In this document: positions 1-50,965 of the stretch, one piece after another | Position numbering within the stretch: position 1 is the first letter of the stretch | How the letters are laid out: the number at the start of each line of letters is the position of its first letter | Assembly (NCBI GenBank): GCA_002506485.1 | Contig: DAXQ01000076.1 | Location: 1 to 50,965 of the forward strand | From: Euryarchaeota archaeon UBA136 | GTDB lineage: Archaea; Thermoplasmatota; Poseidoniia; MGIII; CG-Epi1 | Direction of reading: 5' to 3' | Length of the DNA stretch: 50,965 bases | Position numbers and translations under genes: made by a program | The notes under the pieces: model-generated | Database searches by the model: none | What the model was told of the DNA's origin: nothing | The model's input: only the letters and a program-made list of their open reading frames with translations

Positions 1-129
1 TCGATTTGGAAGTCTTATATAAAACAATCTCCGTCGAACGACGTATTATTTTGGTAATAATTACAGACCACTATAACTCCGAACGTTTTGCGGTGTAAAG
101 GTAATGATTAAATAGAATTTCTGTTCCCT

Positions 130-876
130 ATGTTCAAGATGACTTACGACGGTACAGAATTATTAATGCTTGTTTTAATAATATCTATATTTACAATAAT
201 TCAATCGTTATTTGGTGTTGGTCTTTTGGTCTTTGGTACACCTACTTTACTGTTGTTGGGATATTCTTTCCCTGAGGCTTTGACTTATCTTCTGCCCTCA
301 TCGATATCAGTAAGTTTTTTCCAAGTTCGCGATCGCTGGGACAAAATCAGTTTGTATAGACTTAATGTATTTTACTTTCTTTTACCTATGGTAGCTATTG
401 GTTTGTTAGTAGTGCTGTATAGTTCAATATTTAATCTATATTTATTGATAGGCATTATGCTCTTATTGACATCAGTTATACGTTTTTCGACCTCTTTAAA
501 TGAATCATTTGCCACTCTTCTTGCCAATAATTTCAAAATAGGACTAGCGATTGTTGGCTTTATTCATGGATTAACTAATCTAGGAGGGGCACCTTTAGTT
601 GCAATCACAACTGGTATCTACAACAAAAAGACAAAAGTACAAGCAAATATTGCTTATGCTTATCTTACTATGGCAGCAGTCCAGACAATAATTTTGATTG
701 CAACTGGCGAATTCATATTTAACATTACTTCTTTACTTTTACCATTTTGTTCAGTAGTAATTTATTTTCTTATAGGAAAACAGGTTTTTGAGAACACAGA
801 TGAAATAATTTATCATCATCTAATGACTTTTTTCATATTTGGATATGGCATACTTTTGATTTTCAATTCATTTTAG
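130..876 (+). CDS. TauE/SafE (TSUP, DUF81) family membrane transporter
   Basis: 248-aa ORF that is hydrophobic throughout (about 8 helices). Gly-rich helix motifs (LFGVGLLVFGTPTLLL, GLTNLGGAPLV) are typical of TauE/SafE-type permeases. Confidence 0.6.
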   Translation: MFKMTYDGTELLMLVLIISIFTIIQSLFGVGLLVFGTPTLLLLGYSFPEALTYLLPSSISVSFFQVRDRWDKISLYRLNVFYFLLPMVAIGLLVVLYSSIFNLYLLIGIMLLLTSVIRFSTSLNESFATLLANNFKIGLAIVGFIHGLTNLGGAPLVAITTGIYNKKTKVQANIAYAYLTMAAVQTIILIATGEFIFNITSLLLPFCSVVIYFLIGKQVFENTDEIIYHHLMTFFIFGYGILLIFNSF

Positions 877-935
877 TATAAAATTTAGTAGCAAAATTAT
901 AATAGGGATTACATGGGATACAAAATAGGTGTAAC

Positions 936-1184
936 GTGTACTGTCGTATGTGTATTGATGTTCATGGGCTGACTCCAACTAGGCTGAACGAGCCAGCGGA
1001 GGCTGAGTTTCTGGTTTCACACTGTTATCAGGCCGATCTGAGGCATAAACACGAGGAGAATCAGGGTTTTGTTCAACCTATGTGTGGCCCTTGTGTGGAA
1101 CGGCTAAGATTAAATTCCGACCTCTACATATTCTCAGTATACAGCCTTAAACTTGAAGAGAGGAATAATCCGGAGGAAAAATAA
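936..1184 (+). CDS. hypothetical small protein with two CxxC pairs (possible zinc ribbon)
   Basis: 82-aa ORF with a GTG start 5 nt after GGTG. It has CxxC at residues 3-6 and 50-53. Its stop overlaps the next start (TAATG at 1182-1186). The stretch looks slightly more GC-rich than its surroundings. Confidence 0.35.
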   Translation: MYCRMCIDVHGLTPTRLNEPAEAEFLVSHCYQADLRHKHEENQGFVQPMCGPCVERLRLNSDLYIFSVYSLKLEERNNPEEK

Positions 1185-1495
1185 TGGGTATAAACCAAGA
1201 AGACTTTGAGAAATTGAATATGCGGGGAATTATTATTTCCTCGATAATGACTGCCTTTGGTCTAGTAGTGGCATTGGCTTGGAAGGACACGATTAATGCT
1301 ACAGTGGCATATTTGATGCCAGATAATGATGATGGCACTCTGAAGGGGATGTACATTACAGCAGTGGCTGTTACTGCCCTGGTTATGGGTCTGGCAATGG
1401 TGGTCCTGAAGCTCAATGTCAGGGTTGAGAAGGAAATTGAGAGAGTCCAGTCCTATTTTGATGACGAGGATGAAGAAGAGAGTAAACAGTCCTAA
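1184..1495 (+). CDS. small membrane protein (DUF5654-like, from memory), acidic C-terminal tail
   Basis: 103-aa ORF with two hydrophobic helices. The motif FGLVVALAWKDTINA resembles the AALAWxxAI motif I associate with DUF5654. The tail is DDEDEEE. Confidence 0.5.
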   Translation: MGINQEDFEKLNMRGIIISSIMTAFGLVVALAWKDTINATVAYLMPDNDDGTLKGMYITAVAVTALVMGLAMVVLKLNVRVEKEIERVQSYFDDEDEEESKQS

Positions 1496-1576
1496 GCTGT
1501 TATAGGATCTATAGTAGACCCACCAAAGAACAAAACAACCACAGTATTAAATTAAACAAAGGTGTCAGGGGGGTGT

Positions 1577-1708
1577 ATGAATCTTACAGGTGCAATAATT
1601 AAGCAACTTCCGTGGTGGGCAGTTTTGCTTTTCTTCTTGGCCTTAATCTTGACTGGAATCATAGCGTTATGGTGGCTTTCGCTGACTACCCCTAGCTTTG
1701 TAGCTTAG
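1577..1708 (+). CDS. hypothetical 43-aa single-pass membrane peptide (below the ORF-track cutoff)
   Basis: ATG at 1577 is preceded by GGGGGGTG. My translation is MNLTGAIIKQLPWWAVLLFFLALILTGIIALWWLSLTTPSFVA, ending at stop TAG 1706-1708. It is co-directional with the two upstream small ORFs. Confidence 0.3.
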   Translation: MNLTGAIIKQLPWWAVLLFFLALILTGIIALWWLSLTTPSFVA

Positions 1709-1740
1709 AGTAGAAGAAAACCGGATGAGGAAGCCTGAGC

Positions 1741-2262
1741 CTATTTCCACTTGATATTACAACCCATCGAGGCGACTTGGTCAAAATCTATCTCGTTACC
1801 ACTTAGAACTGCATCAATGGCCATCCTTAATTCTTCACGTGTTACATTATCAGGTTCTTTCCAGTTATCATCCAGTCTTCCTCTGTATTTCAACTTTCTA
1901 TCCTTATTGTACAGAAAAATATCAGGTGTACATACTGCACTGTATGCCTTTGCTACTTCCTGAGATTCATCGAACAAGTATGGAAAGGGATATGATTTCG
2001 CCCGATGTCTCTCAGCCAATTTTTCTGGGGAATCATCCGGAAAATTCTCTATTTCATTTGAGCTAATCAATACAAAATCGGTTTGATTCTGATAATCATT
2101 TCCTAGGACGATCAAACGATCTTCGACTGCTTTTGCATATGGACAATGATTACAAGTGAAGATAACCACCAATGCATCAGAGTCAAAATCACTCAGACTC
2201 ACGTTCTTACCATTCGTGTCAGGTAAACTGAAACCATGGGCCGGACTTCCTAATTTTACCAT
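1741..2262 (-). CDS. thioredoxin-fold thiol-disulfide oxidoreductase (TlpA/AhpC-TSA-like redoxin)
   Basis: The active-site context is VVIFTCNHCPYAKA (CxxC). The track ORF runs to 2346, but that start overlaps the divergent mutase start codon. I prefer the ATG at 2260-2262 (MVKLGSPAHGFSLPD...), which matches the usual redoxin N-terminus. Confidence 0.75.
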   Translation of the reverse strand: MVKLGSPAHGFSLPDTNGKNVSLSDFDSDALVVIFTCNHCPYAKAVEDRLIVLGNDYQNQTDFVLISSNEIENFPDDSPEKLAERHRAKSYPFPYLFDESQEVAKAYSAVCTPDIFLYNKDRKLKYRGRLDDNWKEPDNVTREELRMAIDAVLSGNEIDFDQVASMGCNIKWK

Positions 2263-2344
2263 CGTAGATTCGGTTAATACCATGGAAATTGATACACACC
2301 AGCCATTAAGAACATTTCTTTTAAAGACCCCCAAATAGCGTTGC

Positions 2345-3736
2345 ATGGATGCTTCCCAAGATATCTTCAGGGCATATGATATTCGAGGAGTCTACGGAAC
2401 CGAGCTCGATGCAGAAATAGGAGAGCAGGTTGGGTTGGTTTTTGGTAATTATTTACGTAAGTCTAATAGTCATGGAACTGTTTCCATTGGTTGTGACGCC
2501 CGTATAAGTTCACCTGAATTGCAGGCAGCAGTTTCCAGAGGAATTTCCAGAGCGGGTTTTGATGTCGATGTTATAGGTATGGTTCCTATTCCTGTGGCAA
2601 ATTTCTGTACCTGGAAAGCCAGTCTTGGGGATAAACCATACCTTGCTGGAGTGTACATTACGGCAAGCCATAATCCAGCAGAGTACAATGGCATTCGTTT
2701 CAGACATCCTGATGGTGCTGGATATACTGAAGGTAACATTGAGATCAAAAGAATGTTTTTTGAGGAACCGGCCGAGGATCATTCAGAAACGGGCAACGTC
2801 AATATATTATCTACAGAAGAGGCATTGAAGGATTATACTGATTTTGTAAAGTCAAAGGTAGGTAATCTAGAGGGAATGCGGATTGCACTAGACCCTGGTA
2901 ATGGCGTGGGTAGTTTGATTATCGATGAGATATTTCAGAAATTTGGCGTGGAGACTTCATGCATAAACAATGAACCTGATGGTCGCTTTCCTAATCGGCC
3001 TTCTGAACCAGCACCCAAGAATCTTAGCGAACTTATCGGTTTGGCTAAGAATGAAAAATTCGATTTCAGTGTGGCTTACGATGGTGATGCCGACAGGTGT
3101 GTTTTCATTGATGATGTAGGCCTTCCAGTGACTCCTGAGAAGATTGGTATTATAGTTGCTAAGAGTCTGATAACTCCAGAGTCAAATAAAGTTCTGGCCG
3201 GTGTTCCCTGTTCAATGATTCTGGAAGATGAGATTCCGAAGATAGGTGGAAAATTGATATGGATAAGGGTCGGGGATGTGTTTGTTTGTGAGGAACTCAA
3301 AAAGCATAATGCAGCCTTGGCACTGGAGATATCTGCGCACTTTTTTGCACCCGGATTGACGGATTTCATATTTGATGATCCAATAATATTCAGTCTTAAG
3401 CTCGCTGAATATCTTCACAAAACAGGATCAAATCTATCCCAGCTTTCAAGGGATATTCCATCTTATCCTTATGAGGAGATGAAATTTTCTTGTCCGGATG
3501 CCCTTAAGTTCAAAGTCAATGAATATTTGACAGATTTCTTTTCCAGCAAGGGTTACAAGGTGGAGACAATAGATGGTGTTAAGATCTGGTTAGATGGAGG
3601 TTGGGTTCTATTACGGCCATCAAACACCCAGCCTGTGATGAGGATGTTTGTCGAAGCAATGGACAAACCAGGTCTGGAAAAGATTAAGAGCGAATTCAGA
3701 AGTTACTTTGATGATGCAGTGAGGGCAATTTCGTGA
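2345..3736 (+). CDS. phosphohexomutase family enzyme (phosphoglucomutase / phosphomannomutase / phosphoglucosamine mutase)
   Basis: 463 aa. It has the catalytic Ser loop TASHNPAEYNG, the metal loop DGDADR and a four-domain length typical of archaeal PGM/PMM/GlmM. Confidence 0.9.
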   Translation: MDASQDIFRAYDIRGVYGTELDAEIGEQVGLVFGNYLRKSNSHGTVSIGCDARISSPELQAAVSRGISRAGFDVDVIGMVPIPVANFCTWKASLGDKPYLAGVYITASHNPAEYNGIRFRHPDGAGYTEGNIEIKRMFFEEPAEDHSETGNVNILSTEEALKDYTDFVKSKVGNLEGMRIALDPGNGVGSLIIDEIFQKFGVETSCINNEPDGRFPNRPSEPAPKNLSELIGLAKNEKFDFSVAYDGDADRCVFIDDVGLPVTPEKIGIIVAKSLITPESNKVLAGVPCSMILEDEIPKIGGKLIWIRVGDVFVCEELKKHNAALALEISAHFFAPGLTDFIFDDPIIFSLKLAEYLHKTGSNLSQLSRDIPSYPYEEMKFSCPDALKFKVNEYLTDFFSSKGYKVETIDGVKIWLDGGWVLLRPSNTQPVMRMFVEAMDKPGLEKIKSEFRSYFDDAVRAIS

Positions 3737-4509
3737 TAGATCAGATAGTAGTACCAGATTCTATGACGATTGTTCTAGTTGCTCTTACCAGTCTCCTCAT
3801 ATCTGGAATCGCTTTTTACAAAAAAGTGCTGGATCAGGGAGGTTCGGCTTTAGCATTCTTGATTTGTTTTATATCAGGTACTCTCGGTCATTGGAGCTGG
3901 TTATTACTTCTTCTGATATTTGTTGGCAGTTCTTTCCTAGCTACCAGATTTGCTATTGTTCACAAGATGGCACTGGGTGTTGAGGAAAGTGATGCAGGTA
4001 CCAGAGGCGGTTCTAATGTTGTTTCAAATGGTATTATACCACCTGTTGTGGCTTTAGGATATAGTCTAGGCTTGCTACAACCCGAACAGGCTTTGGTCGC
4101 CTTTACGACATCTATCGCGGCAGCAAGTGCAGATACAATGGCTAGTGAGATAGGGGTACTTTCTCCAAAACCTGTAATGATAATCAGGCCCTGGGAGACT
4201 GTCGAACCCGGCACAGATGGTGGAGTTTCTATAGAGGGAACCATTGCTTCACTGTTGTCATCAGTTTCGATGTCTATGCTATCTTTTGCAGCTTTTGTGC
4301 TAATAATAGAGTCAGACCATTCCCTTTCATTGCCTTTTGAGATAAATTATCTATACATTTCTGCATTCTTTGGTTTTTTTGGCAGTAATATTGATTCTTT
4401 GTTGGGTGCAACCCTAGAAAGTAGGGGTATTTTGGGTAATGGTGGTGTAAATTTCTGTTCAATAGCCCTAACTGTCATACTTTCTCTTGTATTTTTGAGC
4501 ATTTCGTAA
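3733..4509 (+). CDS. DUF92 (TMEM19/VTE6-like) integral membrane protein
   Basis: 258 aa and polytopic. Family hallmarks are present: TRGGSNVVSNG and AASADTMASEIG. There is a 4-nt overlap with the upstream mutase gene. Confidence 0.75.
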   Translation: MIDQIVVPDSMTIVLVALTSLLISGIAFYKKVLDQGGSALAFLICFISGTLGHWSWLLLLLIFVGSSFLATRFAIVHKMALGVEESDAGTRGGSNVVSNGIIPPVVALGYSLGLLQPEQALVAFTTSIAAASADTMASEIGVLSPKPVMIIRPWETVEPGTDGGVSIEGTIASLLSSVSMSMLSFAAFVLIIESDHSLSLPFEINYLYISAFFGFFGSNIDSLLGATLESRGILGNGGVNFCSIALTVILSLVFLSIS

Positions 4510-4512
4510 GCA

Positions 4513-4526
4513 TTTTTATATAAAGG
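4513..4526 (+). promoter_or_regulatory. TATA-box-like element upstream of the thermosome gene
   Basis: TTTTTATATAAAGG is centred about 36 nt upstream of ATG 4556. This implies a very short leader. Confidence 0.45.
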
Positions 4527-4555
4527 CTTCAAAGCTTGTTATCCTGTGATGTAAT

Positions 4556-6199
4556 ATGATACCAGGAAATACACCGGTTGTAATATTGAAAGAAGGAACA
4601 AAACGTGATAGTGGTCGTAGGGCCACACAAGGCAATATTTTGGCTGCCAAGGCTATCGCTGAAGCTGTAAGATCAACCCTAGGTCCTAAGGGCATGGATA
4701 AGATGCTTGTCGATTCTATGGGGGATGTTGTGATCACGAATGATGGAGTAACTATTCTGAAGGAAATTGAAGTTGAGCATCCTGCCGCTAAAATGGTTGT
4801 TGAAGTGGCCAAGACCCAGGATTCAGAATGTGGTGATGGAACTACTACAGCTGTAATCCTAGCAGGCGAACTACTAAAGAATGCAGAGGAACTACTCGAA
4901 CAGGGAGTACATGCAACTGCAATATCCAATGGTTATCGTAGAGCCGCCAAGGAGTCGGCCAGTATCCTTGAAAAGATAGCAAAACACGTTCGACGTAGTG
5001 ATACAACTGTATTGAAGGCGATCGCCATAACATCAATGACCGGTAAATCATCGGAGGCTCATGCAGACTTTCTAGCTGAGTTGACTGTGAAATCAGTCAG
5101 GTCAGTTGCCGAAGGCCGAGGCAAGACGACAGTGGTTGACCGTGATAATATTAAAATTCAGAAGAAACAGGGCGGTTCTATATCAGATACGGAACTGGTT
5201 TCTGGAATTATAATTGATAAAGAGCCAGTGCATAGCGGGATGCCTAAGAGTATTTCAAATGCCAAGGTGGCTTTAGTCGATGCCCCATTTGAGATTAAAA
5301 AGACCGAAATCGAATCCAAAATCCAGATTAATGATCCTTCCCAGATTCAGGCATTCTTGGATCAGGAAGAGTCGTCTATCAAGAAAATGGTTAATCAGGT
5401 ACATAAATCTGGCGCAAAGGTCCTGATTTGTCAGAAGGGTATTGATGATTTAGCTCAACACTACTTGGCCAAGCATGATATAATGGCAATTCGCAGAGCC
5501 AAGAAGTCAGATATCGAGGCCCTGGCCAAGGCAACTGGTGGAAGAGTGATTTCCAATATTGAAGGATTGAGTAAACAGGATCTGGGATTTGCAGGAGTAG
5601 TTGAAGTCAGGAAAATAGGTGATGATGAGATGACTTTTGTCACGGGTTGTAAGAATCCCAAGGCTGTTTCCATCTTAGTACGTGGGGGAAGTGAGCATGT
5701 AGTGGATGAGATTGATCGTAACCTAGCTGATGCCATCGGCGTAGTTTCCCTTGTTTTCCAGGATGGTAAGATAGTTACCGGGGGAGGAGCAACGGAGATT
5801 GAGTTGGCACTAAAACTGAGAAAGTATGCCCCTAGGGTCGGAGGACGTGAACAAATGGCTATCGAGGCCTTTGCCAAAGCGATGGAAGTAGTTCCAATCA
5901 CTCTGGCTGAGAATGCGGGTCTTGACGTGATTGACACCTTGATGGGTCTACGTAAGGCACATACTAAGAAAGGCAGGAATCAGCATGCTGGTTTAGATGC
6001 ATTTACAGGCAAGGTCGTCAATATGAGGTCGCGCAATGTCGTTGAACCGTTGCGAGTCAAGACACAGGCATTGAGCAGTGCAACTGATGTAGCAACTATG
6101 ATTCTCAGAATCGATGACGTTATTGCTTCGAAACAGCCAGAAGGCCCAGCGCCTGATGGTGGTGACGGTATGGGTGGTATGCCTCCCGGGATGATGTAA
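4556..6199 (+). CDS. ths: thermosome subunit (group II chaperonin)
   Basis: 547 aa. It has the TCP-1/thermosome signatures [10 protein letters not shown] and GDGTTT, plus the characteristic C-terminal [13 protein letters not shown] tail. Confidence 0.97.
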
Positions 6200-6201
6200 C
6201 C

Positions 6202-8862
6202 TCAGTCTCTCGAAGGGTCTTTTGCGTCTGGATTGATATCAAGCGTTTTCAACGCCTTGTCGGCTTTCACTTGGGATATTTTACCTTCACTAAGTAAGGT
6301 GCTTATGGCCGCTGCAGCTATGTGTTCAGCATTCATCTCGAAGAATTTTCTCAGATTCTCTCTTGTATCACTTCTTCCAAATCCATCAGTTCCCAAACTC
6401 ACATACTTTCCAGGCACCCACTGTTCGATCATATCTGGAACTGCTTTCATGTGATCTGTTGCAACTACTGTAATCATTTCATTCTTTCCTAAAACTGTAG
6501 TCACGTATGGTACTTTTGGCTTTTTCATGGGATTCAGTAGATTCCATCTTTCACAGCTCAATGCGTTCCTTCTTAGGCTTCCAAAACTGGTCGCGCTCCA
6601 GATTTCACTCTTGAGACCAAAGCCTTCCAGTATTTTACTGGCTTTCAGTATCTGTTGCATTATGGACCCACTTCCTACTAACCTAATATTTGCACCTTTA
6701 ATACTCTTGAATTTGTATATGCCCCTGAAAATCCCTTTTTCACAATTTTTAGGTATAGAGGGCATTGGATAATTCTCGTTGTACAGGGTTATATAGTAAA
6801 AAAGGTCCTCGTTATTCTCATACATTCTGCGCAATCCTTCTTTGACTATAACTCCTAACTCGTACGCGAAGGCAGGGTCATAGGCTATGCAGTTCGGCAC
6901 GGTCGTTGAGACCAGTAGGCTGTGTCCATCCTGATGTTGCAGTCCTTCTCCGTTCAGAGTTGTCCTGCCCGCCGTTGCCCCCAGCAAGAAACCTCTTGCC
7001 CTTGAGTCCGCAGCGCACCAGATTTGATCTCCAACTCTCTGAAATCCGAACATTGAATAATAGATATAGAATGGAATTGTTGGCTTTCCAACATTGGCAT
7101 ATGCAGTTCCTGCCGCTATAAAACTGCTCATCGCTCCAGCCTCCGATATTCCCTCTTCCAATATCTGGCCACTCTCAGATTCCTTGTAACTCAGAAGGAG
7201 TTCTGAATCTACGGGAGTGTATATCTGACCTTGAGCATTGTAGATCTTGAATTCTGTAAAGAGGGCTTCCATTCCAAAGGTCCTAGCTTCATCAGGAACA
7301 ATTGGGACAATCAAGTTTCCTATTTTTTCATCTTTAATGAGATTGCGAAGCAGACGCACATGGGCCATAGTCGTTGAAACTTCTTGACCTTCTGGTGTCC
7401 CTTTGTCAAATTCAGTGAAGGCTTCTTTGTTGGGCATATGAAATCCACTATAGGTTGCCTTTCTCTTGGGGATGGATCCTTCAAGTTCCTTTCTGTGTTC
7501 CATCAAATATCGGATTTCTTCGCTATCTGCCGCTGGCTTGTAGTAAGGCATATCATCTAATTCTGAATCTGTAAATGGTATCTCGAGTAAATCTCTGAAG
7601 TATTGCCAGTCAGACTTCTCCAAATTCTTTTTCTGATGAGTCACATTTCTAGCTTGGAATCCTTTACCAAGTGCCCATCCTTTGACCGTTTTAGCAAGAA
7701 TTACAGTTGGTTGACCGGTGTGGTTTACCGCCTCCTTATAAGCTGCATAAAGTTTTTGTGAGTCGTGCCCCCCCCTTCTCAATTTAGTCAGTCCCTCGTT
7801 ATCCAGATCCTCTACTAATTTTGTTAGCTCAGGTTCAGGCCCGAAAAACTTTTCGCGGATATAATCACCTGAGGAAGCTGCCAAAGTTTGGTAATCTCCA
7901 TCAACCGTATTTTCCATTTTCCGTAGAAGATGCCCCATCTCATCTTTTTGTAATAAGGGGTCCCAATCCCGGCCCCACAACACTTTGATAACATTCCATC
8001 CCGAGCCTCTGAAAATAGCCTCCAGTTCTTGAATAATCTTTCCATTTCCTCTTACAGGCCCGTCCAATCTTTGTAAATTACAATTAATTACAAACGTCAG
8101 ATTATCAAGTTTTTCTCTATGGGCCAGGTGTAATGCGTGTAGTGTTTCAGGTTCATCACATTCTCCATCCCCTACGAATGCCCAGACTCTACTTTCCGAG
8201 GTGTCTATTATTTCTCTTTCTCTAAGATATCTTAGAAATCTAGCGTGATAAATTGCGTTAGTAGGTCCCAGTCCCATTGAGACGGTTGGGAATTCCCAGA
8301 AATCAGGCATTAATCTAGGGTGAGGATAACTGGAAAGACCTTTTCCAAAGGCCTCTCTCCTGAAATGATCCAGTTGGTCCTCAGTCAATCTGCCTTCTAG
8401 GTATGCCCTTGAGTATATTCCAGGGGATGCATGCCCCTGGAAATATATGAAATCTCCAATTCCTTTATCCTTTCCTTTGAAGAAATGATGAAAACCTACT
8501 TCATAGAGGCTTGCTGCCGAGGCATAAGTTGAGATGTGACCTCCAATTCCTGAAAAATTCTGATTGGCTTTGGAAACCATCATTGCAGCATTCCATCTTA
8601 TAATTCGTCTGATTTTTCTTTCAACAACCTCATCACCAGGATAATCCGGTTCAGATTCAGGTGGTATGGTATTGACATAGGGACTATTTGTCAGAAGGGG
8701 AATTGCTATGTCCCGGTCTCTGGCTTCTCTAATCAAGGTTTGAAGCAAGTAGCGAGCTCTTTCCTTTCCTTTTATGTCTATGACAGATGCAATAGAGTCT
8801 ATCCATTCCTCTGTTTCTTGAGGGTCCCTATCGGGCAATTGCTGCCTATATCCTTTTTTCAT
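6202..8862 (-). CDS. aceE: pyruvate dehydrogenase E1 component, homodimeric (AceE) type
   Basis: 886 aa. The AceE-type N-terminus is present (DRDPQETEEWIDS), as is the ThDP-binding GDGECDEPE...NCNLQRLDG motif. Length and domain order match bacterial AceE. Confidence 0.92.
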   Translation of the reverse strand: MKKGYRQQLPDRDPQETEEWIDSIASVIDIKGKERARYLLQTLIREARDRDIAIPLLTNSPYVNTIPPESEPDYPGDEVVERKIRRIIRWNAAMMVSKANQNFSGIGGHISTYASAASLYEVGFHHFFKGKDKGIGDFIYFQGHASPGIYSRAYLEGRLTEDQLDHFRREAFGKGLSSYPHPRLMPDFWEFPTVSMGLGPTNAIYHARFLRYLREREIIDTSESRVWAFVGDGECDEPETLHALHLAHREKLDNLTFVINCNLQRLDGPVRGNGKIIQELEAIFRGSGWNVIKVLWGRDWDPLLQKDEMGHLLRKMENTVDGDYQTLAASSGDYIREKFFGPEPELTKLVEDLDNEGLTKLRRGGHDSQKLYAAYKEAVNHTGQPTVILAKTVKGWALGKGFQARNVTHQKKNLEKSDWQYFRDLLEIPFTDSELDDMPYYKPAADSEEIRYLMEHRKELEGSIPKRKATYSGFHMPNKEAFTEFDKGTPEGQEVSTTMAHVRLLRNLIKDEKIGNLIVPIVPDEARTFGMEALFTEFKIYNAQGQIYTPVDSELLLSYKESESGQILEEGISEAGAMSSFIAAGTAYANVGKPTIPFYIYYSMFGFQRVGDQIWCAADSRARGFLLGATAGRTTLNGEGLQHQDGHSLLVSTTVPNCIAYDPAFAYELGVIVKEGLRRMYENNEDLFYYITLYNENYPMPSIPKNCEKGIFRGIYKFKSIKGANIRLVGSGSIMQQILKASKILEGFGLKSEIWSATSFGSLRRNALSCERWNLLNPMKKPKVPYVTTVLGKNEMITVVATDHMKAVPDMIEQWVPGKYVSLGTDGFGRSDTRENLRKFFEMNAEHIAAAAISTLLSEGKISQVKADKALKTLDINPDAKDPSRD

Positions 8863-8886
8863 ATCTATACTCTTTCTATCATCATC

Positions 8887-8898
8887 GTATTTATATTA
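8887..8898 (-). promoter_or_regulatory. TATA-like element between the dys stop and the aceE start
   Basis: The minus strand reads TAATATAAATAC, centred about 29 nt upstream of the aceE ATG (8860-8862). This spacing fits a leaderless or near-leaderless transcript. Confidence 0.35.
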
Positions 8899-9972
8899 TT
8901 TAGATTTGAAGATATTAGTGAATTGCCTGCCTTTTCTTCTTTTGTCCCTTAATTTCTGGCGTACGTATCCAACTAATAATGGAAAGTATACCGTGGCCTC
9001 ACCCCAAACCATCACTTCCTCTATCTCCTTGTCGTTTTTGCCCCATGAAATCGCCTCTTTAAGAGTAGAACCAGACAAGCCCCCATCTCTTACATCAGCC
9101 GTACTTATCTGTATTCCAAATTTGTGTTTATCAACCTCATAACCTAACATTTCAGCCGCCACTACAGCATCCTGTGAATAATTTTTTGGAACTCCACCCC
9201 CAACGACAATAATTCCTGTATCTCCACATTTACTTTTGAGGTATGCCAATTCTCTAAGGTCTTTGATTGAGTCTATACTCATCGTGTTGTGTTCTTCATT
9301 TTGGTGCATGGCCAATCCAATTCCTATTGAAGAATCATTGATGGCAGGAATAAAGATTGGGACTTTCCTCTCGTATGCCGCTTGCATCACACTATCTGTT
9401 ACTCCTTGCGTATTTGATATCCATCTGCCAGCAAATTCCATGAATTCCCTGCTAGAATAGTGACCTTCAGGCATCTCAGCAGCGATCTTCTTGAATGTTA
9501 GATCTACCTGTCTAAGCCCCATTTCATCCAGCAGGTGATCATATACACGATCTATTCCCAATGATTGTAATTCCAGATCATCTTGCTCTGGACCACAAAC
9601 ATAATGTTTGTGTCCTAAGGCTTCCAGCATATCCTGCTCGAACAAGGCTCCCGTACAGACCAAAACGTCAACTAAATTATTTCGAATGGCATCAATGGTT
9701 ATCTGTCTGAGCCCCGCTCCAAATAAACTCCCAGCCAGTGACCATATAATCCCAGTTGGGGAGAGGGATTGTTTGTAATATAAATGTGAAGCCAGGCCTA
9801 GATTCCTGGCCTGGAAACTGGATTTAGCATAGGCATCAATCAAATCTGTTAAGTCTCTAGATTCGCTAATTATTATCTGTTGGACTTCTTTGGACATCAA
9901 TTCTCTCTTTCTTTGGAGTTCGGGTGTTGTAAGCTCAATAGTTGGCAACTCAGGTGTTTTATTTTTTTTCAA
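8896..9972 (-). CDS. dys: deoxyhypusine synthase
   Basis: 358 aa. DHS-family blocks are present (GAGLRQ, CTGALFEQD, IPAINDSSIG, GGGVPKN, ISWGK). There is a 4-nt overlap with the upstream PIN gene. Confidence 0.9.
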   Translation of the reverse strand: MKKNKTPELPTIELTTPELQRKRELMSKEVQQIIISESRDLTDLIDAYAKSSFQARNLGLASHLYYKQSLSPTGIIWSLAGSLFGAGLRQITIDAIRNNLVDVLVCTGALFEQDMLEALGHKHYVCGPEQDDLELQSLGIDRVYDHLLDEMGLRQVDLTFKKIAAEMPEGHYSSREFMEFAGRWISNTQGVTDSVMQAAYERKVPIFIPAINDSSIGIGLAMHQNEEHNTMSIDSIKDLRELAYLKSKCGDTGIIVVGGGVPKNYSQDAVVAAEMLGYEVDKHKFGIQISTADVRDGGLSGSTLKEAISWGKNDKEIEEVMVWGEATVYFPLLVGYVRQKLRDKRRKGRQFTNIFKSK

Positions 9973-10337
9973 ATTAATTCACTTTCCGTTGGGATGAGCC
10001 GAGTCTTTCCTCTTATCCTTAAGGCATTGAGGGATCTCTTTTCTAGTTCTTCAAGCAAACCCTTGTCATTGGTTGCTATAACATAGCCACTTGCAGAGGC
10101 AGATATGAGCATTTTGTCAGCATATCCTTTCCCAATATCAATAACATCCAGTGTTTTACAATACTCCAGGGCTGTCTTGGCTTGTTTAGTCCCTAACTTC
10201 TCAAGTTCAGTGATAACGCAGCTGGGTACAGCTACATCGTAACCTGGTGCAACTTCTGCGATAGCATTCCTAAAATCAGCCCCTCCACTAAAAGTCCATA
10301 ATATGAGATTGGTATCAACTAAAACAGTCTTCATCAA
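9969..10337 (-). CDS. PIN-domain nuclease (Fcf1/VapC-like) of the conserved aIF2-gamma operon
   Basis: 122 aa. The start MKTVLVDTNLIL carries the PIN acidic residue, and later residues lie in TNDKGL. There is a 4-nt overlap with aIF2-gamma. Confidence 0.75.
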   Translation of the reverse strand: MMKTVLVDTNLILWTFSGGADFRNAIAEVAPGYDVAVPSCVITELEKLGTKQAKTALEYCKTLDVIDIGKGYADKMLISASASGYVIATNDKGLLEELEKRSLNALRIRGKTRLIPTESELI

Positions 10338-11554
10338 TTAATAATTCCATATCCTATCAAGTGCCATTTTCCATCCACCTGCCGACTTAAGGCAATTCGC
10401 TGTCCTACAGGTGCGCAAACAGGAATTGAAAGTTTTATGTCTACAATATTGTCCTTGACAGTGACAGGAACACCAACTGTAGTACTCGTACCTACTGTGA
10501 TTACCAGTGGTTCTTTGGTTTTTAATTCTTCGACATCTTGAATATTCTTTGTACCTACCACTCTATCAAGCAAGGTCGTTTCGACTTTTAAGCGGTCCCA
10601 GACTGGTGGCAGGCTGCCTGGTTTTCCAATTACGTTTCCTAATAGGGAGTCTGATTTTGTCATGGCAGGGTCCAGACTAGTACCTATTGCCACCAGTCCA
10701 CCGGGACCCAGATTCTGCCTTGAGATCCCACTATGTAGACTCACAACTTCAGCGCTTATTGGTTTTAGTCCTTTTTTTGTAGTTCTGCCTGGCCTGATTT
10801 CTAATTTATCCCCAATTTTAACTAGTCCGCTACTAATGGTACCACCTAACACCCCTCCTTTGATATTCTTCGGAACTGTGCCGGGTTTATTTATGTCAAA
10901 TGATCGGGCAATATTCATCTGAAAATCGTTATTAAGATCTTTTTTCGGGGTAGGGAATAATTCTTCTATGGCCTGTATAAGTAAATCTATGTTTCTATTA
11001 TGATGGGCAGATACGGGAATAATGGGTGCATCTTCTAGCTGCGTTCCTTTCAAGAATTTTTTAATTTCCTCATAGGATTCCATTGCACTTTCTTTAGAGC
11101 AAACGTCAATTTTATTCTGGACAATAATGATGTTGTTAAAACCCATTACCTCAAGGGCCGAAAGATGTTCCCTAGTCTGTGGTTGTGGACATTTCTCATT
11201 AGCAGCGATTATCAATATCGCAGCATCCATTATTGCAGCTCCACTCAACATTTTGGCCATAAGGGTCTCGTGACCAGGTGCATCTACGAAGCTGACCGTT
11301 CTAAGATGCTCTAATTTTCCTCCCTTGTATTCTTTTTTATCTGGTTCTGAAGTATAATGTTTTCCACCTTTCTTCATTGTAACCCGATAAAAATCTGCGT
11401 CTGCATAACCTAGTTTTATCGATATTCCTCTTTTCATTTCCTCGCTGTGCTGGTCCGTCCACTTTCCAGTCAAAGCCTGAGTCAAGGTGGTCTTTCCATG
11501 GTCTACATGGCCTACCATTCCGATATTTATTTCGGGTTGGGAAACCGCTGTCAA
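10334..11554 (-). CDS. eif2g: translation initiation factor aIF-2 gamma subunit
   Basis: 406 aa. GTPase motifs GHVDHGKTT, DAPGH and NKID are present, with a three-domain EF-Tu-like length. Confidence 0.95.
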   Translation of the reverse strand: MTAVSQPEINIGMVGHVDHGKTTLTQALTGKWTDQHSEEMKRGISIKLGYADADFYRVTMKKGGKHYTSEPDKKEYKGGKLEHLRTVSFVDAPGHETLMAKMLSGAAIMDAAILIIAANEKCPQPQTREHLSALEVMGFNNIIIVQNKIDVCSKESAMESYEEIKKFLKGTQLEDAPIIPVSAHHNRNIDLLIQAIEELFPTPKKDLNNDFQMNIARSFDINKPGTVPKNIKGGVLGGTISSGLVKIGDKLEIRPGRTTKKGLKPISAEVVSLHSGISRQNLGPGGLVAIGTSLDPAMTKSDSLLGNVIGKPGSLPPVWDRLKVETTLLDRVVGTKNIQDVEELKTKEPLVITVGTSTTVGVPVTVKDNIVDIKLSIPVCAPVGQRIALSRQVDGKWHLIGYGIIN

Positions 11555-11556
11555 GG

Positions 11557-11946
11557 CTAAGCCACCTCTGCTTTCAACAACTCCTCTATGGATTTTGGCC
11601 CGTATTCAATTACTTTCAGATTTATTTGTGATATATCTCCGCTTAGGTTCTTTCCTCTAATTAGTTTACGTTTACGTTGTCCGTCCTTGACGGGTGTAAA
11701 ACCAACCGAGTCAGTCATGAGCAATCTTCTTCTCTGATTTCCACTAATATCTCCCCTCATAGGAACTCCAGATTCATCAGATCCACCTGTGATTTTTAAA
11801 CGATAACCAGGTAAATCAAGAAATATTCCATCGATTTCTTCCCCAATACCTTTGCCCACTAGAGCATTAGATTTTTCTTCCGAAAGAACCTTTTGATAAG
11901 CCATTTTGCCTTTAGGATCTGCTATTACGGTTTTGAACTCAGCCAT
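11557..11946 (-). CDS. rps6e: 30S ribosomal protein S6e
   Basis: 129 aa. eS6 blocks are present: LKITGGSDESGVPMR and RKRKLIRG. The minus strand reads AAGGTGAT (SD-like) just upstream of the ATG. Confidence 0.92.
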   Translation of the reverse strand: MAEFKTVIADPKGKMAYQKVLSEEKSNALVGKGIGEEIDGIFLDLPGYRLKITGGSDESGVPMRGDISGNQRRRLLMTDSVGFTPVKDGQRKRKLIRGKNLSGDISQINLKVIEYGPKSIEELLKAEVA

Positions 11947-12041
11947 ATATCACCTTAGAGGTAGATTTGGCGTCATAAATGCTAATATTTAAAGAATAGT
12001 GCGAAAGTAACAATTAAATACTCGATAAGTGAGTCTATTCT

Positions 12042-13133
12042 ATGGGATTGCTGATTATTGCTATAGACCGGGACAACGATTTGGGTCGAAAGACTGGAAT
12101 CAGAAGTCCAGTTATTGGTAGGGCAGCCAATGTAAAAGCAGCATTGGAACTTGGTTTGGCAGATCCCGAAGAAAGCGATACCAACACTATGTTAGCAGCG
12201 ATTCAAACCTACGACCAATTGTTGAAGGATGATAAGGCAGTTGAAGTAGTAACTATTTGTGGTGATGTTAGGGTAGGAACAAAGTCGGATATGAAGATAG
12301 CCAACATCTTAGACCAAGTTATCGCTAAAACTAAGGCAACCAATGCTATATTGGTAAGTGATGGGGCTGAGGATCTTGAATTGGAACCGATAATCCGCTC
12401 ACGTCTACGCATAGATTCAACCAAGAAGGTTGTAGTACAACAATCTAGACCAATAGAGGATACCTTGTATACAATTGTTCATAAGATGGAGGATCCAAAA
12501 ATTCAGAGGCAATTCATCTTTCCAATAGCTCTGGTCGCGTTTGTTTACGGATTACTGACCTGGTTTGGTCTTTCGGATATTGCTTCAGGCGCTATATGGG
12601 TTGTTTTAGGTGGATATATGTTGGTGAAAGTAGCTGGCTGGGAGGAAGGTTTCAGGAGTTTCTATACCGAACTTCTAACCGTTACAAGTGAGCGTGTTTC
12701 TTTCTATTCTTATGCTTGGCTAATTGCAGCCTTACTGATGATAGTAGGAATTACTAGAGGATTGGACCAGATGCAGGAAGTCTCAGCAGAGGGGCCTCTG
12801 GCTATGGTACTGGCATTTTTGTCTCTAGATGGAGTTCTTCTTCTTCTTCTGGGTGCAGTGGTTGTTATTGAAGTTTCACGAACTGTTGATGGTTATCTGC
12901 GAGATGGTGTTTTCAACATAAACATAGTAAGATTCATCTTTACGGTAGCCAGTATGGGATTGATTACTGCAGGTATAATAGAGATAGTTAATGATCTATT
13001 TGTACAGAATAACTTCGATGCTAATAATGTTCAATATATCCTATCAGGTATCATTTTGTCTTTTATCGGTCTTTTAGTGCATGATAGTATCCGCGAGCGG
13101 GTCGAAGAAAACCCCTTGGCCACTGACGAATAA
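12042..13133 (+). CDS. DUF373 family archaeal membrane protein
   Basis: 363 aa. A soluble N-domain (IAIDRDNDLGRKTGI...DTNTMLAAI) is followed by about 6 TM helices, as I remember for DUF373. Confidence 0.6.
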   Translation: MGLLIIAIDRDNDLGRKTGIRSPVIGRAANVKAALELGLADPEESDTNTMLAAIQTYDQLLKDDKAVEVVTICGDVRVGTKSDMKIANILDQVIAKTKATNAILVSDGAEDLELEPIIRSRLRIDSTKKVVVQQSRPIEDTLYTIVHKMEDPKIQRQFIFPIALVAFVYGLLTWFGLSDIASGAIWVVLGGYMLVKVAGWEEGFRSFYTELLTVTSERVSFYSYAWLIAALLMIVGITRGLDQMQEVSAEGPLAMVLAFLSLDGVLLLLLGAVVVIEVSRTVDGYLRDGVFNINIVRFIFTVASMGLITAGIIEIVNDLFVQNNFDANNVQYILSGIILSFIGLLVHDSIRERVEENPLATDE

Positions 13134-13143
13134 GATTTTCTAA

Positions 13144-13662
13144 ATGAGTCAATTTCATGTATTAAGAATTGGCCACCGGCCTGAACGTGATAAAAGGATT
13201 ACAACACATGTAGCCCTAACTTCCAGGGCCTTTGGAGCTTCTAGGATGTATTTATCCAAACCAGACAGTAGGGTAGTCACGACTATCGATGAGGTTGTCG
13301 CAAAATTTGGTGGGAATTTCGAGATCGAACCACTTTCCAATCCCAGAAAATTTGCTAAAAACTGGGAAGGCCAGATCGTTCATTTGACTATGTTCGGTCT
13401 TCCTCTTGAGGACTTTGAGGATAAATTGAGGAAAGAGCAATCTCCAATATTATTTATTGTTGGGGCTGAAAAGGTGCCTCCTTGGACTTTTGAATATGCA
13501 GATTACAATATATCAATAGGAAATCAGCCTCATTCTGAAGTATCGGCCCTAGCAATCTCTTTATCTCGTTTAAATGAAAATTATGTGGATCAGAAATTTG
13601 GAGGTCCTTTGCAGGTCATCCCTTCTGGTGATCACCGCAAGATGATTGATACTAGCCGTTAA
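13144..13662 (+). CDS. trm56: tRNA (cytidine56-2'-O)-methyltransferase aTrm56
   Basis: 172 aa. Blocks are near-identical to the Pyrococcus aTrm56 blocks I remember: VLRIGHRPERDKRITTHVALTSRAFGA, HLTMFGL, IVGAEKVP and DYNISIGNQPHSEVSALA. Confidence 0.92.
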   Translation: MSQFHVLRIGHRPERDKRITTHVALTSRAFGASRMYLSKPDSRVVTTIDEVVAKFGGNFEIEPLSNPRKFAKNWEGQIVHLTMFGLPLEDFEDKLRKEQSPILFIVGAEKVPPWTFEYADYNISIGNQPHSEVSALAISLSRLNENYVDQKFGGPLQVIPSGDHRKMIDTSR

Positions 13663-15095
13663 TCAAACGCTTCGGTTTTCCATTTAGTCTCAATTTTATT
13701 ATAGAAGAAAATACTCATCAAAGACAAAAACCCACATATTGTGGCCAATGCTATCAATATCACTGAGGGTTTGTGATTTATGGTTAGGCTCAGAATCGTC
13801 ATCGCAATCATGGGTGGAACAGATACTAAGAAAAATTTGATGAATATAATTGCGTCAAACAGAGCGGAATTGGTTCTTAGTCCTGTAGTCCATGCAGTAT
13901 AATTCACAATATATATTCCAACTGCTATCATGACCACTATTCCCATCGGGAGTAGATTCATTTCGGAACTCATGTAGGCGATTAGGGTCATAAACAAGAG
14001 AGGAATCCACCAGGTAATTGTTAAAAACAAAACCAGTCGAGCTCGTATAACATCTGAAACAGTTACCGGCAATGTTGAGTAGAAATTAGGATTATCAATG
14101 GTATTCAGCCATGAATAAAGCATAGTTCCGAAAAATCCAATCATGACTCCATAGAAAATTGTGTTGAAGTCGATTTGAACTGGAAGCCCCCTATCGATAA
14201 ACCAGTTCATGAATGTCAAAATGCCTAATGGAAATGCAAAAGAAAAAAACATTTTGGTTCCGGTCTGGCTTCTCTGTAGATCGATTCTTTCCTTGGACAC
14301 GATCACAGGTGTTGACATCCATTTTGTCCACTCGAATTTTTTTGTATATTCGGCAAGTCGCTCTTTGTATCCAATTTTCTGCATAACTTTTGGTTCATAG
14401 CCCTCCTGAACAAAAATTGTAGCTATAACTGACATAAGTATAGGAATAATAATTGTAACGAATAGCATTTCAATGCTTCCATTCAGGTACCAGTCTAATC
14501 CAGGCGTTATCTGGAAATTTCTGAACATAAATCCGTATGTCAGAATTGAAAGAAGACCTCCTGAGACAGCTATGGGCAAAGAGATACGGTACAGACTAGA
14601 AGTAAGATAAGCGAAAGATAGGCCAGTAGTAAAAGAAAAAAAGAGCGATAATCCAAATATTGTTACACTTGTCAAATCCAGGCCATTTGAATATGCACCT
14701 ATCAAAGCTCCAATTAATGCAGGTAATAAAGTGAAGATCGAATAAAATATTATTTCTTTAATAAAATATAACAGTGTCATCCTCCTTTGACTTACTGGTT
14801 GTGTAGAAGGCAGGCCAATAATCAAGCCTAGATATCCAAAGATTCGCTCTAGGAAATCATTGCCAAAAAAGGCCAAGAAACCTGTAAAGACGCCATAAAA
14901 TAGAATAGAAATGTGGCACGACTCAAGGAAGGCTGCATATCCCATATCCTTGATTATCTCATCCGAGAAGAGGACTGCAAGAAGTCCGGCTAGAACAACT
15001 AAAACGGGAAAAGAATAGAATCCTTTACCGCTAGCGAAACTGGTGTTCAATCTTATTTCTTCCAGTAGCATTTTGTGGATTATTAACGTGTTCAT
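13659..15095 (-). CDS. ABC exporter permease (about 12 TM, internally duplicated)
   Basis: 478 aa, very hydrophobic. Two 6-TM halves are separated by a basic loop. There is a 4-nt overlap with the upstream ATPase gene. Confidence 0.6.
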   Translation of the reverse strand: MNTLIIHKMLLEEIRLNTSFASGKGFYSFPVLVVLAGLLAVLFSDEIIKDMGYAAFLESCHISILFYGVFTGFLAFFGNDFLERIFGYLGLIIGLPSTQPVSQRRMTLLYFIKEIIFYSIFTLLPALIGALIGAYSNGLDLTSVTIFGLSLFFSFTTGLSFAYLTSSLYRISLPIAVSGGLLSILTYGFMFRNFQITPGLDWYLNGSIEMLFVTIIIPILMSVIATIFVQEGYEPKVMQKIGYKERLAEYTKKFEWTKWMSTPVIVSKERIDLQRSQTGTKMFFSFAFPLGILTFMNWFIDRGLPVQIDFNTIFYGVMIGFFGTMLYSWLNTIDNPNFYSTLPVTVSDVIRARLVLFLTITWWIPLLFMTLIAYMSSEMNLLPMGIVVMIAVGIYIVNYTAWTTGLRTNSALFDAIIFIKFFLVSVPPMIAMTILSLTINHKPSVILIALATICGFLSLMSIFFYNKIETKWKTEAFD

Positions 15096-15793
15096 AGTAC
15101 TATTTCATGAAACAATTCTTCCAGATTCATTTTTTGTTGGTCTAATTTTTCTAATGAGATAAGGGATTGTATCTTTCCCTCATGAATTATAGCTGCCCGA
15201 TCACAGAGTCTTTGTGCACTCTCAAGCAAGTGCGTATTGAGAAATACAGTTCCTCCCTCTTTTACAAAGCCTACCAACCAGTCTCTGACTTTTGTCTGTA
15301 CAATGGGGTCCAGATTTATGAATGGTTCATCCAAGAAAAGAAGCTCGGTCTGGGAAATAAATGCCGCCGCCAGCATCACTTTTTGGCGCTGTCCTCTAGA
15401 TAGATTACGGCAAACCCGTCCTTCTAGGGGTTCCATTTCAAAGAATTCTATCCACCACTCTATGTCCGGATTCTCAATTTCTCTAATGGCTACTACCATT
15501 TCCAATACTTCCCTGGGTGTTAGAAAACTGGGTGGTGATTCTTGCTCCGGTACAATCCCTATCTTTCTCTTTACACCCAGTATGTCTTTTTCGACATTTA
15601 GTCCCAAAACTTCTGCGTTTCCTTCTGTTGCTCTTATTTGTCCAGTCAGTATCTTCAGTAAGGTGGTCTTTCCAGCTCCATTAGGTCCTAGAAGTCCAAA
15701 AAATTCACCTTTTTCAACATTGAGATCGACACCATTGAGTGCCAGCACATCATCGTACCTTTTTGACAGTGCTTTACAAGATATTACAGACAT
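15092..15793 (-). CDS. ABC transporter ATP-binding protein
   Basis: 233 aa. It has Walker A GPNGAGKTT, signature LSRGQRQK and Walker B LLFLDEP. Confidence 0.93.
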   Translation of the reverse strand: MSVISCKALSKRYDDVLALNGVDLNVEKGEFFGLLGPNGAGKTTLLKILTGQIRATEGNAEVLGLNVEKDILGVKRKIGIVPEQESPPSFLTPREVLEMVVAIREIENPDIEWWIEFFEMEPLEGRVCRNLSRGQRQKVMLAAAFISQTELLFLDEPFINLDPIVQTKVRDWLVGFVKEGGTVFLNTHLLESAQRLCDRAAIIHEGKIQSLISLEKLDQQKMNLEELFHEIVL

Positions 15794-15801
15794 TTAACGT
15801 C

Positions 15802-16284
15802 TTATCGGAACATTCCTTTTATGGTCTTTTTGATGATGCCTTCATCTTTTTTGTCGATTTTAGGTTCATTATCATCCTTGCCGAACACTGTATTTCTCAA
15901 GGTGAACATAGCAGTATCATACCCCAATGAATCTCTACCAACCAATCTTACAGGCAATGGTAAAATTTCCCAAGTTCGATCCACAAACATCCCATATTTC
16001 GAGTCATCGCTGATATAAGAGGAACCTTTCTTTCCCACCTTTTTCATCGAACGTACAACTATCTTTGTGGCTAGAGATATAACAACTGAATCAATCGCTC
16101 CTTTGGCCATTTTACCAGCTGAGGACGCCGCATCCGAAGCTGTTTTTACAGCACCTGTAGCTAGATCAGAGGCACTTTCTCCTATGTTTTTAGCCTGGTC
16201 AGCTACCTTGCTGCCAACACTGGTGGTCACGTCTTTAACTTCCGATGCCTTTTCTTCAGCTTTCTTTTTGATATCTTTGAACAT
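15802..16284 (-). CDS. hypothetical protein with N-terminal 11-residue amphipathic repeats
   Basis: 160 aa and the first gene of the ABC operon (8-nt gap). Residues about 12-66 form Ala/Lys/Ser-rich 11-mers (GSKVADQAKNI / GESASDLATGA / VKTASDAASSA / GKMAKGAIDSV). The C-terminal about 80 aa are unrecognised. Confidence 0.55.
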   Translation of the reverse strand: MFKDIKKKAEEKASEVKDVTTSVGSKVADQAKNIGESASDLATGAVKTASDAASSAGKMAKGAIDSVVISLATKIVVRSMKKVGKKGSSYISDDSKYGMFVDRTWEILPLPVRLVGRDSLGYDTAMFTLRNTVFGKDDNEPKIDKKDEGIIKKTIKGMFR

Positions 16285-16302
16285 TATGCCGCATGACCAA
16301 TT

Positions 16303-16315
16303 CTATTATTAAATG
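16303..16315 (+). promoter_or_regulatory. TATA-like element for tRNA-Leu
   Basis: CTATTATTAAATG is centred about 28 nt upstream of the mature tRNA 5' end (16337). Confidence 0.4.
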
Positions 16316-16336
16316 TGCGGTTCAGAGGTGTTTGTA

Positions 16337-16423
16337 GCGGGGGTCGCATAGCCAGGCCAATTGCGCTGGGTTTAGGTCCCAGTCCTTAGTGGTACGTGGG
16401 TTCAAATCCCTCCCCCCGCACCA
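16337..16423 (+). tRNA. tRNA-Leu (anticodon UAG), class II with long variable arm, CCA encoded
   Basis: I folded this by hand. The acceptor is GCGGGGG/CCCCCGC, the anticodon stem is CTGGG/CCCAG with loop TTTAGGT, the T-loop is TTCAAAT, the discriminator is A and CCA is genomic. There is one T-T mismatch in the T-stem. Confidence 0.88.
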
Positions 16424-16450
16424 TTTATATGTATCCGATTCTGGTAATTT

Positions 16451-16570
16451 ATGACAGAGGATGATTCACATCCCAAAAAGAAAAGGGTGACTAAGGGAGA
16501 CAAAAAGGCAAAGAAGAATTTTAGTCGTTACAAGAAAGGTGGTCCCAAGAAGAAAAGGGTCAAATTATGA
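16451..16570 (+). CDS. hypothetical 39-aa lysine-rich peptide (below the ORF-track cutoff)
   Basis: My translation is MTEDDSHPKKKRVTKGDKKAKKNFSRYKKGGPKKKRVKL. The stop TGA (16568-16570) overlaps the ROK kinase ATG (16567) as ATGA. Confidence 0.3.
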   Translation: MTEDDSHPKKKRVTKGDKKAKKNFSRYKKGGPKKKRVKL

Positions 16571-17433
16571 CTTTATTGATTGGAGGTGTCGAGTTAGGTG
16601 GTACAAAGTGCGTTCTGGCTGTCGCTAAAAGTCCAATTGATATACTCTATCGGGCAGTAATCCCTACTGGGAATCCACAAAAGACACTTCAGGGTATTTT
16701 TGATTTTTTTAGTGGTTATGAACTGAATAGGATAGGTATTGGGACCTTTGGTCCAGTCATTCTGGATTCCGAATCAAAGAATTATGGTTTGTTGATATCT
16801 GAAAGTAAGAAAGGTTGGAAAGGAATAAATCTCTTTAAAGAGTTCTCGAGCAATTCCAAAGCAAAAATCAATATTGATACTGATGTTAATGCTGCAGCCA
16901 TTGGGGAGTATAACTATGGGGCTGGACGGTCTTGTCAGGCCTTAATTTACATCACAATTGGTACTGGAATCGGAGGAGGTGTGTTAGTAGATGGAAAGTC
17001 ATATACTGGTAATTTCCATTTGGAAATGGGTCATATACAGGTCCCAAATCCAGATAATTTTGAGGGAGTTTGTAGAATTCACGGAGATTGCTGGGAAGGC
17101 CTTGCAAGCGGCCCTTCAATAGAAGCAAGATGGGGTGTTTCACCCTTGGAACTTCCTGAATCACATCAGGCATGGGAAAAAGAAGCCGAACTGTTAGCTA
17201 GTGGAATAGTGTCCATAATAGCTAATCATTCACCAGACAGAGTCATATTGGGCGGAGGTGTAATGAAACAGAAGCATTTGTTTTCAATGATTCGCTCTAA
17301 AGTTGGTGAAATGTGGAATGATTATACGCCTTTAGCTTCACCATCTGAATTAATTGTTGAGCCTGGTTTAGGTAGTGATTCTGGTATTATTGGAGCTTTG
17401 GTTTTAGGAATTGGTGGGCCCGCCCAGATTTGA
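16567..17433 (+). CDS. ROK family sugar kinase (glucokinase/fructokinase-like)
   Basis: 288 aa. It has the N-terminal GGTK phosphate loop, the ROK motif GTGIGGGV and the Zn site HLEMGH...CRIHGDCWE. Confidence 0.88.
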   Translation: MTLLIGGVELGGTKCVLAVAKSPIDILYRAVIPTGNPQKTLQGIFDFFSGYELNRIGIGTFGPVILDSESKNYGLLISESKKGWKGINLFKEFSSNSKAKINIDTDVNAAAIGEYNYGAGRSCQALIYITIGTGIGGGVLVDGKSYTGNFHLEMGHIQVPNPDNFEGVCRIHGDCWEGLASGPSIEARWGVSPLELPESHQAWEKEAELLASGIVSIIANHSPDRVILGGGVMKQKHLFSMIRSKVGEMWNDYTPLASPSELIVEPGLGSDSGIIGALVLGIGGPAQI

Positions 17434-17487
17434 ACTGGAGTCTATACCACCCCAAGGTACAAGGATGCCAAGCTACCCCACGGGCCC
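17412..17487 (-). tRNA. tRNA-Pro (anticodon GGG), CCA encoded
   Basis: The reverse complement folds by hand. The acceptor is GGGCCCG/CGGGCCC, the anticodon stem is GTACC/GGTAT with loop TTGGGGT, and the T-arm is TCCAG-TTCAAAT-CTGGG. Confidence 0.9.
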
Positions 17488-17520
17488 TATAGTGTGGTTA
17501 CAGTAACCTTTCTTAAAAAA
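17488..17520 (-). promoter_or_regulatory. T-run terminator after rpoN that doubles as a TATA-like tRNA-Pro promoter, with a GGTTAC-N-GTAACC palindrome
   Basis: The minus strand reads TGA-TTTTTTAAGAAAGGTTACTGTAACCACACTATA and is then followed by the tRNA 5' end. The TTTTTTAAGAAA element lies about 22-33 nt upstream of position 17487. Confidence 0.4.
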
Positions 17521-17712
17521 TCAGTCGTAGGGTAAGAGTTCATCTATTAAGTCTAGATGAGAAACAAAAATCTTTCTGCAGCAATATCGTTTTATCCCTA
17601 AGTCATTCATAACTTCAGCAGGATCTTCTCCATTATCTTTCCTTTCAATAAACTCTTCGTAAGAGCCGCCTATAACCTTGTTACAACTAAAACATCTAAC
17701 TGGTACTAGCAT
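17521..17712 (-). CDS. rpoN: DNA-directed RNA polymerase subunit N (Rpo10)
   Basis: 63 aa. It begins MLVPVRCFSCNKVIG and contains RYCCRK, the Zn-binding Rpo10/RPB10 pattern. Confidence 0.93.
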   Translation of the reverse strand: MLVPVRCFSCNKVIGGSYEEFIERKDNGEDPAEVMNDLGIKRYCCRKIFVSHLDLIDELLPYD

Positions 17713-17718
17713 TTGTTT

Positions 17719-18120
17719 TCACCTGTATGATTTTTGCCTCTTTTTACGCGCACCTCTACCCATAGGATGTTTGGGTTCTTTACGCCTTGTGTCATTGACC
17801 AGAAGGGCACGGTCATAATTCTGGAACAGTTTTTGTAAATCATCATCCTTGAACCACTCTATAATGCCTCTGGCTATTGCAGTCCTTGTGGCTTCAGCCT
17901 GGCCCATGACTCCACCTCCATAAACATCAATATTTATGTCAATCCTATTGGTCTGCTTACCAGCCAATTCCAGAGGCTCCTGTATTTTCAGTCTGGCTAA
18001 TTCAGGCTGATAGAATTCAACAGGTTTTTTGTTTATTCTTATACGGCCCTTACCAGAACGTACAGTAGCTCTAGCTATCGCGGTTTTTCTCTTCCCACTG
18101 GTATGAATCACTTTAGCCAT
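17719..18120 (-). CDS. rps9: 30S ribosomal protein S9 (uS9)
   Basis: 133 aa. It has [20 protein letters not shown] and a C-terminal KKRQKSYR. Confidence 0.95.
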
Positions 18121-18533
18121 TAAAATTTCGCCCCCAATACTTTTGATACTTCACCTAAAGTGACATATTTCGAGTAATTGTTCATTTTTGCCCCATCGAC
18201 CATCTCGACTTTTTCATCTCCTACAGACGCAGGTTTACCAACATCTACTTTCAGCCTTTTGAAAGCCTCTCTTCCTCTCGGTTTCTGGTAGGGTATCATT
18301 CCTCTGACAGCCCTCTTCAGCATTAGGTGGGGCATCCTTGGATAATAGGGTCCTTTTCTTGGATGATTAAGCTTTCTTTTTCCGATGTACTCTCCAAAGA
18401 CCATCTCTTTCGTACCTGAAAATACAGCCATTTCAGCATTGATTACATGGATCTGATCGCCATTCAATAGTCCTTTGGCTACAGAACTTGCTAATCTACC
18501 GACTATACAATCACTAGCATCTATAATTCTCAT
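18120..18533 (-). CDS. rpl13: 50S ribosomal protein L13 (uL13)
   Basis: 137 aa. It has [13 protein letters not shown] and [11 protein letters not shown]. There is a 1-nt overlap with rps9. Confidence 0.95.
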
Positions 18534-18904
18534 CAGCCAATCACCATTACATTTGTTCCCTTTGGATTCGATTTTATAAAATCATTATACGATAAGCACT
18601 TTCCGCCTGCAGCTTCTATTTTTTTTACGGCCGATTGAGTGAAACTATAGGCCGTAACCGTCACTTTCTTTGTTATTGTACCGGCTCCTAGTAATTTTCC
18701 TGGGACAACTACTTTAGAATTCTTATCTGCATTGTATTCAAGTTTACTTATGTTCACCGATGGCCAACTTTGGGAAGGTCCTTCCAACCGAATAGCTACA
18801 CTTCGCCACAAGGGAGCTTCGTTTTTTCGTGCTGCATTCTTGAGATTAGTAATAGCTTTTACTAGCTCAGAATTGCTCTTCCGGTTAATTTGTTTCAGCG
18901 ACAT
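18533..18904 (-). CDS. rpl18e: 50S ribosomal protein L18e (eL18)
   Basis: 123 aa. It sits immediately upstream of L13-S9-RpoN, as in the conserved archaeal cluster. The N-terminus is basic and the VVVPGKLLGAG block is present. Confidence 0.85.
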   Translation of the reverse strand: MSLKQINRKSNSELVKAITNLKNAARKNEAPLWRSVAIRLEGPSQSWPSVNISKLEYNADKNSKVVVPGKLLGAGTITKKVTVTAYSFTQSAVKKIEAAGGKCLSYNDFIKSNPKGTNVMVIG

Positions 18905-18957
18905 CGCTAGGGGTAATCCACTTGGGTTGGCGGCCAGTCTGTGCCGTATATAAAGTA

Positions 18958-19563
18958 TTAGTCGGACTTTATTTTAATATGTCGTCCATTTATAACTATT
19001 TTTCCAGAACACAATAATTGTAATGCTTTGGGTAGTATCTGGTGCTCATACTTCAAAATCTTATCAGCCAGGCTTTCCTCAGTTTCACCATCTGATAAAG
19101 TTACGGAAGTCTGCATTATTATGGGCCCTGAATCAATCCCTTCATCAACTAGGTGAGCTGTGCATCCGCTTACCTTGACTCCGTATTTTATTGCATCCCG
19201 GTGCGCGTTGGCTCCTGAAAAAGAGGGTAATAATGAGGGGTGGATATTCAGAATCCGATTTCTGTAAGTATCAATAAATTCAGGTGTGAGGATTCTCATA
19301 AAACCTGCTAATACTACTATTTCGATATTCAGTTCTTTCAATAATTTTAGGACACTTTGATCAAATTCTCCTCTGGTCCTGTCATGAGATGTGATTACAG
19401 TATAGTTTATTCTGTGTTTTTTTGCTCTTTTGATGGCATAAGCGTCCTTCTTATTTACAATGAGATGAGCGAGGTCAGCATCAGGCATTTCACCTCTCTC
19501 AGCAGCATCAATAAGTGCTTGGAAGTTGCTTCCTCTTCCGGAAGCCATTACACCTACCCTCAT
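18958..19563 (-). CDS. purN: phosphoribosylglycinamide formyltransferase
   Basis: 201 aa. It has ASGRGSNFQALIDA and NIHPSLLPSF followed by GCTAHLVDEGIDSGPII. Confidence 0.9.
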   Translation of the reverse strand: MRVGVMASGRGSNFQALIDAAERGEMPDADLAHLIVNKKDAYAIKRAKKHRINYTVITSHDRTRGEFDQSVLKLLKELNIEIVVLAGFMRILTPEFIDTYRNRILNIHPSLLPSFSGANAHRDAIKYGVKVSGCTAHLVDEGIDSGPIIMQTSVTLSDGETEESLADKILKYEHQILPKALQLLCSGKIVINGRHIKIKSD

Positions 19564-19587
19564 AATCTACTATGAAGGCTGTTCTCT

Positions 19588-20229
19588 TTAATTATTGCTT
19601 TTGGAATACTTTAGCAGGATTCCATCACCTAATGTCTGGGCATCATCTAGTTTTAGTCTTAGGATGTCATTTAATTCTAGAGTGCCATCACCCCCAGCAA
19701 TGGTGGGTGTCATTTTCCCACCTATTATCATACTGGAAATAAATATATTGAATTCATCGAATAGTTCATTTTTTAGGAAAGACCACATGACCGTCTCACC
19801 GCCTTCTACCAATACAGATTTTACTCCTTTATTGTTAAGTTCTTTCAGCAGTCTTGGAAGATCGACCTCGTCGGTTCCACATTTTATTATTTCTGCGTTT
19901 TGGATAGGGGTCGGTTCGATCCCTTCACCTATGGCAAGAATTGTTTTACTTTTACCATCAAGTATTTTAGCATTTCTTGGAGTCCTACATTTAGTGTCCA
20001 GCACTATCCTTATTGGATTCTTGGCGGAATTATATTTTGGATTGACGGTTAGTGAGGGGTTGTCTTCAATAATGGTTCCTATACCTACCAATATGGCATC
20101 ATATTTACTTCTAAGAAGATGTACCCTTTCAAAATCTTCATTATTTGACAGTTCCAGTCGCTGTCTATTCGAAAGTGCTATCTTGCCATCTGCTGAGGCG
20201 GCACAATTGAGTATTATTTTCGGTCTCAC
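19588..20229 (-). CDS. 2,5-diamino-6-ribosylamino-4(3H)-pyrimidinone 5'-phosphate reductase (RibD C-terminal-type, archaeal riboflavin pathway)
   Basis: 213 aa. It has the DHFR-like RibD_C pattern (ILNCAASADGKIA, VGIGTIIEDNPSLT, VLVEGGETV). Confidence 0.8.
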   Translation of the reverse strand: MRPKIILNCAASADGKIALSNRQRLELSNNEDFERVHLLRSKYDAILVGIGTIIEDNPSLTVNPKYNSAKNPIRIVLDTKCRTPRNAKILDGKSKTILAIGEGIEPTPIQNAEIIKCGTDEVDLPRLLKELNNKGVKSVLVEGGETVMWSFLKNELFDEFNIFISSMIIGGKMTPTIAGGDGTLELNDILRLKLDDAQTLGDGILLKYSKSNN

Positions 20230-20286
20230 GTTTTTCTATCGGCGGACTGTTAAAATATAATGGGTATATACTCAAAACTGAGTAGC

Positions 20287-21096
20287 TCAGTATTGTTCTT
20301 CTTCATTGGGAAAATTTCCGGACTTTACATCTTTCACATAGCTTTCCACCGCGTCGTTAATATCCTTATACAAATTAAGATACCTTCGCAAGAACCTTGG
20401 ATTAAATTCATGTGTCATTCCCAGCATGTCATGTAAGACTAGTACCTGTCCATCAACATCGGGACCAGCCCCAATACCTATGATTGGGATTCTTACGGAC
20501 CTGGTTACTTTTTTGGCTAATTTTGCTGGAATTTTTTCTAACACTATAGAGAAACATCCTGTTTTCTCCAGAAGTTTTGCATCCTCCACTAGTTTTTTTG
20601 CTTCAGCATTTTCCTTGGCTCTAACAGTATAAGTTCCAAATTTGTAAATTGACTGAGGCGTTAGACCCAGATGTCCCATGACTGGAATTCCAGCTGTCAG
20701 AATTCTTTCTATGGATTCAATTATCTCAGATCCTCCTTCTAATTTAACAGCATGTGCCCCTGCCTCTTTCATTATTCGTATTGATGATTCTAAGGCTCTT
20801 TGGGAATCTCCCTGATAGGATCCGAAAGGAAGATCAACGACAACTAGTGATCTTTTTACAGCTCTTACAACAGAAGATGCATGATAGATCATATTGTCTA
20901 AAGTAATTGGCAGTGTTGTTTCATGGCCAGCCACTACATTAGATGCGGAGTCTCCAACCAGGATTACATCAATTCCAGCATCATCTACAATTTTAGCTAA
21001 GGTGTAGTCATATGAAGTAAGCATTGAAATCTTTTCATCACGTGCCTTCATTTCTTGCAATACATTGGTTGTAATTCTTTTGTATTCCTGATTCAT
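20287..21096 (-). CDS. panB: 3-methyl-2-oxobutanoate hydroxymethyltransferase (ketopantoate hydroxymethyltransferase)
   Basis: 269 aa. It has MLTSYDY, ILVGDS, VKLEGG and GHLGLTPQS. Confidence 0.92.
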
Positions 21097-21184
21097 AAGT
21101 TTGCCTTTTGAGGTGTCTATATTAGGATGGGACTAGTTATTATTTAGTATTTTATTTCTAGTTATCTTTGGTCATGAGACCTAA

Positions 21185-21197
21185 CTCTTTTAATAGG
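21185..21197 (+). promoter_or_regulatory. TATA-like element upstream of the nuo cluster
   Basis: CTCTTTTAATAGG is centred about 26 nt upstream of the nuoA GTG (21217). It is the only AT-rich box in the 120-bp panB/nuoA divergent spacer at a suitable distance. Confidence 0.35.
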
Positions 21198-21216
21198 GAT
21201 TGACAACAGGGTATTC

Positions 21217-21576
21217 GTGTTGGCACACGAGTATATCCCTATAGGGATTTTTGCACTTATTGCACTCACATTTCCTGTGCTGACCTTCTTTATCGGAAGG
21301 TTCTTTCGGCCTCATAATGACAATGCTCTCAAAAATTCAACTTATGAGTGTGGAGAGGTTCCTAGAGGCGAAGCTCATATTCAGTTTCATTTTCAGTACT
21401 ATATGTTTGCTATACTGTTTGTCATTTTTGATTTAGTAGTAGTTTTTCTAGTCTTGTGGGTTCAAGTATATCTTGATTTGGAGGTATCAGCTAAAGTTGT
21501 AATGTTGTTGTTTCTCCTGCTGACCTTGCTGGGTCTGTGGTACGCTTTTAGAAAAGAGGATGTAATCTGGATATGA
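21217..21576 (+). CDS. nuoA: NADH-quinone oxidoreductase subunit A
   Basis: 119 aa with 3 TM helices and the conserved YECGE loop. Confidence 0.9.
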   Translation: MLAHEYIPIGIFALIALTFPVLTFFIGRFFRPHNDNALKNSTYECGEVPRGEAHIQFHFQYYMFAILFVIFDLVVVFLVLWVQVYLDLEVSAKVVMLLFLLLTLLGLWYAFRKEDVIWI

Positions 21577-22214
21577 GTTCTAAGAAAGTACGTGGCAATC
21601 CTGGTCTTAGAAGAGGTGTGGGTTCTAAAACAACTGATTTAGACGAAATAATGGAAGACCCTCCTGCAGGAGATTGGCTTACTCTTCGTTCAGATCAACT
21701 GTTAGAATGGATAGATAACGCTGTTTACAATGTTGCTGAAACCACTGGAATGCGCGAAGTCGTCAATCGAGTAACTAGACCTATCTTCAATTATGGGCAA
21801 AGATTCTCTCCTCATCCGCTTCACTTTGGTATAATGTGTTGCGCTATTGAGATGGGTCAGGCCTCTGCACCGGACCATGATATAGACCGACTTGGTCTGG
21901 TTTACCGTTCTTCCCCAAGGCAGTGTGATGTGCTAATTGTCAATGGGCCTGTTTGTGAAAAACTGCGCCCTAAATTGAAGACACTTTATGAGCAAATGCC
22001 GGAACCCAAATGGGTTATTGCAATGGGCGAATGTGCAATATCAGGAGGTCCCTACTGGGATTCCTACTCTGTTGTAGCAGGTGCAGATACATTCATCCCT
22101 GTTGATGTATATATTCCAGGATGTCCGGTTAGACCTGAAGCTTTGATGCATGGTTTTCTGACTTTGCAAAAGAAGATCAGAGAAAAGGAACCAGGCATGT
22201 TCTTGAGACGTTAA
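21573..22214 (+). CDS. nuoB: NADH-quinone oxidoreductase subunit B (N2 cluster subunit)
   Basis: 213 aa. The N2 cluster ligands are present: tandem [14 protein letters not shown] and GCPVRPE. There is a 4-nt overlap with nuoA. Confidence 0.95.
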
Positions 22215-22216
22215 GT

Positions 22217-22696
22217 ATGGAAATCAAGGAGTTAATGCAAGAGTTATCAGCCCTTAAGGGAGTTAGCAACGCTTCAATGATTAGGGATAATGTAGTCAAA
22301 TTGGATATTGATAAGAATTCATCCAAAGAGTTTTTTACCAAATTGAGGGATGACTTTGGCTTTGAACATTGTTCATTGATAACTGCAATCGATAATCAAC
22401 CAGAATTTGAACTGGTTTATCATTTTACATCTGTAAACAAGTCCGTTACTGTTGGATCCACTGACATGTCTGTAATGATGGAGGCACATGTATTTCTTGA
22501 ACGGGATACACCTACCATAGAATCAATATCTGATTTATGGGGTGGTGCTAATTGGCATGAGAGAGAAGCTTTTGATCTGATGGGAATTTACTTTGTAGGC
22601 CATCCAGATTTGCGTCGTGTATTGTTACCAGAAGGTTTTGCTGGTCATCCGTTAAGGAAGGATTACGTGTATGAGATACACGAGGAGGAGTGGTAA
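22217..22696 (+). CDS. nuoC: NADH-quinone oxidoreductase subunit C
   Basis: 159 aa. It has the NuoC/30-kDa signature [24 protein letters not shown]. Confidence 0.9.
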
Positions 22697-23790
22697 TGGC
22701 TGAGATGTGGATTAGTATGGGCCCGCAGCATCCAATGACCCATGGTCTCTGGACATTGAAGGTCAAGGTAGATGGTGAAACAATAACTGATGCAGATCCT
22801 GAATTAGGCTATCTCCACCGTTCAGTCGAGAAAATGGGCGAACGTCGTAAATATTTTATGAATACCACTTTGACGGATCGCCTTTGTTATGCTAGTTCTA
22901 CTACTTGGACACACAACTACGTTCTTACAGTCGAAGAATTAATGAATGTTGAAGTACCTGAAAGAGCAAAATACATACGTACGATTATGCTAGAACTTCA
23001 GAGATTAGCTTCTCATTTAATGTGGGCAGGAGCCTATATGCCTGATTTAGGACATATCACTGGAGCCCTTTATTTCTGGAGAGATCGTGAATTGTTCCTG
23101 AACCTTCTGGAGGTTCCAAGTGGAAGTCGTCTTCTCTACAATTATATTCGAATTGGTGGGGTGAAAAGGGACCTGCCAGATGGTTTTGTTGAAAAAACCG
23201 AGAGGGTCTTCAAACTATTTGAAAAACGACTGGATGAATATGCTGATCTTTTTGAAAATTCTAAGATTTTTCGCATGCGCACTGAGGATGTTGGTAATTT
23301 CACTGCAGCGCAGGCCCAGAATCTTGGAATAACTGGCCCCAATATGAGAGGATGTGGGACCAAATTTGATTTGAGAAAAAATGACCCCTATGAGATTTAT
23401 GAAGAAATAGACTGGGCTATTCAAACAAGAGAGGCAGGGCCTGGCTATAGTGATTGTTTCAGCCGATATATGGTTCGTATAGATGAGATGAAGGAATCAA
23501 TTCGGATAATTCGTGATTGTTTCAAAAAGATGCCCAAGGGACCAACCTTGGCCTCAGCTATTCCTGTTCGGGCTCAGGGAGAAGCTTTCCGTAGAACAGA
23601 GGATTCTAGGGGAGAGGCTCTGATGTATGTGGTTGGTGACGGAACAGATCGTCCCTATCGGTGGAAAATCAAAAGCCCGATGTTTACCACAATTTCAGCC
23701 TGCCCTCACTATCTCAAAGGGTACAAGCTTGCAGATATTCCCGCAATCATGGGTAGTATTGATATTTGTATAGGAGAGACTGACAAATGA
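22696..23790 (+). CDS. nuoD: NADH-quinone oxidoreductase subunit D
   Basis: It has GPQHPMTHG and LGYLHRSVEKM and ends IGETDK. I prefer ATG 22696 (TAATG overlap with the nuoC stop, GAGGAGGAG SD 6-14 nt upstream) over the track's GTG at 22690. Confidence 0.95.
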   Translation: MAEMWISMGPQHPMTHGLWTLKVKVDGETITDADPELGYLHRSVEKMGERRKYFMNTTLTDRLCYASSTTWTHNYVLTVEELMNVEVPERAKYIRTIMLELQRLASHLMWAGAYMPDLGHITGALYFWRDRELFLNLLEVPSGSRLLYNYIRIGGVKRDLPDGFVEKTERVFKLFEKRLDEYADLFENSKIFRMRTEDVGNFTAAQAQNLGITGPNMRGCGTKFDLRKNDPYEIYEEIDWAIQTREAGPGYSDCFSRYMVRIDEMKESIRIIRDCFKKMPKGPTLASAIPVRAQGEAFRRTEDSRGEALMYVVGDGTDRPYRWKIKSPMFTTISACPHYLKGYKLADIPAIMGSIDICIGETDK

Positions 23791-25016
23791 CCTTATTCGA
23801 TGCATGTAGAATTATGGCTGAATGGACAGTAAAGGTTCTCATACCGGTCTTTGAGTTTCAAGAAGGTCTTTTTCCTCCTTTCAGTAATCCTGCAGGTTGG
23901 GTCGCGGATTGGTTAGCAACAGAGGGGGGGCTGGATACAATGGCATGGTTTTATGCAGTCAACATCGCTTTTATGATAGGAATGACCAATCTGATTCTGG
24001 TTATCCATCTAGAGAGAAAAGTTGCTGCTAGAATTCAAGATCGTAGAGGCCCAATGCTATCTTTTAGATCTCTTCGTGAGTTAGGCGAGGACTTATCTGG
24101 TCAGGCACCTTCCTGGAAATTTAAGAAGAATTATAGTGGTATAGGGATTTTACAGAATCTAGCTGATGGAATCAAGGCCATTACCAAGGAATTAATTGTT
24201 CCGGCCAAGGCAGATAAATTTCTATTCACTATGGGGCCTATCATATTCATATCTTCATCTGTGTTTTTATTGGCTCTATTTCCTCTGTCAGATAGATTCG
24301 CAGCCTCTTCGGCACCGGCTGGCTTGATGGTGATTATGGCCGCTTTTTCCATAGCACCAATAGGGGTTTTGACCTCAGGTTGGGCGTCCAATAACAAATA
24401 TTCCATGATTGGAGGCATGCGTTCCGCGGCTCAGTTAATGTCGTATGAGATTCCTTTGCTTTTGAGCATGGCGGGTGTGTTTCTGTTAGCAGGGTCCTTT
24501 GATCCGGTTGTAATTGTGGAACAGCAACAAGCCTCTACCTGGTTTTTTGGTTTACCAATGTGGAATTTTATTCCCCAATTCATTGGTTTTGCTGTTTTCA
24601 TGATTTGTATCTTAGCTGAAGTTGAGCGCGTTCCATTCGATTTGCCGGAAGCCGAAGCTGAATTGGTTGAAGGCTGGACAACAGAGTATAGTGGAATTCG
24701 ATATATGTTGTTCCTAGCCGCAGAATATATCAGAGGATTTGCAGGTGCCGCGGTTGCGACTATCTTGTTTTTAGGTGGCTGGGCAGGTCCTTGGCCAGTA
24801 CCTCCCGAAATCTGGTTTTTGCTTAAGGTATATCTAATTCTTTTATTTTGGATTTTTATCCGCTGGTCAGTGCCCCGCATAAGAACCGACCAGATTCTTG
24901 TTCTGGGCTGGAAAAAGTTGCTACCTTTGTCTCTGATAAATCTCCTTATCGTTATATTTATGGTTGAGATTTACCCATATTTCACAGAGATAGTTAATCT
25001 TCCGGAGGTATTCTGA
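23787..25016 (+). CDS. nuoH: NADH-quinone oxidoreductase subunit H (longer than usual, at 409 aa)
   Basis: It has ERKVAARIQDRRGP, LQNLADGIK and EAEAELVEGWTTEYSG. About 45 extra N-terminal residues are present, plus an insert between RRGP and GILQ. Confidence 0.93.
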   Translation: MTLFDACRIMAEWTVKVLIPVFEFQEGLFPPFSNPAGWVADWLATEGGLDTMAWFYAVNIAFMIGMTNLILVIHLERKVAARIQDRRGPMLSFRSLRELGEDLSGQAPSWKFKKNYSGIGILQNLADGIKAITKELIVPAKADKFLFTMGPIIFISSSVFLLALFPLSDRFAASSAPAGLMVIMAAFSIAPIGVLTSGWASNNKYSMIGGMRSAAQLMSYEIPLLLSMAGVFLLAGSFDPVVIVEQQQASTWFFGLPMWNFIPQFIGFAVFMICILAEVERVPFDLPEAEAELVEGWTTEYSGIRYMLFLAAEYIRGFAGAAVATILFLGGWAGPWPVPPEIWFLLKVYLILLFWIFIRWSVPRIRTDQILVLGWKKLLPLSLINLLIVIFMVEIYPYFTEIVNLPEVF

Positions 25017-25792
25017 TGAGTGAAAAAAGTGAACTAGGAATTATGGATATTTTCGTTAATCCAATGAAAGTAACGATGAAGCAATTTTTCAAATCAACAT
25101 TTGGAAAACCAACCACAGTAATGTATCCTTTGGAAAGAAGGGATCCACCACCAACCTACAGAGGAATGAATGCCGTAATCTGGGATCTTTGTATTGGTTG
25201 TGGGATCTGTGCCGAGGTCTGCCCTAACAGATGTTTGAAGATGAAGCCTGTTGAATTATCGGACGATGAACAAGACAGGGCGTGGTACGGTTCACATCTG
25301 GCCAAACGGAAGCATAAACCCGAAAGGCCTGCAATAAATTTCGGCCACTGTATGTTTTGTGGATTCTGTGAGGATTATTGTCCGACCGGTGCTATGACCA
25401 TGACGGATTTTTACGAATTGGCAGATACTAATCGTGAAGGATTGATTTATCCTGCCCGGTCAATGAAAGTCGACCTCGAAGATCTTCCTCAACTTCCCCT
25501 TACGAATTATATGATGGAATCTCCCGTACTGGATGTTGATCCCTGTATTGGATGTAGTAAATGTGTGGACAATTGCCCTACCAATTGTATTATCATGGAT
25601 GTAGGGCCTCAGGATAAGACGCTTAAAAGTGGCAAGGTCCGGAATGTGGAAAATCCATATTTTGACTATACTATTTGTATTGGCTGTTCGACCTGTGTCA
25701 AGGTTTGTCCAGCAGATTGCCTGCATATGGAACCAATAAGCAACTCAAGTTCAAGTGGACTGACTACTGAGGAATCCCCGACCGAGGCCTGA
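25016..25792 (+). CDS. nuoI: NADH-quinone oxidoreductase subunit I with an additional C-terminal 2x[4Fe-4S] ferredoxin domain
   Basis: 258 aa. There are four CxxCxxCxxxCP motifs: CIGCGICAEVCP, CMFCGFCEDYCP, CIGCSKCVDNCP and CIGCSTCVKVCP. The SD GGAGGT lies at 25004-25009, and the start overlaps the nuoH stop as TGATG. Confidence 0.93.
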   Translation: MSEKSELGIMDIFVNPMKVTMKQFFKSTFGKPTTVMYPLERRDPPPTYRGMNAVIWDLCIGCGICAEVCPNRCLKMKPVELSDDEQDRAWYGSHLAKRKHKPERPAINFGHCMFCGFCEDYCPTGAMTMTDFYELADTNREGLIYPARSMKVDLEDLPQLPLTNYMMESPVLDVDPCIGCSKCVDNCPTNCIIMDVGPQDKTLKSGKVRNVENPYFDYTICIGCSTCVKVCPADCLHMEPISNSSSSGLTTEESPTEA

Positions 25793-25796
25793 TAGT

Positions 25797-26060
25797 TTGG
25801 ATTTAGCGATTCTCATTTTCTGGGGTCTGGCGAGTTTAATCCTAGCTTCAGCCTGGGCCGTTGTAAATGGGAATGATATTGTTCATGCCGTTGTCTGGTT
25901 GGCAACTGTTTTCTTGTTGACAGCATGCCTATTCATTTTGGCCGACGCTGAATTCTTGGCAGTTATCCAGGTCTTGGTCTATGTGGGTGCTATTTCCGTG
26001 GTCATAATATTTGGAATCATGCTCACTAAGAGAACTCTAAAAGGTGGTGAAGATGTCTAG
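25797..26060 (+). CDS. nuoJ: NADH-quinone oxidoreductase subunit J, N-terminal part (TM1-3; nuoJ1)
   Basis: 87 aa with a TTG start. The NuoJ/ND6 core FLAVIQVLVYVGAISVVIIFGIML is present. Confidence 0.8.
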   Translation: MDLAILIFWGLASLILASAWAVVNGNDIVHAVVWLATVFLLTACLFILADAEFLAVIQVLVYVGAISVVIIFGIMLTKRTLKGGEDV

Positions 26061-26826
26061 TCGGACTATTATCTGGGTGAGGGATGCCTTAGTGATTACC
26101 TTATCGCTTTATATCGTTTTCTCAATTGCCATGGCTCCTTGGAATAATTTGAAGTCTGAGGAACCCTTGTCTATGACCTGTGAAACGGGGTGTGCTCCTG
26201 TGATAAATTACCCAGAGGATGGTTACTATCACCACAAGGATTCAATTGTGTTCGAATGGAATTCAGTCTCGGTGGGGTATCGATTTACAGTTCTAAATAG
26301 TACGGGACATGTCTTCCATGATGAAAATCTTACTGGTATTGCATCATCTACAACCAATAGATTGCCAGTCGGTGATTATACCTCATTCGTTTATTACAAG
26401 GGTATAGTCGGCTCTTTACTGGGAGATAATGAATTTCTTCTTAGTGATGAGGATCATTCTCTGGCTTCTTCTTCAAAAATTACTGTGGTCTGGGCCCCAG
26501 TTGGGATTACTTATGGAATTGAGATTCGAGAGCACAAAGCAACAGAGATACGGATTGTTCATCAAGCCGAGGACTTGGCTCAGACATCATATGAGTTCCA
26601 GGATTTTGATAATGGTAAAACTTATTCTTGGTCTGTCTATGCCGTTGATTCCATGGGTTTTGTCTCGGAGTCGTCCAATGCAAGGGAATTGAATATAGAT
26701 ACAACCAAATTTTTAGCTTATGAACTGTTCAATAATTGGGAGGTTCCTTTCATACTGTTGGGAATCTTGATGGTTGTTGCGTTACAGGCAGGCGTTTTCC
26801 TTGCCAGGGAGGAAACTAATGATTGA
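26053..26826 (+). CDS. nuoJ: NADH-quinone oxidoreductase subunit J, C-terminal part (nuoJ2) with a ~190-aa tandem Ig/Fn3-like insertion
   Basis: ATG 26053 is preceded by AGGTGGTGA (the track ORF starts at GTG 26044). There is an N-terminal TM and a C-terminal TM (WEVPFILLGILMVVALQAGVFLA, which is NuoJ TM5-like). Between them are two beta-rich repeats (IVFEWNSVSVGYRF...GDYTSFVYY and ITVVWAPVGITYGI...KTYSWSVYA). Confidence 0.65.
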   Translation: MSSRTIIWVRDALVITLSLYIVFSIAMAPWNNLKSEEPLSMTCETGCAPVINYPEDGYYHHKDSIVFEWNSVSVGYRFTVLNSTGHVFHDENLTGIASSTTNRLPVGDYTSFVYYKGIVGSLLGDNEFLLSDEDHSLASSSKITVVWAPVGITYGIEIREHKATEIRIVHQAEDLAQTSYEFQDFDNGKTYSWSVYAVDSMGFVSESSNARELNIDTTKFLAYELFNNWEVPFILLGILMVVALQAGVFLAREETND

Positions 26827-27121
26827 TCCAATTCATTTTGTGGTATTTTCTTCAATTCTGATGTTGATCGGGGCTTATGGTGTGATTCGCAACAAGAATG
26901 CAATAGTGGTCCTTATGTCTATTGAAATAATGTTGACCGCAGCAAACATCAATTTTGTTGCATTCTCCAGTTATTATCATGATCTAACTGGCCAGGTAGC
27001 GGTACTGTTTGTTACAACCATAGCCGCGGCAGAAGTGGCAATAGGTTTGGCAATACTTTTGAGCCTTTTCAAACAGAGAGACACCATAGAACTTGATTTG
27101 TTGAATACGTTGAGGTGGTAG
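26819..27121 (+). CDS. nuoK: NADH-quinone oxidoreductase subunit K
   Basis: 100 aa from ATG 26819, with SD GGGAGGAA upstream. It has 3 TM helices and the NuoK pattern GAYGVIRNKNAIVVLMSIEIMLTAAN with conserved Glu. The track's longer ORF (from 26774) overlaps nuoJ2. Confidence 0.9.
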   Translation: MIDPIHFVVFSSILMLIGAYGVIRNKNAIVVLMSIEIMLTAANINFVAFSSYYHDLTGQVAVLFVTTIAAAEVAIGLAILLSLFKQRDTIELDLLNTLRW

Positions 27122-27122
27122 A

Positions 27123-29303
27123 TTGAGCGAAAAAGACCCCGACACATCAAATATGGACTTATTGGTAACTATCTTTGGCAGTCTGGCTTTGGCACTAGGG
27201 TTACTATTTTTCTTGGTTCAGGAGGAGGATACTAGTCCAGTCAATGTTGCCTGGTTAATCCCTGTCTTTTCGATTGTTTCATTTGTTCTTATCTTGCTTT
27301 TGGGAAGTTATGATCCCAGAAGAGGCGGTTCAATAGCTGTGATAGGTGTTGGTTTTTCCTCTGTATTTTCATTGGGGGTTGCCTATGATGTCCTGATTAA
27401 TGATGTTACCCGTGGGGGATATATTGAGTCTACGAGAATCTGGTTTGGAGGCCAAACATTCGCGTTTGAATTTGGTACTTACATAGATGGTCTAGCTGGT
27501 TTGCTTCTGTTAGTCGTTGGTTTCGTTTCCTATTTGGTAGTTGTATTTTCTCTAGGGTATATGGTGAAAGAGGGTGACCGCCAAGTAAGATATTTTGCAG
27601 AGATAGCTCTATTTGTGGGCGTGATGTTAGGTTTAGTAGTTGCCAATTCATTTTTATTGATGTTTATATTTTGGGAACTAGTCGGCGTCTGTTCCTATTT
27701 ATTAATTGGATTTTGGTATGAAAAACCATCAGCGGCTTCAGCTGCGAAGAAGGCATTTATCGTTACAAGAGTGGGCGATGTATTTCTGCTTCTTGGCCTT
27801 GTAATCTTATTCAATACTTTTGGTACTCTGAGATATTCGGAGTTGTTCAGTAACCCTGAGCTTCTATCCGAAAATGCTGAGGCAGTAAAGTGGGCGACTT
27901 TGTGTATATTTGGTGGTGCCGTAGGCAAGTCGGCACAATTTCCATTGCATGTTTGGCTTCCAGATGCGATGGAAGGTCCTACTACCGTTTCAGCACTTAT
28001 TCATGCGGCAACTATGGTGAAGGCTGGCGTTTTCCTAGTTGCTCGATCATATCCTCTGATTGTTCACAGTCCTGATACTGCGATATATATTGCTGTTACG
28101 GGAGGTGTTACAGCATTCATAGCTGCTAGTATGGCTATGGTGATGTATGATATCAAGAGAGTTCTGGCCTATTCAACGATTTCTCAATTAGGGTACATGT
28201 TCCTTGGATTGGGTGCGGGTGCTTGGGCTGTCTGGCATGCAACCGAAAATGGGCTGGAAGTCCATGCGCAGGGTTACACTGCTGGTTTATTCCATTTGAT
28301 GAATCATGCGTTTTTCAAGGCATTACTATTCTTGGGTTCAGGTGCAGTGATACATGCAGTCCATACACAGGATATGAGAGAGATGGGAGGATTACGCAAG
28401 GCTATGCCAATCACTTCTACAGCTATGGGTCTTGGTGTCTTGTCTATTGCAGGATTACCTTTCTTTTCTGGATTCTGGTCAAAAGATGAAATTCTTGAGG
28501 CAGTTCACCATAATTGGGATGCTGAAGGGATTTTTGGGGCTTTGTGGTGGTTGGGATTGCTTACTGCAGCTATGACGGCTTTCTATATGACTAGATTGTG
28601 GATGATGACCTTCAGTGGCCCTCCTTCCCATGAGGTAGAAGAGGTAATTCCTTCTGACGATCATTCGGATTCAGGCAATTGGGAGATACTCAAGAAAGAA
28701 GTCAAGATACAGGCACATGAGGCTCCACGGGTCATGACCATACCTCTGATGATTTTAGCCTTTTTAGCTGTCTTTTCAGGATTCGTGGTCTTTCTTGGAG
28801 ATGGTTTTGGTTCGGTGGTCTTCTATGGCGCACATCATTCTTCAGAGGGACCTATTCAATGGGGTCTTCTTGATCATATTTTATTATCGACCTTAACTCA
28901 CTTATCGGTCCTTGTGGGTCTTACAGGAGTAATTCTTGGTTATCTCTTCTACAAGAGAGGGGACGATGGCCAGACTCCATTCTCGACGGCTTTCGTATCT
29001 GATAGCGTTGTCACAAGCAATTTGCATACATTCTTGTCAAATCGCATGTACATGGCGAGATTATTTGATTGGTTTGGTATGAGAACTTGGGATACCTTGG
29101 CCATGGTCTGTGACTGGTTTGATCGTAAGATTATTGACGGGATTGTCAATGGAATTGCTTCCATTACACAAATCTTAAGTGGAGAGGTGAGAAAGTTGAC
29201 TTCAGGTTTTACGGGACATTATGCCTCTCTTACTATAGGTGGCCTTGGTGCTTTGGTAGTAGTTACCCGTGTGGTATTTCCATTGATGGGGTGGTCGTTA
29301 TGA
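27123..29303 (+). CDS. nuoL: NADH-quinone oxidoreductase subunit L
   Basis: 726 aa with a TTG start 6 nt after GAGGTGGT. It has the antiporter-like core (WELVGVCSYLLIGFW, PLHVWLPDAMEGPTTVSALIHAATMV) and a long C-terminal extension typical of NuoL. Confidence 0.93.
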   Translation: MSEKDPDTSNMDLLVTIFGSLALALGLLFFLVQEEDTSPVNVAWLIPVFSIVSFVLILLLGSYDPRRGGSIAVIGVGFSSVFSLGVAYDVLINDVTRGGYIESTRIWFGGQTFAFEFGTYIDGLAGLLLLVVGFVSYLVVVFSLGYMVKEGDRQVRYFAEIALFVGVMLGLVVANSFLLMFIFWELVGVCSYLLIGFWYEKPSAASAAKKAFIVTRVGDVFLLLGLVILFNTFGTLRYSELFSNPELLSENAEAVKWATLCIFGGAVGKSAQFPLHVWLPDAMEGPTTVSALIHAATMVKAGVFLVARSYPLIVHSPDTAIYIAVTGGVTAFIAASMAMVMYDIKRVLAYSTISQLGYMFLGLGAGAWAVWHATENGLEVHAQGYTAGLFHLMNHAFFKALLFLGSGAVIHAVHTQDMREMGGLRKAMPITSTAMGLGVLSIAGLPFFSGFWSKDEILEAVHHNWDAEGIFGALWWLGLLTAAMTAFYMTRLWMMTFSGPPSHEVEEVIPSDDHSDSGNWEILKKEVKIQAHEAPRVMTIPLMILAFLAVFSGFVVFLGDGFGSVVFYGAHHSSEGPIQWGLLDHILLSTLTHLSVLVGLTGVILGYLFYKRGDDGQTPFSTAFVSDSVVTSNLHTFLSNRMYMARLFDWFGMRTWDTLAMVCDWFDRKIIDGIVNGIASITQILSGEVRKLTSGFTGHYASLTIGGLGALVVVTRVVFPLMGWSL

Positions 29304-31168
29304 GATGGTTCTTATTTCTCCTTCTGGTTGTTGCACTTGTTCCTGCTGCGTCAGCTGAAAATCACACAGTGATTGTTACCCAGGCTGATGATTCCAGCTC
29401 ATACTTTTTTGATCCTGAGGTATTGACGGTAAACATTGGAGATACAGTGGAATTTGTTTGGGGCAATGGTTCTCACAATGTAGCTCAGGTTTCCGATTCA
29501 GAATCAAAGACCTATGGTTCAGGGTTCTATTCAGGTGTGCCAGAAGTGGGTGGCAATTGGGTACTGCCAGCTGAGTATACAATGCAGGATGGAACTTTGT
29601 ATTACGTTTGTCAGCCTCATGCGCTGATGGGTATGAGTGGATCAATAATTGTAGGTACTGGAACTCCTCCTCTTCCTGATATTGCAATGGAATTTGGTGA
29701 CTTCCCATGGCTTTCCTATCTTCTGGTATTTCCCCTTATCGGTTCTCTTTGGATTCTTGGTTTCAGAAACAACCCCTCTGCTCCAAGGATAATTGCTCTG
29801 TTCACTACATTATTCACGCTTGGACTATCCATTATAATATTTGTAAAGGCTGGTTCAGGAAGTGGTTTCAGATTAATGGAGGAATATGTATGGGCACCTA
29901 AACTGGGAGTGTCTCTACTACTGGGAGTTGATGGTCTCAGCTCACCGATGGTTCTGTTAACGGGAATCATTACCCCTCTCGCGGTCTTATTTGCTTGGCA
30001 TGAAAAGGAAAAACCAGCCTTATTCTTTGCTTTACTATTGGTAATGCAGACGGCCCTATTCGGTGTTTTCATCACTCTGGATTATTTTGTGTTCTATATC
30101 TTCTGGGAAGTGGTGCTGATTCCAATGTTCTTTTTGATTGCTATTTGGGGTGGCGATAACAAACGATATGCTTCAATCAAGTTCATTATTTACACATTCA
30201 CTGCTTCGGTTGTGATGTTAGTTGGATTTATGGCCCTTTATTTTGAAGCGGGCGTCAATTCCTTTTCGATGATTGAAATTGCCGAGGCTAACGCAGGTTT
30301 CAACAGGGACTTCCAGATCTGGGTTTTTGCGGCATTGTTCATCGGTTTCGCGGTCAAGATACCTTCAGTTCCTTGGCATACTTGGTTACCAGATGCCCAT
30401 GTCGAGGCTCCAACTGCGGGGTCAATTCTTTTAGCTGGAGTCATGCTGAAAATGGGACTTTATGGTTTAATGCGGGCAGCAATCCCGGTTCTACCTTTAG
30501 GTGCCGAGTATTTTGTACCAATAATGGTCGTTTTAGCTATTGTTTCTATATTGTATGGAGCAGCCTTAAGTCTGGGTCAGGAGGACCTGAAAAAATTAGT
30601 AGCATATTCTAGTGTTTCCCATATGGGTGTTGCACTGTTAGGAGTTGCAACGATGACTGAGCTGGGTTTTGCCGGTGCGGTTTTTATGATGTTTGCACAT
30701 GGTATTCTTAGCCCAGCAATGTTCATGGTTGCGGGAGTAATGTTGCATCAAGTTGGCACTCGTGATATTCCAAAACTTGGAGGTCTAGCTGGCTATCAAC
30801 CTACTACTGCTGGAGTTTTTGTTGTTATTTTCTTGGGCAGTCTTGGTCTTCCAGGTATGGCTGTTTTTGTTGCAGAATTGGCAGTTTTTATTGCTTTTTT
30901 CCAGTCTCATGGTTATTGGTTGATACTTCCAATTTTTGGAATGGTTCTGACAGCGGGTTATCATTTATGGGCTTTACAGCGCTCTTTGTTTGGTCCCGAC
31001 AGTGAGCAGATAGAAATGAATCAAGTTCACGAAGCTCCATGGTATGAGTTTTATCCTTTATTGGTAATCGTTATCCTTGCCGCTTTTTTCGGTATTTTCC
31101 CAAGTTATTTGATGGATCCTATAACTGTTGCATGTTATGATATTCTGGCTTTTATGGGGGAAGTATAG
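29300..31168 (+). CDS. nuoM: cupredoxin (type-1 copper) domain fused to NADH-quinone oxidoreductase subunit M
   Basis: ATG 29300 overlaps the nuoL stop as ATGA. A signal peptide (MRWFLFLLLVVALVPAASA) is followed by a cupredoxin with ligands in GSHNV and YYVCQPHALMGM. A Pro-rich linker leads to a complete NuoM (WHTWLPDAHVEAPTAGSILLAGVMLK) with no intervening stop codon. Confidence 0.9.
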   Translation: MRWFLFLLLVVALVPAASAENHTVIVTQADDSSSYFFDPEVLTVNIGDTVEFVWGNGSHNVAQVSDSESKTYGSGFYSGVPEVGGNWVLPAEYTMQDGTLYYVCQPHALMGMSGSIIVGTGTPPLPDIAMEFGDFPWLSYLLVFPLIGSLWILGFRNNPSAPRIIALFTTLFTLGLSIIIFVKAGSGSGFRLMEEYVWAPKLGVSLLLGVDGLSSPMVLLTGIITPLAVLFAWHEKEKPALFFALLLVMQTALFGVFITLDYFVFYIFWEVVLIPMFFLIAIWGGDNKRYASIKFIIYTFTASVVMLVGFMALYFEAGVNSFSMIEIAEANAGFNRDFQIWVFAALFIGFAVKIPSVPWHTWLPDAHVEAPTAGSILLAGVMLKMGLYGLMRAAIPVLPLGAEYFVPIMVVLAIVSILYGAALSLGQEDLKKLVAYSSVSHMGVALLGVATMTELGFAGAVFMMFAHGILSPAMFMVAGVMLHQVGTRDIPKLGGLAGYQPTTAGVFVVIFLGSLGLPGMAVFVAELAVFIAFFQSHGYWLILPIFGMVLTAGYHLWALQRSLFGPDSEQIEMNQVHEAPWYEFYPLLVIVILAAFFGIFPSYLMDPITVACYDILAFMGEV

Positions 31169-32661
31169 TGGATAGTTCTCTTCTTTTCTTGCCTGAACTA
31201 TTGTTGGTAGCCAGTATCATGGCAATCCCGGCTTTGTATATTGCTACTGAGAATAACAAATCTTATTCGATTTGCGCTAATATGACTTTGGCATTGTCAT
31301 TCTTGTTGCTTATATTATTCTGGTTTTATCCGGATGAAGTTTCATTTGAAAAGAATTCGTCAGTTTATATTATTTATAGCCATTTTAAATTGGATACCTT
31401 CTCACAATTATTCAAAATAATATTTGTATTGACAGCTTTGACGGTTTCTGTTCTGAGTGGTTCTTATTTTGAGGAAGATGAGCCTCATCAGGCAGAGTAC
31501 TATACTCTACTTCTTTCTAGTACTTTAGGTATGATGTTGGTTGCTTCTGCGACTGATTTCTTGACACTTTTCTTAGGAATAGAGATATCGGCTTTCAGCA
31601 GTTATGCTATGGTTGCTTTCAGAAAACAGGATGATAAGTCTACGGAAGCAGGGGCCAAATACTTTCTGATAGGTGCTTTTTCTTCGGCACTTACACTTTA
31701 CGGAATATCCTTGCTTTATGCCCTTACTGGTTCGATTACTTTCGAAGGTATGCGTTCATTTTTTACAGGTCTTAATAATGAAGTTGTTTCCGGGAATTTT
31801 GATGAGGTCATTTTTATTTCTAGTTTGTTCATACTTGCTGGTTTAGGCTTCAAGATCGCAGTTGTTCCCTTTCACGCCTGGGCACCTGATGTGTACCAGG
31901 GCGCTCCAACTCCTGTAACGACCCTTCTTGCAGCTGGAAGTAAGGCTATGGGGTTCGTAGCCTTGTTCAGAGTATTCTTGTTCACAATGGAAGCTGTATC
32001 TGATGAGTGGAAGTTAATTCTTGGAATTATAGCTCTTGCTTCAATGACAATTGGTAATCTGGCAGCTATTACTCAGGATGATATTGGTCGGATGCTAGCT
32101 TATTCCTCAATTGCTCAGGCAGGGTACATTCTGATCGCAGTTCCTGCTCTTACCGATGACGCAGTCTCCGGGGCCATTGCCCATACCATGGTTCATGCAT
32201 TCATGAAAGGGGGAGCTTTTGTCATAGTTGCAGGAGTAGGTGCAGCCGGGTTGGGATATAGCCTGGATTCTTACAAAGGTCTGGCTGCACGTTCACAATT
32301 ATTGGCATTGTCCATGACTGTTTGTCTTTTGTCCCTAGTTGGAATCCCTCCGTTTGCCGGATTCATTAGTAAATTTCTGCTATTCTATGGGACTTTGCAA
32401 GCTGGTCTTTCGGGAGATACTTGGATTATTGCATTGGTAATTGCCGGTGTTCTGAATTCTGCACTTTCACTGTATTATTATCTTAAAGTTATTCGGTTCA
32501 TGTATCTTTATGATGCTGTCGGTTCCAAGGATATTGAGTTTAGCAATGCGGTTCGTTATATTTCGTTCCTAACTGTGCTTTTCTTGGCTATTATTCTGCC
32601 CTTGTTCTGGCAGTCCCTCTTTGAAATCTGCAAGGAGGCTACTGTAGCTCTGATGACATGA
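31168..32661 (+). CDS. nuoN: NADH-quinone oxidoreductase subunit N
   Basis: 497 aa with a GTG start overlapping the nuoM stop by 1 nt. The antiporter-like core is present (PFHAWAPDVYQGAPTPVTTLLAAGSK). Confidence 0.9.
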   Translation: MDSSLLFLPELLLVASIMAIPALYIATENNKSYSICANMTLALSFLLLILFWFYPDEVSFEKNSSVYIIYSHFKLDTFSQLFKIIFVLTALTVSVLSGSYFEEDEPHQAEYYTLLLSSTLGMMLVASATDFLTLFLGIEISAFSSYAMVAFRKQDDKSTEAGAKYFLIGAFSSALTLYGISLLYALTGSITFEGMRSFFTGLNNEVVSGNFDEVIFISSLFILAGLGFKIAVVPFHAWAPDVYQGAPTPVTTLLAAGSKAMGFVALFRVFLFTMEAVSDEWKLILGIIALASMTIGNLAAITQDDIGRMLAYSSIAQAGYILIAVPALTDDAVSGAIAHTMVHAFMKGGAFVIVAGVGAAGLGYSLDSYKGLAARSQLLALSMTVCLLSLVGIPPFAGFISKFLLFYGTLQAGLSGDTWIIALVIAGVLNSALSLYYYLKVIRFMYLYDAVGSKDIEFSNAVRYISFLTVLFLAIILPLFWQSLFEICKEATVALMT

Positions 32662-32918
32662 TTGACAAGGATAATATTCAATATAGACAATTTAGTAAAT
32701 TGTGGGCAGGGGAGACACCTAAAGGCGTCAACATCACCAAGAGAGATGTTTTCCGTTCCAAGATGAAAAATTCATGTCAGCAGGAAGGGATTGAATTTAG
32801 TGAAATAAATGCGTTTAGAATTTTCTCGGGAGAGATTAAAGAATTAGGTTCAGACACTCAGAAGGTAGGAGAGATTAAGGTAACTAAACCACCTAGAAGA
32901 CATCTAAGAGGAATTTAA
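32658..32918 (+). CDS. hypothetical soluble 86-aa protein translationally coupled to nuoN
   Basis: It overlaps the nuoN stop as ATGA and fills the whole space to the convergent gene. It is basic with no TM helix, and I recognise no family. Confidence 0.35.
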   Translation: MIDKDNIQYRQFSKLWAGETPKGVNITKRDVFRSKMKNSCQQEGIEFSEINAFRIFSGEIKELGSDTQKVGEIKVTKPPRRHLRGI

Positions 32919-33892
32919 TTTCGGTCACTTACAATTAGTTCATTTGCAAAGGATATAGGTACCTGTTCTAGTAGAATTTTGGTTGATGAATCTGGAACCT
33001 CTTCCAAAAATTTCCGGGACATTTCTTGCCATGGGGCAATCAATTCTTCAAAGATATTCTGAGCATCGCTTGTTTTCACGTTCTTTATAATTTCACCAGC
33101 ATTTCCAGTCTCTATAAATTTATCAATAGATGGTTTGTACCCGCTATAACGAGTTAATCTTGTGACTGGTAAAGTTGGTATTCCAAGGGCTAAGTCTCCT
33201 ACAGGTGTCTTGGTAATTAATGAATTCATAAGATCAAGATAGTCATCAGTTATCTGATATATAATTCCTACAGTTTCCCCGAATTTATACATTGGTAATG
33301 CCAAGTCGGTTTGAGGCGAGATTAATGCCCCTAATTCAGCAGCTGTACTGTATAGTGCTCCAGTCTTTCTTTTTATTCTATGAAGATACACAGATTCACT
33401 GTAATTTTCTTTATCTGTAAAGTCAGCAATCGCCCCTTCAGTCAAATTCCTGGCACATATTGCTAGAGATTTTCCTGTGGCTAATGAGATGGCCCCATGT
33501 AGGGACCCCGTTGCAACCATCAGATCCGCGACTAAAATGGCTGTCCTTGGGCCCAGTTCTTTCCACAATGATGGAGCCTCACGCCTAAATTTATCTCCAT
33601 CTAACCAATCATCATGTATCAAGGTTCCACAATGAATCAATTCCAAGGCCATTCCACATTCGAATGCCAAATGGGCATCGCCACCTAAACAATCGGATAC
33701 TAAACGGCAAAGTACGGGTCGTAATTGCTTTCCTTGCCCTACTCCTTTTTCTATTAGAGGTGCTATATCCTTTGATTCCTTGCTGATTTCTCTTTTCAGA
33801 TGTCTTTGGAACTCAACTCTAACTTCTTCGAAATAATCGTTTAAATTCTGCGAGACTGTCAGATTTTCCTGTAATTTTATTGTTTCTTTCAT
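32915..33892 (-). CDS. trans-polyprenyl diphosphate synthase (GGPP or longer-chain)
   Basis: 325 aa. It has the first Asp-rich motif LIHDDWLDGD and the second ITDDYLD. Confidence 0.88.
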   Translation of the reverse strand: MKETIKLQENLTVSQNLNDYFEEVRVEFQRHLKREISKESKDIAPLIEKGVGQGKQLRPVLCRLVSDCLGGDAHLAFECGMALELIHCGTLIHDDWLDGDKFRREAPSLWKELGPRTAILVADLMVATGSLHGAISLATGKSLAICARNLTEGAIADFTDKENYSESVYLHRIKRKTGALYSTAAELGALISPQTDLALPMYKFGETVGIIYQITDDYLDLMNSLITKTPVGDLALGIPTLPVTRLTRYSGYKPSIDKFIETGNAGEIIKNVKTSDAQNIFEELIAPWQEMSRKFLEEVPDSSTKILLEQVPISFANELIVSDRN

Positions 33893-33894
33893 AG

Positions 33895-35172
33895 TTAAAT
33901 GTATTCAATACCAATTATCAGTAATGTCCCAGTTAGGGCATGTATACCAATGGTTCCCCAGTTTGCACCGGCCAATTCTCGGGTATTATAGCTGTTTATT
34001 ACTTGATATGAATAATAGAGAGCCACAGGTAATCCTAGTAATGAAAGAAGGGCCCCTTCCTCTACGATATTGTATTCGAATAATGCATATATTGAGGAGA
34101 ATGCTGCAAGCATTAGGATAAGGTACCCCCAACTGGATTTTTCTAGTCCTAGAACTACAACCAAGTGATGTTTTCCTGCAATTTCGTCTGATTTGCTATC
34201 AGGAAACTGATTAATCCAAAGTATTGCTGTCGTTAGTATTCCAAATGGTATTCCAAATAGAAATGCCTCCCATGAATGTATTCCAGACATTGCATAGATA
34301 GCTCCCATAGTCATCAGTGGGCCATAATTCAAACCAATCAGTAATTCTCCAATTCCTTTACGTGCTACTAATCTTAGAGGATATCCCATATAGAAATATC
34401 CCGAAAACGCTCCCGCAAGTCCGTAGTAAAGTAATTCCACTTTATTATCAAGCATAATTACTATTCCTGATAAACCAGCTAAAGCTAGAAAAGAAGTTGC
34501 CAAACGGAAAAGTTGTTTCTCAGTTATCAATCCCAGTTCGATAGCTCTGCTGCCTCCTGAGAGTTGTAAGAAATAGTCGTTGTTGATCTGATCAGTTCCA
34601 CTGGTCCAGTCAAAATAATCATTGTATGTATTGGCAGCCAGATGTAGAAAAGATCCACCCATAAACACCAATCCAAAGGTTAACCAATCCATCTCGATAA
34701 GTCCTTTCTGAAGACCCCAGACCACGCTAGCAATTATTGGAATCCAGGTGGCACTAAGGAAAGGCAATCTTGTTATGGCAACGATTGAGATAAATCGGGT
34801 GAGCAAGGATGTTTTGGGCATAGTGTCCATGGGAGAAACATTCTTCAGTTCTTTTGTGCGCCCACAGTAACCGATATGCATTCCGTTTTTCATTGTTGCC
34901 GTACATGTAAATTCAGCAGCAAATTGCGTTCCATCTTTTCTTATGAAGGTGGTCTTTGTTGAATATCCTTCCCTATTCTTTCTTGCTTCTTTTAACCACT
35001 TAGCAACATGGCCTAGCACCACCATACCAGGTGAGAATAGAGAAACTCTCTTCTTACCTATGATTTCATTGGCCGTGTACCCAAACATTATTTCGGCGCT
35101 TTTGTTGAAGGTTTCTATTCTACCCTCTATATCACAGGTTATTACACTGGTTACGTCATCTGATTCTGACAT
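33895..35172 (-). CDS. PAS domain fused to a UbiA-superfamily prenyltransferase (MenA-like, 1,4-dihydroxy-2-naphthoate polyprenyltransferase)
   Basis: The N-terminal about 110 aa are PAS-like (ITCDIEGRIETFNKSAEIMFGYTANEIIGKKRVSLFSP...KDGTQF). They are followed by about 8 TM helices with NTYNDYFDWTSGTD (the MenA-type NxxxDxxxD region). The track ORF starts at TTG 35226. I prefer ATG 35170-35172 (MSESDD...), which lies downstream of a TATA-like TTTATATAC. Confidence 0.8.
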   Translation of the reverse strand: MSESDDVTSVITCDIEGRIETFNKSAEIMFGYTANEIIGKKRVSLFSPGMVVLGHVAKWLKEARKNREGYSTKTTFIRKDGTQFAAEFTCTATMKNGMHIGYCGRTKELKNVSPMDTMPKTSLLTRFISIVAITRLPFLSATWIPIIASVVWGLQKGLIEMDWLTFGLVFMGGSFLHLAANTYNDYFDWTSGTDQINNDYFLQLSGGSRAIELGLITEKQLFRLATSFLALAGLSGIVIMLDNKVELLYYGLAGAFSGYFYMGYPLRLVARKGIGELLIGLNYGPLMTMGAIYAMSGIHSWEAFLFGIPFGILTTAILWINQFPDSKSDEIAGKHHLVVVLGLEKSSWGYLILMLAAFSSIYALFEYNIVEEGALLSLLGLPVALYYSYQVINSYNTRELAGANWGTIGIHALTGTLLIIGIEYI

Positions 35173-35251
35173 TAGGTACCTTTTAATTTCCTTATTCAAC
35201 TTCATTAGGTATAGTATATAAAACAATCATTATTATTGCCCAATTCAATGA

Positions 35252-38200
35252 TTATACATTTATTTTTTTAAGGGGTTCCAAATATTCAGCTTCCCCTTCT
35301 TTTAGTGAATTAATAGCTGCCTTTGCGCCAGTTATAGTGGTTATGAATGGAATTCCTAATTCGACCGCTAATCTTCTCATTTGTGCTCCATCGGTTGCAG
35401 CTCTTCTTCCAGTAGGTAGATTGATAATCAGATCCACTTTTTTGTTCCTCATCACAGATAGGATATCTGGTTGTTTTCTGTCCGATATTCTCCAGATCAC
35501 CTTACTATCTATTCCTTTTCTTCGCAGGTGTGCAGCAGTTCCTTTCGTGGCTATCAGATTGAATCCCAAATCTATCAATTCCTGTGCAACATCTCCAAAT
35601 TCGAGTTTGAGTTTGTTTGATACTGAAAGAAACACAGTTCCTGTGGTAGGTATGGTCTTGTTTCCCCCTTTCATTGCTTTGAGGTATGCAGTTCCAAACG
35701 TAGGCCCATGTCCCATCGCTTCACCTGTGGACTTCATTTCTGGGCCCAGTACCGTGTCTAATCCGGTTATCTTTAACCAGGAGAAGGTTGGTACTTTCAC
35801 TGACGCTCCCTTCATTTTAATTAATTCTGGAAGCTGATTCAATTTTTGGCCCAACATCGCTCTTACAGCTAATCTAGCTAGGGGATAACCTGTTGACTTA
35901 CTAACGAAGGGCAGAGTCCGGCTTGCCCTTGGATTTGCCTCTAGAAGGAACACATTTGAGTCCTTGATTGCCAATTGTAAATTTGCAGCTCCAATAATTC
36001 TCATCTCTTTGGCAACTTTTTTACTAATCTTGATGACTTCATCTTCCAATTTCTTTGAAATTGATTGGGGAGGCATAACGCACGCACTGTCTCCGGAATG
36101 GACACCAGCCATCTCAATTTGCTCCATTACAGCCCCAATCACCACTTTCTTTCCATCGGAAATCAGATCAACGTCCAGTTCAATAGCTCCTTCCAAGAAT
36201 TTATCGACTAGTACTGGCCTTTTGGGAGTGGCATGAGTTTCTAATCGCAGATATTTCTTGAGTTGTTTATCATTGTGTACAATTTCCATACCTCTCCCAC
36301 CGAGTACAAAGGAAGGTCTGACTAGGACGGGAAATCCAATTTCCTCTGCTCTGGTTATGACTTCATCCGAACTTTTGGCTATCGCCCATTTCGGCATCTT
36401 TATGCCTGCCTTTCTCATTAGTTCTCCACATTTTCCTCTGTCCTCGGCAGCATCCATATCCCTGACTTTTGTGCCGAGGATCCTAGTTTTCAATTTTTCT
36501 TTTTGGATATAGGCTTCAACTTCTGATGCTAAATTGACTGCGGTTTGTCCACCTAACTGTAAAATTATTCCATATGGTTTTTCTACATCTAGTATCTCAA
36601 AGATAGATTCAGCATCTAAAGGCTCGAAATACAATCTATCTGATGCATCAAAATCAGTTGATACTGTTTCTGGGTTGTTATTTACCACAACGGCTTCGTA
36701 GCCTGCCTTCCTTACCGCTTGTACTCCATGAACGGTTGAATAGTCGAATTCTATCCCTTGTCCTATTCTTATGGGTCCTGAACCTAGGATTACAATATTT
36801 TTCCCTATCTTGTATTCAGATTTCTGGTCCAAATAGGTTGAATAGAAGTAGGGCGTCTTTGCTTCAAATTCACCAGCGCATGTGTCCACCATCAAGAATG
36901 ATGAAGTAATATTCATTCTCTTTCTTTGATTTCTTATGGTTTCCTCATTTTTTCCAGTTAAATGAGATATGTGGGAATCACTAAATCCGTTGCTTTTAGC
37001 CTTGAGTAGAATCTTCTTTGGTATATTCTTTCTAATTTTTTCCAATTTGTTTTCAATTTTCACTAATTCTCCAATTCTTTCGATGAAGAAAGGATGGAAG
37101 TCAGTTAATTCGCAAGTTCTCTGAATTCTATTGGGACTAGCATTCCTGCGTTTAAGATAGTTCCAGATAATTGTTAGGCGTTGATCATTGGGCACCCGCA
37201 GTTTCTCCTCTAATTTCTCTTTTCTCCACTTGATTGTCTCAGGGTATCCTAGACCTTGGCCAATAGATCTCCACCCTTTCATCAATGCTTCCTCAAATGA
37301 CCTGCCAATGGCCATAGTTTCCCCAGTTGATTTCATCTGCGTTCCAAGAGTTCTATCCGCGAGTTTGAATTTGTCGAATGGCCACCTAGGTATCTTGATG
37401 ACCACATAATCAATAGATGGTTCGAAGGCTGCACTTGTATTTCCTGTTACTCTGTTTGGTAATTCATGCAGTTTATGTCCAATCGATAGCATGCTGGCAA
37501 TACGGGCTATTGGAACCCCTGTTGCTTTGGATGCCAATGCTGAAGAGCGCGAGACCCGAGGATTAACCTCTATCAGGATATAATCCTCCGTTTTGGAATT
37601 ATATGCGAATTGAACATTACAGCCACCTACTATCCCTAGACTTCTGACAACCTTCAATGCTGAAGTTCTCAATTTTTGATATGCTGTGTCAGGAAGAGTG
37701 AGGGCCGGTGCCACGACAATAGATTCACCAGTATGTACTCCCATAGGGTCTAGGTTTTCCATTGAACAGACGATAATTGCATTATCATCCTCATCTCTTA
37801 GAACTTCAAACTCAAATTCAAGCCATCCTAAGATGGATTCTTCTATCAATAATTGTTTGACAGGGGAAAGGGCTAAACCTCTACCAGCTATAATATCTAA
37901 TTCACTTTCATCATAAGCAATGCCTCCTCCCGTACCACCCAGAGTGAAGGCTGGTCTTACAACGACCGGATAATCCAGTTTCTCTGCTAATTTCAGTGAT
38001 TGGTTGATTGTTTTGGCAATTCCGCTTTCTGCAACAGGTTCGCCTATTTCTACCATCTTTTTTCTGAAAAGATCCCTGTCTTCAGCCATTTCAATGGATT
38101 TCAATGACGTTCCCAGAATTTTCACCCCATATTTCTGGAGTACTCCGGCCTTATGCAAATCTACTGTGAGGTTAAGTCCAGTTTGCCCCCCCATACCAGG

Positions 38201-38449
38201 AATAATCGCATCAGGTTTCTCTTTTTCAATAATTCTCTTCAAGGATTCCACAGTCATCGGTTCGATGTAGACGATATCTGCAGTTTCCGGGTCAGTCTGG
38301 ATCGTTGCTGGATTCGAATTGACTAGGACTACAGTATGCCCAGCCTCACGCAATGCGGAACAACATTGAGAACCTGAATAATCAAATTCAGCTGCCTGAC
38401 CAATAATTATAGGTCCAGCTCCAGGGACTAGAATCTTCATTCTACCCAT
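35252..38449 (-). CDS. carB: carbamoyl-phosphate synthase large subunit
   Basis: 1065 aa with duplicated ATP-grasp halves and a C-terminal MGS-like domain. The N-terminus ILVPGAGPIIIGQAAEFDYSGSQ is canonical. Confidence 0.97.
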   Translation of the reverse strand: MGRMKILVPGAGPIIIGQAAEFDYSGSQCCSALREAGHTVVLVNSNPATIQTDPETADIVYIEPMTVESLKRIIEKEKPDAIIPGMGGQTGLNLTVDLHKAGVLQKYGVKILGTSLKSIEMAEDRDLFRKKMVEIGEPVAESGIAKTINQSLKLAEKLDYPVVVRPAFTLGGTGGGIAYDESELDIIAGRGLALSPVKQLLIEESILGWLEFEFEVLRDEDDNAIIVCSMENLDPMGVHTGESIVVAPALTLPDTAYQKLRTSALKVVRSLGIVGGCNVQFAYNSKTEDYILIEVNPRVSRSSALASKATGVPIARIASMLSIGHKLHELPNRVTGNTSAAFEPSIDYVVIKIPRWPFDKFKLADRTLGTQMKSTGETMAIGRSFEEALMKGWRSIGQGLGYPETIKWRKEKLEEKLRVPNDQRLTIIWNYLKRRNASPNRIQRTCELTDFHPFFIERIGELVKIENKLEKIRKNIPKKILLKAKSNGFSDSHISHLTGKNEETIRNQRKRMNITSSFLMVDTCAGEFEAKTPYFYSTYLDQKSEYKIGKNIVILGSGPIRIGQGIEFDYSTVHGVQAVRKAGYEAVVVNNNPETVSTDFDASDRLYFEPLDAESIFEILDVEKPYGIILQLGGQTAVNLASEVEAYIQKEKLKTRILGTKVRDMDAAEDRGKCGELMRKAGIKMPKWAIAKSSDEVITRAEEIGFPVLVRPSFVLGGRGMEIVHNDKQLKKYLRLETHATPKRPVLVDKFLEGAIELDVDLISDGKKVVIGAVMEQIEMAGVHSGDSACVMPPQSISKKLEDEVIKISKKVAKEMRIIGAANLQLAIKDSNVFLLEANPRASRTLPFVSKSTGYPLARLAVRAMLGQKLNQLPELIKMKGASVKVPTFSWLKITGLDTVLGPEMKSTGEAMGHGPTFGTAYLKAMKGGNKTIPTTGTVFLSVSNKLKLEFGDVAQELIDLGFNLIATKGTAAHLRRKGIDSKVIWRISDRKQPDILSVMRNKKVDLIINLPTGRRAATDGAQMRRLAVELGIPFITTITGAKAAINSLKEGEAEYLEPLKKINV

Positions 38450-39497
38450 TTATCGTCTCCAATACCCTCTTGAAAAGAATATTTGCATCCATTGGGCCTG
38501 GTGCAGCTTCTGGATGGAACTGAACAGACCAGCAATTCTTGGATTCTATTCCTTCACAGGTCCCATCATTCAAGTTGACAAATGTTTCTTTGACCTTATT
38601 CGGCAATTTATGGAGCGCAAATCCGTGATTCTGTGAGGTTATGAAAACATTATCAGTTTTCAGTTCTTTTACGGGTTGATTTCCCCCTCTGTGCCCATAT
38701 TTCAGCTTGTACGTTTCACCACCTAGGGCTAGTCCCAGGATCTGATGGCCCAAGCATATTCCAACTACGGGTATCTCCTTCAGGATACTCTTAACCGTAT
38801 TTACTACTGGTTTCATATCTTTATGGTCAGGATCGCCCGGACCATTGCTCATGAACACCAGTTCGGGTTCTGTGGCCTTTACTTTCTCGATATCATAATT
38901 CCAGGGAACGACGGTCACCTGGCATATTTTTGCTAGATTCTTGACTATGGACTGTTTTACACCCCAATCAAACAGCGTGATTCTTGGTCCTTCAGTTCCT
39001 CTCTTATATTTTCGTTTAGTAGAGACCATTGACACCAGGTTCGAATCAGATGGCCATTCCATTTGCTTGGCTCTCTGTACTCCCTGTTTGGGTGTTATCT
39101 TTCCATCTGTGCAGATAACTGCTCTCAGAGTCCCGGCCTCCCTGGTAATAATCGTTAATTGTCTAGTATCTATTCCTTCCAATCCTGGTATTTTCTCTTC
39201 TTTTAGCCATTCATCCAGATTCATTTTTCCTTGGTGTGGACTTCGGCACCATTCTTTTACCAGACAGGCATTAACTTGTATCTTTGAGGATTCATAATAT
39301 TTAGGACTGCAACCATAATTTCCTATTTGTGGAAAGGTAAACATCAGCATCTGACCAGCATAACTGGGATCAGTAAGAGCTTCCTGATAGCCCGTCATTG
39401 AGGTGTTGAAAACGAGCTCTCCTTCAACTGTTTCCAGATAACCAAATGAGTCTCCAAAAAAAACAGAACCGTTCTCTAGAGCAATCCATCCCTGCAT
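38442..39497 (-). CDS. carA: carbamoyl-phosphate synthase small (glutaminase) subunit
   Basis: 351 aa. The GATase triad context is present (GICLGHQ, then FHPE). There is an 8-nt overlap with carB. Confidence 0.95.
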   Translation of the reverse strand: MQGWIALENGSVFFGDSFGYLETVEGELVFNTSMTGYQEALTDPSYAGQMLMFTFPQIGNYGCSPKYYESSKIQVNACLVKEWCRSPHQGKMNLDEWLKEEKIPGLEGIDTRQLTIITREAGTLRAVICTDGKITPKQGVQRAKQMEWPSDSNLVSMVSTKRKYKRGTEGPRITLFDWGVKQSIVKNLAKICQVTVVPWNYDIEKVKATEPELVFMSNGPGDPDHKDMKPVVNTVKSILKEIPVVGICLGHQILGLALGGETYKLKYGHRGGNQPVKELKTDNVFITSQNHGFALHKLPNKVKETFVNLNDGTCEGIESKNCWSVQFHPEAAPGPMDANILFKRVLETING

Positions 39498-39537
39498 CTA
39501 GGAGGTGCCAGTCCGATGGGGGATTAAAATAAGATGG

Positions 39538-40284
39538 TTAGAGGTTATCGAGGAAGTCCTTTTCAGTGAAGTGTAATCTAGAGGGAACCACTAGGCTGTG
39601 GGGTTCTTTTCCTAGGTCTAATTTTGCCAGGTCCTTTAATTTTCCGTACCATACTTTCTGGTCTTCTCTTCCTACTCTGGCGGCCGCTGCAACTTTTATT
39701 TCTCCAGATAGTCCGGCCTCGATGATCTGCTCTGCAGCCTGAGCAGCAGTCATGTAAATTGGTTCAGTTTCAGGTTGGTCGGCCTTGATATCCAATAATA
39801 CCAATGTGTGATTCCCATTCTTCATATTGGCCTTGATTTTATCGATAGGACTGGTCGGTTTGTAGTTCCCCTCTGGAAGGACCAATGTTGCTACGGGTCC
39901 AAAGTTGTAATGTTGGAGTCCCAGGACACCTGCGACGACGGTCAGGACAGATGCATTGTGTATCACTTGATATTCAATCTTATTCTTTTTGCATTCTAAC
40001 AATAAGCTAACATGAGTGGTCGCCGAGAGCGCATCACCCACAATAAGTAACGCAATATTCTTTTCTTTTGCCAAGTCGATAATTTCGTTTGGTTCCTCTA
40101 CCTGACCTCTGGATAGATGGATAGGTTCCTTTTGTGACTTTAATTTTACCCATTCTAATGTTTCAGGATGAATTGGAGAGGTATAAGTCTCGTAGAATAT
40201 GTGGTCTGATAAACTGAGGGAGATAACTCCATCCATGGTTATAGAATTCGGACCACCTAGTCCTAGACCAATTATTGTCAGCAT
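39538..40284 (-). CDS. dphB: diphthine synthase
   Basis: 248 aa. It has the tetrapyrrole-methylase fold signature MLTIIGLGLG, VGDALSATTH and an archaeal DphB C-terminal block (PHSLVVP). Confidence 0.9.
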   Translation of the reverse strand: MLTIIGLGLGGPNSITMDGVISLSLSDHIFYETYTSPIHPETLEWVKLKSQKEPIHLSRGQVEEPNEIIDLAKEKNIALLIVGDALSATTHVSLLLECKKNKIEYQVIHNASVLTVVAGVLGLQHYNFGPVATLVLPEGNYKPTSPIDKIKANMKNGNHTLVLLDIKADQPETEPIYMTAAQAAEQIIEAGLSGEIKVAAAARVGREDQKVWYGKLKDLAKLDLGKEPHSLVVPSRLHFTEKDFLDNL

Positions 40285-40318
40285 GAAGTCTTATTTGAGC
40301 CTCTCTTAATTAGTTACT

Positions 40319-40735
40319 ATGGCTATATCACAAGGTTCATTGGAGATACTTACAAATCCTAAATCTTTCTTGGATATCACGAGTCAAGTTCAGGATTTTG
40401 TGGCAAAGTCAAATATTCAGAATGGTGTTTGTCATTTATTCATAAAACATACGAGTGCAAGTTTAGTTATTCAGGAGAATTATGATCCTTCTGTAAGGCA
40501 AGATTTTGAGACTATATTTTCGAATTTAGCACCTGAAGACTTTCCATATGTTCATAATATGGAAGGTAAGGATGACATGCCAGCACATATTCGTTCAGCT
40601 TTAACTAGCACTTCTGAGGCTGTTCCGGTTATGAATGGCAAGCTTTCATTGGGAACTTGGCAGGGAATATATTTGTGGGAGCACAGAGACCAATCACATA
40701 ATAGGACAATAGTGGTTACCATGGTCGGTGAATAA
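40319..40735 (+). CDS. yjbQ: YjbQ/UPF0047 family protein (secondary thiamine-phosphate synthase enzyme)
   Basis: 138 aa. It has HTSASLVIQENYDPSV, DDMPAHIRS and GTWQGIYLWEHR. Confidence 0.85.
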   Translation: MAISQGSLEILTNPKSFLDITSQVQDFVAKSNIQNGVCHLFIKHTSASLVIQENYDPSVRQDFETIFSNLAPEDFPYVHNMEGKDDMPAHIRSALTSTSEAVPVMNGKLSLGTWQGIYLWEHRDQSHNRTIVVTMVGE

Positions 40736-40801
40736 GTTTCAAAATATTTTTAAAACCTACTATGGTGTACCATACTGGCAAAGATATGACGATATGAAAT
40801 A

Positions 40802-41386
40802 ATGGAATTTAGTCAATACAAATCAAATGCAATGGGAAAATTGGAGTCTGCTCTGTCCGAAGGTCTTGTCGATGAGGGTGTTATCTCAGTATTGAATTCT
40901 CTTAATTCCCATCCTGATATTTTTACCACATCTAGTTGTGCAGGTCGAATTCAATTGATAGTACTTCCAGATATTGGTCGCAAGGATTCCGTTGAATTGA
41001 GGAAAACATGGCACAGACCAGTTGAATTTGAAGAAGTTAAGGAAGCCCTCGACAATTTAGATATTCCACCAAATTCTATTGTCATTCTTCAAGGTCAGTC
41101 ACCTATTTTCCACGTAGCTTGTAGAACTATGGAATTAGCACAAAAATTTAGAGGAATAGTTCACAGTCAAGGTTGGAAATATTCTTCATTGATAACAGGA
41201 AATGAGGACAAATGGGTGGTCGAGATTCTTTCAGCCAATAGAATCGATAACTTGCTTTATCGTGATGGAGTTATTGCCAAACCTAGTGATGAACGTCTTA
41301 AATTCATAATTGAGGAATCAAACAAGATACTTGTCAAAGCTCAGTCTAGATTGGAAGCTTTAGAATATATACCATCAGGTTTGTAG
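40802..41386 (+). CDS. taw3: tRNA wyosine-derivative methyltransferase Taw3 (TYW3 family)
   Basis: 194 aa. It has the TYW3 hallmark TTSSCAGRI and a length and charge pattern like archaeal Taw3. Confidence 0.78.
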   Translation: MEFSQYKSNAMGKLESALSEGLVDEGVISVLNSLNSHPDIFTTSSCAGRIQLIVLPDIGRKDSVELRKTWHRPVEFEEVKEALDNLDIPPNSIVILQGQSPIFHVACRTMELAQKFRGIVHSQGWKYSSLITGNEDKWVVEILSANRIDNLLYRDGVIAKPSDERLKFIIEESNKILVKAQSRLEALEYIPSGL

Positions 41387-41392
41387 CATAAC

Positions 41393-42418
41393 ATGAAGGC
41401 CCTCTACTTCGAAGAACATGGTGAAAGGGACGTATTACAATACGGAGATTTACCTGATTTGCAAAACAAAGAGGGTCATGTATTGATCAAAGTGGAAGCC
41501 TGTGCTTTGAATCATTTAGATATATGGAGTCGCAAAGGTTGGCCAGGTCTTAATCTTGAAATGCCTCATATTGGAGGTAGTGATGTTTCAGGAACTGTTG
41601 TAGAAGGTAATGGTAATTGGAAAGAAGGAGATAAGGTCGTAGTAGACCCCGGTATCTCTACGAAACAGGATTCTTGGACCGAGAAAGGATTGGATAGCAT
41701 GAGTCCAGGTTATCGGATTCTTGGTGAGCATATTAGTGGCGGATGTGCAGAATATGTATCAGTACCTGCAGAGAACATTCACAAGCGTCCAGAGGGTATG
41801 ACTGCTAGTCAGGCTGCTGCACCCCTTCTTGTGGGTTTAACGGCCTATAGAATGCTTGTAATCAGGGCTAGTATACAGAAAGGCGATAATGTTCTGGTAA
41901 TGGGTTCCGGTGGTGGTGTCAATTCATTATCAATCCAGATTGCCAAACACTTTGGGGCAGATGTCCATGTTGTTGCTGGAGGTTCTGAAAAGAAAGCTAA
42001 AGCGGAAGATTTGGGTGCTTCTTTTGTAGTAGATTACAAAGCCAATCCCAACTGGCATAAGGAATTGTTTCCAGCTATTGGTAGAAAGGGCTATGATATC
42101 GTTGTTGATAATGTAGGTAAGCCTACTTGGTCAAGATCAATTAAATTAGCTGGAATAGGCGGTCGGATTGTCACAGTGGGCAATACCAAAGGGCCAATCG
42201 CCGAAACAGACATCCGCTATATTTTTTCGAAACAATTATCTATTCTTGGATCTACTATGGGTTCCCATTCAGATTTTGCTGAATTATTGAAATTACTGGA
42301 ATCTGGTTCAATAAAACCCGTTATTGATTGTGAGATTCCTCTTTCTGATGGTGCAAAAGGTCACCAAATCTTAGAAGAAGGAACTATGTTTGGTAAAGTT
42401 GTTATTGTTCCAGACTAG
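41393..42418 (+). CDS. zinc-type alcohol dehydrogenase / quinone oxidoreductase (MDR superfamily)
   Basis: 341 aa. It has a GroES-like N-domain (CALNHLD, GGSDVSG) and the Rossmann motif VMGSGGGVN. Confidence 0.88.
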   Translation: MKALYFEEHGERDVLQYGDLPDLQNKEGHVLIKVEACALNHLDIWSRKGWPGLNLEMPHIGGSDVSGTVVEGNGNWKEGDKVVVDPGISTKQDSWTEKGLDSMSPGYRILGEHISGGCAEYVSVPAENIHKRPEGMTASQAAAPLLVGLTAYRMLVIRASIQKGDNVLVMGSGGGVNSLSIQIAKHFGADVHVVAGGSEKKAKAEDLGASFVVDYKANPNWHKELFPAIGRKGYDIVVDNVGKPTWSRSIKLAGIGGRIVTVGNTKGPIAETDIRYIFSKQLSILGSTMGSHSDFAELLKLLESGSIKPVIDCEIPLSDGAKGHQILEEGTMFGKVVIVPD

Positions 42419-42427
42419 GAGAATTGT

Positions 42428-43273
42428 TCAATTTTTTCTCAATGTAGCAATGATATGGCTTGTACTGGGACCATAAAATTTTACTCTTTCAAATTTTTCT
42501 ACAACAAAACCCTTTATTTTCATCAAATCGGAAAATTTGGTTGGAATACTTCCCCAGTCACTCCTACTTTTGAATCCCAGCCAATTATTCCGGTATGCTT
42601 CATGGAATACAGCTATTCCGTTTTCATTCAGACAACTGTGGGTGTGCTCTAGAAAATCAATAGTATTCCCGATATATCCTAAGTGAATAACGTCAGCTTT
42701 CAATTTCACATTTCTGCAATCATCATTTATAATCTCTACATTTTCAATATTATTCTCTTTGACATTTGTGGTAAGATATTCTATGGCTTTTGGGTTTTTA
42801 TCAATAGCTATAATCTTTGCTTTGGGATATCCTCTAGCCATTTGTAAAGCAAAATAGCCTATTCCTGCAAAATAATCGATGATTGTTCTCGGTTTATCAA
42901 ATGAATAAAAGTCAATGACTTTTTCAGGTCCGGCTAGGGCAGATCTCCATCCTGTATTTCCTGGCGACCACATAATCTCACTGAGATCCAATCTATATTT
43001 TATTCCATATTCGGAAATCTCTGTAATGGTCTTAGTTCCGTACAACAGGTCGACTTTTTCTGGCTTTCTTAACTCACCACTAACTTTTCTTTTTTGAATT
43101 ACAGTCTTGACATTTAATTCATCAGCATAAATTTCTGCGATTCCCCTTTTTTTATCATCAGCTAGGTTTTCAAGATCAATTATCAATACATTCCCAATCC
43201 TTTTCCATTTCGTGGGTAATTTGTCGTGTAAGTCAGAATTCACTCTTAGCTTGATATTTTCAAGAGGTTTCAT
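42428..43273 (-). CDS. trm5: tRNA (guanine37-N1)-methyltransferase Trm5 / Taw22 (Met-10+ family)
   Basis: 281 aa. It has the SAM motif DYFAGIGYFALQMA followed by AIDKNP, and the Trm5-type NxP region. Confidence 0.8.
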   Translation of the reverse strand: MKPLENIKLRVNSDLHDKLPTKWKRIGNVLIIDLENLADDKKRGIAEIYADELNVKTVIQKRKVSGELRKPEKVDLLYGTKTITEISEYGIKYRLDLSEIMWSPGNTGWRSALAGPEKVIDFYSFDKPRTIIDYFAGIGYFALQMARGYPKAKIIAIDKNPKAIEYLTTNVKENNIENVEIINDDCRNVKLKADVIHLGYIGNTIDFLEHTHSCLNENGIAVFHEAYRNNWLGFKSRSDWGSIPTKFSDLMKIKGFVVEKFERVKFYGPSTSHIIATLRKN

Positions 43274-44133
43274 TTTTCAGCTAGTTTTCTGAGAACTGCT
43301 ATTTCAGGTTTCCACATTTCTGGACCTCCTGGTGTTTCAAGATAGCCAGCTAGATGTTCCAGTCTTTTTTCCTGCATGAAATTTTTGAAAGTCTCTTTTC
43401 CTAATTTTCCCATTCCAATATTGTCATGTCGGTCGACTCTTGATCCCAGATCACTTTTGGAGTCATTGAGATGAAGTGCTACCAGATATTCCATACCTAC
43501 GATACTCTCAAAGTCATCCCATATCTGATTAAAGTCATTTCTCCAATCATACCCTGAAGCCCATGCGTGCTGTGTATCAATACAAACTCCAACTCTTTTC
43601 TTGTCATCAATATAGTCTATAATATGTTTAATCTCCTCGAATCTTATCCCTACATTTGTACCTTGTCCTGCAGCATTCTCAATCACCAATTTTGATTCAT
43701 AGCCTTTTGTTTCTTTAAGAGTTCGATTCATATGGTGTGCAATTCGTTCCAATGCATTATATCTCGTTGGTTTATCGTCCCTCATATCTTTCTTTGGATG
43801 GGTATGAGACCCAGGGTGGAAATTGAGATAGGCAACACCGAGCGCTTCGCAGCGGTGATATTCTTCTAAGAATGCAACTTGAGCTCTTTTGCCTTTGGTT
43901 TCATCTGGACTTCCCATGTTTATCAAATATGAATCGTGTATCATAAGAGGGCCAAGATCGGTTTGAGATAATGGTTTTTTGAATCCTTCTATTTGTTCTT
44001 CAGTTAGTGGTTTTGCTATCCATTGTCTTTGATTTTTGCTGAACATCTGAAATGTATCAGCTTCTATTTCCAAGGCCCAGGGAATTGCGTTCTGAAGTCC
44101 CCCTGCAACACTTACGTGAGCTCCTAGTCTCAT
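43270..44133 (-). CDS. nfo: endonuclease IV (deoxyribonuclease IV)
   Basis: 287 aa. It is an AP-endonuclease 2 TIM barrel with HDSYLINMGSP, NFHPGSH, ENAAGQG, DTQHAWASGYD and LHLNDSK. Confidence 0.92.
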   Translation of the reverse strand: MRLGAHVSVAGGLQNAIPWALEIEADTFQMFSKNQRQWIAKPLTEEQIEGFKKPLSQTDLGPLMIHDSYLINMGSPDETKGKRAQVAFLEEYHRCEALGVAYLNFHPGSHTHPKKDMRDDKPTRYNALERIAHHMNRTLKETKGYESKLVIENAAGQGTNVGIRFEEIKHIIDYIDDKKRVGVCIDTQHAWASGYDWRNDFNQIWDDFESIVGMEYLVALHLNDSKSDLGSRVDRHDNIGMGKLGKETFKNFMQEKRLEHLAGYLETPGGPEMWKPEIAVLRKLAEK

Positions 44134-44183
44134 TGTTTTACTGATTCAAGGCTACCTTAATAATAACTATTCGATAAGAGCCT

Positions 44184-44981
44184 GTGAAATTTTCCGTAGT
44201 AGCTAATACTGGCCATTCAGGAATCAAGAAAATACTGACCAAGGTAATTGGTTTTCTGGATGATTTTGAACTTGAGGAGGAGACTGCTAAAGTCGTAAAT
44301 CTGAAGGGGGCGCCTCTTAGTGAATTACAGGGAGACATGGTGATTTCTCTGGGAGGCGATGGAACTTTATTGTACATTTTATCAAAAGTAAACAAGCCTA
44401 TCTTTGGAATTAACTGTGGAGGTGTTGGGTTTCTGACTGAAATGGAGCATAGCGAAGATATTTTCACGGCAATTAAAAATTTGGAAAAAGGCGAGTTTCT
44501 AAATCAGAAATTACAGCGAATTGATACCTACATCAATGAACATCTTGTTGGCTCAGCCCTTAATGAAGTCGTGTTGCATACATCCCGTGTAGCTAAAATA
44601 CAAGGATTCGAGATCCATATTGATGGCGTTCTGGCTGACAGTTTCAGAGGCGATGGCTTGATAATTTCAACGCCTACAGGGTCTACGAGCTACGCAATGT
44701 CCTTGGGTGCTCCGATATTGTACCCAACTATGGAAGCTCATATTATTGTCCCCATTGCCGCTTATAGAATCGGTGCCCGGCCTTTGGTTATTCCATCCAA
44801 TTACGAGATAACAGCAAAATTGGCTGGCAATCCTGAGGCAGTTATGGTCTTGGATGGTCAAGAGGAGATATTGATTACAATCGATGACATTATAAAGTTC
44901 AAAAAGGCATCTAAACCTGTTGAACTAATAAGATTTAAGGATAATTTCTTTGAAAAAGTAAGGAACAAATTAAGGTTGTAG
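44184..44981 (+). CDS. nadK: NAD kinase
   Basis: 265 aa with a GTG start. It has GGDGTLL, GFLTE, NEVV and STPTGSTSYAMSLGAPIL. Confidence 0.9.
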   Translation: MKFSVVANTGHSGIKKILTKVIGFLDDFELEEETAKVVNLKGAPLSELQGDMVISLGGDGTLLYILSKVNKPIFGINCGGVGFLTEMEHSEDIFTAIKNLEKGEFLNQKLQRIDTYINEHLVGSALNEVVLHTSRVAKIQGFEIHIDGVLADSFRGDGLIISTPTGSTSYAMSLGAPILYPTMEAHIIVPIAAYRIGARPLVIPSNYEITAKLAGNPEAVMVLDGQEEILITIDDIIKFKKASKPVELIRFKDNFFEKVRNKLRL

Positions 44982-44986
44982 AAAAC

Positions 44987-46465
44987 GTGAAAAAACGAAA
45001 AACTCGATTGAGAGGTACCAAGACAGCTGCCAAGTCCGAGCAGAAGAAATTAAGGAATCGACTTGACAAAATCAAGGAGCGCCCGGAGTTATTGCTGCCC
45101 CGGACCAAAGAAGGCACAACCGCCCATACCATCTATGCGAAAGTGCTGAAGGATTTGGAATTGGCCAAGGATCAATATCTGAATCCACCCAGTTTCTTTT
45201 CAGGTATTCTTGGTCCTAAACCAAGGGATACCATGGCCAAGGCTTACGCTGCTTCTCTTACGATCCTGGATTCTGGGGCTCCAGTCATGGCCATTGCCCG
45301 GTTTCCCCATGGAGAGGTAAATTATGTGATGCGTGGGTCTGGTATTTCCAAAGAAAAATTGATTGGAATCCAGAATTATCATAATAGATTATGGTCTCGT
45401 TTCGCACATCTAGACTATGTTAAAAAATACAAACTGTATATTTATGCTCTCGAGAAAGGTCTGATCTGTAGCGGTACTGATCCGCAATATCCTCCACAGT
45501 TATGGAATGAGGCATGTTCTTCTTTAAATTTGAAGGAATCAAAGGAGACACAGTTTGGAGTGAATGTATTTTGTGGTTCTATTCAGAAATCTGTTACGAT
45601 TCCCTACAAGAGACTCTTGAAATCAAAGGGGAACAGTTATAGTCATTTCCTGAAACACCAGATAGCCTTTGACCAAGACGCTGATTTTATTCTTTCAGTC
45701 AAGACTCCCTTATCTGACTTGATCTCCGATATTCCTATGAATATCTTTGATGATTATATGAAGGGAATACAGGGAGATTCCGATTTATGGGAATCAGTCA
45801 TGAACTTTCAGAAAAAGAAGATAATGGATTTAGATGAGCAAGTTTTTATCATTTCCAATAATCCAATTTCCAGAGAGAAATTAATCAAGAAAATAGGCCA
45901 CAATAAGATTGATGAAGCCATTATAGCCGATATCTTGGTTGATTATACAGAATCAATAATATTGGATAATATCACCTTATCCAGTTTCACTGAATACACT
46001 TGGGAAGCTGTAGGGCAGGATATTGCAGAAAAATTCAAACCCAATTCCTCTAGACATTACAATGGTGAAAATTCGCTTGAAATCTTGAGGAATTTATACA
46101 ATCGTATTGTTAAAGACAGCCTGACAAGTGAATATCCCAAATTCAGATCCTTGGCTGAACCCTTGCAGTTATTGGATAAAGTAGTCAGATTACTTAAATC
46201 TGGAGACAAAAATAGAGCTGTTAAGGAAATGGAAAGTTCATCATCTAATAATAATATGACTAAATCATTGTCATGGTCAGTTTTGATGTGTCTTAATGCT
46301 ACTTCAAGCAGGGCCTGGAAATACAGTAAAGAAGAGCAAGCCCTTGGTGAAACCTTGAAATCTTTTGTTCAAAGTCTAATTGATAGTAAACCATCTGAAT
46401 ATTTGGGAACATTAGAGGATATTTCAACCAGAATAGGGCTTGGAAATAAATTGGAAGTTATTTAA
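44987..46465 (+). CDS. hypothetical 492-aa protein with a strongly basic N-terminus and no recognised family
   Basis: The long ORF has a GTG start 5 nt after the nadK stop. The first about 40 residues are Lys/Arg-rich, the rest is predicted soluble, and I see no motif I recognise. Confidence 0.6.
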   Translation: MKKRKTRLRGTKTAAKSEQKKLRNRLDKIKERPELLLPRTKEGTTAHTIYAKVLKDLELAKDQYLNPPSFFSGILGPKPRDTMAKAYAASLTILDSGAPVMAIARFPHGEVNYVMRGSGISKEKLIGIQNYHNRLWSRFAHLDYVKKYKLYIYALEKGLICSGTDPQYPPQLWNEACSSLNLKESKETQFGVNVFCGSIQKSVTIPYKRLLKSKGNSYSHFLKHQIAFDQDADFILSVKTPLSDLISDIPMNIFDDYMKGIQGDSDLWESVMNFQKKKIMDLDEQVFIISNNPISREKLIKKIGHNKIDEAIIADILVDYTESIILDNITLSSFTEYTWEAVGQDIAEKFKPNSSRHYNGENSLEILRNLYNRIVKDSLTSEYPKFRSLAEPLQLLDKVVRLLKSGDKNRAVKEMESSSSNNNMTKSLSWSVLMCLNATSSRAWKYSKEEQALGETLKSFVQSLIDSKPSEYLGTLEDISTRIGLGNKLEVI

Positions 46466-46468
46466 AAC
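46457..46468 (+). promoter_or_regulatory. TATA-like element for tRNA-Val, overlapping the stop codon of the 492-aa ORF
   Basis: GTTATTTAAAAC is centred about 28 nt upstream of the tRNA 5' end (46490). Confidence 0.4.
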
Positions 46469-46489
46469 AGTCCTAGATGGAGAAAATCC

Positions 46490-46566
46490 GGGTCCGTGGT
46501 CTAGTTGGTTATGACGTCGCCTTGACATGGCGGAGATCCCCGGTTCGAATCCGGGCGGACCCACCA
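46490..46566 (+). tRNA. tRNA-Val (anticodon GAC), CCA encoded
   Basis: I folded this by hand. The acceptor is GGGTCCG/CGGACCC, the anticodon stem is TCGCC/GGCGG with loop TTGACAT, and the T-arm is CCCGG-TTCGAAT-CCGGG. Confidence 0.92.
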
Positions 46567-46592
46567 ATTCACAGCTCTAGGGATACTTGAAT

Positions 46593-47876
<1,284 letters not shown>

Positions 47877-47880
47877 ATTT

Positions 47881-48999
47881 CTAGTTTATCGGATACCTCA
47901 GCATTGCCGCTAGCCCTCCAAAAGCCTTCTGTAATGATTTTCCCTCTTCACTATCGGTTGAGATAATAGAGACCTCAGCCTTACTATTCTCTGCTAGTTC
48001 TCCCAATCTTTTTACAGTACCTTCTTCTATATTGGGCATTTTTTCCAAACCTTCGGAAATTAATAATAGATCAACTGCTCCCATTTCCAAGGCGGTATCA
48101 ACCTGCTTGATTCCATATGTCGCCAAAGTTCCTTTTGGAGACAATACTTCCTTCATGAATCGTTCCATGATGATTTTTTCTTTAATTAACTGAATTTCAG
48201 ATAATCGGTTCGCCCCTCTGGTTACTAATTCTCTAAGTCCGGTTTCATCAGTATATCCTGTATCAAAAGTATCGATTACAATCTTATTTAATTCATGGTT
48301 AAGATAATCTTTACTTAGAAAATAATCTTTTGTTGCCCCAGGTCCTCCTATTAAGATACCTTCTAGATCACTTCCAAGAAAACATTCTGTTGCCGATCTT
48401 CCAATCTTTTTGTACCATTCATGGGCTGCTTCCTCAATTAAACGCTCAAATCTTCTTTTGGATTGCCCTCCCTTTCCATGTTTGGATGGGACTTGTGAGA
48501 ACATGTGTTTTAGTGTAGTGATGGTTGCCCCTTTCAGCATTCCCAATGTAGATTCAGATCTATCTATAACAATCAGGCCGAATTGGGTTTTTGTTTCACC
48601 CAGAGCATCTAGAGGTTCGAGGAAAAAACCGGAATCACATCTATAGAGGAAAGCTGGCACAGGTTCTGGAGGGACCACTACTTCTTGAATCATCGTTGTC
48701 TGGTTTCCTCCTTTTGCTACATGACCTACAAAGAAAACAAATCCATTTTCAGGAGGATTCTTGTACATTTTAAGACGTGACATTATAGATTCTATTGCTG
48801 CACTTACATTCTTCCTAGTTGATTTTGATTTAATATTTGCAGACTGTGAGGCTTCATTACGAAGGTATGACTGAACCTCATGAATTTTACGATCTGGTGG
48901 GATGTAAAGGCTGACAAGTTCTGTAGCATGTCCTCTATGATTCTTGATTCGTTCAAGGGATTGCTTGAATTCATATTTCTGTAAGGATTCAGAACTCAT
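47881..48999 (-). CDS. prf1: peptide chain release factor aRF1
   Basis: 372 aa with the NIKS motif (SANIKSKSTRKN) and the GGQ motif (HGKGGQSKRRF). It is shorter than many aRF1s (about 410-420 aa from memory). The C-domain appears to lack the mini-domain insertion. Confidence 0.95.
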   Translation of the reverse strand: MSSESLQKYEFKQSLERIKNHRGHATELVSLYIPPDRKIHEVQSYLRNEASQSANIKSKSTRKNVSAAIESIMSRLKMYKNPPENGFVFFVGHVAKGGNQTTMIQEVVVPPEPVPAFLYRCDSGFFLEPLDALGETKTQFGLIVIDRSESTLGMLKGATITTLKHMFSQVPSKHGKGGQSKRRFERLIEEAAHEWYKKIGRSATECFLGSDLEGILIGGPGATKDYFLSKDYLNHELNKIVIDTFDTGYTDETGLRELVTRGANRLSEIQLIKEKIIMERFMKEVLSPKGTLATYGIKQVDTALEMGAVDLLLISEGLEKMPNIEEGTVKRLGELAENSKAEVSIISTDSEEGKSLQKAFGGLAAMLRYPIN

Positions 49000-49051
49000 T
49001 ATTTTTGGTAACAGGGGACCTTTTTATGATATTACTTGCACTTTATGCAGA

Positions 49052-49759
49052 TTAATTCGTGGTTACGACTCCACTTGTATCATAGTCTAAATCTACCACA
49101 TAATAGAAATATATGGGATCAGCAGTTGAGCCTGTTGGTGAATTAGGTCCGAATAGGTCTCTTCCCGTTTCTTCTCCACCTATATTTGTCCCATAACCTC
49201 TATCAACTACAAAAAAATAGGTATCCGAGTGGAGTGTAATCCCCACTTTATATTTGGACGTTTCTCCTGAACCTAATGGAGATTCTAAATCAGATAAGTA
49301 AAAATTGCTAAATCCATAGGTTTCCCCATTTACAAAGTTTTTGTAATTTTCATGGTTTAGTATCATGGCTCTGCCCGATCCTACTGTTTGGCCATTCGTA
49401 AAGGATGAAACCCACCACCCTAAATCTACAACGCCATTAATATATCCTAATTCACAAGCAAAAAATGAGTTGGAATGTACTACGGCACGTTCCGTTTCAT
49501 CATAGCTCACTTGTTCCCTAATATTTTCTACAATTGAGTTTGTTATACTATCCTTATCATTACAATAGTCCAATCCAAAATCTCCAGTGAAGCCATTATT
49601 TCCTGCAAATCCACCGGTCGTAATCAGCAAGAAGAGAATAGCAACAGGTATTACATAATCGTCATTTATGGTACCCATATCTACACCCAATAGCCCGTAA
49701 TAGAGTGCTATGGATAGTATCAATACTAAAAATATTACAAGTAATACAGACATCTCCAT
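49052..49759 (-). CDS. hypothetical membrane-anchored protein with a beta-rich extracytoplasmic domain
   Basis: 235 aa. Two N-terminal hydrophobic helices are followed by a Gly/Tyr/Asn/Thr-rich domain with two Cys. The start abuts the stop of the upstream ORF (TAAATG). Confidence 0.55.
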   Translation of the reverse strand: MEMSVLLVIFLVLILSIALYYGLLGVDMGTINDDYVIPVAILFLLITTGGFAGNNGFTGDFGLDYCNDKDSITNSIVENIREQVSYDETERAVVHSNSFFACELGYINGVVDLGWWVSSFTNGQTVGSGRAMILNHENYKNFVNGETYGFSNFYLSDLESPLGSGETSKYKVGITLHSDTYFFVVDRGYGTNIGGEETGRDLFGPNSPTGSTADPIYFYYVVDLDYDTSGVVTTN

Positions 49760-50776
49760 TTATTCCACGTCCTCTTCATTTGTATCTCTTTTTTGTAAGT
49801 TTCCGTCATCTCTCTCCTCCCGCATCTCATCCATTTCTTCCTCGAAACGTTCCTCTTCAAGGTCATCCTTTTCATCAGCCTCTTTGGGTTCACCTACCCT
49901 ATATTCCAGAAAAGTAATAATGATTCTGATAATCAGACTTATTGCTACAAAGTATATTCCTATATCAAAACCAACTTTAGCATATTGTCTTAGACTGGGG
50001 ATGAAAATATAGTTGCTTGTAATATTGAATATCAAATATATGAAAATCACAAATTTCATGCTTTGAGGTAGAAAATTTCTAAGACGGCTATATCCTGAGG
50101 AATATTCATCATCTTCTTCTGAGGGTTCACTTTTCTTTTTACTAAAGGAAGGTACGATTCGCCACATGAGATAAGGTAAAATATAAATTAAGAACAAATC
50201 GCCGGCTTTTCTTTCATCTGTTTGTACCATCCAGGCACTTTGTCCGATGACACCTAGTAGAACACCTAAGAGGAAAAAATTAATTCCAAATATCAATACT
50301 GGCATAAATCCAGTAATTATCACCCTTTCTTCTGGTATCTGGAAACTGATTCCCTTTATCAAGGACATCATCCCAACATAGATCATACAGGAGCCAAGAA
50401 AGGTGGTGAATTCCAAGTCAAAGATCCATAATACAATTCCCCCAAACATAATGAAAATCAGGCCAAAAACCGCAAAACTAATAGCCCATTGTTTTTTTAT
50501 CACTTCAGGTGGTATTTCAATTTCTTCATCAGGCTCTGGTTCCTCTTTATGATCATCCATTTCATCAGGATTGTCTATACCTTCAGATATTTCTTCTGTA
50601 CCTGAAGCCTCCTCTAAATCATATGATTGCGTCTCCAAATATTTTGAATGCGAAGGCCGAGCTAGTAGAATAGTCATTGATACTAGAAGTATGGCAGCTA
50701 GAATAACCCAAAAATATAGTTCCATCACGTAATTCCAGCCTTCTAGAAGTACTAGCATCAGGTATGTATTCGCCAC
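49760..50776 (-). CDS. hypothetical polytopic membrane protein with highly acidic loop and tail
   Basis: 338 aa with a GTG start (alternative ATGs lie 6 or 17 codons in). It has about 8 TM helices, an acidic loop (DNPDEMDDHKEEPEPDEEIE) and an acidic C-terminal about 50 aa. Confidence 0.55.
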   Translation of the reverse strand: MANTYLMLVLLEGWNYVMELYFWVILAAILLVSMTILLARPSHSKYLETQSYDLEEASGTEEISEGIDNPDEMDDHKEEPEPDEEIEIPPEVIKKQWAISFAVFGLIFIMFGGIVLWIFDLEFTTFLGSCMIYVGMMSLIKGISFQIPEERVIITGFMPVLIFGINFFLLGVLLGVIGQSAWMVQTDERKAGDLFLIYILPYLMWRIVPSFSKKKSEPSEEDDEYSSGYSRLRNFLPQSMKFVIFIYLIFNITSNYIFIPSLRQYAKVGFDIGIYFVAISLIIRIIITFLEYRVGEPKEADEKDDLEEERFEEEMDEMREERDDGNLQKRDTNEEDVE

Positions 50777-50848
50777 CAGAATAAATCAACTTGTTGGAGT
50801 GTGACATTCGAAATTCAATTTAGCGCTAGGCAGCCAACCCTCAATCTT

Positions 50849-50965
50849 AGGAGGTGATCCATCCGCAGGTTCCCCTACGGATACCTTGTTACGACTTAAC
50901 CCTCCTCGCTGAACCCAGATTCGAGCGTGTCAGAAGACAAACCCTCGTCCAGACCCAACTAAGGT
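50849..50965 (-). rRNA. rrs: 16S rRNA, 3'-terminal 117 nt (the gene continues beyond the window)
   Basis: The reverse complement ends ...AAGTCGTAACAAGGTATCCGTAGGGGAACCTGCGGATGGATCACCTCCT. This is the universal helix-45 region and anti-Shine-Dalgarno tail. Confidence 0.95.

Follow-up and report, generated by a model that had tools for sequence, protein, structure and literature searches.

The operon at positions 21217-32918 of the window, the 50,965-nucleotide stretch of DNA analysed here, encodes the respiratory complex I of uncultured Marine Group III (MGIII) archaea, class Poseidoniia. Its genes follow the order nuoA-B-C-D-H-I-J1-J2-K-L-M-N and end in a coupled 86-aa ORF (orf86). The explanation that we consider moderately probable is that the operon specifies the usual complex I-like enzyme of the clade, a quinone reductase of 11 subunits that pumps protons and lacks NuoEFG, with four lineage additions: a ferredoxin domain on NuoI, a cupredoxin on NuoM, a pair of FnIII domains in NuoJ2, and orf86. 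These would serve electron input, as an electron carrier, as a strut, and as an accessory subunit, respectively, a function of the remodelled complex that is plausible from sequence. The features are collected in Table 1.

Table 1. Features of the operon, with positions counted from the first letter of the window
Feature	Position	Strand	Basis or remark
TATA-like box TTTTAATA	21188..21195	+	~22-29 nt 5' of the nuoA GTG; read from sequence
nuoA, 119 aa	21217..21576	+	Pfam Oxidored_q4, E 2e-25
nuoB, 213 aa	21573..22214	+	Pfam Oxidored_q6
nuoC, 159 aa	22217..22696	+	Pfam Complex1_30kDa, E 6e-39
nuoD, 364 aa from ATG	22696..23790	+	Pfam Complex1_49kDa, E 4e-84
nuoH, 409 aa	23787..25016	+	Pfam NADHdh, residues 61-389 vs profile positions 6-297
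nuoI core, residues 1-149, canonical N6a/N6b 2x[4Fe-4S]	25016..25462	+	TIGR01971 NuoI, 138 bits
nuoI C-terminal extension, residues 150-258, added 2x[4Fe-4S] ferredoxin domain	25463..25792	+	Motifs at 177, 221
nuoJ1, 87 aa, NuoJ TM1-3	25797..26060	+	Pfam Oxidored_q3, profile positions 1-62
nuoJ2, 257 aa, TM4 (~3-27), ectodomain, TM5 (~230-256)	26053..26826	+	Oxidored_q3, NCBIfam NuoJ C-terminus
nuoJ2 insertion, residues ~33-215, Cys pair then two FnIII/Ig-like β-sandwich domains	26149..26697	+	AlphaFold2, Foldseek
nuoK, 100 aa from ATG	26819..27121	+	Pfam Oxidored_q2, E 4e-27; gene-caller start
nuoL, 726 aa from TTG or 716 aa from ATG at 27153	27123..29303	+	Pfam Proton_antipo_N, Proton_antipo_M
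nuoM signal peptide, residues 1-19, MRWFLFLLLVVALVPAASA followed by E, AxA cleavage motif	29300..29356	+	Read from sequence
nuoM N-terminal type-1 copper domain, plastocyanin/halocyanin-like	29357..29659	+	Pfam Copper-bind PF00127, 31.1 vs 21.2 bits
Pro-rich linker GTGTPPLPDIAMEFGD, cupredoxin to NuoM TM1	29660..29710	+	Read from sequence
nuoM antiporter-like core	29711..31168	+	TIGR01972, 499 bits, residues 138-615
nuoN, 497 aa	31168..32661	+	Pfam Proton_antipo_M, E 8e-71
orf86, 86 aa, after nuoN via ATGA overlap	32658..32918	+	Conserved; basic pI 9.8, soluble

All 13 co-directional ORFs were present, and Pfam assigned every Nuo subunit well over threshold, except that J2 was recognized weakly, through its C-terminal TM segment. 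The 11 core subunits A, B, C, D, H, I, J, K, L, M, and N were encoded together, with J split into J1 and J2 (Pfam, NCBIfam). The preliminary description, in which the ORFs were chained by overlaps of 1-8 nt, was nearly exact: with the gene-caller starts, the junctions comprised nine overlaps (4, 1, 4, 1, 8, 8, 4, 1, and 4 nt) but also three gaps of 2, 4, and 1 nt. GGAGG/GGTGG-like SD motifs preceded most of the internal starts. The TATA-like box probably belongs to an archaeal promoter from which the operon mRNA starts with a short leader or none. NuoE, NuoF, NuoG, and FpoF were absent from the 51-kb window by Pfam annotation, as had been claimed for the first three, and the same annotation found no NuoEFG in the 10-kb flanks of related loci; the 11-subunit archaeal enzymes ordinarily lack NuoEFG (PMC3144371). 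The genes surrounding the operon were housekeeping genes only (Pfam). Since a MenA-like prenyltransferase and a polyprenyl synthase adjoin the operon, the electron acceptor of the complex is probably menaquinone.

Judged by its sequence, the core of the complex is intact: it keeps clusters N2, N6a, and N6b, the His and Tyr of the quinone site, and the antiporter Lys and Glu residues. NuoB contained the N2-cluster cysteines CC89-90, C153, and C184, and the PDB matches of the NuoI core, which bears the motifs at residues 59 and 112, were MBS subunit N and Nqo9. The best PDB matches of NuoD (alternative GTG start at 22690) were NdhH of photosynthetic NDH-1 (E 1e-87); its QHPMTHG and LCYA aligned with the QHPSMHG and WDY conserved in the NdhH alignment, so that the quinone-site His (…MTHG) and Tyr (…LCYA) were conserved. 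NuoD thus has quinone-site residues as opposed to NiFe ligands, and its NiFeSe_Hases match fell below the cut-off. In NuoM, the TM5 Glu, TM7 Lys, TM8 Lys, and TM12 Glu were conserved, and the stretches FWEVVLIP, AVKIP..PWHTWLPDAH, LKMGLYG, and FVAELAV aligned with the NdhD1 and NuoM structures. NuoH had an N-terminal extension of ~50-60 aa, conserved at 57-95% in MGIII, and a ~35-aa insert in the TM1-2 loop region. Its length of 409 aa had been given correctly, but the enlargement is not distinctive, as NuoH was of similar or larger size in two other archaeal operons (410 aa in L086, 375 aa in L087) and in Marine Group II (MGII; ~500 aa). An N-terminal extension of ~45-55 aa on NuoB, overlooked in the preliminary description, was specific to MGIII, where it was 73-92% conserved, and absent in MGII; the NCBIfam NuoB match began at residue 56.

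The type-1 copper domain proposed for NuoM was confirmed at the sequence level by a Copper-bind match above threshold and by its ligands His59, Cys104, His107, and Met112 (His ... Cys-x2-His-x4-Met), which were invariant in 72 sequences, while the remainder of the domain was 45-91% identical to the window's copy among them. In the alignment to plastocyanin 1j5c (E 2e-6), each of the four ligands had its counterpart, and pseudoazurin PDB matches were obtained too. The signal peptide was identified by eye; its hydrophobic stretch followed by "A-E" was conserved in 72 homologues. Together with the known topology of NuoM, this signal peptide predicts that the cupredoxin is placed outward, on a tether of ~15 residues. 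The closest free relatives were small cupredoxins with signal peptides and C-terminal anchors, halocyanin-like in appearance (P0242, 55% identical, with a PGF-CTERM-like tail; P0233, 65% identical), and the nearest multi-domain relatives were secreted poly-cupredoxins, including the Bacteroidota T9SS proteins checked.

On the outward N-terminus of NuoM, the cupredoxin would be a one-electron carrier tethered to complex I. The membrane arm of complex I has, to our knowledge, no cofactors, and so the domain could not supply the electron path of complex I itself and would have to serve other respiratory enzymes. Its likeliest route would run from a quinol oxidase to a terminal oxidase (both partners are assumed) in a probably cytochrome-c-poor chain, in which case complex I would sit beside those enzymes. 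The carrier role is suggested by the invariance of the copper ligands despite the variable remainder and by the halocyanin-like free relatives, and an exterior redox module is a plausible reading of the domain. In MGII, the sister order, free halocyanin and plastocyanin genes show high transcription and are counted among the components of electron transport (PMC9723583).

The preliminary description overlooked the hypervariability of this segment. In comparison with a related locus (L001), no other part of the 11.7-kb operon diverged strongly: nucleotide identity was 57-74% in this segment versus 83-99% elsewhere. The segment was mosaic between near-identical strains; from these sequences, it is a recombining, hypervariable cassette. 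Such variability would be unexpected for a domain docking on conserved redox partners and resembles that of surface proteins under diversifying selection.

A doubtful alternative is that only the anchor was swapped, with the lipid or TM anchor of an ordinary halocyanin-type carrier replaced by NuoM, no supercomplex, no link to complex I, and FnIII domains that are unrelated decoration. The free relatives are held at the membrane by C-terminal tails, which implies that the domain needs only an anchor; the membrane arm, as generally understood, offers no cofactor for electron exchange; and the exchange of alleles suggests a functionally autonomous module. However, the fusion was fixed, being present in 42/42 metagenome loci that covered the 5' end of nuoM and in every genome with sequence there, the short tether restricts the reach of the domain to the immediate surroundings of NuoM, and a stoichiometry locked to complex I would be odd for a free-roaming carrier.

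The tandem Ig/Fn3-like insertion described for NuoJ2 was borne out by structure prediction. The AlphaFold2 model (pLDDT 78) contained helices at residues 3-27 and 230-256 and was all-β across residues 50-215, where it formed two β-sandwiches, preceded in the insertion by a conserved Cys pair (C43, C47). The top Foldseek matches were tandem FnIII pairs (E 3e-5 to 5e-4, probability ~1.0), and almost all of the top 50 were multi-domain FnIII or cytokine-receptor ectodomains; the TM-scores of 0.2-0.3 were low owing to the TM helices and the inter-domain angle. In sequence, the match to Pfam fn3 (PF00041) reached 22.6 bits, below the 25-bit cut-off, and a few homologues carried a precomputed PF00041 match, while residues 210-252 matched positions 103-145 of the Oxidored_q3 profile. 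The insertion was seen only in 93 MGIII-type clusters, with equal length and architecture across most of them. Its identity dipped more mildly than that of the cupredoxin, with indels and variable length. Given the known NuoJ/ND6 topology, its predicted location is the outer (P) side, where the FnIII pair in the outward TM4-TM5 loop could act as a strut or docking surface.

It is unlikely that both outer domains are surface decoration, that is, structural or adhesive modules that touch the S-layer or the envelope or that serve as a viral decoy or target, with no electron transfer and with copper, if bound, in a structural role. The divergence of the cupredoxin from L001, its mosaicism among strains, and the milder dip with indels in the NuoJ2 ectodomain agree with decoration, as do the frequent use of Fn3/Ig domains in surface proteins and the secreted poly-cupredoxins among the nearest multi-domain relatives. 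Yet no allele type departed from the four type-1 ligands, the mark of selection that maintains a redox-active copper site. The free members of the subfamily resemble halocyanin-type anchored cupredoxins, and free halocyanins are taken to be electron-transport components in MGII (PMC9723583).

In addition to these outer domains, the cytoplasmic arm was extended, and the added 2x[4Fe-4S] domain that had been noticed on NuoI (258 aa) was verified by four CxxCxxCxxxCP motifs (residues 59, 112, 177, and 221) and four Fer4 stretches (Pfam). The C-terminal extension was acidic (pI 4.3); residues 168-249 matched polyferredoxin/PsaC-type domains (MvhB, FwdF, PsaC, RnfB, PorD), and the extension scored 67.5 bits against the PorD_KorD model (cut-off 60). 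Both of its motifs were strictly conserved in all MGIII loci, and the extension was present in 78/78 further MGIII-type metagenome loci. NuoI with four clusters also occurred in other NuoEFG-less archaeal operons. In the sister lineage L028, Fer4_20 and Pyr_redox_2 were inserted in-frame between the two cluster motifs of the homologous extension, forming a GltD/NfnB-like NAD(P)H:FAD module; the search found no second instance of this flavoprotein fusion, which is a single observation. In the mbx-like operons of Thermotoga and proteobacteria, gltD-related flavoproteins are reported to replace the NuoI subunit (PMC4758237).

The extension would lengthen the chain of clusters at the cytoplasmic tip of the complex, which in the 14-subunit enzymes is the site of the N-module. 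There it could be a socket for electrons from reduced ferredoxin or from a flavoprotein with a gene of its own; genes for neither kind of protein were located near the operon, either in the window or at any MGIII locus. A role as an electron-entry wire is plausible, because the homologous domain of L028 hosts a GltD-like NAD(P)H flavoprotein; the mbx-like operons and the recurrence of four-cluster NuoI in other archaeal operons without NuoEFG also speak for it. It is improbable that the extension is instead a structural cap that stands in for the interface of the absent N-module, or a point at which electrons leave or branch off, as in reverse flow to ferredoxin. The lack of a linked donor gene in the operon would fit a cap or an output, as would the fact that MGII manages with a two-cluster NuoI bearing a different insert; set against these are the strict retention of both motifs in all MGIII loci, the wiring of the same domain to an NAD(P)H flavoprotein module in L028, and the position of NuoI as the electron-receiving subunit in all complex I-type enzymes known to us.

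The 86-aa ORF coupled to nuoN proved to be a real conserved gene, joined to nuoN by the ATGA overlap. In the MGIII genomes examined, its length was always exactly 86 aa; 24 columns of the alignment, PPRR-LR among them, were invariant and H was nearly so, and the family occurred only directly after nuoN, in MGIII and in L028. Neither Pfam nor NCBIfam gave a match, and a profile of 25 homologues retrieved nothing from the PDB sequences at E <= 10. The single-sequence AlphaFold2 model consisted of three helices and a disordered tail (pLDDT 66), and with this low-confidence model Foldseek returned no match with E < 3. Identification as a ferredoxin-docking subunit of NDH-1 (NdhS/NdhV/NdhO) was not supported, as no similarity to the PDB was detectable with a library that included NDH-1 structures. 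From its sequence, orf86 is a candidate for a translationally coupled accessory subunit; basic, soluble, and co-translated with NuoN, it would be cytoplasmic.

In ~25 MGIII species genomes, every addition was found where the contig reached the corresponding region, the full set also occurred on dozens of metagenome contigs, and at least four independent assemblies agreed in gene order, sizes, and domain annotation; the collection indexed the exact NuoN sequence in 188 blocks. The domain assignments and topology of the preliminary description thus held, and the additions were conserved together and were not artefactual. Its view that their co-occurrence is unusual stood in part: the NuoM cupredoxin, the NuoJ2 FnIII pair, and orf86 were clade-specific, but a missing NuoEFG, a divided NuoJ, four clusters in NuoI, and a NuoH of ~400 aa are ordinary and also occur in other archaeal 11-subunit operons. 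The architecture was standard across the whole MGIII clade; a paper on it was not found, nor was any description of the cupredoxin, the FnIII pair, the two added NuoI clusters in this lineage, or orf86. Frameshifts, read-through gene calls, or chimeric assemblies, to which a public annotation that starts NuoM at an internal Met (493 aa, P0075) and a scaffold gap at the cupredoxin segment of L023 might point, are effectively refuted by continuous ORFs in >70 protein clusters and the four assemblies, by the lack of a stop codon between the cupredoxin and TM1, by the internal Met being Leu or absent in P0065, P0072, and P0076, and by a J2 length and architecture shared across most of the 93 clusters.

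A bolder and tentative reading makes the MGIII complex I the hub of a hard-wired respirasome, with a tethered cupredoxin braced by the NuoJ2 FnIII pair and a modular Fe-S socket on the cytoplasmic side. The cupredoxin would act as an electron relay linking the quinol oxidase with the terminal oxidase, and the socket, to which the NuoI ferredoxin domain, orf86, and the extension of NuoB all contribute, would accept interchangeable input modules, being free in MGIII and occupied by the GltD-type NAD(P)H dehydrogenase in L028. Strains would swap the cupredoxin cassette, possibly tuning partner specificity or potential, or evading viruses that use the cupredoxin as a receptor. We know of no redox cofactor on the P-side of any complex I; if this reading is true, the NuoM cupredoxin would be the first.

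Among known systems, the 11-subunit complex I-like enzyme NuoABCDHIJKLMN (Moparthi and Hagerhall 2011, PMC3144371) has the same genes in the same order, likewise lacks NuoEFG, and shares the intact Q-module and the antiporter-like subunits. To this MGIII adds the P-side NuoM cupredoxin, the NuoJ2 FnIII pair, orf86, and the N-terminal extension of NuoB, none of which was found in the other archaeal operons examined (L086, L087, and MGII). Photosynthetic NDH-1 of cyanobacteria and chloroplasts, a ferredoxin:plastoquinone oxidoreductase, likewise lacks NuoEFG, and NdhH and NdhD1 were the best PDB sequence matches of NuoD and NuoM. In NDH-1, electrons enter at NdhI, aided by small soluble accessory subunits; NdhI has only two clusters, however, and NDH-1 is not known to have ectodomains. 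The Fpo/Fqo F420H2 dehydrogenases of methanogens and Archaeoglobus are also archaeal complex I homologues with an input module other than NuoEFG, but the MGIII acceptor is probably menaquinone rather than methanophenazine. Identity with Fpo was rejected on the scores of FpoI (88.7 vs 180 bits) and FpoH (247 vs 475 bits) and the absence of an FpoF-like gene from the window.

The mbx-like complexes couple a NuoI-type Fe-S subunit to a GltD-type NAD(P)(H) module (PMC4758237), as in L028, whereas the enzyme of the window has the ferredoxin domain without the flavoprotein; L028 differs from them in its Nuo-type operon and in the insertion of the module inside the ferredoxin domain. With the halocyanins of Halobacteria and MGII, the NuoM cupredoxin shares the plastocyanin-family fold, the His-Cys-His-Met site, the signal peptide, and the outer face of the membrane. 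It is anchored not by a C-terminal tail but by fusion to the N-terminus of a 14-TM subunit, and since the fusion is covalent, its stoichiometry with complex I would be 1:1. Tethered respiratory carriers include the di-haem cytochrome cc of the actinobacterial CIII2CIV2 and the membrane-anchored cytochrome c552 of the Paracoccus I-III-IV respirasome. These supercomplexes share with the MGIII enzyme the idea of a carrier attached to a respiratory complex in place of a soluble one, but the MGIII carrier would use copper instead of haem, and its host, complex I, would neither donate electrons to it nor accept them from it.

The 13 co-directional, tightly packed nuo ORFs appear, from their sequence, to encode a complex I that is shared across the Marine Group III (MGIII) archaea, the host lineage, and that carries a P-side blue-copper domain, to our knowledge without precedent in complex I. 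Pfam and NCBIfam assigned the identities of nuoA to nuoN as in the preliminary description; the last ORF, of 86 aa (orf86), had no family match. The junctions, computed with gene-caller starts from four public assemblies, consisted of overlaps of 4, 1, 4, 1, 8, 8, 4, 1, and 4 nt and gaps of 2, 4, and 1 nt, so that the chain of 1-8 nt overlaps first described is nearly exact. GGAGG/GGTGG-like motifs lay upstream of most internal starts. As noted earlier for nuoE/F/G in both cluster and window, no gene for the NADH module (NuoE/F/G), nor one for the F420H2 input subunit FpoF, was found among the genes of the window, and those outside the operon were housekeeping genes. One of these was an AceE-type homodimeric pyruvate dehydrogenase E1 of bacterial type (1336 bits) in an archaeal genome; its presence implies NADH-producing pyruvate oxidation, though the complex I of the organism has no NADH module. 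The window itself is archaeal; an archaeal SSU rRNA gene, cut at the window edge, contributes its 3' end. In another assembly of that region (locus L085), a 1975-aa BNR/Kelch beta-propeller protein was observed beyond the shared genes.

Positions of the features in the window and, for the last row, in a more remote relative
Feature	Position	Strand	Remarks
AceE-type pyruvate dehydrogenase E1	6202-8862	-	
nuo operon (nuoA, B, C, D, H, I, J1, J2, K, L, M, N and orf86)	21217-32918	+	13 tightly packed ORFs
TTTTAATA box	22-29 nt upstream of nuoA GTG		read from sequence
NuoB N-terminal extension	21573-21737		45-55 aa, basic; conserved in MGIII
NuoD	22696-23790		
J2 gene	26053-26826		
Hypervariable recombining cassette	29300-29711		cupredoxin part of nuoM; compare L089 and L001:9848-11872
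NuoM core	29711-31168		
orf86	32658-32918	+	
Polyprenyl diphosphate synthase	32915-33892	-	convergent; 3' end overlaps orf86 3' end by 4 nt
UbiA-family prenyltransferase, most similar to MenA (DHNA polyprenyltransferase)	33895-35205	-	below equivalog cut-off
Archaeal SSU rRNA 3' end	50849-50965	-	cut by window edge
L028 NuoI, ~720 aa	L028:3911-6070 (contig CAYLMJ010000015.1)	+	GltD/NfnB-like module inserted in frame

The core enzyme looks functional, because the key residues were retained: the N2 cysteines of NuoB and both canonical cluster motifs of NuoI by sequence inspection, the quinone-site His and Tyr of NuoD by structure-sequence alignment, and the TM5 Glu, TM7 Lys, TM8 Lys, and TM12 Glu of NuoM by alignment to structures. 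The best solved-structure matches of NuoD and the NuoM core belonged to the ferredoxin-dependent NDH-1 of photosynthesis (its subunits NdhH, E 1e-87, and NdhD1, E 2e-92, respectively), which ranked above bacterial and mitochondrial complex I. The N-terminal extension of NuoB, absent from the preliminary description, was 73-92% conserved in MGIII, weak in L028 (a more remote relative with Nuo subunits 43-77% identical to those of the window), and absent in Marine Group II (MGII); an N-terminal extension of 50-60 aa on NuoH was likewise conserved within the MGIII clade.

The exported type-1 copper domain proposed for NuoM was borne out. NuoM begins with a signal sequence, hydrophobic and closing with AxA|E, which gives a predicted mature N-terminus of ENHTV…, followed by a domain above the Pfam plastocyanin/azurin threshold. 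This cupredoxin aligned to plastocyanin with the type-1 ligands His59, Cys104, His107, and Met112 all in place, and the four ligands were invariant in 72 sequences. A Pro-rich linker of 15 residues leads to TM1, the first helix of the NuoM core, the junction reading …IIVGTGTPPLPDIAMEFGDFPW…. The nearest free cupredoxins were small proteins with a signal peptide, cupredoxin, acidic linker, and C-terminal anchor, an architecture similar to that of halocyanin. P0242, with a PGF-CTERM-like tail, was 55% identical to the NuoM cupredoxin and P0233 was 65% identical; these two and P0258, the closest free forms, lay on contigs of 1.4-2.6 kb. Free halocyanin/plastocyanin genes of MGII are highly transcribed and are considered to take part in electron transport (PMC9723583). 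Of 1794 cupredoxin-domain matches, the best 150 contained a fusion to NuoM in the MGIII representative alone, and independent fusions with very divergent cupredoxins may occur elsewhere. Ten long matches were checked and were mostly T9SS-secreted poly-cupredoxins of Bacteroidota, including most of those at 500-900 aa. The closest relatives of the NuoM cupredoxin also included giant proteins (P0230, P0232, P0239, and P0240) of 1450-3670 aa, with 8-12 tandem cupredoxin repeats.

The membrane arm of complex I has no cofactors, and the cupredoxin can therefore have no part in the electron path of complex I itself. In the simplest reading, it would be a carrier tethered to NuoM and serving neighbouring quinol-oxidising and oxygen-reducing complexes, the partners being assumed. 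Such a carrier, fused 1:1 to a proton-pumping subunit by a 15-residue tether, would predict that complexes I, III, and IV keep a fixed neighbourhood, which bears on how archaeal chains that are probably poor in cytochrome c are organised. We know of no complex I whose membrane arm bears a redox cofactor on its outer face.

The cupredoxin part of nuoM behaved as a hypervariable, recombining cassette. In the close relative L089, the NuoM core (P0003) was 99% identical to that of the window and the cupredoxin just 53%; DNA identity was 83-100% to either side and fell to 53-77% between 29308 and 29711, the change being abrupt at the nuoM start codon and at TM1. Over the 11.7-kb operon, L001, another relative, was 83-99% identical to the window throughout, save for 57-74% in the cupredoxin segment, the low point of 83% being a mild dip in the J2 ectodomain. 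Across the family, 38 pairs combined a core identity of at least 90% with a cupredoxin identity below 60%, and 11 pairs a core below 80% with a cupredoxin of at least 70%; the two identities are incongruent, as are the phylogenies of domain and core. The single apparent loss of the cupredoxin, in locus L023, coincided exactly with a 100-N scaffold gap (L023:9898-9997) in that MAG, in keeping with assemblies that break at this hotspot through strain heterogeneity. The pattern fits an exposed, autonomous module, and the variability could reflect either adjustment to partners that vary or a surface protein under diversifying selection. Of the observations made, this is the main one left unpredicted by the tethered-carrier model, and a recombining cassette within a highly conserved operon is an unusual population-genetic signal.

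NuoJ is split into J1 (TM1-3) and J2 (TM4, an insert of ~180 residues, and TM5). The insert gave a sub-threshold match to Pfam fn3; an AlphaFold2 model on 40 homologues (pLDDT 78) was all-beta over residues 50-215, and Foldseek returned almost only tandem FnIII pairs with it, in line with the tandem Ig/Fn3-like insertion first described. The insert is expected to face outward because the established NuoJ/ND6 topology places the TM4-5 loop outside, and a nearly invariant pair of cysteines (C43 and C47) before the first Fn3 domain fits an extracytoplasmic position. The Fn3 pair in J2 was confined to 93 MGIII-type clusters, named "hypothetical protein" at best in their sources. The ectodomain varied in length among close relatives by indels of 8-31 aa (P0139-P0150, P0143, P0146); some variants reached 385-387 aa and may have a third domain. 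The J2 ORF of L028 was ~390 aa from stop to stop.

The cytoplasmic end of the enzyme also carries an addition. NuoI (258 aa) contained four CxxCxxCxxxCP motifs; residues 25-150 aligned to NuoI/Nqo9/MBS-N and residues 168-249 to the ferredoxin-type domains of polyferredoxin, PsaC, FwdF, RnfB, and PorD, which upholds the added 2x[4Fe-4S] domain. In L028, whose nuo locus has orf86 and no cupredoxin, the NuoI core and third cluster motif were followed by Fer4_20 and Pyr_redox_2 and then by the fourth motif, the insert being a GltD/NfnB-type FAD/NAD(P)H module (463 bits on PRK12771). In effect, this is a complex I-like enzyme that contains its own NAD(P)H dehydrogenase, one other than NuoEFG. Since an NAD(P)H-oxidising flavoprotein sits inside the homologous domain in L028, the strongest available argument, the NuoI extension is plausibly an adaptor for electron entry. 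The fusion is a single observation: one metagenome scan gave no second case and only a GltD-like gene on a Nuo-less contig (L090), tblastn of the insert, run on the window and every fetched locus, matched L028 alone, and no candidate electron-donor gene was found near the operon in any MGIII locus. Flavoproteins related to gltD are reported to take the place of the NuoI subunit in mbx-like operons (PMC4758237).

The 86-aa ORF is clearly a real gene, coupled to nuoN as first described, with an ATGA overlap. Its product had a constant length of 86 aa, was basic (pI 9.8), and lacked a TM segment; 24 columns were invariant, among them those of PPRR-LR (H nearly invariant). Its HMM matched solely the ORF that follows nuoN directly, in MGIII and L028. 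Pfam and NCBIfam gave no match, nor did a 25-sequence profile against PDB sequences or a single-sequence AlphaFold2 model with Foldseek. Orf86 is plausibly an accessory subunit, for which the acidic NuoI extension (pI 4.3) would be a conceivable partner. At the end of the operon lie two convergent genes, for a polyprenyl diphosphate synthase and for a MenA-like prenyltransferase with a PAS domain fused at its N-terminus; in L087, an unrelated archaeal operon, a polyprenyl synthase likewise follows nuo. Taken together, they hint at a connection with the supply of menaquinone and possibly with its regulation.

The proposal of a built-in electron-entry wire and an exterior redox or docking module seems reasonable and gains support. 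The extra two-cluster domain at the entry point and the L028 flavoprotein within it would point to a modular input socket, which bears on the electron source of the widespread NuoEFG-less complex I. That the whole forms a hard-wired respirasome with such a socket we consider rather unlikely.

NuoM homologues with the Copper-bind plus Proton_antipo_M architecture fell into more than 70 protein clusters, at 62-95% identity, with "Marine Group III euryarchaeote CG-Epi2" as one named member. When one genome per GTDB species was scanned, ~29 MGIII-type loci were obtained (labelled MGIII, Poseidoniia etc.), and the NuoB, NuoH, and NuoI extensions, the J2 insert, the cupredoxin, and orf86 were present in every locus covering the region. 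In 78 further metagenome loci, the NuoI extension was found in all 78 and the cupredoxin in 42 of the 42 that included the 5' end of nuoM. The exact NuoN sequence was indexed in 188 blocks of the sequence collection. Gene order, sizes, and domain annotation were shared by four independent assemblies (among them Tara metagenomes and GCA_030743535.1); a frameshift or chimeric assembly was rejected on this recurrence in assemblies, species loci, and metagenome loci. Since MGIII archaea occur widely through the ocean water column, the operon would represent the respiratory enzyme at work in a broadly distributed group rather than a curiosity of one genome.

In full-text literature searches, no description was found of a NuoM cupredoxin, NuoJ Fn3 domains, orf86, or an MGIII complex I, though the main MGIII genome paper (ISME J 2017) may mention them. 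The preliminary description had listed the four-cluster NuoI and the enlarged NuoH among the unusual features, but these proved ordinary in archaea. NuoEFG, as that description itself says, is normally absent from archaeal 11-subunit enzymes (PMC3144371, PMC3750248). Among the 15 proteins of a NuoI homologue search, two distant matches led to the unrelated operons L086 and L087, which likewise have a split NuoJ and a four-cluster NuoI (284-305 aa), with a J2 of just 80-103 aa, a NuoH of 375-410 aa, and a plain NuoM of 503-507 aa. MGII, the sister order, shares its gene order with MGIII but has a larger NuoH (~500 aa), a NuoI of 320-455 aa with two cluster motifs only and a different insert, a short J2, and neither cupredoxin nor orf86. 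In MGII loci L030-L079 (e.g., L038:5527-6891 and L039:4003-5610), the NuoI insert was ~110 aa between the two motifs, with a Lys/Ala-rich tail; MGIIa NuoI had a further C-terminal domain, helix-hairpin-helix-like in appearance. What stands of the list is the NuoM cupredoxin, the J2 Fn3 pair, and orf86 (the latter also in L028), which appear specific to the MGIII clade.

Follow-up and report, generated by a model that had tools for sequence, protein, structure and literature searches.

A nuoI gene with four cluster motifs in a headless complex I operon

The window analysed here, the whole 50,965-nucleotide (51-kb) stretch of contig DAXQ01000076.1 from the Marine Group III (MGIII, Thermoplasmatota) genome Euryarchaeota archaeon UBA136, carries an operon for an 11-subunit "headless" complex I (Table 1). 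Genes for NuoE, NuoF and NuoG are absent from the operon and from the whole 51-kb window, as a preliminary description of this DNA had noted for the complex. The nuoI gene sits between nuoH and nuoJ, its start overlapping the nuoH stop by one base (TGATG), and the same position was observed in loci L039, L041, L043, L044 and L046. The encoded protein scores 138.4 bits against the NuoI family model TIGR01971 (cutoff 113.05) over residues 24-147 and shows the N-terminal YPxE...PxxYRG signature of NuoI (YPLERRDPPPTYRG, residues 37-50). In the same operon, NuoD lacks the CxxC NiFe motifs and NuoB carries the N2 ligands CC89-90, C154 and C184. The TIGR01971 score, the nuoH-nuoJ position and these features of NuoD and NuoB lead us to regard the protein, judging by its sequence, as a true NuoI and the module to which it belongs as the true Q-module of a complex I.

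Table 1. Features of the nuoI locus (positions are those of the window; residues are those of NuoI).
Feature	Residues	Position	Strand	Observations
nuoA-B-C-D-H-I-J-J2-K-L-M-N operon		21217..32661	+	NCBIfam and Pfam matches per gene; 11-subunit "headless" complex I
nuoI gene		25016..25792	+	258 aa, four [4Fe-4S] motifs; TIGR01971 NuoI above cutoff
Canonical NuoI core	24-147	25085..25456	+	TIGR01971 match; YPLE..PPTYRG segment and N6a/N6b-type ferredoxin fold; dN/dS 0.026
Motif 1, CIGCGICAEVCP	59-70	25190..25225	+	C59, C62, C65, C69; invariant in 38 MGIII and 43 diverse relatives
Motif 2, CMFCGFCEDYCP	112-123	25349..25384	+	C112, C115, C118, C122
Conserved connector	131-172	25406..25531	+	dN/dS 0.062; pLDDT 81-94
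Added 2x[4Fe-4S] ferredoxin domain	173-240	25532..25735	+	Pfam Fer4 families; dN/dS 0.043; pLDDT 86-96
Motif 3, CIGCSKCVDNCP	177-188	25544..25579	+	C177, C180, C183, C187
Beta-hairpin between motifs 3 and 4	192-216	25589..25663	+	DSSP strands E192-202, E208-216
Motif 4, CIGCSTCVKVCP	221-232	25676..25711	+	C221, C224, C227, C231
Ser/Thr/Glu-rich tail, variable, disordered	241-258	25736..25789	+	dN/dS 0.26; pLDDT <50

The protein departs from canonical NuoI, which has about 130-200 aa and exactly two clusters, in both size and cofactor content. When the whole window is translated in all six frames, the pattern CxxCxxCxxxCP occurs four times, each time in nuoI, and translation of the open reading frame places the four in one polypeptide, as had been proposed; Pfam Fer4 likewise matches four stretches of the protein (E = 3e-24). 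The landmarks named in the preliminary description are correct, with position 25544 in the codon of C177, 25463 in that of M150 and 25792 as the last base of the stop codon. Its spacings need revision: the linker between motifs 2 and 3 is present and 53 aa long rather than about 45, and the gap between motifs 3 and 4 is 32 aa (44 start to start) rather than about 37, compared with 41 aa (53 start to start) for the first pair. The Ser/Thr/Glu-rich tail that it described was found at the C-terminus (ISNSSSSGLTTEESPTEA) and varies across relatives in composition and in length, from 1 to 93 aa. An internal translation start at M150 was rejected, as P0003 and P0004 have Leu in place of this unconserved residue and no ribosome-binding site precedes its codon.

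A second ferredoxin domain on the NuoI core

Within the connector, residues 131 to about 150 correspond to the normal NuoI C-terminal segment and residues from about 150 to 172 to the true linker (..LPLTNYMMESPVLD); R140 and P170 are nearly invariant. Searched alone, the added domain gave a generic ferredoxin fold with NuoI itself as the top match. The added domain may have arisen by a duplication within NuoI: the two halves of the protein align collinearly with 27% identity over 73 aa, although any two 2x[4Fe-4S] domains do about as well. The hairpin of the added domain has a mean net charge of +2.2; in relatives, extra redox modules are inserted at its tip (residues 200-211, nt 25613-25648).

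An AlphaFold model of the NuoI monomer, without neighbouring subunits, reached a pLDDT of 83.8 and a pTM of 0.71 with a 43-sequence alignment (a 10-sequence alignment gave a pLDDT of 51.6 only), with both domains and the linker confidently predicted. The best Foldseek matches of this model are the NuoI chains 7p63_I, 8e9g_I and 4hea_9; the search against the PDB returned no chain with a matching two-domain arrangement, and none of the solved homologs has both halves in one chain.

Conservation in MGIII and spread across Thermoplasmatota

The preliminary description had considered that the C-terminal region might be a separate ferredoxin gene in orthologs. No such gene was found when we looked for it, and all 37 complete MGIII loci hold nuoI as one open frame with four motifs and no stop between the halves. 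Moreover, all 19 cysteines are invariant across 38 MGIII sequences, and the added domain has a dN/dS of 0.043, compared with 0.026 for the NuoI core. The fusion is thus real, fixed and under purifying selection in MGIII. It also occurs in L046 and in the EFG-free nuo/fpo operons of L039, L041, L043, L044 and the loci of P0029 and P0036.

Nor is the fusion confined to this genome: it is widespread in Thermoplasmatota. The architecture is common to at least 20 sequence clusters (50% identity), always beside nuoH, and four motifs are present in 114 of 115 Methanomassiliicoccales matches, which include by name Methanomassiliicoccaceae, Methanomethylophilaceae and Ca. Methanoplasma and are known from MAGs and family-level names. 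Some marine relatives are 40-47% identical to the window protein. Across 43 relatives (28-96% identical), 15 of the 16 ligand cysteines are invariant and C180 is present in at least 90% of the sequences. We use this cysteine pattern, together with a NuoI core, the conserved linker, a 2x[4Fe-4S] domain with hairpin, and a place beside nuoH in an EFG-free operon, to define a group, the four-cluster NuoI/FpoI of Thermoplasmatota, whose named members come from Methanomassiliicoccales, Thermoplasmata, Thermoplasmatota and MGIII. The window protein shows all of these features and, on this sequence-based definition, belongs to the group. EhbL-like proteins with four clusters (P0113, P0199, P0209, P0219, P0222 and P0235) were excluded as members, as they lack the NuoI N-terminal signature.

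The hairpin is also the place at which relatives carry further redox modules. Some relatives have five to six clusters, with a further two-cluster ferredoxin module inserted at this same hairpin; upstream of the six-cluster operon of L041, at a distance of about 4 kb, lies an HdrD-like gene (Fer4_8 and CCG). In another relative, P0026 of locus L046, a NuoI that shares 62-64% identity with the window protein and is encoded within nuoABCDH-I-J-J2-K-L, residues 200-211 at the hairpin tip are replaced by a Fer4_20 plus Pyr_redox_2 insert, a NAD(P)H flavoprotein of the GltD/GltA type. The open reading frame is continuous, and the GC content is uniform across the insert junctions. P0026 groups as sister to P0009, which has no insert, and its insertion is therefore derived. 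Only one 12.7-kb contig, from sample SAMN10231891 (ENA ERZ23498983), is known to carry this variant; a metagenome scan for a second NuoI with a flavoprotein insert found none and recovered 78 ordinary MGIII NuoI and an unrelated flavoprotein (L050). From its sequence, the insert of P0026 appears to be a natural input module wired through the added domain, and it lends strong comparative support to an electron-input role.

Relation to known systems

The N-terminal 150 residues of the window protein fit the canonical NuoI/Nqo9/TYKY/FpoI/NdhI family, whose members occupy the same operon position, and by both sequence and structure the protein comes closest to the NuoI chains from E. coli, Mycobacterium, Thermus, NDH-1 and MBS. 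Several known systems also resemble the added half or its arrangement. Polyferredoxins and ferredoxin-type subunits among the relatives of group-4 hydrogenases, such as HycB of formate hydrogenlyase, EhaP/Q, EhbK/L, MvhB and FwdF, use extra [4Fe-4S] modules to lengthen the wire that leads from the NuoI-like subunit to an electron partner; however, these are separate polypeptides, whereas the module in the window protein is fused to NuoI. The added domain resembles MvhB and FwdF repeats in sequence, while superposition on FwdF was poor (RMSD about 24 Å, TMq 0.22). Polyferredoxins are stand-alone proteins with 6-14 tandem Fer4 units; the window protein has two ferredoxin domains, the first of which is NuoI, and its match to Vhu_polyferre reaches 35 bits against a cutoff of 600.

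A covalent connection of a NuoI-family subunit to an electron-input or exchange module is also seen in NF010590/PRK13984 proteins, in which this module is GltD-like (1195 bits for P0081). One protein of this type is encoded by the final gene in an Mrp/Mbx-type cluster and thus represents an independent precedent for a NuoI-like::GltD-like fusion. In these proteins, however, Fer4_20 follows directly after the NuoI-like part with no second classical ferredoxin domain, and they belong to Mbx/MBS-like rather than Nuo-type complexes. The window protein lacks the flavoprotein and scores 101 bits against NF010590 (cutoff 946), with only the NuoI-like part matching (residues 24-153); in P0026 the flavoprotein module is placed differently from the GltD-like module of PRK13984. 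Thermotogae Mbx homologs were reportedly discussed by Schut et al. in 2013 as possible ferredoxin:NAD(P) oxidoreductases.

In photosynthetic NDH-1, the ferredoxin docking site is formed by the extra small subunits NdhS, NdhV and NdhO, and ferredoxin is a separate protein. NDH-1 of cyanobacteria and chloroplasts is likewise a headless relative of complex I that receives electrons from ferredoxin at NdhI (10.1101/2024.07.04.601786, for Asgard complexes; PMC11238625). In the window protein, by contrast, a ferredoxin-fold domain is part of NuoI itself.

The closest counterpart is the Fpo-like complex of Methanomassiliicoccales, whose operon has the same 11 genes, among them a split fpoJ (fpoJ N, fpoJ C; PMC4153887), and whose FpoI has the same four-cluster architecture and is 31-41% identical to the window protein. 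PMC4153887 gives WP_019176178.1 as the FpoI of M. luminyensis. MGIII differ in a 14-18-aa insertion in the NuoI core and an enlarged NuoJ2, both of which Methanomassiliicoccales lack; moreover, the latter are anaerobic methanogens for which HdrD rather than quinone is the proposed acceptor. According to the summary in PMC7374477, the 11-subunit Fpo-like complex of Methanomassiliicoccales oxidises ferredoxin (Lang 2015; Kroninger 2019), and the same summary reports oxidation of reduced ferredoxin by the headless Fpo complex of M. luminyensis (Kroninger 2019). In the Methanomassiliicoccales Fpo literature that we examined, no mention of the FpoI extension was found.

A putative electron-entry adaptor

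We favour, with a probability of roughly 0.6, the reading that the added domain is an electron-entry adaptor of a complex I without the NADH-oxidising NuoEFG head. Beginning at the exposed NuoI cluster, the domain would lengthen the iron-sulfur wire outward, and a low-potential donor would deliver electrons at the distal end of the domain, around the basic beta-hairpin. This donor would most likely be soluble ferredoxin in its reduced form or else a docked oxidoreductase of the ferredoxin type. We infer this direction of flow and this kind of donor, with all four clusters presumably within electron-transfer distance of one another, so that electrons would pass from the two added clusters over the two NuoI clusters to N2 on NuoB and on to quinone, a flow that would drive proton pumping. 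Such an electron-input extension had been suggested in the preliminary description and finds comparative support in the flavoprotein insert of P0026 and in the extra two-cluster modules.

The link to PFOR that had accompanied this suggestion is not supported. The added domain alone scores 36.5 bits against PorD_KorD (cutoff 60.05), there are no por or kor genes near nuoI, and no POR/KOR domains were found among the window open reading frames with Pfam matches. An origin from PorD/KorD (TIGR02179), or docking of PFOR, was rejected as unsupported, since the 67.5 bits of the whole protein sum up both halves and the top match is NuoI. The pyruvate-oxidising enzyme encoded in the window is an AceE-type pyruvate dehydrogenase E1, not a ferredoxin-reducing 2-oxoacid oxidoreductase, and thus no source of reduced ferredoxin for MGIII, a point against the favoured reading. 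Furthermore, the domain is no general requirement, as 11-subunit complexes that lack it exist, for example in cyanobacteria and Desulfitobacterium (PMC11238625).

An extended form of the electron-entry reading can be put forward tentatively, and we consider it less probable than entry as such: the added domain might be a modular "socket" that replaces the NuoEFG head, with the hairpin as the plug-in point for lineage-specific input modules. Most members of the group would then carry none of these and use free ferredoxin, some would carry a two-cluster ferredoxin and at least one a GltD-type NAD(P)H flavoprotein.

The alternatives differ in the partner of the added domain, in the direction of flow or in whether it takes part in electron transfer at all. 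The domain could dock one specific soluble dehydrogenase encoded elsewhere, such as a GltD/NfnB/SudA-like NAD(P)H flavoprotein, an F420H2-oxidising FpoF/FqoF-like protein or a 2-oxoacid:ferredoxin oxidoreductase, in which case the complex would in effect be a NAD(P)H- or substrate-specific dehydrogenase and not a general ferredoxin oxidase. The GltD-type flavoprotein covalently plugged into the domain in P0026 and the same pairing in PRK13984 proteins of Mbx-type complexes fit this idea, and the pyruvate dehydrogenase E1 of the window is of the NADH-producing type, so that NAD(P)H may be the main reductant. However, neither MGIII nor the other loci compared have a conserved partner gene adjoining the operon, the resemblance to PorD/KorD is generic and below cutoff, and M. 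luminyensis membranes are reported, in the summary cited above, to use ferredoxin. We consider a dedicated dehydrogenase improbable; it overlaps the electron-entry reading in that it also assigns the domain an input role and differs in the donor alone.

Similarly unlikely, in our view, is that the added domain serves as an electron exit or as a docking site for an acceptor, HdrD in Methanomassiliicoccales and an HdrD/GlcF-like protein elsewhere, with a soluble or peripheral partner drawing electrons off the NuoI clusters. The Fpo-like complex of Methanomassiliicoccales has been proposed to feed HdrD (PMC7374477, PMC6147122) and its FpoI carries the domain; the HdrD-like gene upstream of the six-cluster operon of L041 would also fit. 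However, the domain is equally conserved in MGIII, which have a quinone-type Q-module, and no CCG/HdrD-like protein was found in the window. A distal exit would, moreover, be expected to bypass N2 and the quinone site and thus leave the pump without drive, and the insert of P0026 is a NAD(P)H flavoprotein, typically a donor module.

With still less probability, the added domain might lie outside the main electron path and stabilise or cap the peripheral arm at the NuoG site or shield the exposed NuoI cluster from O2, its own clusters being structural or sensing elements. In headless complexes the distal NuoI cluster would be expected to lie open to solvent, the habitat of MGIII is oxic water, and ligand cysteines can also be conserved for reasons of folding. 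However, the domain is conserved in the strictly anaerobic Methanomassiliicoccales too, purifying selection on it is as strong as on the catalytic core, and the added clusters or flavoprotein of relatives make sense for a wire and not for a cap. Finally, an artefactual fusion of NuoI with a ferredoxin gene downstream, through frameshift, misassembly or mistaken gene calling, is refuted by a frame that runs on without a break in 78 metagenome loci and in 37 independent genome loci of MGIII and by the conserved linker, which is under selection; nothing was found in its favour beyond short database entries that match one half, and those matching the C-terminal half begin inside the NuoI core ("MTMTDFYELAD...") and are truncated gene calls.

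Implications and annotation

What donates electrons to "headless" complex I of the 11-subunit type, which most archaea and many bacteria possess, is recognised as an open question (PMC11238625). We observe a conserved ferredoxin module fused to the would-be electron-receiving subunit across much of Thermoplasmatota, from the abundant marine planktonic MGIII to methanogens of the Methanomassiliicoccales, an order known from human and other animal guts (PMC4153887). We found no description of a four-cluster NuoI or FpoI in the literature, although an earlier mention is possible in Lang 2015, Welte and Deppenmeier 2011 or Schut 2013. The flavoprotein variant represented by P0026 suggests a structural hypothesis for electron entry that can be tested in cultured Methanomassiliicoccus. 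If the domain is indeed a socket, P0026 would represent a seven-cluster chain from FAD to quinone that evolved independently of the canonical N-module, and MGIII of the ocean would share with methanogens of gut and rumen an undescribed way of feeding complex I. This would provide a concrete and testable answer to the question of the donor for the 11-subunit complex I in Thermoplasmatota.

In NCBI records, relatives of the window protein are labelled merely "4Fe-4S binding protein". The NuoI equivalog models all score below cutoff for the window protein (for example, 128.8 bits against 163 for NF004537), which is probably the reason for this label. As a consequence, automated metabolic reconstructions may miss subunit I.

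A fused, four-cluster NuoI

The product of nuoI matches the NuoI model TIGR01971 over residues 24-147 (138.4 bits; curated cutoff 113.05), and its ATG overlaps the nuoH stop codon. A motif scan confirmed the four CxxCxxCxxxCP motifs of the preliminary description (see table), and the coordinates given there are correct, 25544 falling on Cys177 and 25792 on the end of the stop codon. No fifth such motif occurs in a six-frame translation of all 50,965 bases, and four distinct stretches match Pfam Fer4 (E = 3e-24). Position 25463 corresponds to Met150, an internal, non-conserved residue. The spacings had to be revised: the gap between motifs 2 and 3 measures 53 aa instead of about 45, and motifs 3 and 4 are separated by 32 aa rather than by about 37 aa mimicking the first pair, for which we measured 41 aa. 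The protein ends in the expected Ser/Thr/Glu-rich tail, ISNSSSSGLTTEESPTEA.

Coordinates of the features discussed (positions in the window unless a locus of a relative is named)
Feature	Position	Strand	Remarks
AceE-like E1	6202-8862	-	886 aa
nuoA-B-C-D-H-I-J-J2-K-L-M-N operon	21217-32661	+	nuoI is the sixth gene
nuoB	21573-22214	+	
nuoH	23787-25016	+	409 aa
nuoI ORF	25016..25792	+	258-aa protein
CxxCxxCxxxCP motif 1	25190 (start)	+	residue 59; motif scan
NuoI core insertion	25250-25320		residues ~79-101
CxxCxxCxxxCP motif 2	25349 (start)	+	residue 112; motif scan
CxxCxxCxxxCP motif 3	25544 (start)	+	residue 177; motif scan
CxxCxxCxxxCP motif 4	25676 (start)	+	residue 221; motif scan
NuoJ, first gene	25797-26060	+	
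NuoJ, second gene	26044-26826	+	
nuoM	29291-31168	+	625 aa
Polyprenyl synthase and PAS-domain::UbiA prenyltransferase fusion	32915-35226	-	directly downstream of nuoN
P0013 operon	L039 9795-16389		
HdrD/GlcF-like gene	L041 1195-2352	-	385 aa
P0014	L041 10001-10918		five- or six-motif NuoI group
P0026	L046 7802-9961		719 aa; NuoI with flavoprotein insert
P0081	L047 8001-9851		616 aa; NCBI GCA_001999555.1

The fusion is real and selected. A separate ferredoxin gene in orthologs would appear as a stop between the halves; instead, one stop-free frame with four motifs is present in 37/37 complete MGIII loci (the 38th ends at a contig edge), and a metagenome scan added 78 loci with the same open frame. 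The 38 genome loci, at 76-94% protein identity, bear titles like 'Marine Group III euryarchaeote CG-Epi1' or 'Candidatus Poseidoniales archaeon MGIII', and none of the 19 Cys varies among their sequences. Pairwise Nei-Gojobori dN/dS was 0.026 for the NuoI core, 0.062 for the connector, 0.043 for the added domain and 0.26 for the tail. Five database entries (P0028, P0044, P0061, P0065 and P0152) match the C-terminal half alone. All of them start while still inside the NuoI core, in its C-terminal segment (e.g. 'MTMTDFYELAD...'), and are therefore truncated calls of the fused gene rather than ferredoxin genes in their own right.

Distribution among Thermoplasmatota

HMMER, run exhaustively against 1.84 billion representatives, returned 24 proteins at E < 1e-30. 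The combination of NuoI core, linker and a two-[4Fe-4S] domain whose motifs flank a hairpin recurs in no fewer than 20 clusters defined at 50% identity. Among 43 aligned proteins of this kind (28-96% identity to the window protein), 15 of the ligand Cys never vary, and the sixteenth, C180, is conserved in at least 90% of the sequences. Every locus for which the gene neighbourhood was available (L039, L041, L043, L044, L046 and those of P0029 and P0036) has the gene after nuoH, in an operon that lacks nuoEFG. All named carriers, namely MGIII, Methanomassiliicoccaceae, Candidatus Methanomethylophilaceae and Candidatus Methanoplasma, belong to the Thermoplasmatota, and further ones are titled 'Thermoplasmata archaeon' or 'Thermoplasmatota archaeon'. 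The extended FpoI is the rule in Methanomassiliicoccales: 114 of 115 matches to a Methanomassiliicoccaceae query have four motifs in 229-262 aa, the remaining one being a fragment. NCBI labels the relatives merely '4Fe-4S binding protein', probably because they score below the NuoI equivalog cutoffs.

Predicted structure and origin of the added domain

AlphaFold with the 43-sequence alignment gave a mean pLDDT of 83.8 (pTM 0.71), with 81-94 for the linker, 86-96 for the added domain and values below 50 limited to residues 1-3, 32-37 and 244-258; a model from 10 sequences (pLDDT 51.6) was unusable. The two motifs of the added domain are predicted to be joined by a long beta-hairpin, with strands at 192-202 and 208-216. 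The best Foldseek matches are NuoI chains covering just 115-160 columns, and FwdF spans both halves but fits poorly (RMSD ~24 Å, TMq 0.22), so the two-domain arrangement has no solved counterpart. Likewise, a PDB sequence search matched the N-terminal half to NuoI-family chains (best 6u8y_N of MBS) and the C-terminal half to polyferredoxin repeats (MvhB and FwdF), and found no solved chain with both halves.

The halves align collinearly (27% identity over 73 aa), which is compatible with an internal duplication as the origin of the added domain, although it does not prove it. PorD_KorD matches the whole protein with 67.5 bits (cutoff 60.05), a score that sums stretches in both halves. The added domain alone reaches 36.5 bits and is matched best by NuoI models (40-41.5 bits), followed by PsaC, RnfB, NdhI and HgcB. 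These scores indicate a generic two-cluster ferredoxin fold and lend no support to the specific tie to PFOR suggested earlier.

Modules inserted at the hairpin

In P0026, a ~480-residue insert takes the place of the hairpin tip (window residues 200-211), and the flanking parts are 62-64% (BLASTP, 62%; residues 12-199) and 70% (residues 212-241) identical to the window protein. The insert comprises Fer4_20 (PF14691) and Pyr_redox_2 (PF07992), matches NADPH-dependent glutamate synthase/GltD-type proteins (PRK12771, 463 bits; TIGR01316, 369 bits) and shows the dinucleotide-binding motifs GSGPAG and GGGNSAMD. Its gene lies between nuoH and nuoJ of a nuoA-B-C-D-H-I-J-J2-K-L operon, and the ORF is continuous with uniform GC (0.58-0.68) over both junctions. 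When the shared columns were used for a distance tree, P0026 grouped with P0009 (69.5% identity), which lacks the insert, and this pair was sister to MGIII; the insertion is thus derived. Judged from its domains, P0026 is a putative natural example of a complex I to which an NAD(P)H-oxidising flavoprotein is connected via the added ferredoxin domain, and the insert may serve as a covalently attached alternative to the N-module. Electrons would run from FAD via two Fer4_20, two added and two NuoI clusters to N2, i.e. seven clusters. Canonical complex I has as many in its main chain. This form is known from one contig alone (ENA ERZ23498983); the metagenome scan revealed no second P0026-like NuoI.

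Some relatives are longer (302-327 aa) and have five or six motifs, their extra ferredoxin module being nested in the same hairpin as the P0026 insert. These variants (P0014 and P0175-P0186) were found in 11-subunit operons, and the flanks of L041, the P0014 locus, are syntenic with a Methanomassiliicoccaceae MAG. P0030 (514 aa) instead has three ferredoxin domains in tandem and a ~110-aa N-terminal extension. In NF010590/PRK13984 proteins, a NuoI-like domain is joined directly to a GltD-like module. One of these, P0081 (1195 bits; cutoff 946), is encoded by the gene that closes an Mrp/Mbx-type cluster (MrpF, MrpG, MbhD, MbhE, then NuoK-, L-, H-, B-, C- and D-like genes), which suggests an NAD(P)H-linked Mbx-type complex.

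A probable electron-entry adaptor

As described previously, the complex lacks the NADH-oxidising head: no NuoE, NuoF or NuoG homologs are encoded in the whole window. Since NuoD of this MGIII euryarchaeote (Poseidoniia, Thermoplasmatota) has no CxxC NiFe-binding motifs and NuoB has the tandem Cys89-90, C154 and C184 typical of cluster N2, the Q-module is of the quinone-reducing complex I type and not of a hydrogenase. An electron-entry adaptor of this headless complex is the best-supported reading of the added domain. It would continue the Fe-S wire beyond the exposed cluster of NuoI, with the hairpin as its distal, solvent-facing end. The mean net charge of the hairpin is +2.2 across the family and the linker is acidic; the basic hairpin would suit the docking of acidic ferredoxins. 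In Methanomassiliicoccus luminyensis, in whose order the four-cluster FpoI is uniform, headless Fpo reportedly oxidises reduced ferredoxin and hands the electrons to HdrD (Kroninger 2019, summarised in PMC7374477). The input role suggested in the preliminary description gains comparative support from the flavoprotein insert of P0026; the PFOR link is unsupported. The window encodes no ferredoxin-reducing enzyme, but instead an AceE-type pyruvate dehydrogenase E1.

An output role, e.g. docking of HdrD, is less likely, since electrons leaving at the distal end would skip N2 and the quinone site, and the domain is also conserved in MGIII with its quinone-type module.

NuoI itself is of a known kind, as are ferredoxin modules that lengthen the wire in relatives of group-4 hydrogenases and, in Mbx-type clusters, NuoI::GltD fusions. 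A full-text literature search, with incomplete coverage of key papers, revealed no account of a NuoI/FpoI with four clusters, and the fused, phylum-wide form with its hairpin 'socket' appears to be undescribed. The electron donor of the 11-subunit complex I is an open question (PMC11238625), for which the four-cluster NuoI provides a concrete, experimentally testable handle.

Additional features of the operons

The bacterial-type AceE-like E1 (PDH_E1_M, E = 1e-91), here in an archaeal genome, stands alone between thermosome and deoxyhypusine synthase genes, with no adjoining E2 or E3. In L041, the six-cluster nuo operon has an HdrD/GlcF-like gene (Fer4_8 and CCG) ~4 kb upstream, which bears on the proposed partnership of Fpo-like complexes with HdrD. 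Compared with the family models, NuoB, NuoH and NuoM have N-terminal extensions of ~55, ~115 and ~135 aa. NuoJ is split into two genes, and NuoJ2 (260 aa) has a ~170-190-aa insert, flanked by a transmembrane helix on either side, that weakly matches fn3 (PF00041, E = 1e-4); for a complex I membrane subunit, a domain of the Ig/fn3 type is unusual. The enlarged NuoJ2 occurs in all MGIII loci (246-275 aa) and in L046 (385 aa), and is short (~80-140 aa) in L039, L041 and L044. Between the core motifs of NuoI, the MGIII clade shares a 14-18-residue insertion, predicted as two short helices, with P0013, P0029, P0031, P0032, P0036 and P0040; it is missing in Methanomassiliicoccales and in the solved homolog 6u8y_N. 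The operon of P0013 (42% identical) encodes four antiporter-like subunits (695, 503, 498 and 497 aa), one NuoM/N-type subunit above the usual number. Finally, the nuo/fpo operons of L041 and L044 are, like that of the window, followed by a polyprenyl synthase gene, which suggests a conserved tie of the complex to isoprenoid quinone or lipid synthesis.

Follow-up and report, generated by a model that had tools for sequence, protein, structure and literature searches.

NuoJ, a membrane subunit of complex I, is made in the archaeon studied here as two polypeptides, J1 and J2, and J2 carries a large insert for which a tandem Fn3 fold is predicted. The window analyzed is a stretch of 50,965 nucleotides (contig DAXQ01000076.1), and all features given below lie on its forward strand. 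In this identity and architecture, with the fold taken as predicted, we have high confidence. The best explanation as a whole, which blends the architecture with a scaffold role of the Fn3 pair, is assigned a probability of roughly 0.6; its functional part, a scaffold or brace, is tentative and falls somewhat short of even odds when taken by itself.

The genes in the window are arranged in the order nuoB-C-D-H-I-J1-J2-K-L-M-N, with J1 and J2 between nuoI and nuoK, and related loci show the same order plus nuoA in front. Complex I here is an 11-subunit enzyme, nuoABCDHIJ1J2KLMN, and the archaeon it comes from, a member of the class Poseidoniia, is of Marine Group III type. The gene for J1 (25797 to 26060, 87 amino acids) runs from a TTG start to a TAG stop, its product ends in KRTLKGGEDV, and hydropathy reveals three hydrophobic segments, TM1-3. 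The gene for J2 (26053 to 26826) extends from an ATG to a TGA stop and encodes the C-terminal half of NuoJ together with the insert, 257 amino acids in total; translation could also start at an in-frame GTG at 26044. Relative to J1, J2 is shifted to the +1 frame, and the genes share 8 nt at 26053 to 26060 (ATGTCTAG). As read from the sequence, the J2 start is preceded by the Shine-Dalgarno-like element AGGTGGTGA (26042 to 26050), which pairs partly with the 3' end of the organism's own 16S rRNA (...GGATCACCTCCT), encoded at the end of the window. At its distal end J2 overlaps by another 8 nt (ATGATTGA) with the ATG start of nuoK (26819 to 27121; Pfam Oxidored_q2, E 2.6e-27). A previous sequence-only reading of this DNA had proposed the split, with J1 as an 87-residue protein containing TM1-3 and J2 starting at 26053 with its own ribosome binding site and an 8-nt overlap with the J1 stop, and all of these elements are present in the sequence.

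As evidenced by profile comparisons, both polypeptides derive from NuoJ. J1 matches positions 1-62 of the 146 positions of Pfam Oxidored_q3 (PF00499; E 2.8e-21, 76.2 bits, above the cutoff of 33.2) and, by hhalign, positions 3-83 of bacterial NuoJ (E 1.3e-27). The C-terminus of J2 aligns with positions 103-145 of Oxidored_q3 at 16.1 bits, alone below the Pfam cutoff, with the NCBIfam NuoJ model (E 1.7e-5) and, in hhalign, with the final 38 positions of bacterial NuoJ (E 2.5e-5). This region, at 26701 to 26823, comprises the surface helix preceding TM5 (TTKFLAYELF), TM5 itself and an acidic C-tail (AREETND), and a QAGVFLA.EE motif is invariant in it. When the insert was deleted, J1 and J2 together aligned end to end with NuoJ from Paracoccus (8qby_J, residues 12-166, E 1e-13) and with NdhG (6hum_G, E 3e-13), and since the point of deletion falls between TM4 and TM5 of these solved proteins, the insert sits in the TM4-TM5 loop. 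The hydropathy profile of J2 shows an N-terminal helix (residues ~4-29), ~185 hydrophilic residues and a C-terminal helix, WEVPFILLGILMVVALQAGVFLA; together with the NuoJ matches this confirms the proposed layout of one transmembrane helix, a long insert and a TM5-like helix, to which the surface helix in front of TM5 is to be added.

The N-terminal helix of J2 (26062 to 26139) is the candidate for TM4. It is preceded by R4 and R10, has its hydropathy peak at residues 14-22, is predicted as a helix from residue 4 to 26 by AlphaFold2, and, once the insert is taken out, falls on TM4 of Paracoccus NuoJ in the alignment. Note that J2 residues 1-40 gave no match to bacterial NuoJ in hhalign, and that only its position, its hydropathy and the global alignment identify this putative TM4. 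TM4 is weakly conserved across the NuoJ family in general.

The archaeal protein thus described shares with canonical NuoJ, ND6 and NdhG (PF00499; Paracoccus 8qby_J, cyanobacterial 6hum_G) the five transmembrane helices in the same order, the VYxGA region of TM3, the surface helix and TM5, and the gene position between nuoI and nuoK. The canonical protein, however, is a single polypeptide of ~160-200 amino acids in which ~25 residues link TM4 to TM5, whereas here it is split and the TM4-TM5 loop comprises ~185 residues. In Methanosarcinaceae FpoJ/NuoJ is likewise encoded as two adjacent genes, in the order fpoABCDHIJJKLMNO (PMC3017947). J1 and J2 resemble this arrangement and give partial matches to PRK06433 (82-96 amino acids) and PRK06439 (72 amino acids), but the latter, a second-half model of 72 positions, is without a folded loop domain. 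The cutoffs of the NCBIfam short-J equivalogs are missed by J1 (63.6 versus 95, NF005025) as well as by J2 (18.7 versus 121, NF005030). As these scores fall far below the cutoffs for PRK06433 and PRK06439, J1 and J2 are, judged by sequence, a different lineage of split J and not members of those equivalogs.

In solved complex I structures, the TM3-4 loop of NuoJ touches the loops of NuoA and NuoH at the quinone site (PMC9035099), and in the mycobacterial enzyme NuoJ extends its C-terminus to the peripheral arm (PMC10068793). Because this homology places the TM3-4 loop and the C-terminus in the cytoplasm, and because of the distribution of charges, we infer that the insert faces the outside of the cell. 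Lys and Arg residues flank the predicted cytoplasmic ends, and the J2 ectodomain is always acidic, with a median net charge of -8.7 per 100 amino acids, like the cupredoxin ectodomain of NuoM described below; cytoplasmic proteins encoded in the window mostly carry little net charge, NuoC (-8.8) being the exception. Sequon enrichment, also considered as an indicator of an outside location, was not seen (2.9 observed versus 2.45 expected), and the one conserved site is the N-x-T sequon N92-L-T94 (26326 to 26334), kept in 64 of 71 orthologues.

An AlphaFold2 model of J2 (pLDDT 77.5) folds the insert into two seven-strand beta-sandwiches. Domain 1 (26194 to 26424, residues ~48-124) has its strands between residues 50 and 118 at a pLDDT of 74-91, and contains the invariant residues W69, Y76 and Y109; in domain 2 (26425 to 26700, residues ~125-216) the strands lie between residues 128 and 215 at a pLDDT of 82-90. 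Across residues 31-60 the pLDDT is only 55-64. In a Foldseek search the model retrieved the tandem FnIII pairs of titin I110-I111, gp130 and integrin beta4 (E ~3e-5, probability 1.0), and a profile search of the PDB matched titin FnIII with domain 2 (E 3e-7). The Pfam fn3 family (PF00041) aligned with residues 139-208 of domain 2 (E 1.1e-4) at 22.7 bits, below the cutoff of 25, and gave no direct match with domain 1; some J2 orthologues have a precomputed PF00041 match. An hhalign comparison of the profiles of domains 1 and 2 (E 1.5e-7, probability 94%) shows the two to be homologous and pairs exactly those motifs from which the sequence-only reading had deduced two similar beta-type repeats. 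Its broader designation of the insert as Ig/Fn3-like holds for the pair of beta-sandwiches, and the fold can now be narrowed to a specifically Fn3-like one. The insert is therefore predicted to be a tandem of two homologous Fn3 domains.

Just outside TM4, and in front of domain 1, lies the cysteine pair that had been remarked upon previously, C43-E-T-G-C47 (26179 to 26193, within TCETGC). Each cysteine is kept in at least 90% of 71 sequences, but the pair is absent from the divergent lineages P0093, P0095, P0097 and P0114, and a putative disulfide is therefore not essential. Further lineage-specific insertions occur mainly at the linker between the two domains, of ~130 amino acids in P0023 and P0026 and smaller in P0019, P0020 and P0030; the one in P0029, unlike these, precedes the cysteine pair. 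An insertion site between the domains fits a hairpin with a free distal tip. The ~130-residue addition of P0026 had no match in Pfam. The J2 family profile also matches thousands of multi-Fn3 surface proteins, at least one of which looks bacterial (T9SS sorting domain, SusE). Giant multi-Fn3 proteins were considered as donors of the insert and rejected as generic Fn3 matches, with a pairwise identity of only 18-27%.

The split and the insert were found in 38 of 38 related GTDB species-level genomes retrieved, most of them named Marine Group III, and in several metagenome contigs, covering J2 identities down to 30% and GC contents of 35-64%. No case of loss or decay of the insert was seen among the 38 species genomes and the divergent lineages. 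We collected 93 J2 homologues, every one of them unnamed or a 'hypothetical protein' in public annotation. A scan of genome contigs with two peptide patterns yielded 38 archaeal loci, all of Marine Group III type and with no Marine Group II locus among the matches, after which identity drops straight to bacterial NuoJ at no more than 53%. The nearest relatives of J1 outside the clade are ordinary, unsplit NuoJ proteins of 161-175 amino acids. A search for an outgroup through J1 homologues returned only relatives above 82% identity, and one with the most divergent J2 (P0114) for a bridge to other lineages gave two clusters only and no bridge.

The ectodomain is under purifying selection. Among all pairs with a dS of 0.1-1.0, a range set against the saturation of synonymous sites in most pairs with the window, its median dN/dS is 0.20 (38 pairs), compared with a median of 0.08 for TM4 taken together with the C-terminal region (residues 217-257). 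Such selection could reflect merely the need to fold without harming an essential enzyme, and it is no proof of a positive function. The Fn3 tandem might then be a passenger, taken up a single time by an outer loop that tolerates it, and persisting through its independent folding with no function of its own. The TM4-TM5 loop does vary among NuoJ homologues and takes the further insertions described above, the invariant residues of the ectodomain are mostly Trp, Tyr and Gly of the Fn3 core, and the ectodomain evolves faster than the transmembrane parts. Nevertheless, the complete retention across so divergent a set of genomes and a dN/dS far below 1 in both domains speak against this reading, and streamlined marine genomes seldom retain useless coding DNA, here ~560 nt. 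We consider it unlikely.

A second outer domain is found in NuoM of the same operon, which carries a signal peptide and a cupredoxin domain (Pfam Copper-bind, 31 bits, above cutoff). All four ligands of a type-1 copper site are kept in 97-100% of 34 orthologues, and this blue-copper domain presumably faces outward. Of the loci that extend far enough to reveal it, nearly all have it alongside the J2 insert. In the divergent lineage L005 the Fn3 pair of J2 is kept, but the N-terminal ectodomain of NuoM is a different one that has no cupredoxin match and no match to Pfam at all, and the pairing of Fn3 and cupredoxin is therefore not obligatory. No comparably large insertion is seen in NuoL (726 amino acids), which aligns along its length with cyanobacterial NdhF (6hum_F). 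As a separate observation, NuoI of the same enzyme has an extra ferredoxin domain.

Fn3 domains are typical protein-binding modules, and with the conserved cupredoxin in the same operon and its co-occurrence with the insert, the Fn3 pair could be imagined to dock an external redox partner, either the blue-copper domain of NuoM or the next respiratory complex in a supercomplex on the outer face. Against this stand the exception of L005 and the architecture of the enzyme, as NuoN separates NuoM from NuoJ in known complex I structures, such that a long reach would be required. We regard such docking as improbable. The same holds for an extended version, a long shot in our judgment, in which complex I would stand at the center of a respiratory assembly scaffolded from outside, with the Fn3 pair and the blue-copper domain forming its outer platform.

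An artefact, in which a frameshift breaks a single nuoJ gene or a gene for a surface protein is mis-assembled between nuoJ and nuoK, would require just a +1 frame change at 26053-26060 and might seem in keeping with the 'hypothetical' label of J2, but it is effectively refuted by the comparative data, as more than 40 assemblies, made independently in different studies, show the same split, in which J2 has an ATG of its own and overlaps J1 by 8 nt (L001, L002-L004, L007) or 11 nt (L005), J2 itself carries TM5 of NuoJ, and split J genes exist in Methanosarcinaceae (PMC3017947). The arrangement of J1, J2 and nuoK is repeated on independent contigs, and the insertion, which the sequence-only reading had proposed to seek in related genomes, lies in all 38 within the same gene and not in an unrelated neighbor.

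Our preferred reading remains that of an outer accessory module. Two polypeptides, coupled in translation, would make up NuoJ, the break between them falling in the TM3-TM4 loop on the cytoplasmic side. With its positive N-terminus followed by a hydrophobic helix, TM4 is predicted to act as a signal-anchor that exports the ectodomain of ~185 residues, which would fold into two homologous Fn3-type beta-sandwiches before the chain returns through the surface helix and TM5 to a cytoplasmic C-terminus. As the ends of an Fn3 domain are at opposite poles, a pair of them can go out and return and thus fits into a loop, and a hairpin is the likely arrangement. The pair would most likely reside above NuoK and NuoJ, on the outward side of the membrane arm, and is probably a non-catalytic accessory module, a brace or a surface for protein-protein docking in an enzyme exposed to sea water.

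A lineage-specific addition to NuoJ has been described in mycobacteria (8e9g), where a C-terminal extension was proposed to stabilize the complex (PMC10068793). That extension is cytoplasmic and reaches the peripheral arm, whereas the one reported here is internal, presumably outside, and a pair of beta-sandwiches. In mitochondria the subunits NDUFA8, NDUFS5 and NDUFB7, which contain disulfides, add folded mass to the membrane arm on its P-side and are thought to stabilize it. With these the J2 insert may share a functional analogy only, folded mass on the P-side in both cases; they are separate, eukaryotic polypeptides with helical CHCH folds and not homologous to it. The likeness to titin I110-I111, the cytokine-binding region of gp130 and integrin beta4 concerns the FnIII fold and the tandem arrangement; sequence identity is 10-15%, and the two domains are oriented differently toward each other (rmsd ~20 Å over both domains). 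Unlike in those surface and matrix proteins, the pair is embedded here between two transmembrane helices of an energy-converting enzyme.

The core membrane subunits of complex I are among the most conservative proteins known, and until now folded mass on the outer (P) side was, to our knowledge, associated with the accessory subunits of the eukaryotic enzyme. Our literature searches retrieved no description of the J2 Fn3 insert or of a fusion of NuoM with a cupredoxin, and a conserved Fn3 decoration of complex I has not been described before. For annotation, the second half of NuoJ is currently named 'hypothetical', and genomes may consequently appear to be without a complete NuoJ; Marine Group III-type genomes can be recognized as a clade by the J2 insert. 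If the extended platform existed, it would tie the proton pump to a copper-protein relay and a terminal oxidase, or to the cell envelope, and core subunits of prokaryotic complex I would have gained partner-binding ectodomains independently of the mitochondrial accessory subunits. Throughout an entire clade of ocean archaea, abundant and uncultured, NuoJ carries a predicted Fn3 pair in its outer loop, which provides a natural case for asking what outer mass does for the membrane arm of complex I.

In the nuo operon of Euryarchaeota archaeon UBA136, which lies on the plus strand of the window, NuoJ is encoded by two genes, nuoJ1 and nuoJ2 (J1 and J2). The operon runs from nuoB (21573-22214) through nuoC (22217-22696), nuoD (22690-23790), nuoH (23787-25016), nuoI (25016-25792), J1 (25797-26060, 87 aa), J2 (26053-26826, 257 aa), nuoK (26819-27121), nuoL (27123-29303) and nuoM (29291-31168) to nuoN (31168-32661). 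The J1 stop and the J2 start, an ATG at 26053, overlap by 8 nt with J2 in the +1 frame relative to J1, and J2 and nuoK overlap by 8 nt as well. Immediately upstream of the J2 start, AGGTGGTGA (26042-26050) is complementary in part to the archaeal 16S rRNA 3' end (...GGATCACCTCCT). This anti-SD sequence is supplied by the 16S rRNA gene that is cut by the window end (50849-50965, minus strand) and that confirms the archaeal origin. The features described in the sequence-only reading, a split NuoJ with an Ig/Fn3-like tandem in its predicted outer loop, were all found where it had placed them.

J1 and J2 are both halves of NuoJ. J1 matches Pfam Oxidored_q3 at positions 1-62 with 76 bits (cutoff 33) and, in hhalign, positions 3-83 of bacterial NuoJ (E 1.3e-27). 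The last ~40 residues of J2 form the C-terminal end of NuoJ, as evidenced by Pfam (positions 103-145), NCBIfam NuoJ (E 1.7e-5) and hhalign with bacterial NuoJ over its last 38 positions (E 2.5e-5). J1 joined to J2 minus residues ~41-204 aligned end to end with residues 12-166 of Paracoccus NuoJ (8qby_J, E 1e-13) and with cyanobacterial NdhG (6hum_G, E 3e-13), and the deletion point fell inside the short TM4-TM5 loop of these solved structures. For TM4 of J2 no sequence similarity to NuoJ was detectable, and the helix was assigned by position, hydropathy and predicted helix. Methanosarcinaceae too have split J genes (fpoABCDHIJJKLMNO; PMC3017947), and such genes are also represented by the short-J models of NCBIfam, but J1 and J2 score far under the cutoffs of these models. 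Mycobacterial NuoJ likewise has a lineage-specific extension, which however is C-terminal and cytoplasmic (PMC10068793). The literature searched yielded no account of a folded domain in the outer loop of NuoJ, and none of complex I from Marine Group III.

In NuoB (213 aa), an N-terminal stretch of ~85 additional residues precedes the Oxidored_q6 domain, which starts at residue 89. NuoI (258 aa, four 4Fe-4S binding motifs) continues beyond the usual core into an additional ferredoxin domain with two clusters at the C-terminus (residues ~165-245), kept in relatives (258 and 253 aa); as the operon lacks nuoEFG, this domain may belong to the electron-input side of the enzyme. Directly downstream of the operon, the minus strand (32915-35226) encodes a polyprenyl synthetase together with a UbiA-family prenyltransferase that bears an N-terminal PAS domain; they could be genes for the prenylation of quinones or lipids, equipped with a sensor domain. 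The window further holds tRNA-Leu (16337-16423), tRNA-Pro (17412-17487) and tRNA-Val (46490-46566).

An AlphaFold2 model of J2, built on a 71-sequence alignment (mean pLDDT 77.5), opens with a helix at residues 4-26. Two sandwiches of seven strands each follow, at about 50-118 and 128-215 with pLDDT mostly between 82 and 91, and after them a short helix (218-227) and a final helix (230-253). Judged by this model, the insert between TM4 and TM5 is a tandem of Fn3-type domains. Foldseek matched it to tandem FnIII structures in the PDB with a probability of 1.0, among them titin I110-I111, the gp130 cytokine-binding region and the integrin beta4 pair; the superposition across both domains was poor, so that the inter-domain geometry is unlike that of linear FnIII arrays. 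A profile search of PDB sequences found titin FnIII (E 3e-7), and Pfam fn3 matched domain 2 with 22.7 bits, just under the cutoff of 25. The domains are mutually homologous (hhalign, E 1.5e-7), and in this alignment the two similar repeats noticed at first reading are paired motif by motif. Two J2 homologues of 385-387 aa, P0023 and P0026, are longer at the inter-domain linker by ~130 very acidic residues, which contain a CDGCTG motif as well as a DDNENGVYDSGE stretch and have no match in Pfam. Smaller additions occur at this linker in P0019, P0020 and P0030, and 31 extra residues precede the Cys pair in P0029. That additions are found mostly at the linker fits a folded-back pair with a free distal tip. 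The J2 family profile, run against a library of 1.84 billion representatives, retrieved no more than about four full-length clusters of J2 at 50% identity, together with thousands of giant multi-Fn3 surface proteins. We rejected the latter as donors of the insert, as they are generic Fn3 matches of 18-27% identity, in at least one case of bacterial appearance.

Solved structures of complex I have the TM3-TM4 loop of NuoJ meeting the loops of NuoA and NuoH at the quinone site, on the side of the cytoplasm (PMC9035099), and in the mycobacterial enzyme the NuoJ C-terminus reaches the peripheral arm (PMC10068793). We therefore infer that the TM4-TM5 loop, and with it the J2 insert, faces the opposite, outer side. 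Positive charge on the J1 tail (KRTLK) and J2 head (R4, R10) is what would be expected of cytoplasmic ends. The 186-residue J2 loop is acidic in all 71 orthologues (median net charge -8.7 per 100 aa), similar to the NuoM cupredoxin ectodomain (-10.7), and the cytoplasmic proteins of the window are mostly near neutral, with the exception of NuoC (-8.8). The N-x-T sequon at N92 is kept in 64 of the 71 sequences, and no enrichment of such sequons was found in J2 overall. In the main clade the CxxxC pair shows a conservation of at least 90%; the divergent lineages lack it.

In the best-supported reading, TM4 would serve as a signal-anchor inserting J2, the Fn3 pair would be exported and folded as an out-and-back hairpin, and TM5 would close the subunit after it. 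The NuoJ TM4-TM5 loop passes over NuoK (PMC9035099), which should place the pair above NuoJ/NuoK on the outer face. Most likely it would serve there as a built-in accessory brace or docking surface.

In a rival reading, the NuoM-tethered cupredoxin or a partner complex would dock on the pair. NuoM (625 aa) starts with a signal-peptide-like segment (MVVMRWFLFLLLVVALVPAASA), followed by a plastocyanin/azurin-type cupredoxin (residues 32-121; Pfam Copper-bind, above cutoff), a Pro-rich linker and the antiporter-like core. The type-1 copper ligands H62, C107, H110 and M115 are 97-100% conserved in 34 orthologues, and we found no description of this fusion in the literature. Fusion and J2 insert co-occur in nearly all related loci, in favor of such docking, but locus L005, from a divergent lineage (64% GC, J2 30% identical), has the Fn3 pair without a cupredoxin. 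Its nuoM (11036-13057, plus strand, 673 aa) encodes a signal-like segment and a different N-terminal ectodomain of ~170 residues with a GCNCHG motif, an ectodomain that shows neither a match in Pfam nor similarity to the cupredoxin. The NuoM outer domain appears to have been swapped between lineages, with the Fn3 pair retained.

Scanning one genome per GTDB species with a J1 alignment yielded 38 archaeal loci; where informative, their names are for the most part Marine Group III (CG-Epi1, CG-Bathy1, single-cell genomes, ALOHA MGIII bins). The J1 of the window is 95% identical to the closest of them and 70-87% to named Marine Group III genomes, which places the organism in the Marine Group III clade of class Poseidoniia. 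The next-best J1 matches, at 53% or less, come from bacteria and a single Hydrothermarchaeota genome; those in which the start is clear have an ordinary unsplit NuoJ of 161-175 aa. Public taxon labels within the clade look inconsistent: L008 and L035 are labelled 'Candidatus Thalassarchaeaceae', a Marine Group II family, yet their J1/J2 group with genomes named Marine Group III, L035 near ALOHA 'MGIII-9'.

All 38 loci have an insert-bearing J2 (238-274 aa where complete). For 38 sequence pairs with unsaturated synonymous sites, the median dN/dS was 0.20 in the ectodomain, alike in both domains, and 0.08 in TM4 and the C-terminal region combined. Universal retention and this ectodomain value weaken the view of the insert as a tolerated passenger. 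An artefact is refuted by the comparative data, as the same J1 (87-98 aa)/J2/K order recurs with 8- or 11-nt overlaps on independent contigs, L005 included. The 93 J2 homologues (36-100% identity, mostly 250-290 aa) are all unnamed or annotated as "hypothetical".

As a brace or docking surface, the Fn3 pair would be analogous to the intermembrane-space accessory subunits that mitochondrial complex I carries. The fusion of NuoM with a cupredoxin may match or exceed the J2 insert in interest.

What the first reader, a model, noticed from the sequence alone, without database searches (positions are those of the whole stretch)
29300..29689. Exported type-1 copper (cupredoxin) domain covalently fused to the N-terminus of NuoM
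The ORF that begins at ATG 29300 overlaps the nuoL stop as ATGA. It first encodes a Sec-type signal peptide with an AxA site (MRWFLFLLLVVALVPAASA).

About 100 residues then follow with the amicyanin/halocyanin-type ligand pattern:
- His in GNGSHNV (codon 29474-29476).
- Cys in YYVCQPHALMGM (29609-29611).
- His in the same block (29618-29620).
- Met in the same block (29627-29629).

All four T1Cu ligands are therefore present, with C-x2-H-x2-M spacing. A Pro-rich linker (GTGTPPLPD) then runs, without any stop codon, into a complete 14-TM NuoM.

The signal peptide places the copper domain outside the cell membrane. This is compatible with the N-terminus-out topology generally drawn for antiporter-like subunits.

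Canonical complex I has no redox cofactor in its membrane arm or on its outer face. A tethered blue-copper centre there could do one of three things:
- relay electrons to or from an outer-face partner such as a terminal oxidase or other cupredoxins;
- dock a supercomplex;
- serve a purely structural role.

An internal ATG at 29687 (MEFGDFPW...), just before TM1, could also yield an unfused NuoM.
Basis: partly seen in the sequence, partly recalled or inferred. Interest (0 to 1): 0.8.

Follow-up and report, generated by a model that had tools for sequence, protein, structure and literature searches.

The report
Blue-copper protein tethered to complex I
In an uncultured group of ocean archaea (Marine Group III), a small copper electron-carrier protein is permanently fused to the outside-facing end of a proton-pumping subunit of respiratory complex I; I found no solved structure or paper describing this arrangement, and it suggests complex I also serves as a docking site for the last steps of respiration.

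Summary
ORF 29300-31168 (622 aa) encodes a signal peptide, a type-1 copper cupredoxin, a short Pro-rich linker and a complete NuoM, in a nuoABCDHIJKLMN operon.

One detail is wrong. The conserved axial Met is M112 (C-x2-H-x4-M, plastocyanin/pseudoazurin spacing), not M110.

The fusion is no artefact. All 17 complete Marine Group III (MGIII) species genomes recovered have one uninterrupted 620-638 aa ORF. H59, C104, H107 and M112 are invariant, and the copper domain is under purifying selection (median dN/dS about 0.22). A profile search of 1.84 billion protein representatives found one full-length fusion cluster.

The closest free-standing relatives are small cupredoxins with their own C-terminal membrane helix. 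In the sister group MGIIb, one of these lies beside the COX3-COX2-COX1 oxidase operon.

Best reading: a membrane-anchored electron carrier to the terminal oxidase swapped its anchor helix for NuoM. Complex I thereby became the tether, and possibly the scaffold, for the high-potential end of a copper-based respiratory chain.

This mechanism is inferred. Copper binding, the redox partners and any supercomplex are untested. No published description was found.

Novelty: new variant of a known kind. Interest: 0.7.

The parts
21217..32661 (+). nuoA-B-C-D-H-I-J(split)-K-L-M-N operon: an 11-subunit archaeal complex I-type enzyme with no nuoEFG
   Evidence: Pfam and NCBIfam hits for each ORF
27123..29303 (+). 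nuoL. Its stop codon overlaps the start of the fusion gene (ATGA).
   Evidence: NF005141/TIGR01974 NuoL at 587-611 bits; sequence
29291..29356 (+). Signal peptide (MRWFLFLLLVVALVPAASA, cleavage predicted after ASA). The start is ATG 29300 or, more likely, GTG 29291.
   Evidence: Basic n-region, 12-16 residue hydrophobic core and small residues at -3/-1 followed by E/D, conserved in 17 genomes. Modelled as a helix at aa 2-12. No SignalP run was available.
29357..29653 (+). Type-1 copper cupredoxin domain (aa 20-118). Net charge of the mature domain is about -11.
   Evidence: PF00127 above cutoff. AF2 pLDDT 93. Foldseek top 50 matches are all pseudoazurin or plastocyanin. Median dN/dS 0.22.
29474..29479 (+). 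His59 (N-terminal Cu ligand) and Asn60
   Evidence: Invariant in 17/17 genomes. Aligns to the ligand His of plastocyanin 1j5c.
29609..29635 (+). Ligand loop C104-Q-P-H107-A-L-M-G-M112. Cys104, His107 and Met112 are the ligands. Met110 is not conserved.
   Evidence: C, P, H and M112 are invariant in 17/17; M110 is M10/L6/A1. Aligns to CEPHRGAGM of 1j5c.
29654..29707 (+). Short Gly/Pro-rich acidic linker (GTGTPPLPDIAMEFGDFP, about 18 aa). It includes the relic NuoM start Met130 (29687-29689).
   Evidence: pLDDT below 50 at aa 122-128. Mean K+R 0.41 and D+E 3.1. Unfused NuoMs start at this column. Met130 is not conserved.
29708..31168 (+). Complete NuoM antiporter-like core, from TM1 onward, including the stop codon
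   Evidence: TIGR01972 model positions 1-482 of 486. Foldseek TM-score 0.89-0.95 to solved NuoM/NdhD/ND4. Aligns from residue 3-5 of solved chains, with the TM5 Glu, TM7 Lys, TM8 Lys and TM12 Glu motifs retained.
31168..32661 (+). nuoN
   Evidence: TIGR01770 at 383 bits

Best explanation
**What the gene product is.** It is one polypeptide. A Sec-type signal peptide exports a plastocyanin/pseudoazurin-like type-1 copper domain to the outer face of the membrane. An ~18-residue linker holds the domain on the N-terminus of NuoM, inside an 11-subunit complex I.

**Origin.** The copper domain descends from the small, C-terminally membrane-anchored cupredoxins of Poseidoniia archaea. These appear to act as electron donors to the heme-copper terminal oxidase. 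In the fusion, NuoM TM1 has replaced the carrier's own anchor helix.

**Function.** The domain most likely still carries single electrons in the high-potential segment of the chain, from a quinol-oxidising complex to the terminal oxidase. It probably does not take part in complex I's own low-potential chain. The tether is short, so the carrier's partners must come to complex I. That makes complex I the anchor, and possibly the scaffold, of a cytochrome-c-free respiratory assembly.

**Shown here:** the fusion, its conservation, the ligand set, the fold, purifying selection, the ancestry and the cox linkage of a relative.

**Inferred:** copper binding, export and cleavage, the electron-carrier role, the identity of the partners and any supercomplex.
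For: **The fusion is real and conserved**
- There is a single ORF in the window.
- More than 70 non-redundant clusters carry PF00127+PF00361 at 62-95% identity.
- All 17 complete MGIII species-genome loci carry it, including the CG-Epi1 and CG-Bathy1 lineages.

**The copper site is intact**
- H59, C104, H107 and M112, plus N60 and P106, are invariant.
- They align with the plastocyanin ligands.
- The domain model has pLDDT 93, and the top 50 PDB fold matches are all soluble electron carriers, either pseudoazurin or plastocyanin.

**Selection**
- Median dN/dS of the domain is 0.22, falling to 0.05-0.08 in close pairs. The NuoM part scores 0.07.

**Topology**
- The tripartite signal peptide is conserved, and the linker before TM1 is free of Lys and Arg while the TM1-2 and TM3-4 loops are basic.
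- The fusion point is residue 3-5 of canonical NuoM.
- From established knowledge of the E. coli and T. thermophilus structures (3RKO, 4HE8), that N-terminus lies on the periplasmic side.

**Ancestry**
- The nearest free-standing relatives all have a signal peptide, the cupredoxin, an acidic linker and one C-terminal TM helix with a basic tail.
- One of them, P0177 from MGIIb, is 41% identical to the window domain. It lies about 0.8 kb upstream of COX3-COX2-COX1 in four contigs.
- Another paralogue lies near CtaA.
- MGII 'halocyanin' is reported as a highly transcribed electron-transport gene (PMC9723583).

**Energetics (established knowledge)**
- Type-1 copper potentials are roughly +180 to +400 mV for this class. 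That is far above the ferredoxin/NADH-to-menaquinone span of complex I.
- The NuoM outer face is far from the quinone site.
- A MenA-like gene flanks the operon.
Against: - No terminal oxidase, cytochrome b/Rieske complex or second cupredoxin lies in the 51-kb window.
- I could not verify that MGIII genomes encode such partners.
- Copper binding and signal-peptide cleavage are predicted only.
- A carrier fixed by an ~18-residue tether cannot shuttle between freely diffusing complexes. The model therefore requires close association with its partners, for which there is no evidence here.
- A related lineage fuses a non-redox 'choice-of-anchor V' domain at the same position. The NuoM N-terminus may therefore simply be a convenient anchor with no functional coupling to complex I.
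Confidence: 0.55

Rival explanations
1. Incidental anchor capture. The cupredoxin is an ordinary membrane-anchored redox protein that exchanged its own TM helix for NuoM. The exchange happened because its gene lay next to nuoM and the NuoM N-terminus faces outward. There is no functional coupling to complex I and no supercomplex. The tether is neutral or merely saves one helix.
For: - The free-standing relatives already carry a single C-terminal anchor.
- On one contig a self-anchored copy directly follows nuoL.
- A related lineage has an unrelated 'choice-of-anchor V' exported domain fused at the same site.
Against: - The fusion has been kept in every complete MGIII genome examined, across deep divergence (50% identity in the N-terminal region), with no reversion to split genes.
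- Fixing a diffusible carrier to one large complex, at one copy per complex, should be costly unless its partners are nearby.
- The linker is short and its length is conserved.
Confidence: 0.2
2. The tethered copper centre serves a different outer-face partner. Candidates are a copper nitrite reductase (pseudoazurin's classic partner), a multicopper oxidase, or one of the giant multi-cupredoxin surface proteins. The link would then be to extracellular or alternative electron flow rather than to the aerobic oxidase.
For: - The best fold matches include pseudoazurins.
- The same cupredoxin subfamily occurs as 4-12 tandem repeats in very large exported proteins.
- Fasciclin-cupredoxin proteins occur near paralogues.
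Against: - No such partner genes lie in the window or in the operon flanks.
- The only contextual linkages seen for close relatives are to cox and heme A genes.
Confidence: 0.12
3. A structural, docking or regulatory module without net electron transfer. The beta-sandwich would stabilise the membrane arm, contact the S-layer or a neighbouring complex, or act as a redox or pH sensor at the proton exit of NuoM. The copper site would be kept mainly for fold stability.
For: - A second extra-membrane, weakly fn3-like domain is inserted in NuoJ of the same arm. This suggests a general decoration of the outer face.
- The domain evolves about 3 times faster than NuoM.
Against: - All four redox ligands, plus the HN and CxPH motifs, are strictly invariant while the rest of the domain diverges to about 47% identity. 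This is the pattern expected for a working redox site.
- The closest folds are dedicated electron carriers.
Confidence: 0.1
4. Artefact. A frameshift, mis-assembly or gene-calling error joins a separate cupredoxin gene to nuoM.
For: One near-identical contig (L001) was called as two genes.
Against: - The L001 split is a single TGG-to-TAG change inside TM1, with the frame otherwise continuous.
- All 17 independent complete genome loci, and dozens of metagenome clusters from different projects, keep one ORF.
Confidence: 0.01

Closest known systems
Plastocyanin / pseudoazurin (soluble type-1 copper electron carriers, PF00127)
   Same: - Same fold.
- Same His/Cys/His/Met ligand set.
- Same C-x2-H-x4-M loop.
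- Best sequence matches in the PDB and best fold matches.
   Different: - The fused domain is not soluble. It is covalently tethered to a 14-helix membrane subunit.
- It scores below the equivalog cutoffs of plastocyanin (29.9 against 87.9), pseudoazurin (37.7 against 109.9) and halocyanin (41.7 against 93.8).
- It is strongly acidic overall.
C-terminally membrane-anchored cupredoxins of Poseidoniia (MGII 'halocyanin/plastocyanin', e.g. P0177, P0144)
   Same: - Closest relatives of the domain: 41% identity for P0177, and visibly much closer by inspection for P0144 against the CG-Epi1-type fused domains (not computed).
- Same signal peptide, acidic linker and membrane tether logic.
- P0177 is cox-adjacent.
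   Different: They are anchored by their own single helix and are free to diffuse in the membrane. Here the anchor is NuoM inside complex I.
Electron carriers fused into respiratory complexes (cytochrome c domain on subunit II of caa3 oxidases; dihaem cytochrome cc of actinobacterial bcc-aa3 supercomplexes; SoxE sulfocyanin in the Sulfolobus SoxM complex). Recalled from established knowledge, not tested here.
   Same: The principle is the same: a normally mobile one-electron carrier becomes a tethered part of a membrane complex, which shortens or fixes the transfer path.
   Different: - In those systems the carrier is attached to its own redox partner, complex III or IV.
- Here it is attached to complex I, which is not expected to exchange electrons with it.
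- There is no homology between those cases and this one.
Canonical NuoM / ND4 / NdhD of solved complex I and NDH-1 structures
   Same: - Full-length match, with TM-score 0.89-0.95.
- Conserved charged residues.
- Same operon position between nuoL and nuoN.
   Different: All solved homologues retrieved are about 440-530 aa and begin at TM1. None carries an N-terminal extra-membrane domain or any metal centre.

Membership tests
Type-1 copper cupredoxin, plastocyanin/azurin family (Pfam PF00127) | Profile score above the curated gathering threshold | tested here: met
   31.1 bits for the whole protein and 36.1 bits for the domain alone, against a cutoff of 21.2
Type-1 copper cupredoxin, plastocyanin/azurin family (Pfam PF00127) | His...Cys-x2-His-xn-Met ligand set at the canonical positions | tested here: met
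   H59, C104, H107 and M112 align with the ligands of plastocyanin 1j5c. They are invariant in 17/17 genomes.
Type-1 copper cupredoxin, plastocyanin/azurin family (Pfam PF00127) | Greek-key beta-sandwich cupredoxin fold | tested here: met
   The AF2 domain model has pLDDT 93. The Foldseek top 50 are all pseudoazurin or plastocyanin, with E down to 8e-9 and TM-score 0.56-0.77.
Type-1 copper cupredoxin, plastocyanin/azurin family (Pfam PF00127) | Binds one copper with blue (about 600 nm) absorption, narrow A-parallel EPR and reversible one-electron redox chemistry | not testable with these tools
   Requires an expressed protein
Halocyanin (TIGR03102), pseudoazurin (TIGR02375) and plastocyanin (TIGR02656) named subfamilies | Score above the NCBIfam curated cutoff | tested here: not met
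   41.7 against 93.8, 37.7 against 109.85, and 29.9 against 87.85. The domain is a distinct cupredoxin subfamily and should not be named as any of these.
   M110 is variable (M10/L6/A1). The invariant Met is M112, four residues after H107.
NuoM, antiporter-like subunit of complex I (TIGR01972 / PF00361) | Full-length profile match above the cutoff | tested here: met
   499.4 bits against 263.8, covering model positions 1-482 of 486 at aa 138-615
NuoM, antiporter-like subunit of complex I (TIGR01972 / PF00361) | Encoded between nuoL and nuoN in a nuo operon | tested here: met
   Operon order A-B-C-D-H-I-J-K-L-M-N
NuoM, antiporter-like subunit of complex I (TIGR01972 / PF00361) | Conserved charged residues of the proton path (TM5 Glu, TM7 Lys, TM8 Lys, TM12 Glu) | tested here: met
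   E270, K353, K384 and E526 are invariant in alignment A1. They are matched in the alignments to NdhD1 and Paracoccus NuoM. The assignment to helices relies on established structures.
NuoM, antiporter-like subunit of complex I (TIGR01972 / PF00361) | 14-helix fold with the N-terminus on the outer (P) side | tested here: met
   Fold TM-score 0.89-0.95 to solved chains. The beta-hairpin lies between TM2 and TM3. The charge distribution of the first loops fits. The sidedness itself is taken from published structures.
Sec-exported protein with a cleavable signal peptide | n-h-c tripartite signal with small residues at -3/-1 | tested here: inconclusive
   The pattern is present and conserved in 17 genomes. 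No dedicated predictor was available and cleavage is untested. If the signal is not cleaved, it becomes an extra helix and the domain is still outside.
Respiratory supercomplex with a tethered electron carrier | Physical association of complex I with the carrier's redox partners | not testable with these tools
   Needs native membranes, cross-linking or cryo-EM. The presence of cox and cytochrome b genes in MGIII was not verified here.

The most novel reading that the evidence does not exclude
In Marine Group III archaea, complex I is the physical hub of a cytochrome-c-free respirasome. The NuoM-tethered blue-copper centre sits on the outer face of the membrane arm, possibly together with the extra NuoJ domain. 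It passes electrons directly from a docked quinol-oxidising complex to a docked heme-copper oxidase. If so, the entire chain from low-potential donor to O2 runs on one assembly built around complex I. A further untested possibility is that the local proton output of NuoM gates the copper centre through protonation of its His ligand.
Probability: 0.22. Interest if true: 0.88.

Novelty: new variant of a known kind. Interest (0 to 1): 0.7.

Why it matters
- **Complex I:** the enzyme is normally described with no redox cofactor in its membrane arm or on its outer face. None of the solved NuoM/ND4/NdhD chains retrieved here has an extra domain at the N-terminus.
- **A natural experiment:** a conserved, selected copper centre at that position in a globally distributed ocean archaeal clade bears directly on how respiratory complexes are wired together.
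- **If the carrier model is right:** a mobile carrier can be immobilised on a complex that is not its redox partner. That implies obligatory proximity of complexes I, III and IV in an archaeon without cytochrome c. It gives a concrete, testable handle on archaeal supercomplexes.
- **Ecology:** MGIII are predicted heme auxotrophs (bioRxiv 10.1101/2021.01.11.426183). How they organise a copper-dependent chain is relevant to trace-metal use in the ocean.
- **Annotation:** database entries such as the 493-aa CG-Epi2 protein (P0075) appear to have been started at the internal Met and so miss the copper domain.

Tried and rejected
1. **Split-gene or frameshift artefact.** L001 splits the gene only through one TGG-to-TAG change. 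L018 lacks the domain only because of a run of Ns. L003, L019 and L020 are cut by contig or locus ends. Rejected.
2. **Amicyanin-type C-x2-H-x2-M site.** Rejected in favour of C-x2-H-x4-M.
3. **Conserved internal start producing an unfused NuoM.** Unlikely: Met130 is replaced in 5 of 17 genomes, and no SD-like motif precedes it.
4. **Fusions outside MGIII.** The exhaustive profile search returned one full-length fusion cluster. Ten mid-sized two-stretch hits were checked and none has an antiporter domain. Fusions with a very divergent cupredoxin could still be missed, because only the best 150 hits are listed.
5. **Redox partners in the window.** None was found. The UbiA-family neighbour is MenA-like, not a heme O synthase.
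6. **Literature.** Eight searches and three papers examined gave no description of a cupredoxin-NuoM fusion. The primary MGIII genome paper is not held, and two searches returned only irrelevant papers.
7. **Homology search with the domain alone.** It returned few hits because of the word index. The profile search was needed.
8. **Cu-site geometry and the domain-NuoM interface.** These could not be inspected because model coordinates are not exposed to the scripting tool.

Full report
**1. The observation**

The window carries an uninterrupted ORF from ATG 29300 to the stop at 31166-31168 (622 aa). Its start overlaps the nuoL stop as ATGA. The translation reads as four parts:
- a signal-peptide-like N-terminus (MRWFLFLLLVVALVPAASA);
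- about 100 residues of beta-rich sequence;
- a Gly/Pro-rich linker (GTGTPPLPDIAMEFGDFP);
- a complete antiporter-like subunit.

The domain scans agree. Pfam gives PF00127 Copper-bind at aa 29-118 (31-36 bits, cutoff 21.2) and PF00361 at aa 261-551. NCBIfam TIGR01972 NuoM matches aa 138-615 to model positions 1-482 of 486, at 499 bits against a cutoff of 264.

The neighbouring ORFs are nuoA, B, C, D, H, I, J (split in two), K and L upstream, and nuoN downstream. The operon contains no nuoEFG, so this is the 11-subunit archaeal type. The rest of the window is archaeal housekeeping: thermosome, aIF2-gamma, S6e, aTrm56, deoxyhypusine synthase and aRF1.

**2.

*Ligands.* His59, Cys104 and His107 are at the stated codons. 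M112 (29633-29635) is invariant. A phmmer alignment to Synechocystis plastocyanin (1j5c) pairs SHNV with PHNI, and CQPHALMGM with CEPHRGAGM. The site is therefore C-x2-H-x4-M, which is the plastocyanin/pseudoazurin loop and not the amicyanin one. The domain also falls below the NCBIfam cutoffs for halocyanin, pseudoazurin and plastocyanin. It is a cupredoxin subfamily of its own.

*Start codon.* Homologues mostly begin M/V-V-x-V/M-R/K. The GTG at 29291 is therefore a plausible true start.

*Internal ATG.* ATG 29687 lies exactly where unfused NuoMs start, and the NuoM part aligns from residue 3-5 of solved NuoM/NdhD chains. It is the relic of the ancestral start. It is replaced by Leu or Glu in 5 of 17 genomes and is preceded by CTCCTCCTCTTCC rather than a purine-rich motif. 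A conserved second product is unlikely.

**3. Is the fusion real and conserved?**

A search of 5.8 billion protein clusters returned more than 70 clusters with both PF00127 and PF00361, 617-638 aa long and 62-95% identical. They come from ENA, JGI, NCBI, Tara and Logan assemblies. NuoMs at or below about 61% identity are plain proteins of about 497 aa.

A scan of one genome per GTDB species found the N-terminal region in 20 loci. All are labelled Marine Group III or Poseidoniia archaea and include single-cell genomes. Re-reading the DNA gave these results:
- All 17 loci that contain the complete gene have one ORF of 620-638 aa with H...C-x2-H-x4-M.
- Three other loci are cut by contig or locus ends.
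- One locus (L018) has a scaffold gap over the region.
- The single apparent split gene (L001, 98% nucleotide identity) results from one G-to-A change. It turns the invariant Trp137 codon inside TM1 into TAG, and the frame stays continuous downstream. This is an error or a nonsense variant, not a two-gene architecture.

Nei-Gojobori estimates give a median dN/dS of 0.22 for the cupredoxin part, falling to 0.05-0.08 in the least saturated pairs. The NuoM part scores 0.07. The domain is under purifying selection but evolves faster than the pump.

A profile of the junction region was searched against 1.84 billion 50%-identity representatives. It returned a single full-length fusion cluster (P0070). 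Ten mid-sized candidates were checked and none carries an antiporter domain. On this evidence the fusion is a clade-wide trait restricted to MGIII.

**4. Structure and topology**

The full-length AF2 model (pLDDT 82.5) shows these elements:
- an N-terminal helix;
- a beta-sandwich at aa 21-118;
- a low-confidence linker at aa 122-128;
- the NuoM helices from residue 137;
- the characteristic beta-hairpin between TM2 and TM3.

The NuoM part superposes on solved NuoM/NdhD/ND4 chains with a target-normalised TM-score of 0.89-0.95. All of those chains are about 440-530 aa and lack any N-terminal domain.

The domain modelled alone reaches pLDDT 93. Its 50 best PDB matches are all pseudoazurins or plastocyanins.

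Across 17 genomes the N-terminus keeps a basic n-region, a hydrophobic core of 12-16 residues and small residues at -3/-1 followed by Glu or Asp. The linker before TM1 has almost no Lys or Arg, whereas the TM1-2 and TM3-4 loops do. The mature domain has a net charge of -8 to -16.

In the published E. coli and T. thermophilus structures, the N-terminus of antiporter-like subunits lies on the periplasmic side. Together, these points place the copper domain on the outer face. This holds whether or not the signal peptide is cleaved.

**5. Where the domain came from**

After the fusion itself, the best hits of the profile search fall into two groups.

*Very large proteins with 4-12 tandem cupredoxin repeats*.

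*Small proteins of 157-190 aa.* These share one architecture: a signal peptide, a cupredoxin with the same HNVAQV...GFRSG...LYY[IV]CEPH...M[RK]G motifs, an acidic linker, and one C-terminal TM helix with a basic tail.
- P0177 is annotated as a plastocyanin/azurin-family protein of Candidatus Thalassarchaeaceae (MGIIb) and is 41% identical to the window domain. In four independent contigs it lies about 0.8 kb upstream of COX3-COX2-COX1.
- A paralogue lies near the heme A synthase CtaA.
- MGII 'halocyanin' is reported to be among the most highly transcribed genes and is interpreted as a respiratory carrier (PMC9723583).
- P0144 is very close in sequence to the fused domains of the CG-Epi1 lineage. 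On a 1.46-kb contig it directly follows the 3' end of nuoL with a 4-nt overlap. It carries its own anchor helix and stop codon and is followed by an unrelated gene.

The simplest history is that a self-anchored carrier gene adjacent to nuoL/nuoM lost its anchor helix and stop codon. NuoM TM1 then took over the anchoring.

A related lineage (P0079, 63% identical NuoM, also between nuoL and nuoN) instead carries an N-terminal 'choice-of-anchor V' domain, at 75.6 bits against a cutoff of 42. The NuoM N-terminus has therefore been used as an anchor at least twice.

**6. Mechanism**

*What is shown.* This is an exported, conserved, intact type-1 copper fold fixed by an ~18-residue tether to NuoM. 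It derives from anchored cupredoxins, at least one of which is linked to a terminal oxidase operon.

*What follows from established knowledge.* Type-1 copper centres of this class operate far above the potential of the ferredoxin/NADH-to-quinone span. The NuoM outer face is remote from the quinone site and the Fe-S chain. The copper centre is therefore very unlikely to belong to complex I's own electron path. A MenA-like gene next to the operon suggests a menaquinone-type pool.

*What is inferred.* The domain still works as a one-electron carrier between a quinol-oxidising complex and the heme-copper oxidase. Because it cannot diffuse, its partners must lie next to complex I.

I give this model 0.55. 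The main rival is that the fusion is a neutral anchor swap without functional coupling (0.2). The other rivals are:
- a different outer-face partner (0.12);
- a structural or regulatory module (0.1);
- an artefact (0.01).

*The chief weaknesses.* I could not confirm that MGIII genomes encode the oxidase and a quinol:cupredoxin oxidoreductase. Copper binding is unproven. Nothing here demonstrates a supercomplex.

**7. Comparison with what is known, and novelty**

The two parts are ordinary members of known families (PF00127 cupredoxin and TIGR01972 NuoM). Tethering of electron carriers to respiratory complexes is also a known principle: examples are the cytochrome c domain of caa3 oxidases, the actinobacterial cytochrome cc, and Sulfolobus sulfocyanin (recalled from memory, not tested here).

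What is new is the site of attachment. The carrier is fixed to a proton-pumping subunit of complex I, which is not the carrier's redox partner. None of the solved homologues retrieved has any such domain. Eight full-text searches found no description of it.

I classify it as a new variant of a known kind and score its interest at 0.7. A bioenergetics specialist would find a conserved copper centre on the outer face of the complex I membrane arm surprising. It also makes the question of archaeal respiratory supercomplexes directly testable. The functional claim remains inferential.

Noticed in passing
window 25797-26060 and 26044-26826 (+): nuoJ is split into two overlapping ORFs. The second has an N-terminal TM helix, a hydrophilic insert of about 190 aa with a weak fn3 hit (22.6 bits, below the cutoff of 25), and the last NuoJ helix. 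This may be a second extra-membrane domain on the same membrane arm. L017 (CG-Bathy1) shows the same split (88 + 241 aa).
   Followed up: partly
window 25016-25792 (+): NuoI is 258 aa and carries an extra C-terminal PorD-like 2x[4Fe-4S] ferredoxin domain (aa 163-239, TIGR02179 67.5 bits). Given the lack of nuoEFG in the operon, this suggests a built-in ferredoxin-type electron input module.
   Followed up: partly
window 33895-35226 (-) and 32915-33892 (-): Directly downstream of the nuo operon lie a MenA-like prenyltransferase with an N-terminal PAS domain and a polyprenyl diphosphate synthase. A sensor domain fused to a quinone-biosynthesis enzyme is unusual. The MenA hits are below the equivalog cutoffs.
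   Followed up: partly
L001 897-899: A 98%-identical metagenome contig has TAG in place of the invariant Trp137 codon (TGG) inside NuoM TM1. As a result the gene caller split the fusion into a 136-aa 'cupredoxin' and a truncated 430-aa 'NuoM'. This is a sequencing error or a nonsense variant.
   Followed up: yes
L087 1-1463: A short contig has the 3' end of nuoL followed, with a 4-nt overlap, by a free-standing cupredoxin (P0144). P0144 has its own C-terminal TM anchor and stop codon and is followed by an unrelated soluble-protein gene instead of nuoM. This may be the unfused ancestral-type arrangement, a rearranged operon or a chimeric assembly.
   Followed up: partly
L090 1153-3174 (protein P0079): A related lineage (63% identical NuoM, also between nuoL and nuoN) carries a different exported N-terminal domain of about 190 aa. 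NCBIfam identifies it as 'choice-of-anchor V' (75.6 bits against 42). It contains a GCNCHG motif. Its function is unknown.
   Followed up: partly
proteins P0132-P0135, P0139, P0143: Very large proteins (1353-3670 aa) contain 8-12 tandem copies of the same cupredoxin subfamily. P0132 is on a 6.19-Mb contig. Their organisms and roles were not examined.
   Followed up: no
window 32658-32918 (+): An 86-aa basic ORF overlaps the nuoN stop and matches no family. Small ORFs also follow nuoN in L090 (94 aa) and L001 (at least 56 aa). It could be a small lineage-specific subunit or a spurious ORF.
   Followed up: no
protein P0075 (MGIII CG-Epi2, 493 aa) and P0074 (521 aa): Public annotations of close homologues start at the internal Met or at a Met inside the ligand loop, and so omit the copper domain. 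These are likely start-codon miscalls that hide the fusion in databases.
   Followed up: partly
window 27123-29303 (+): NuoL is 726 aa. The NuoL profiles start matching at about residue 41, and the ORF opens with TTG. Either there is an N-terminal extension of about 40 aa or the true start lies downstream.
   Followed up: no
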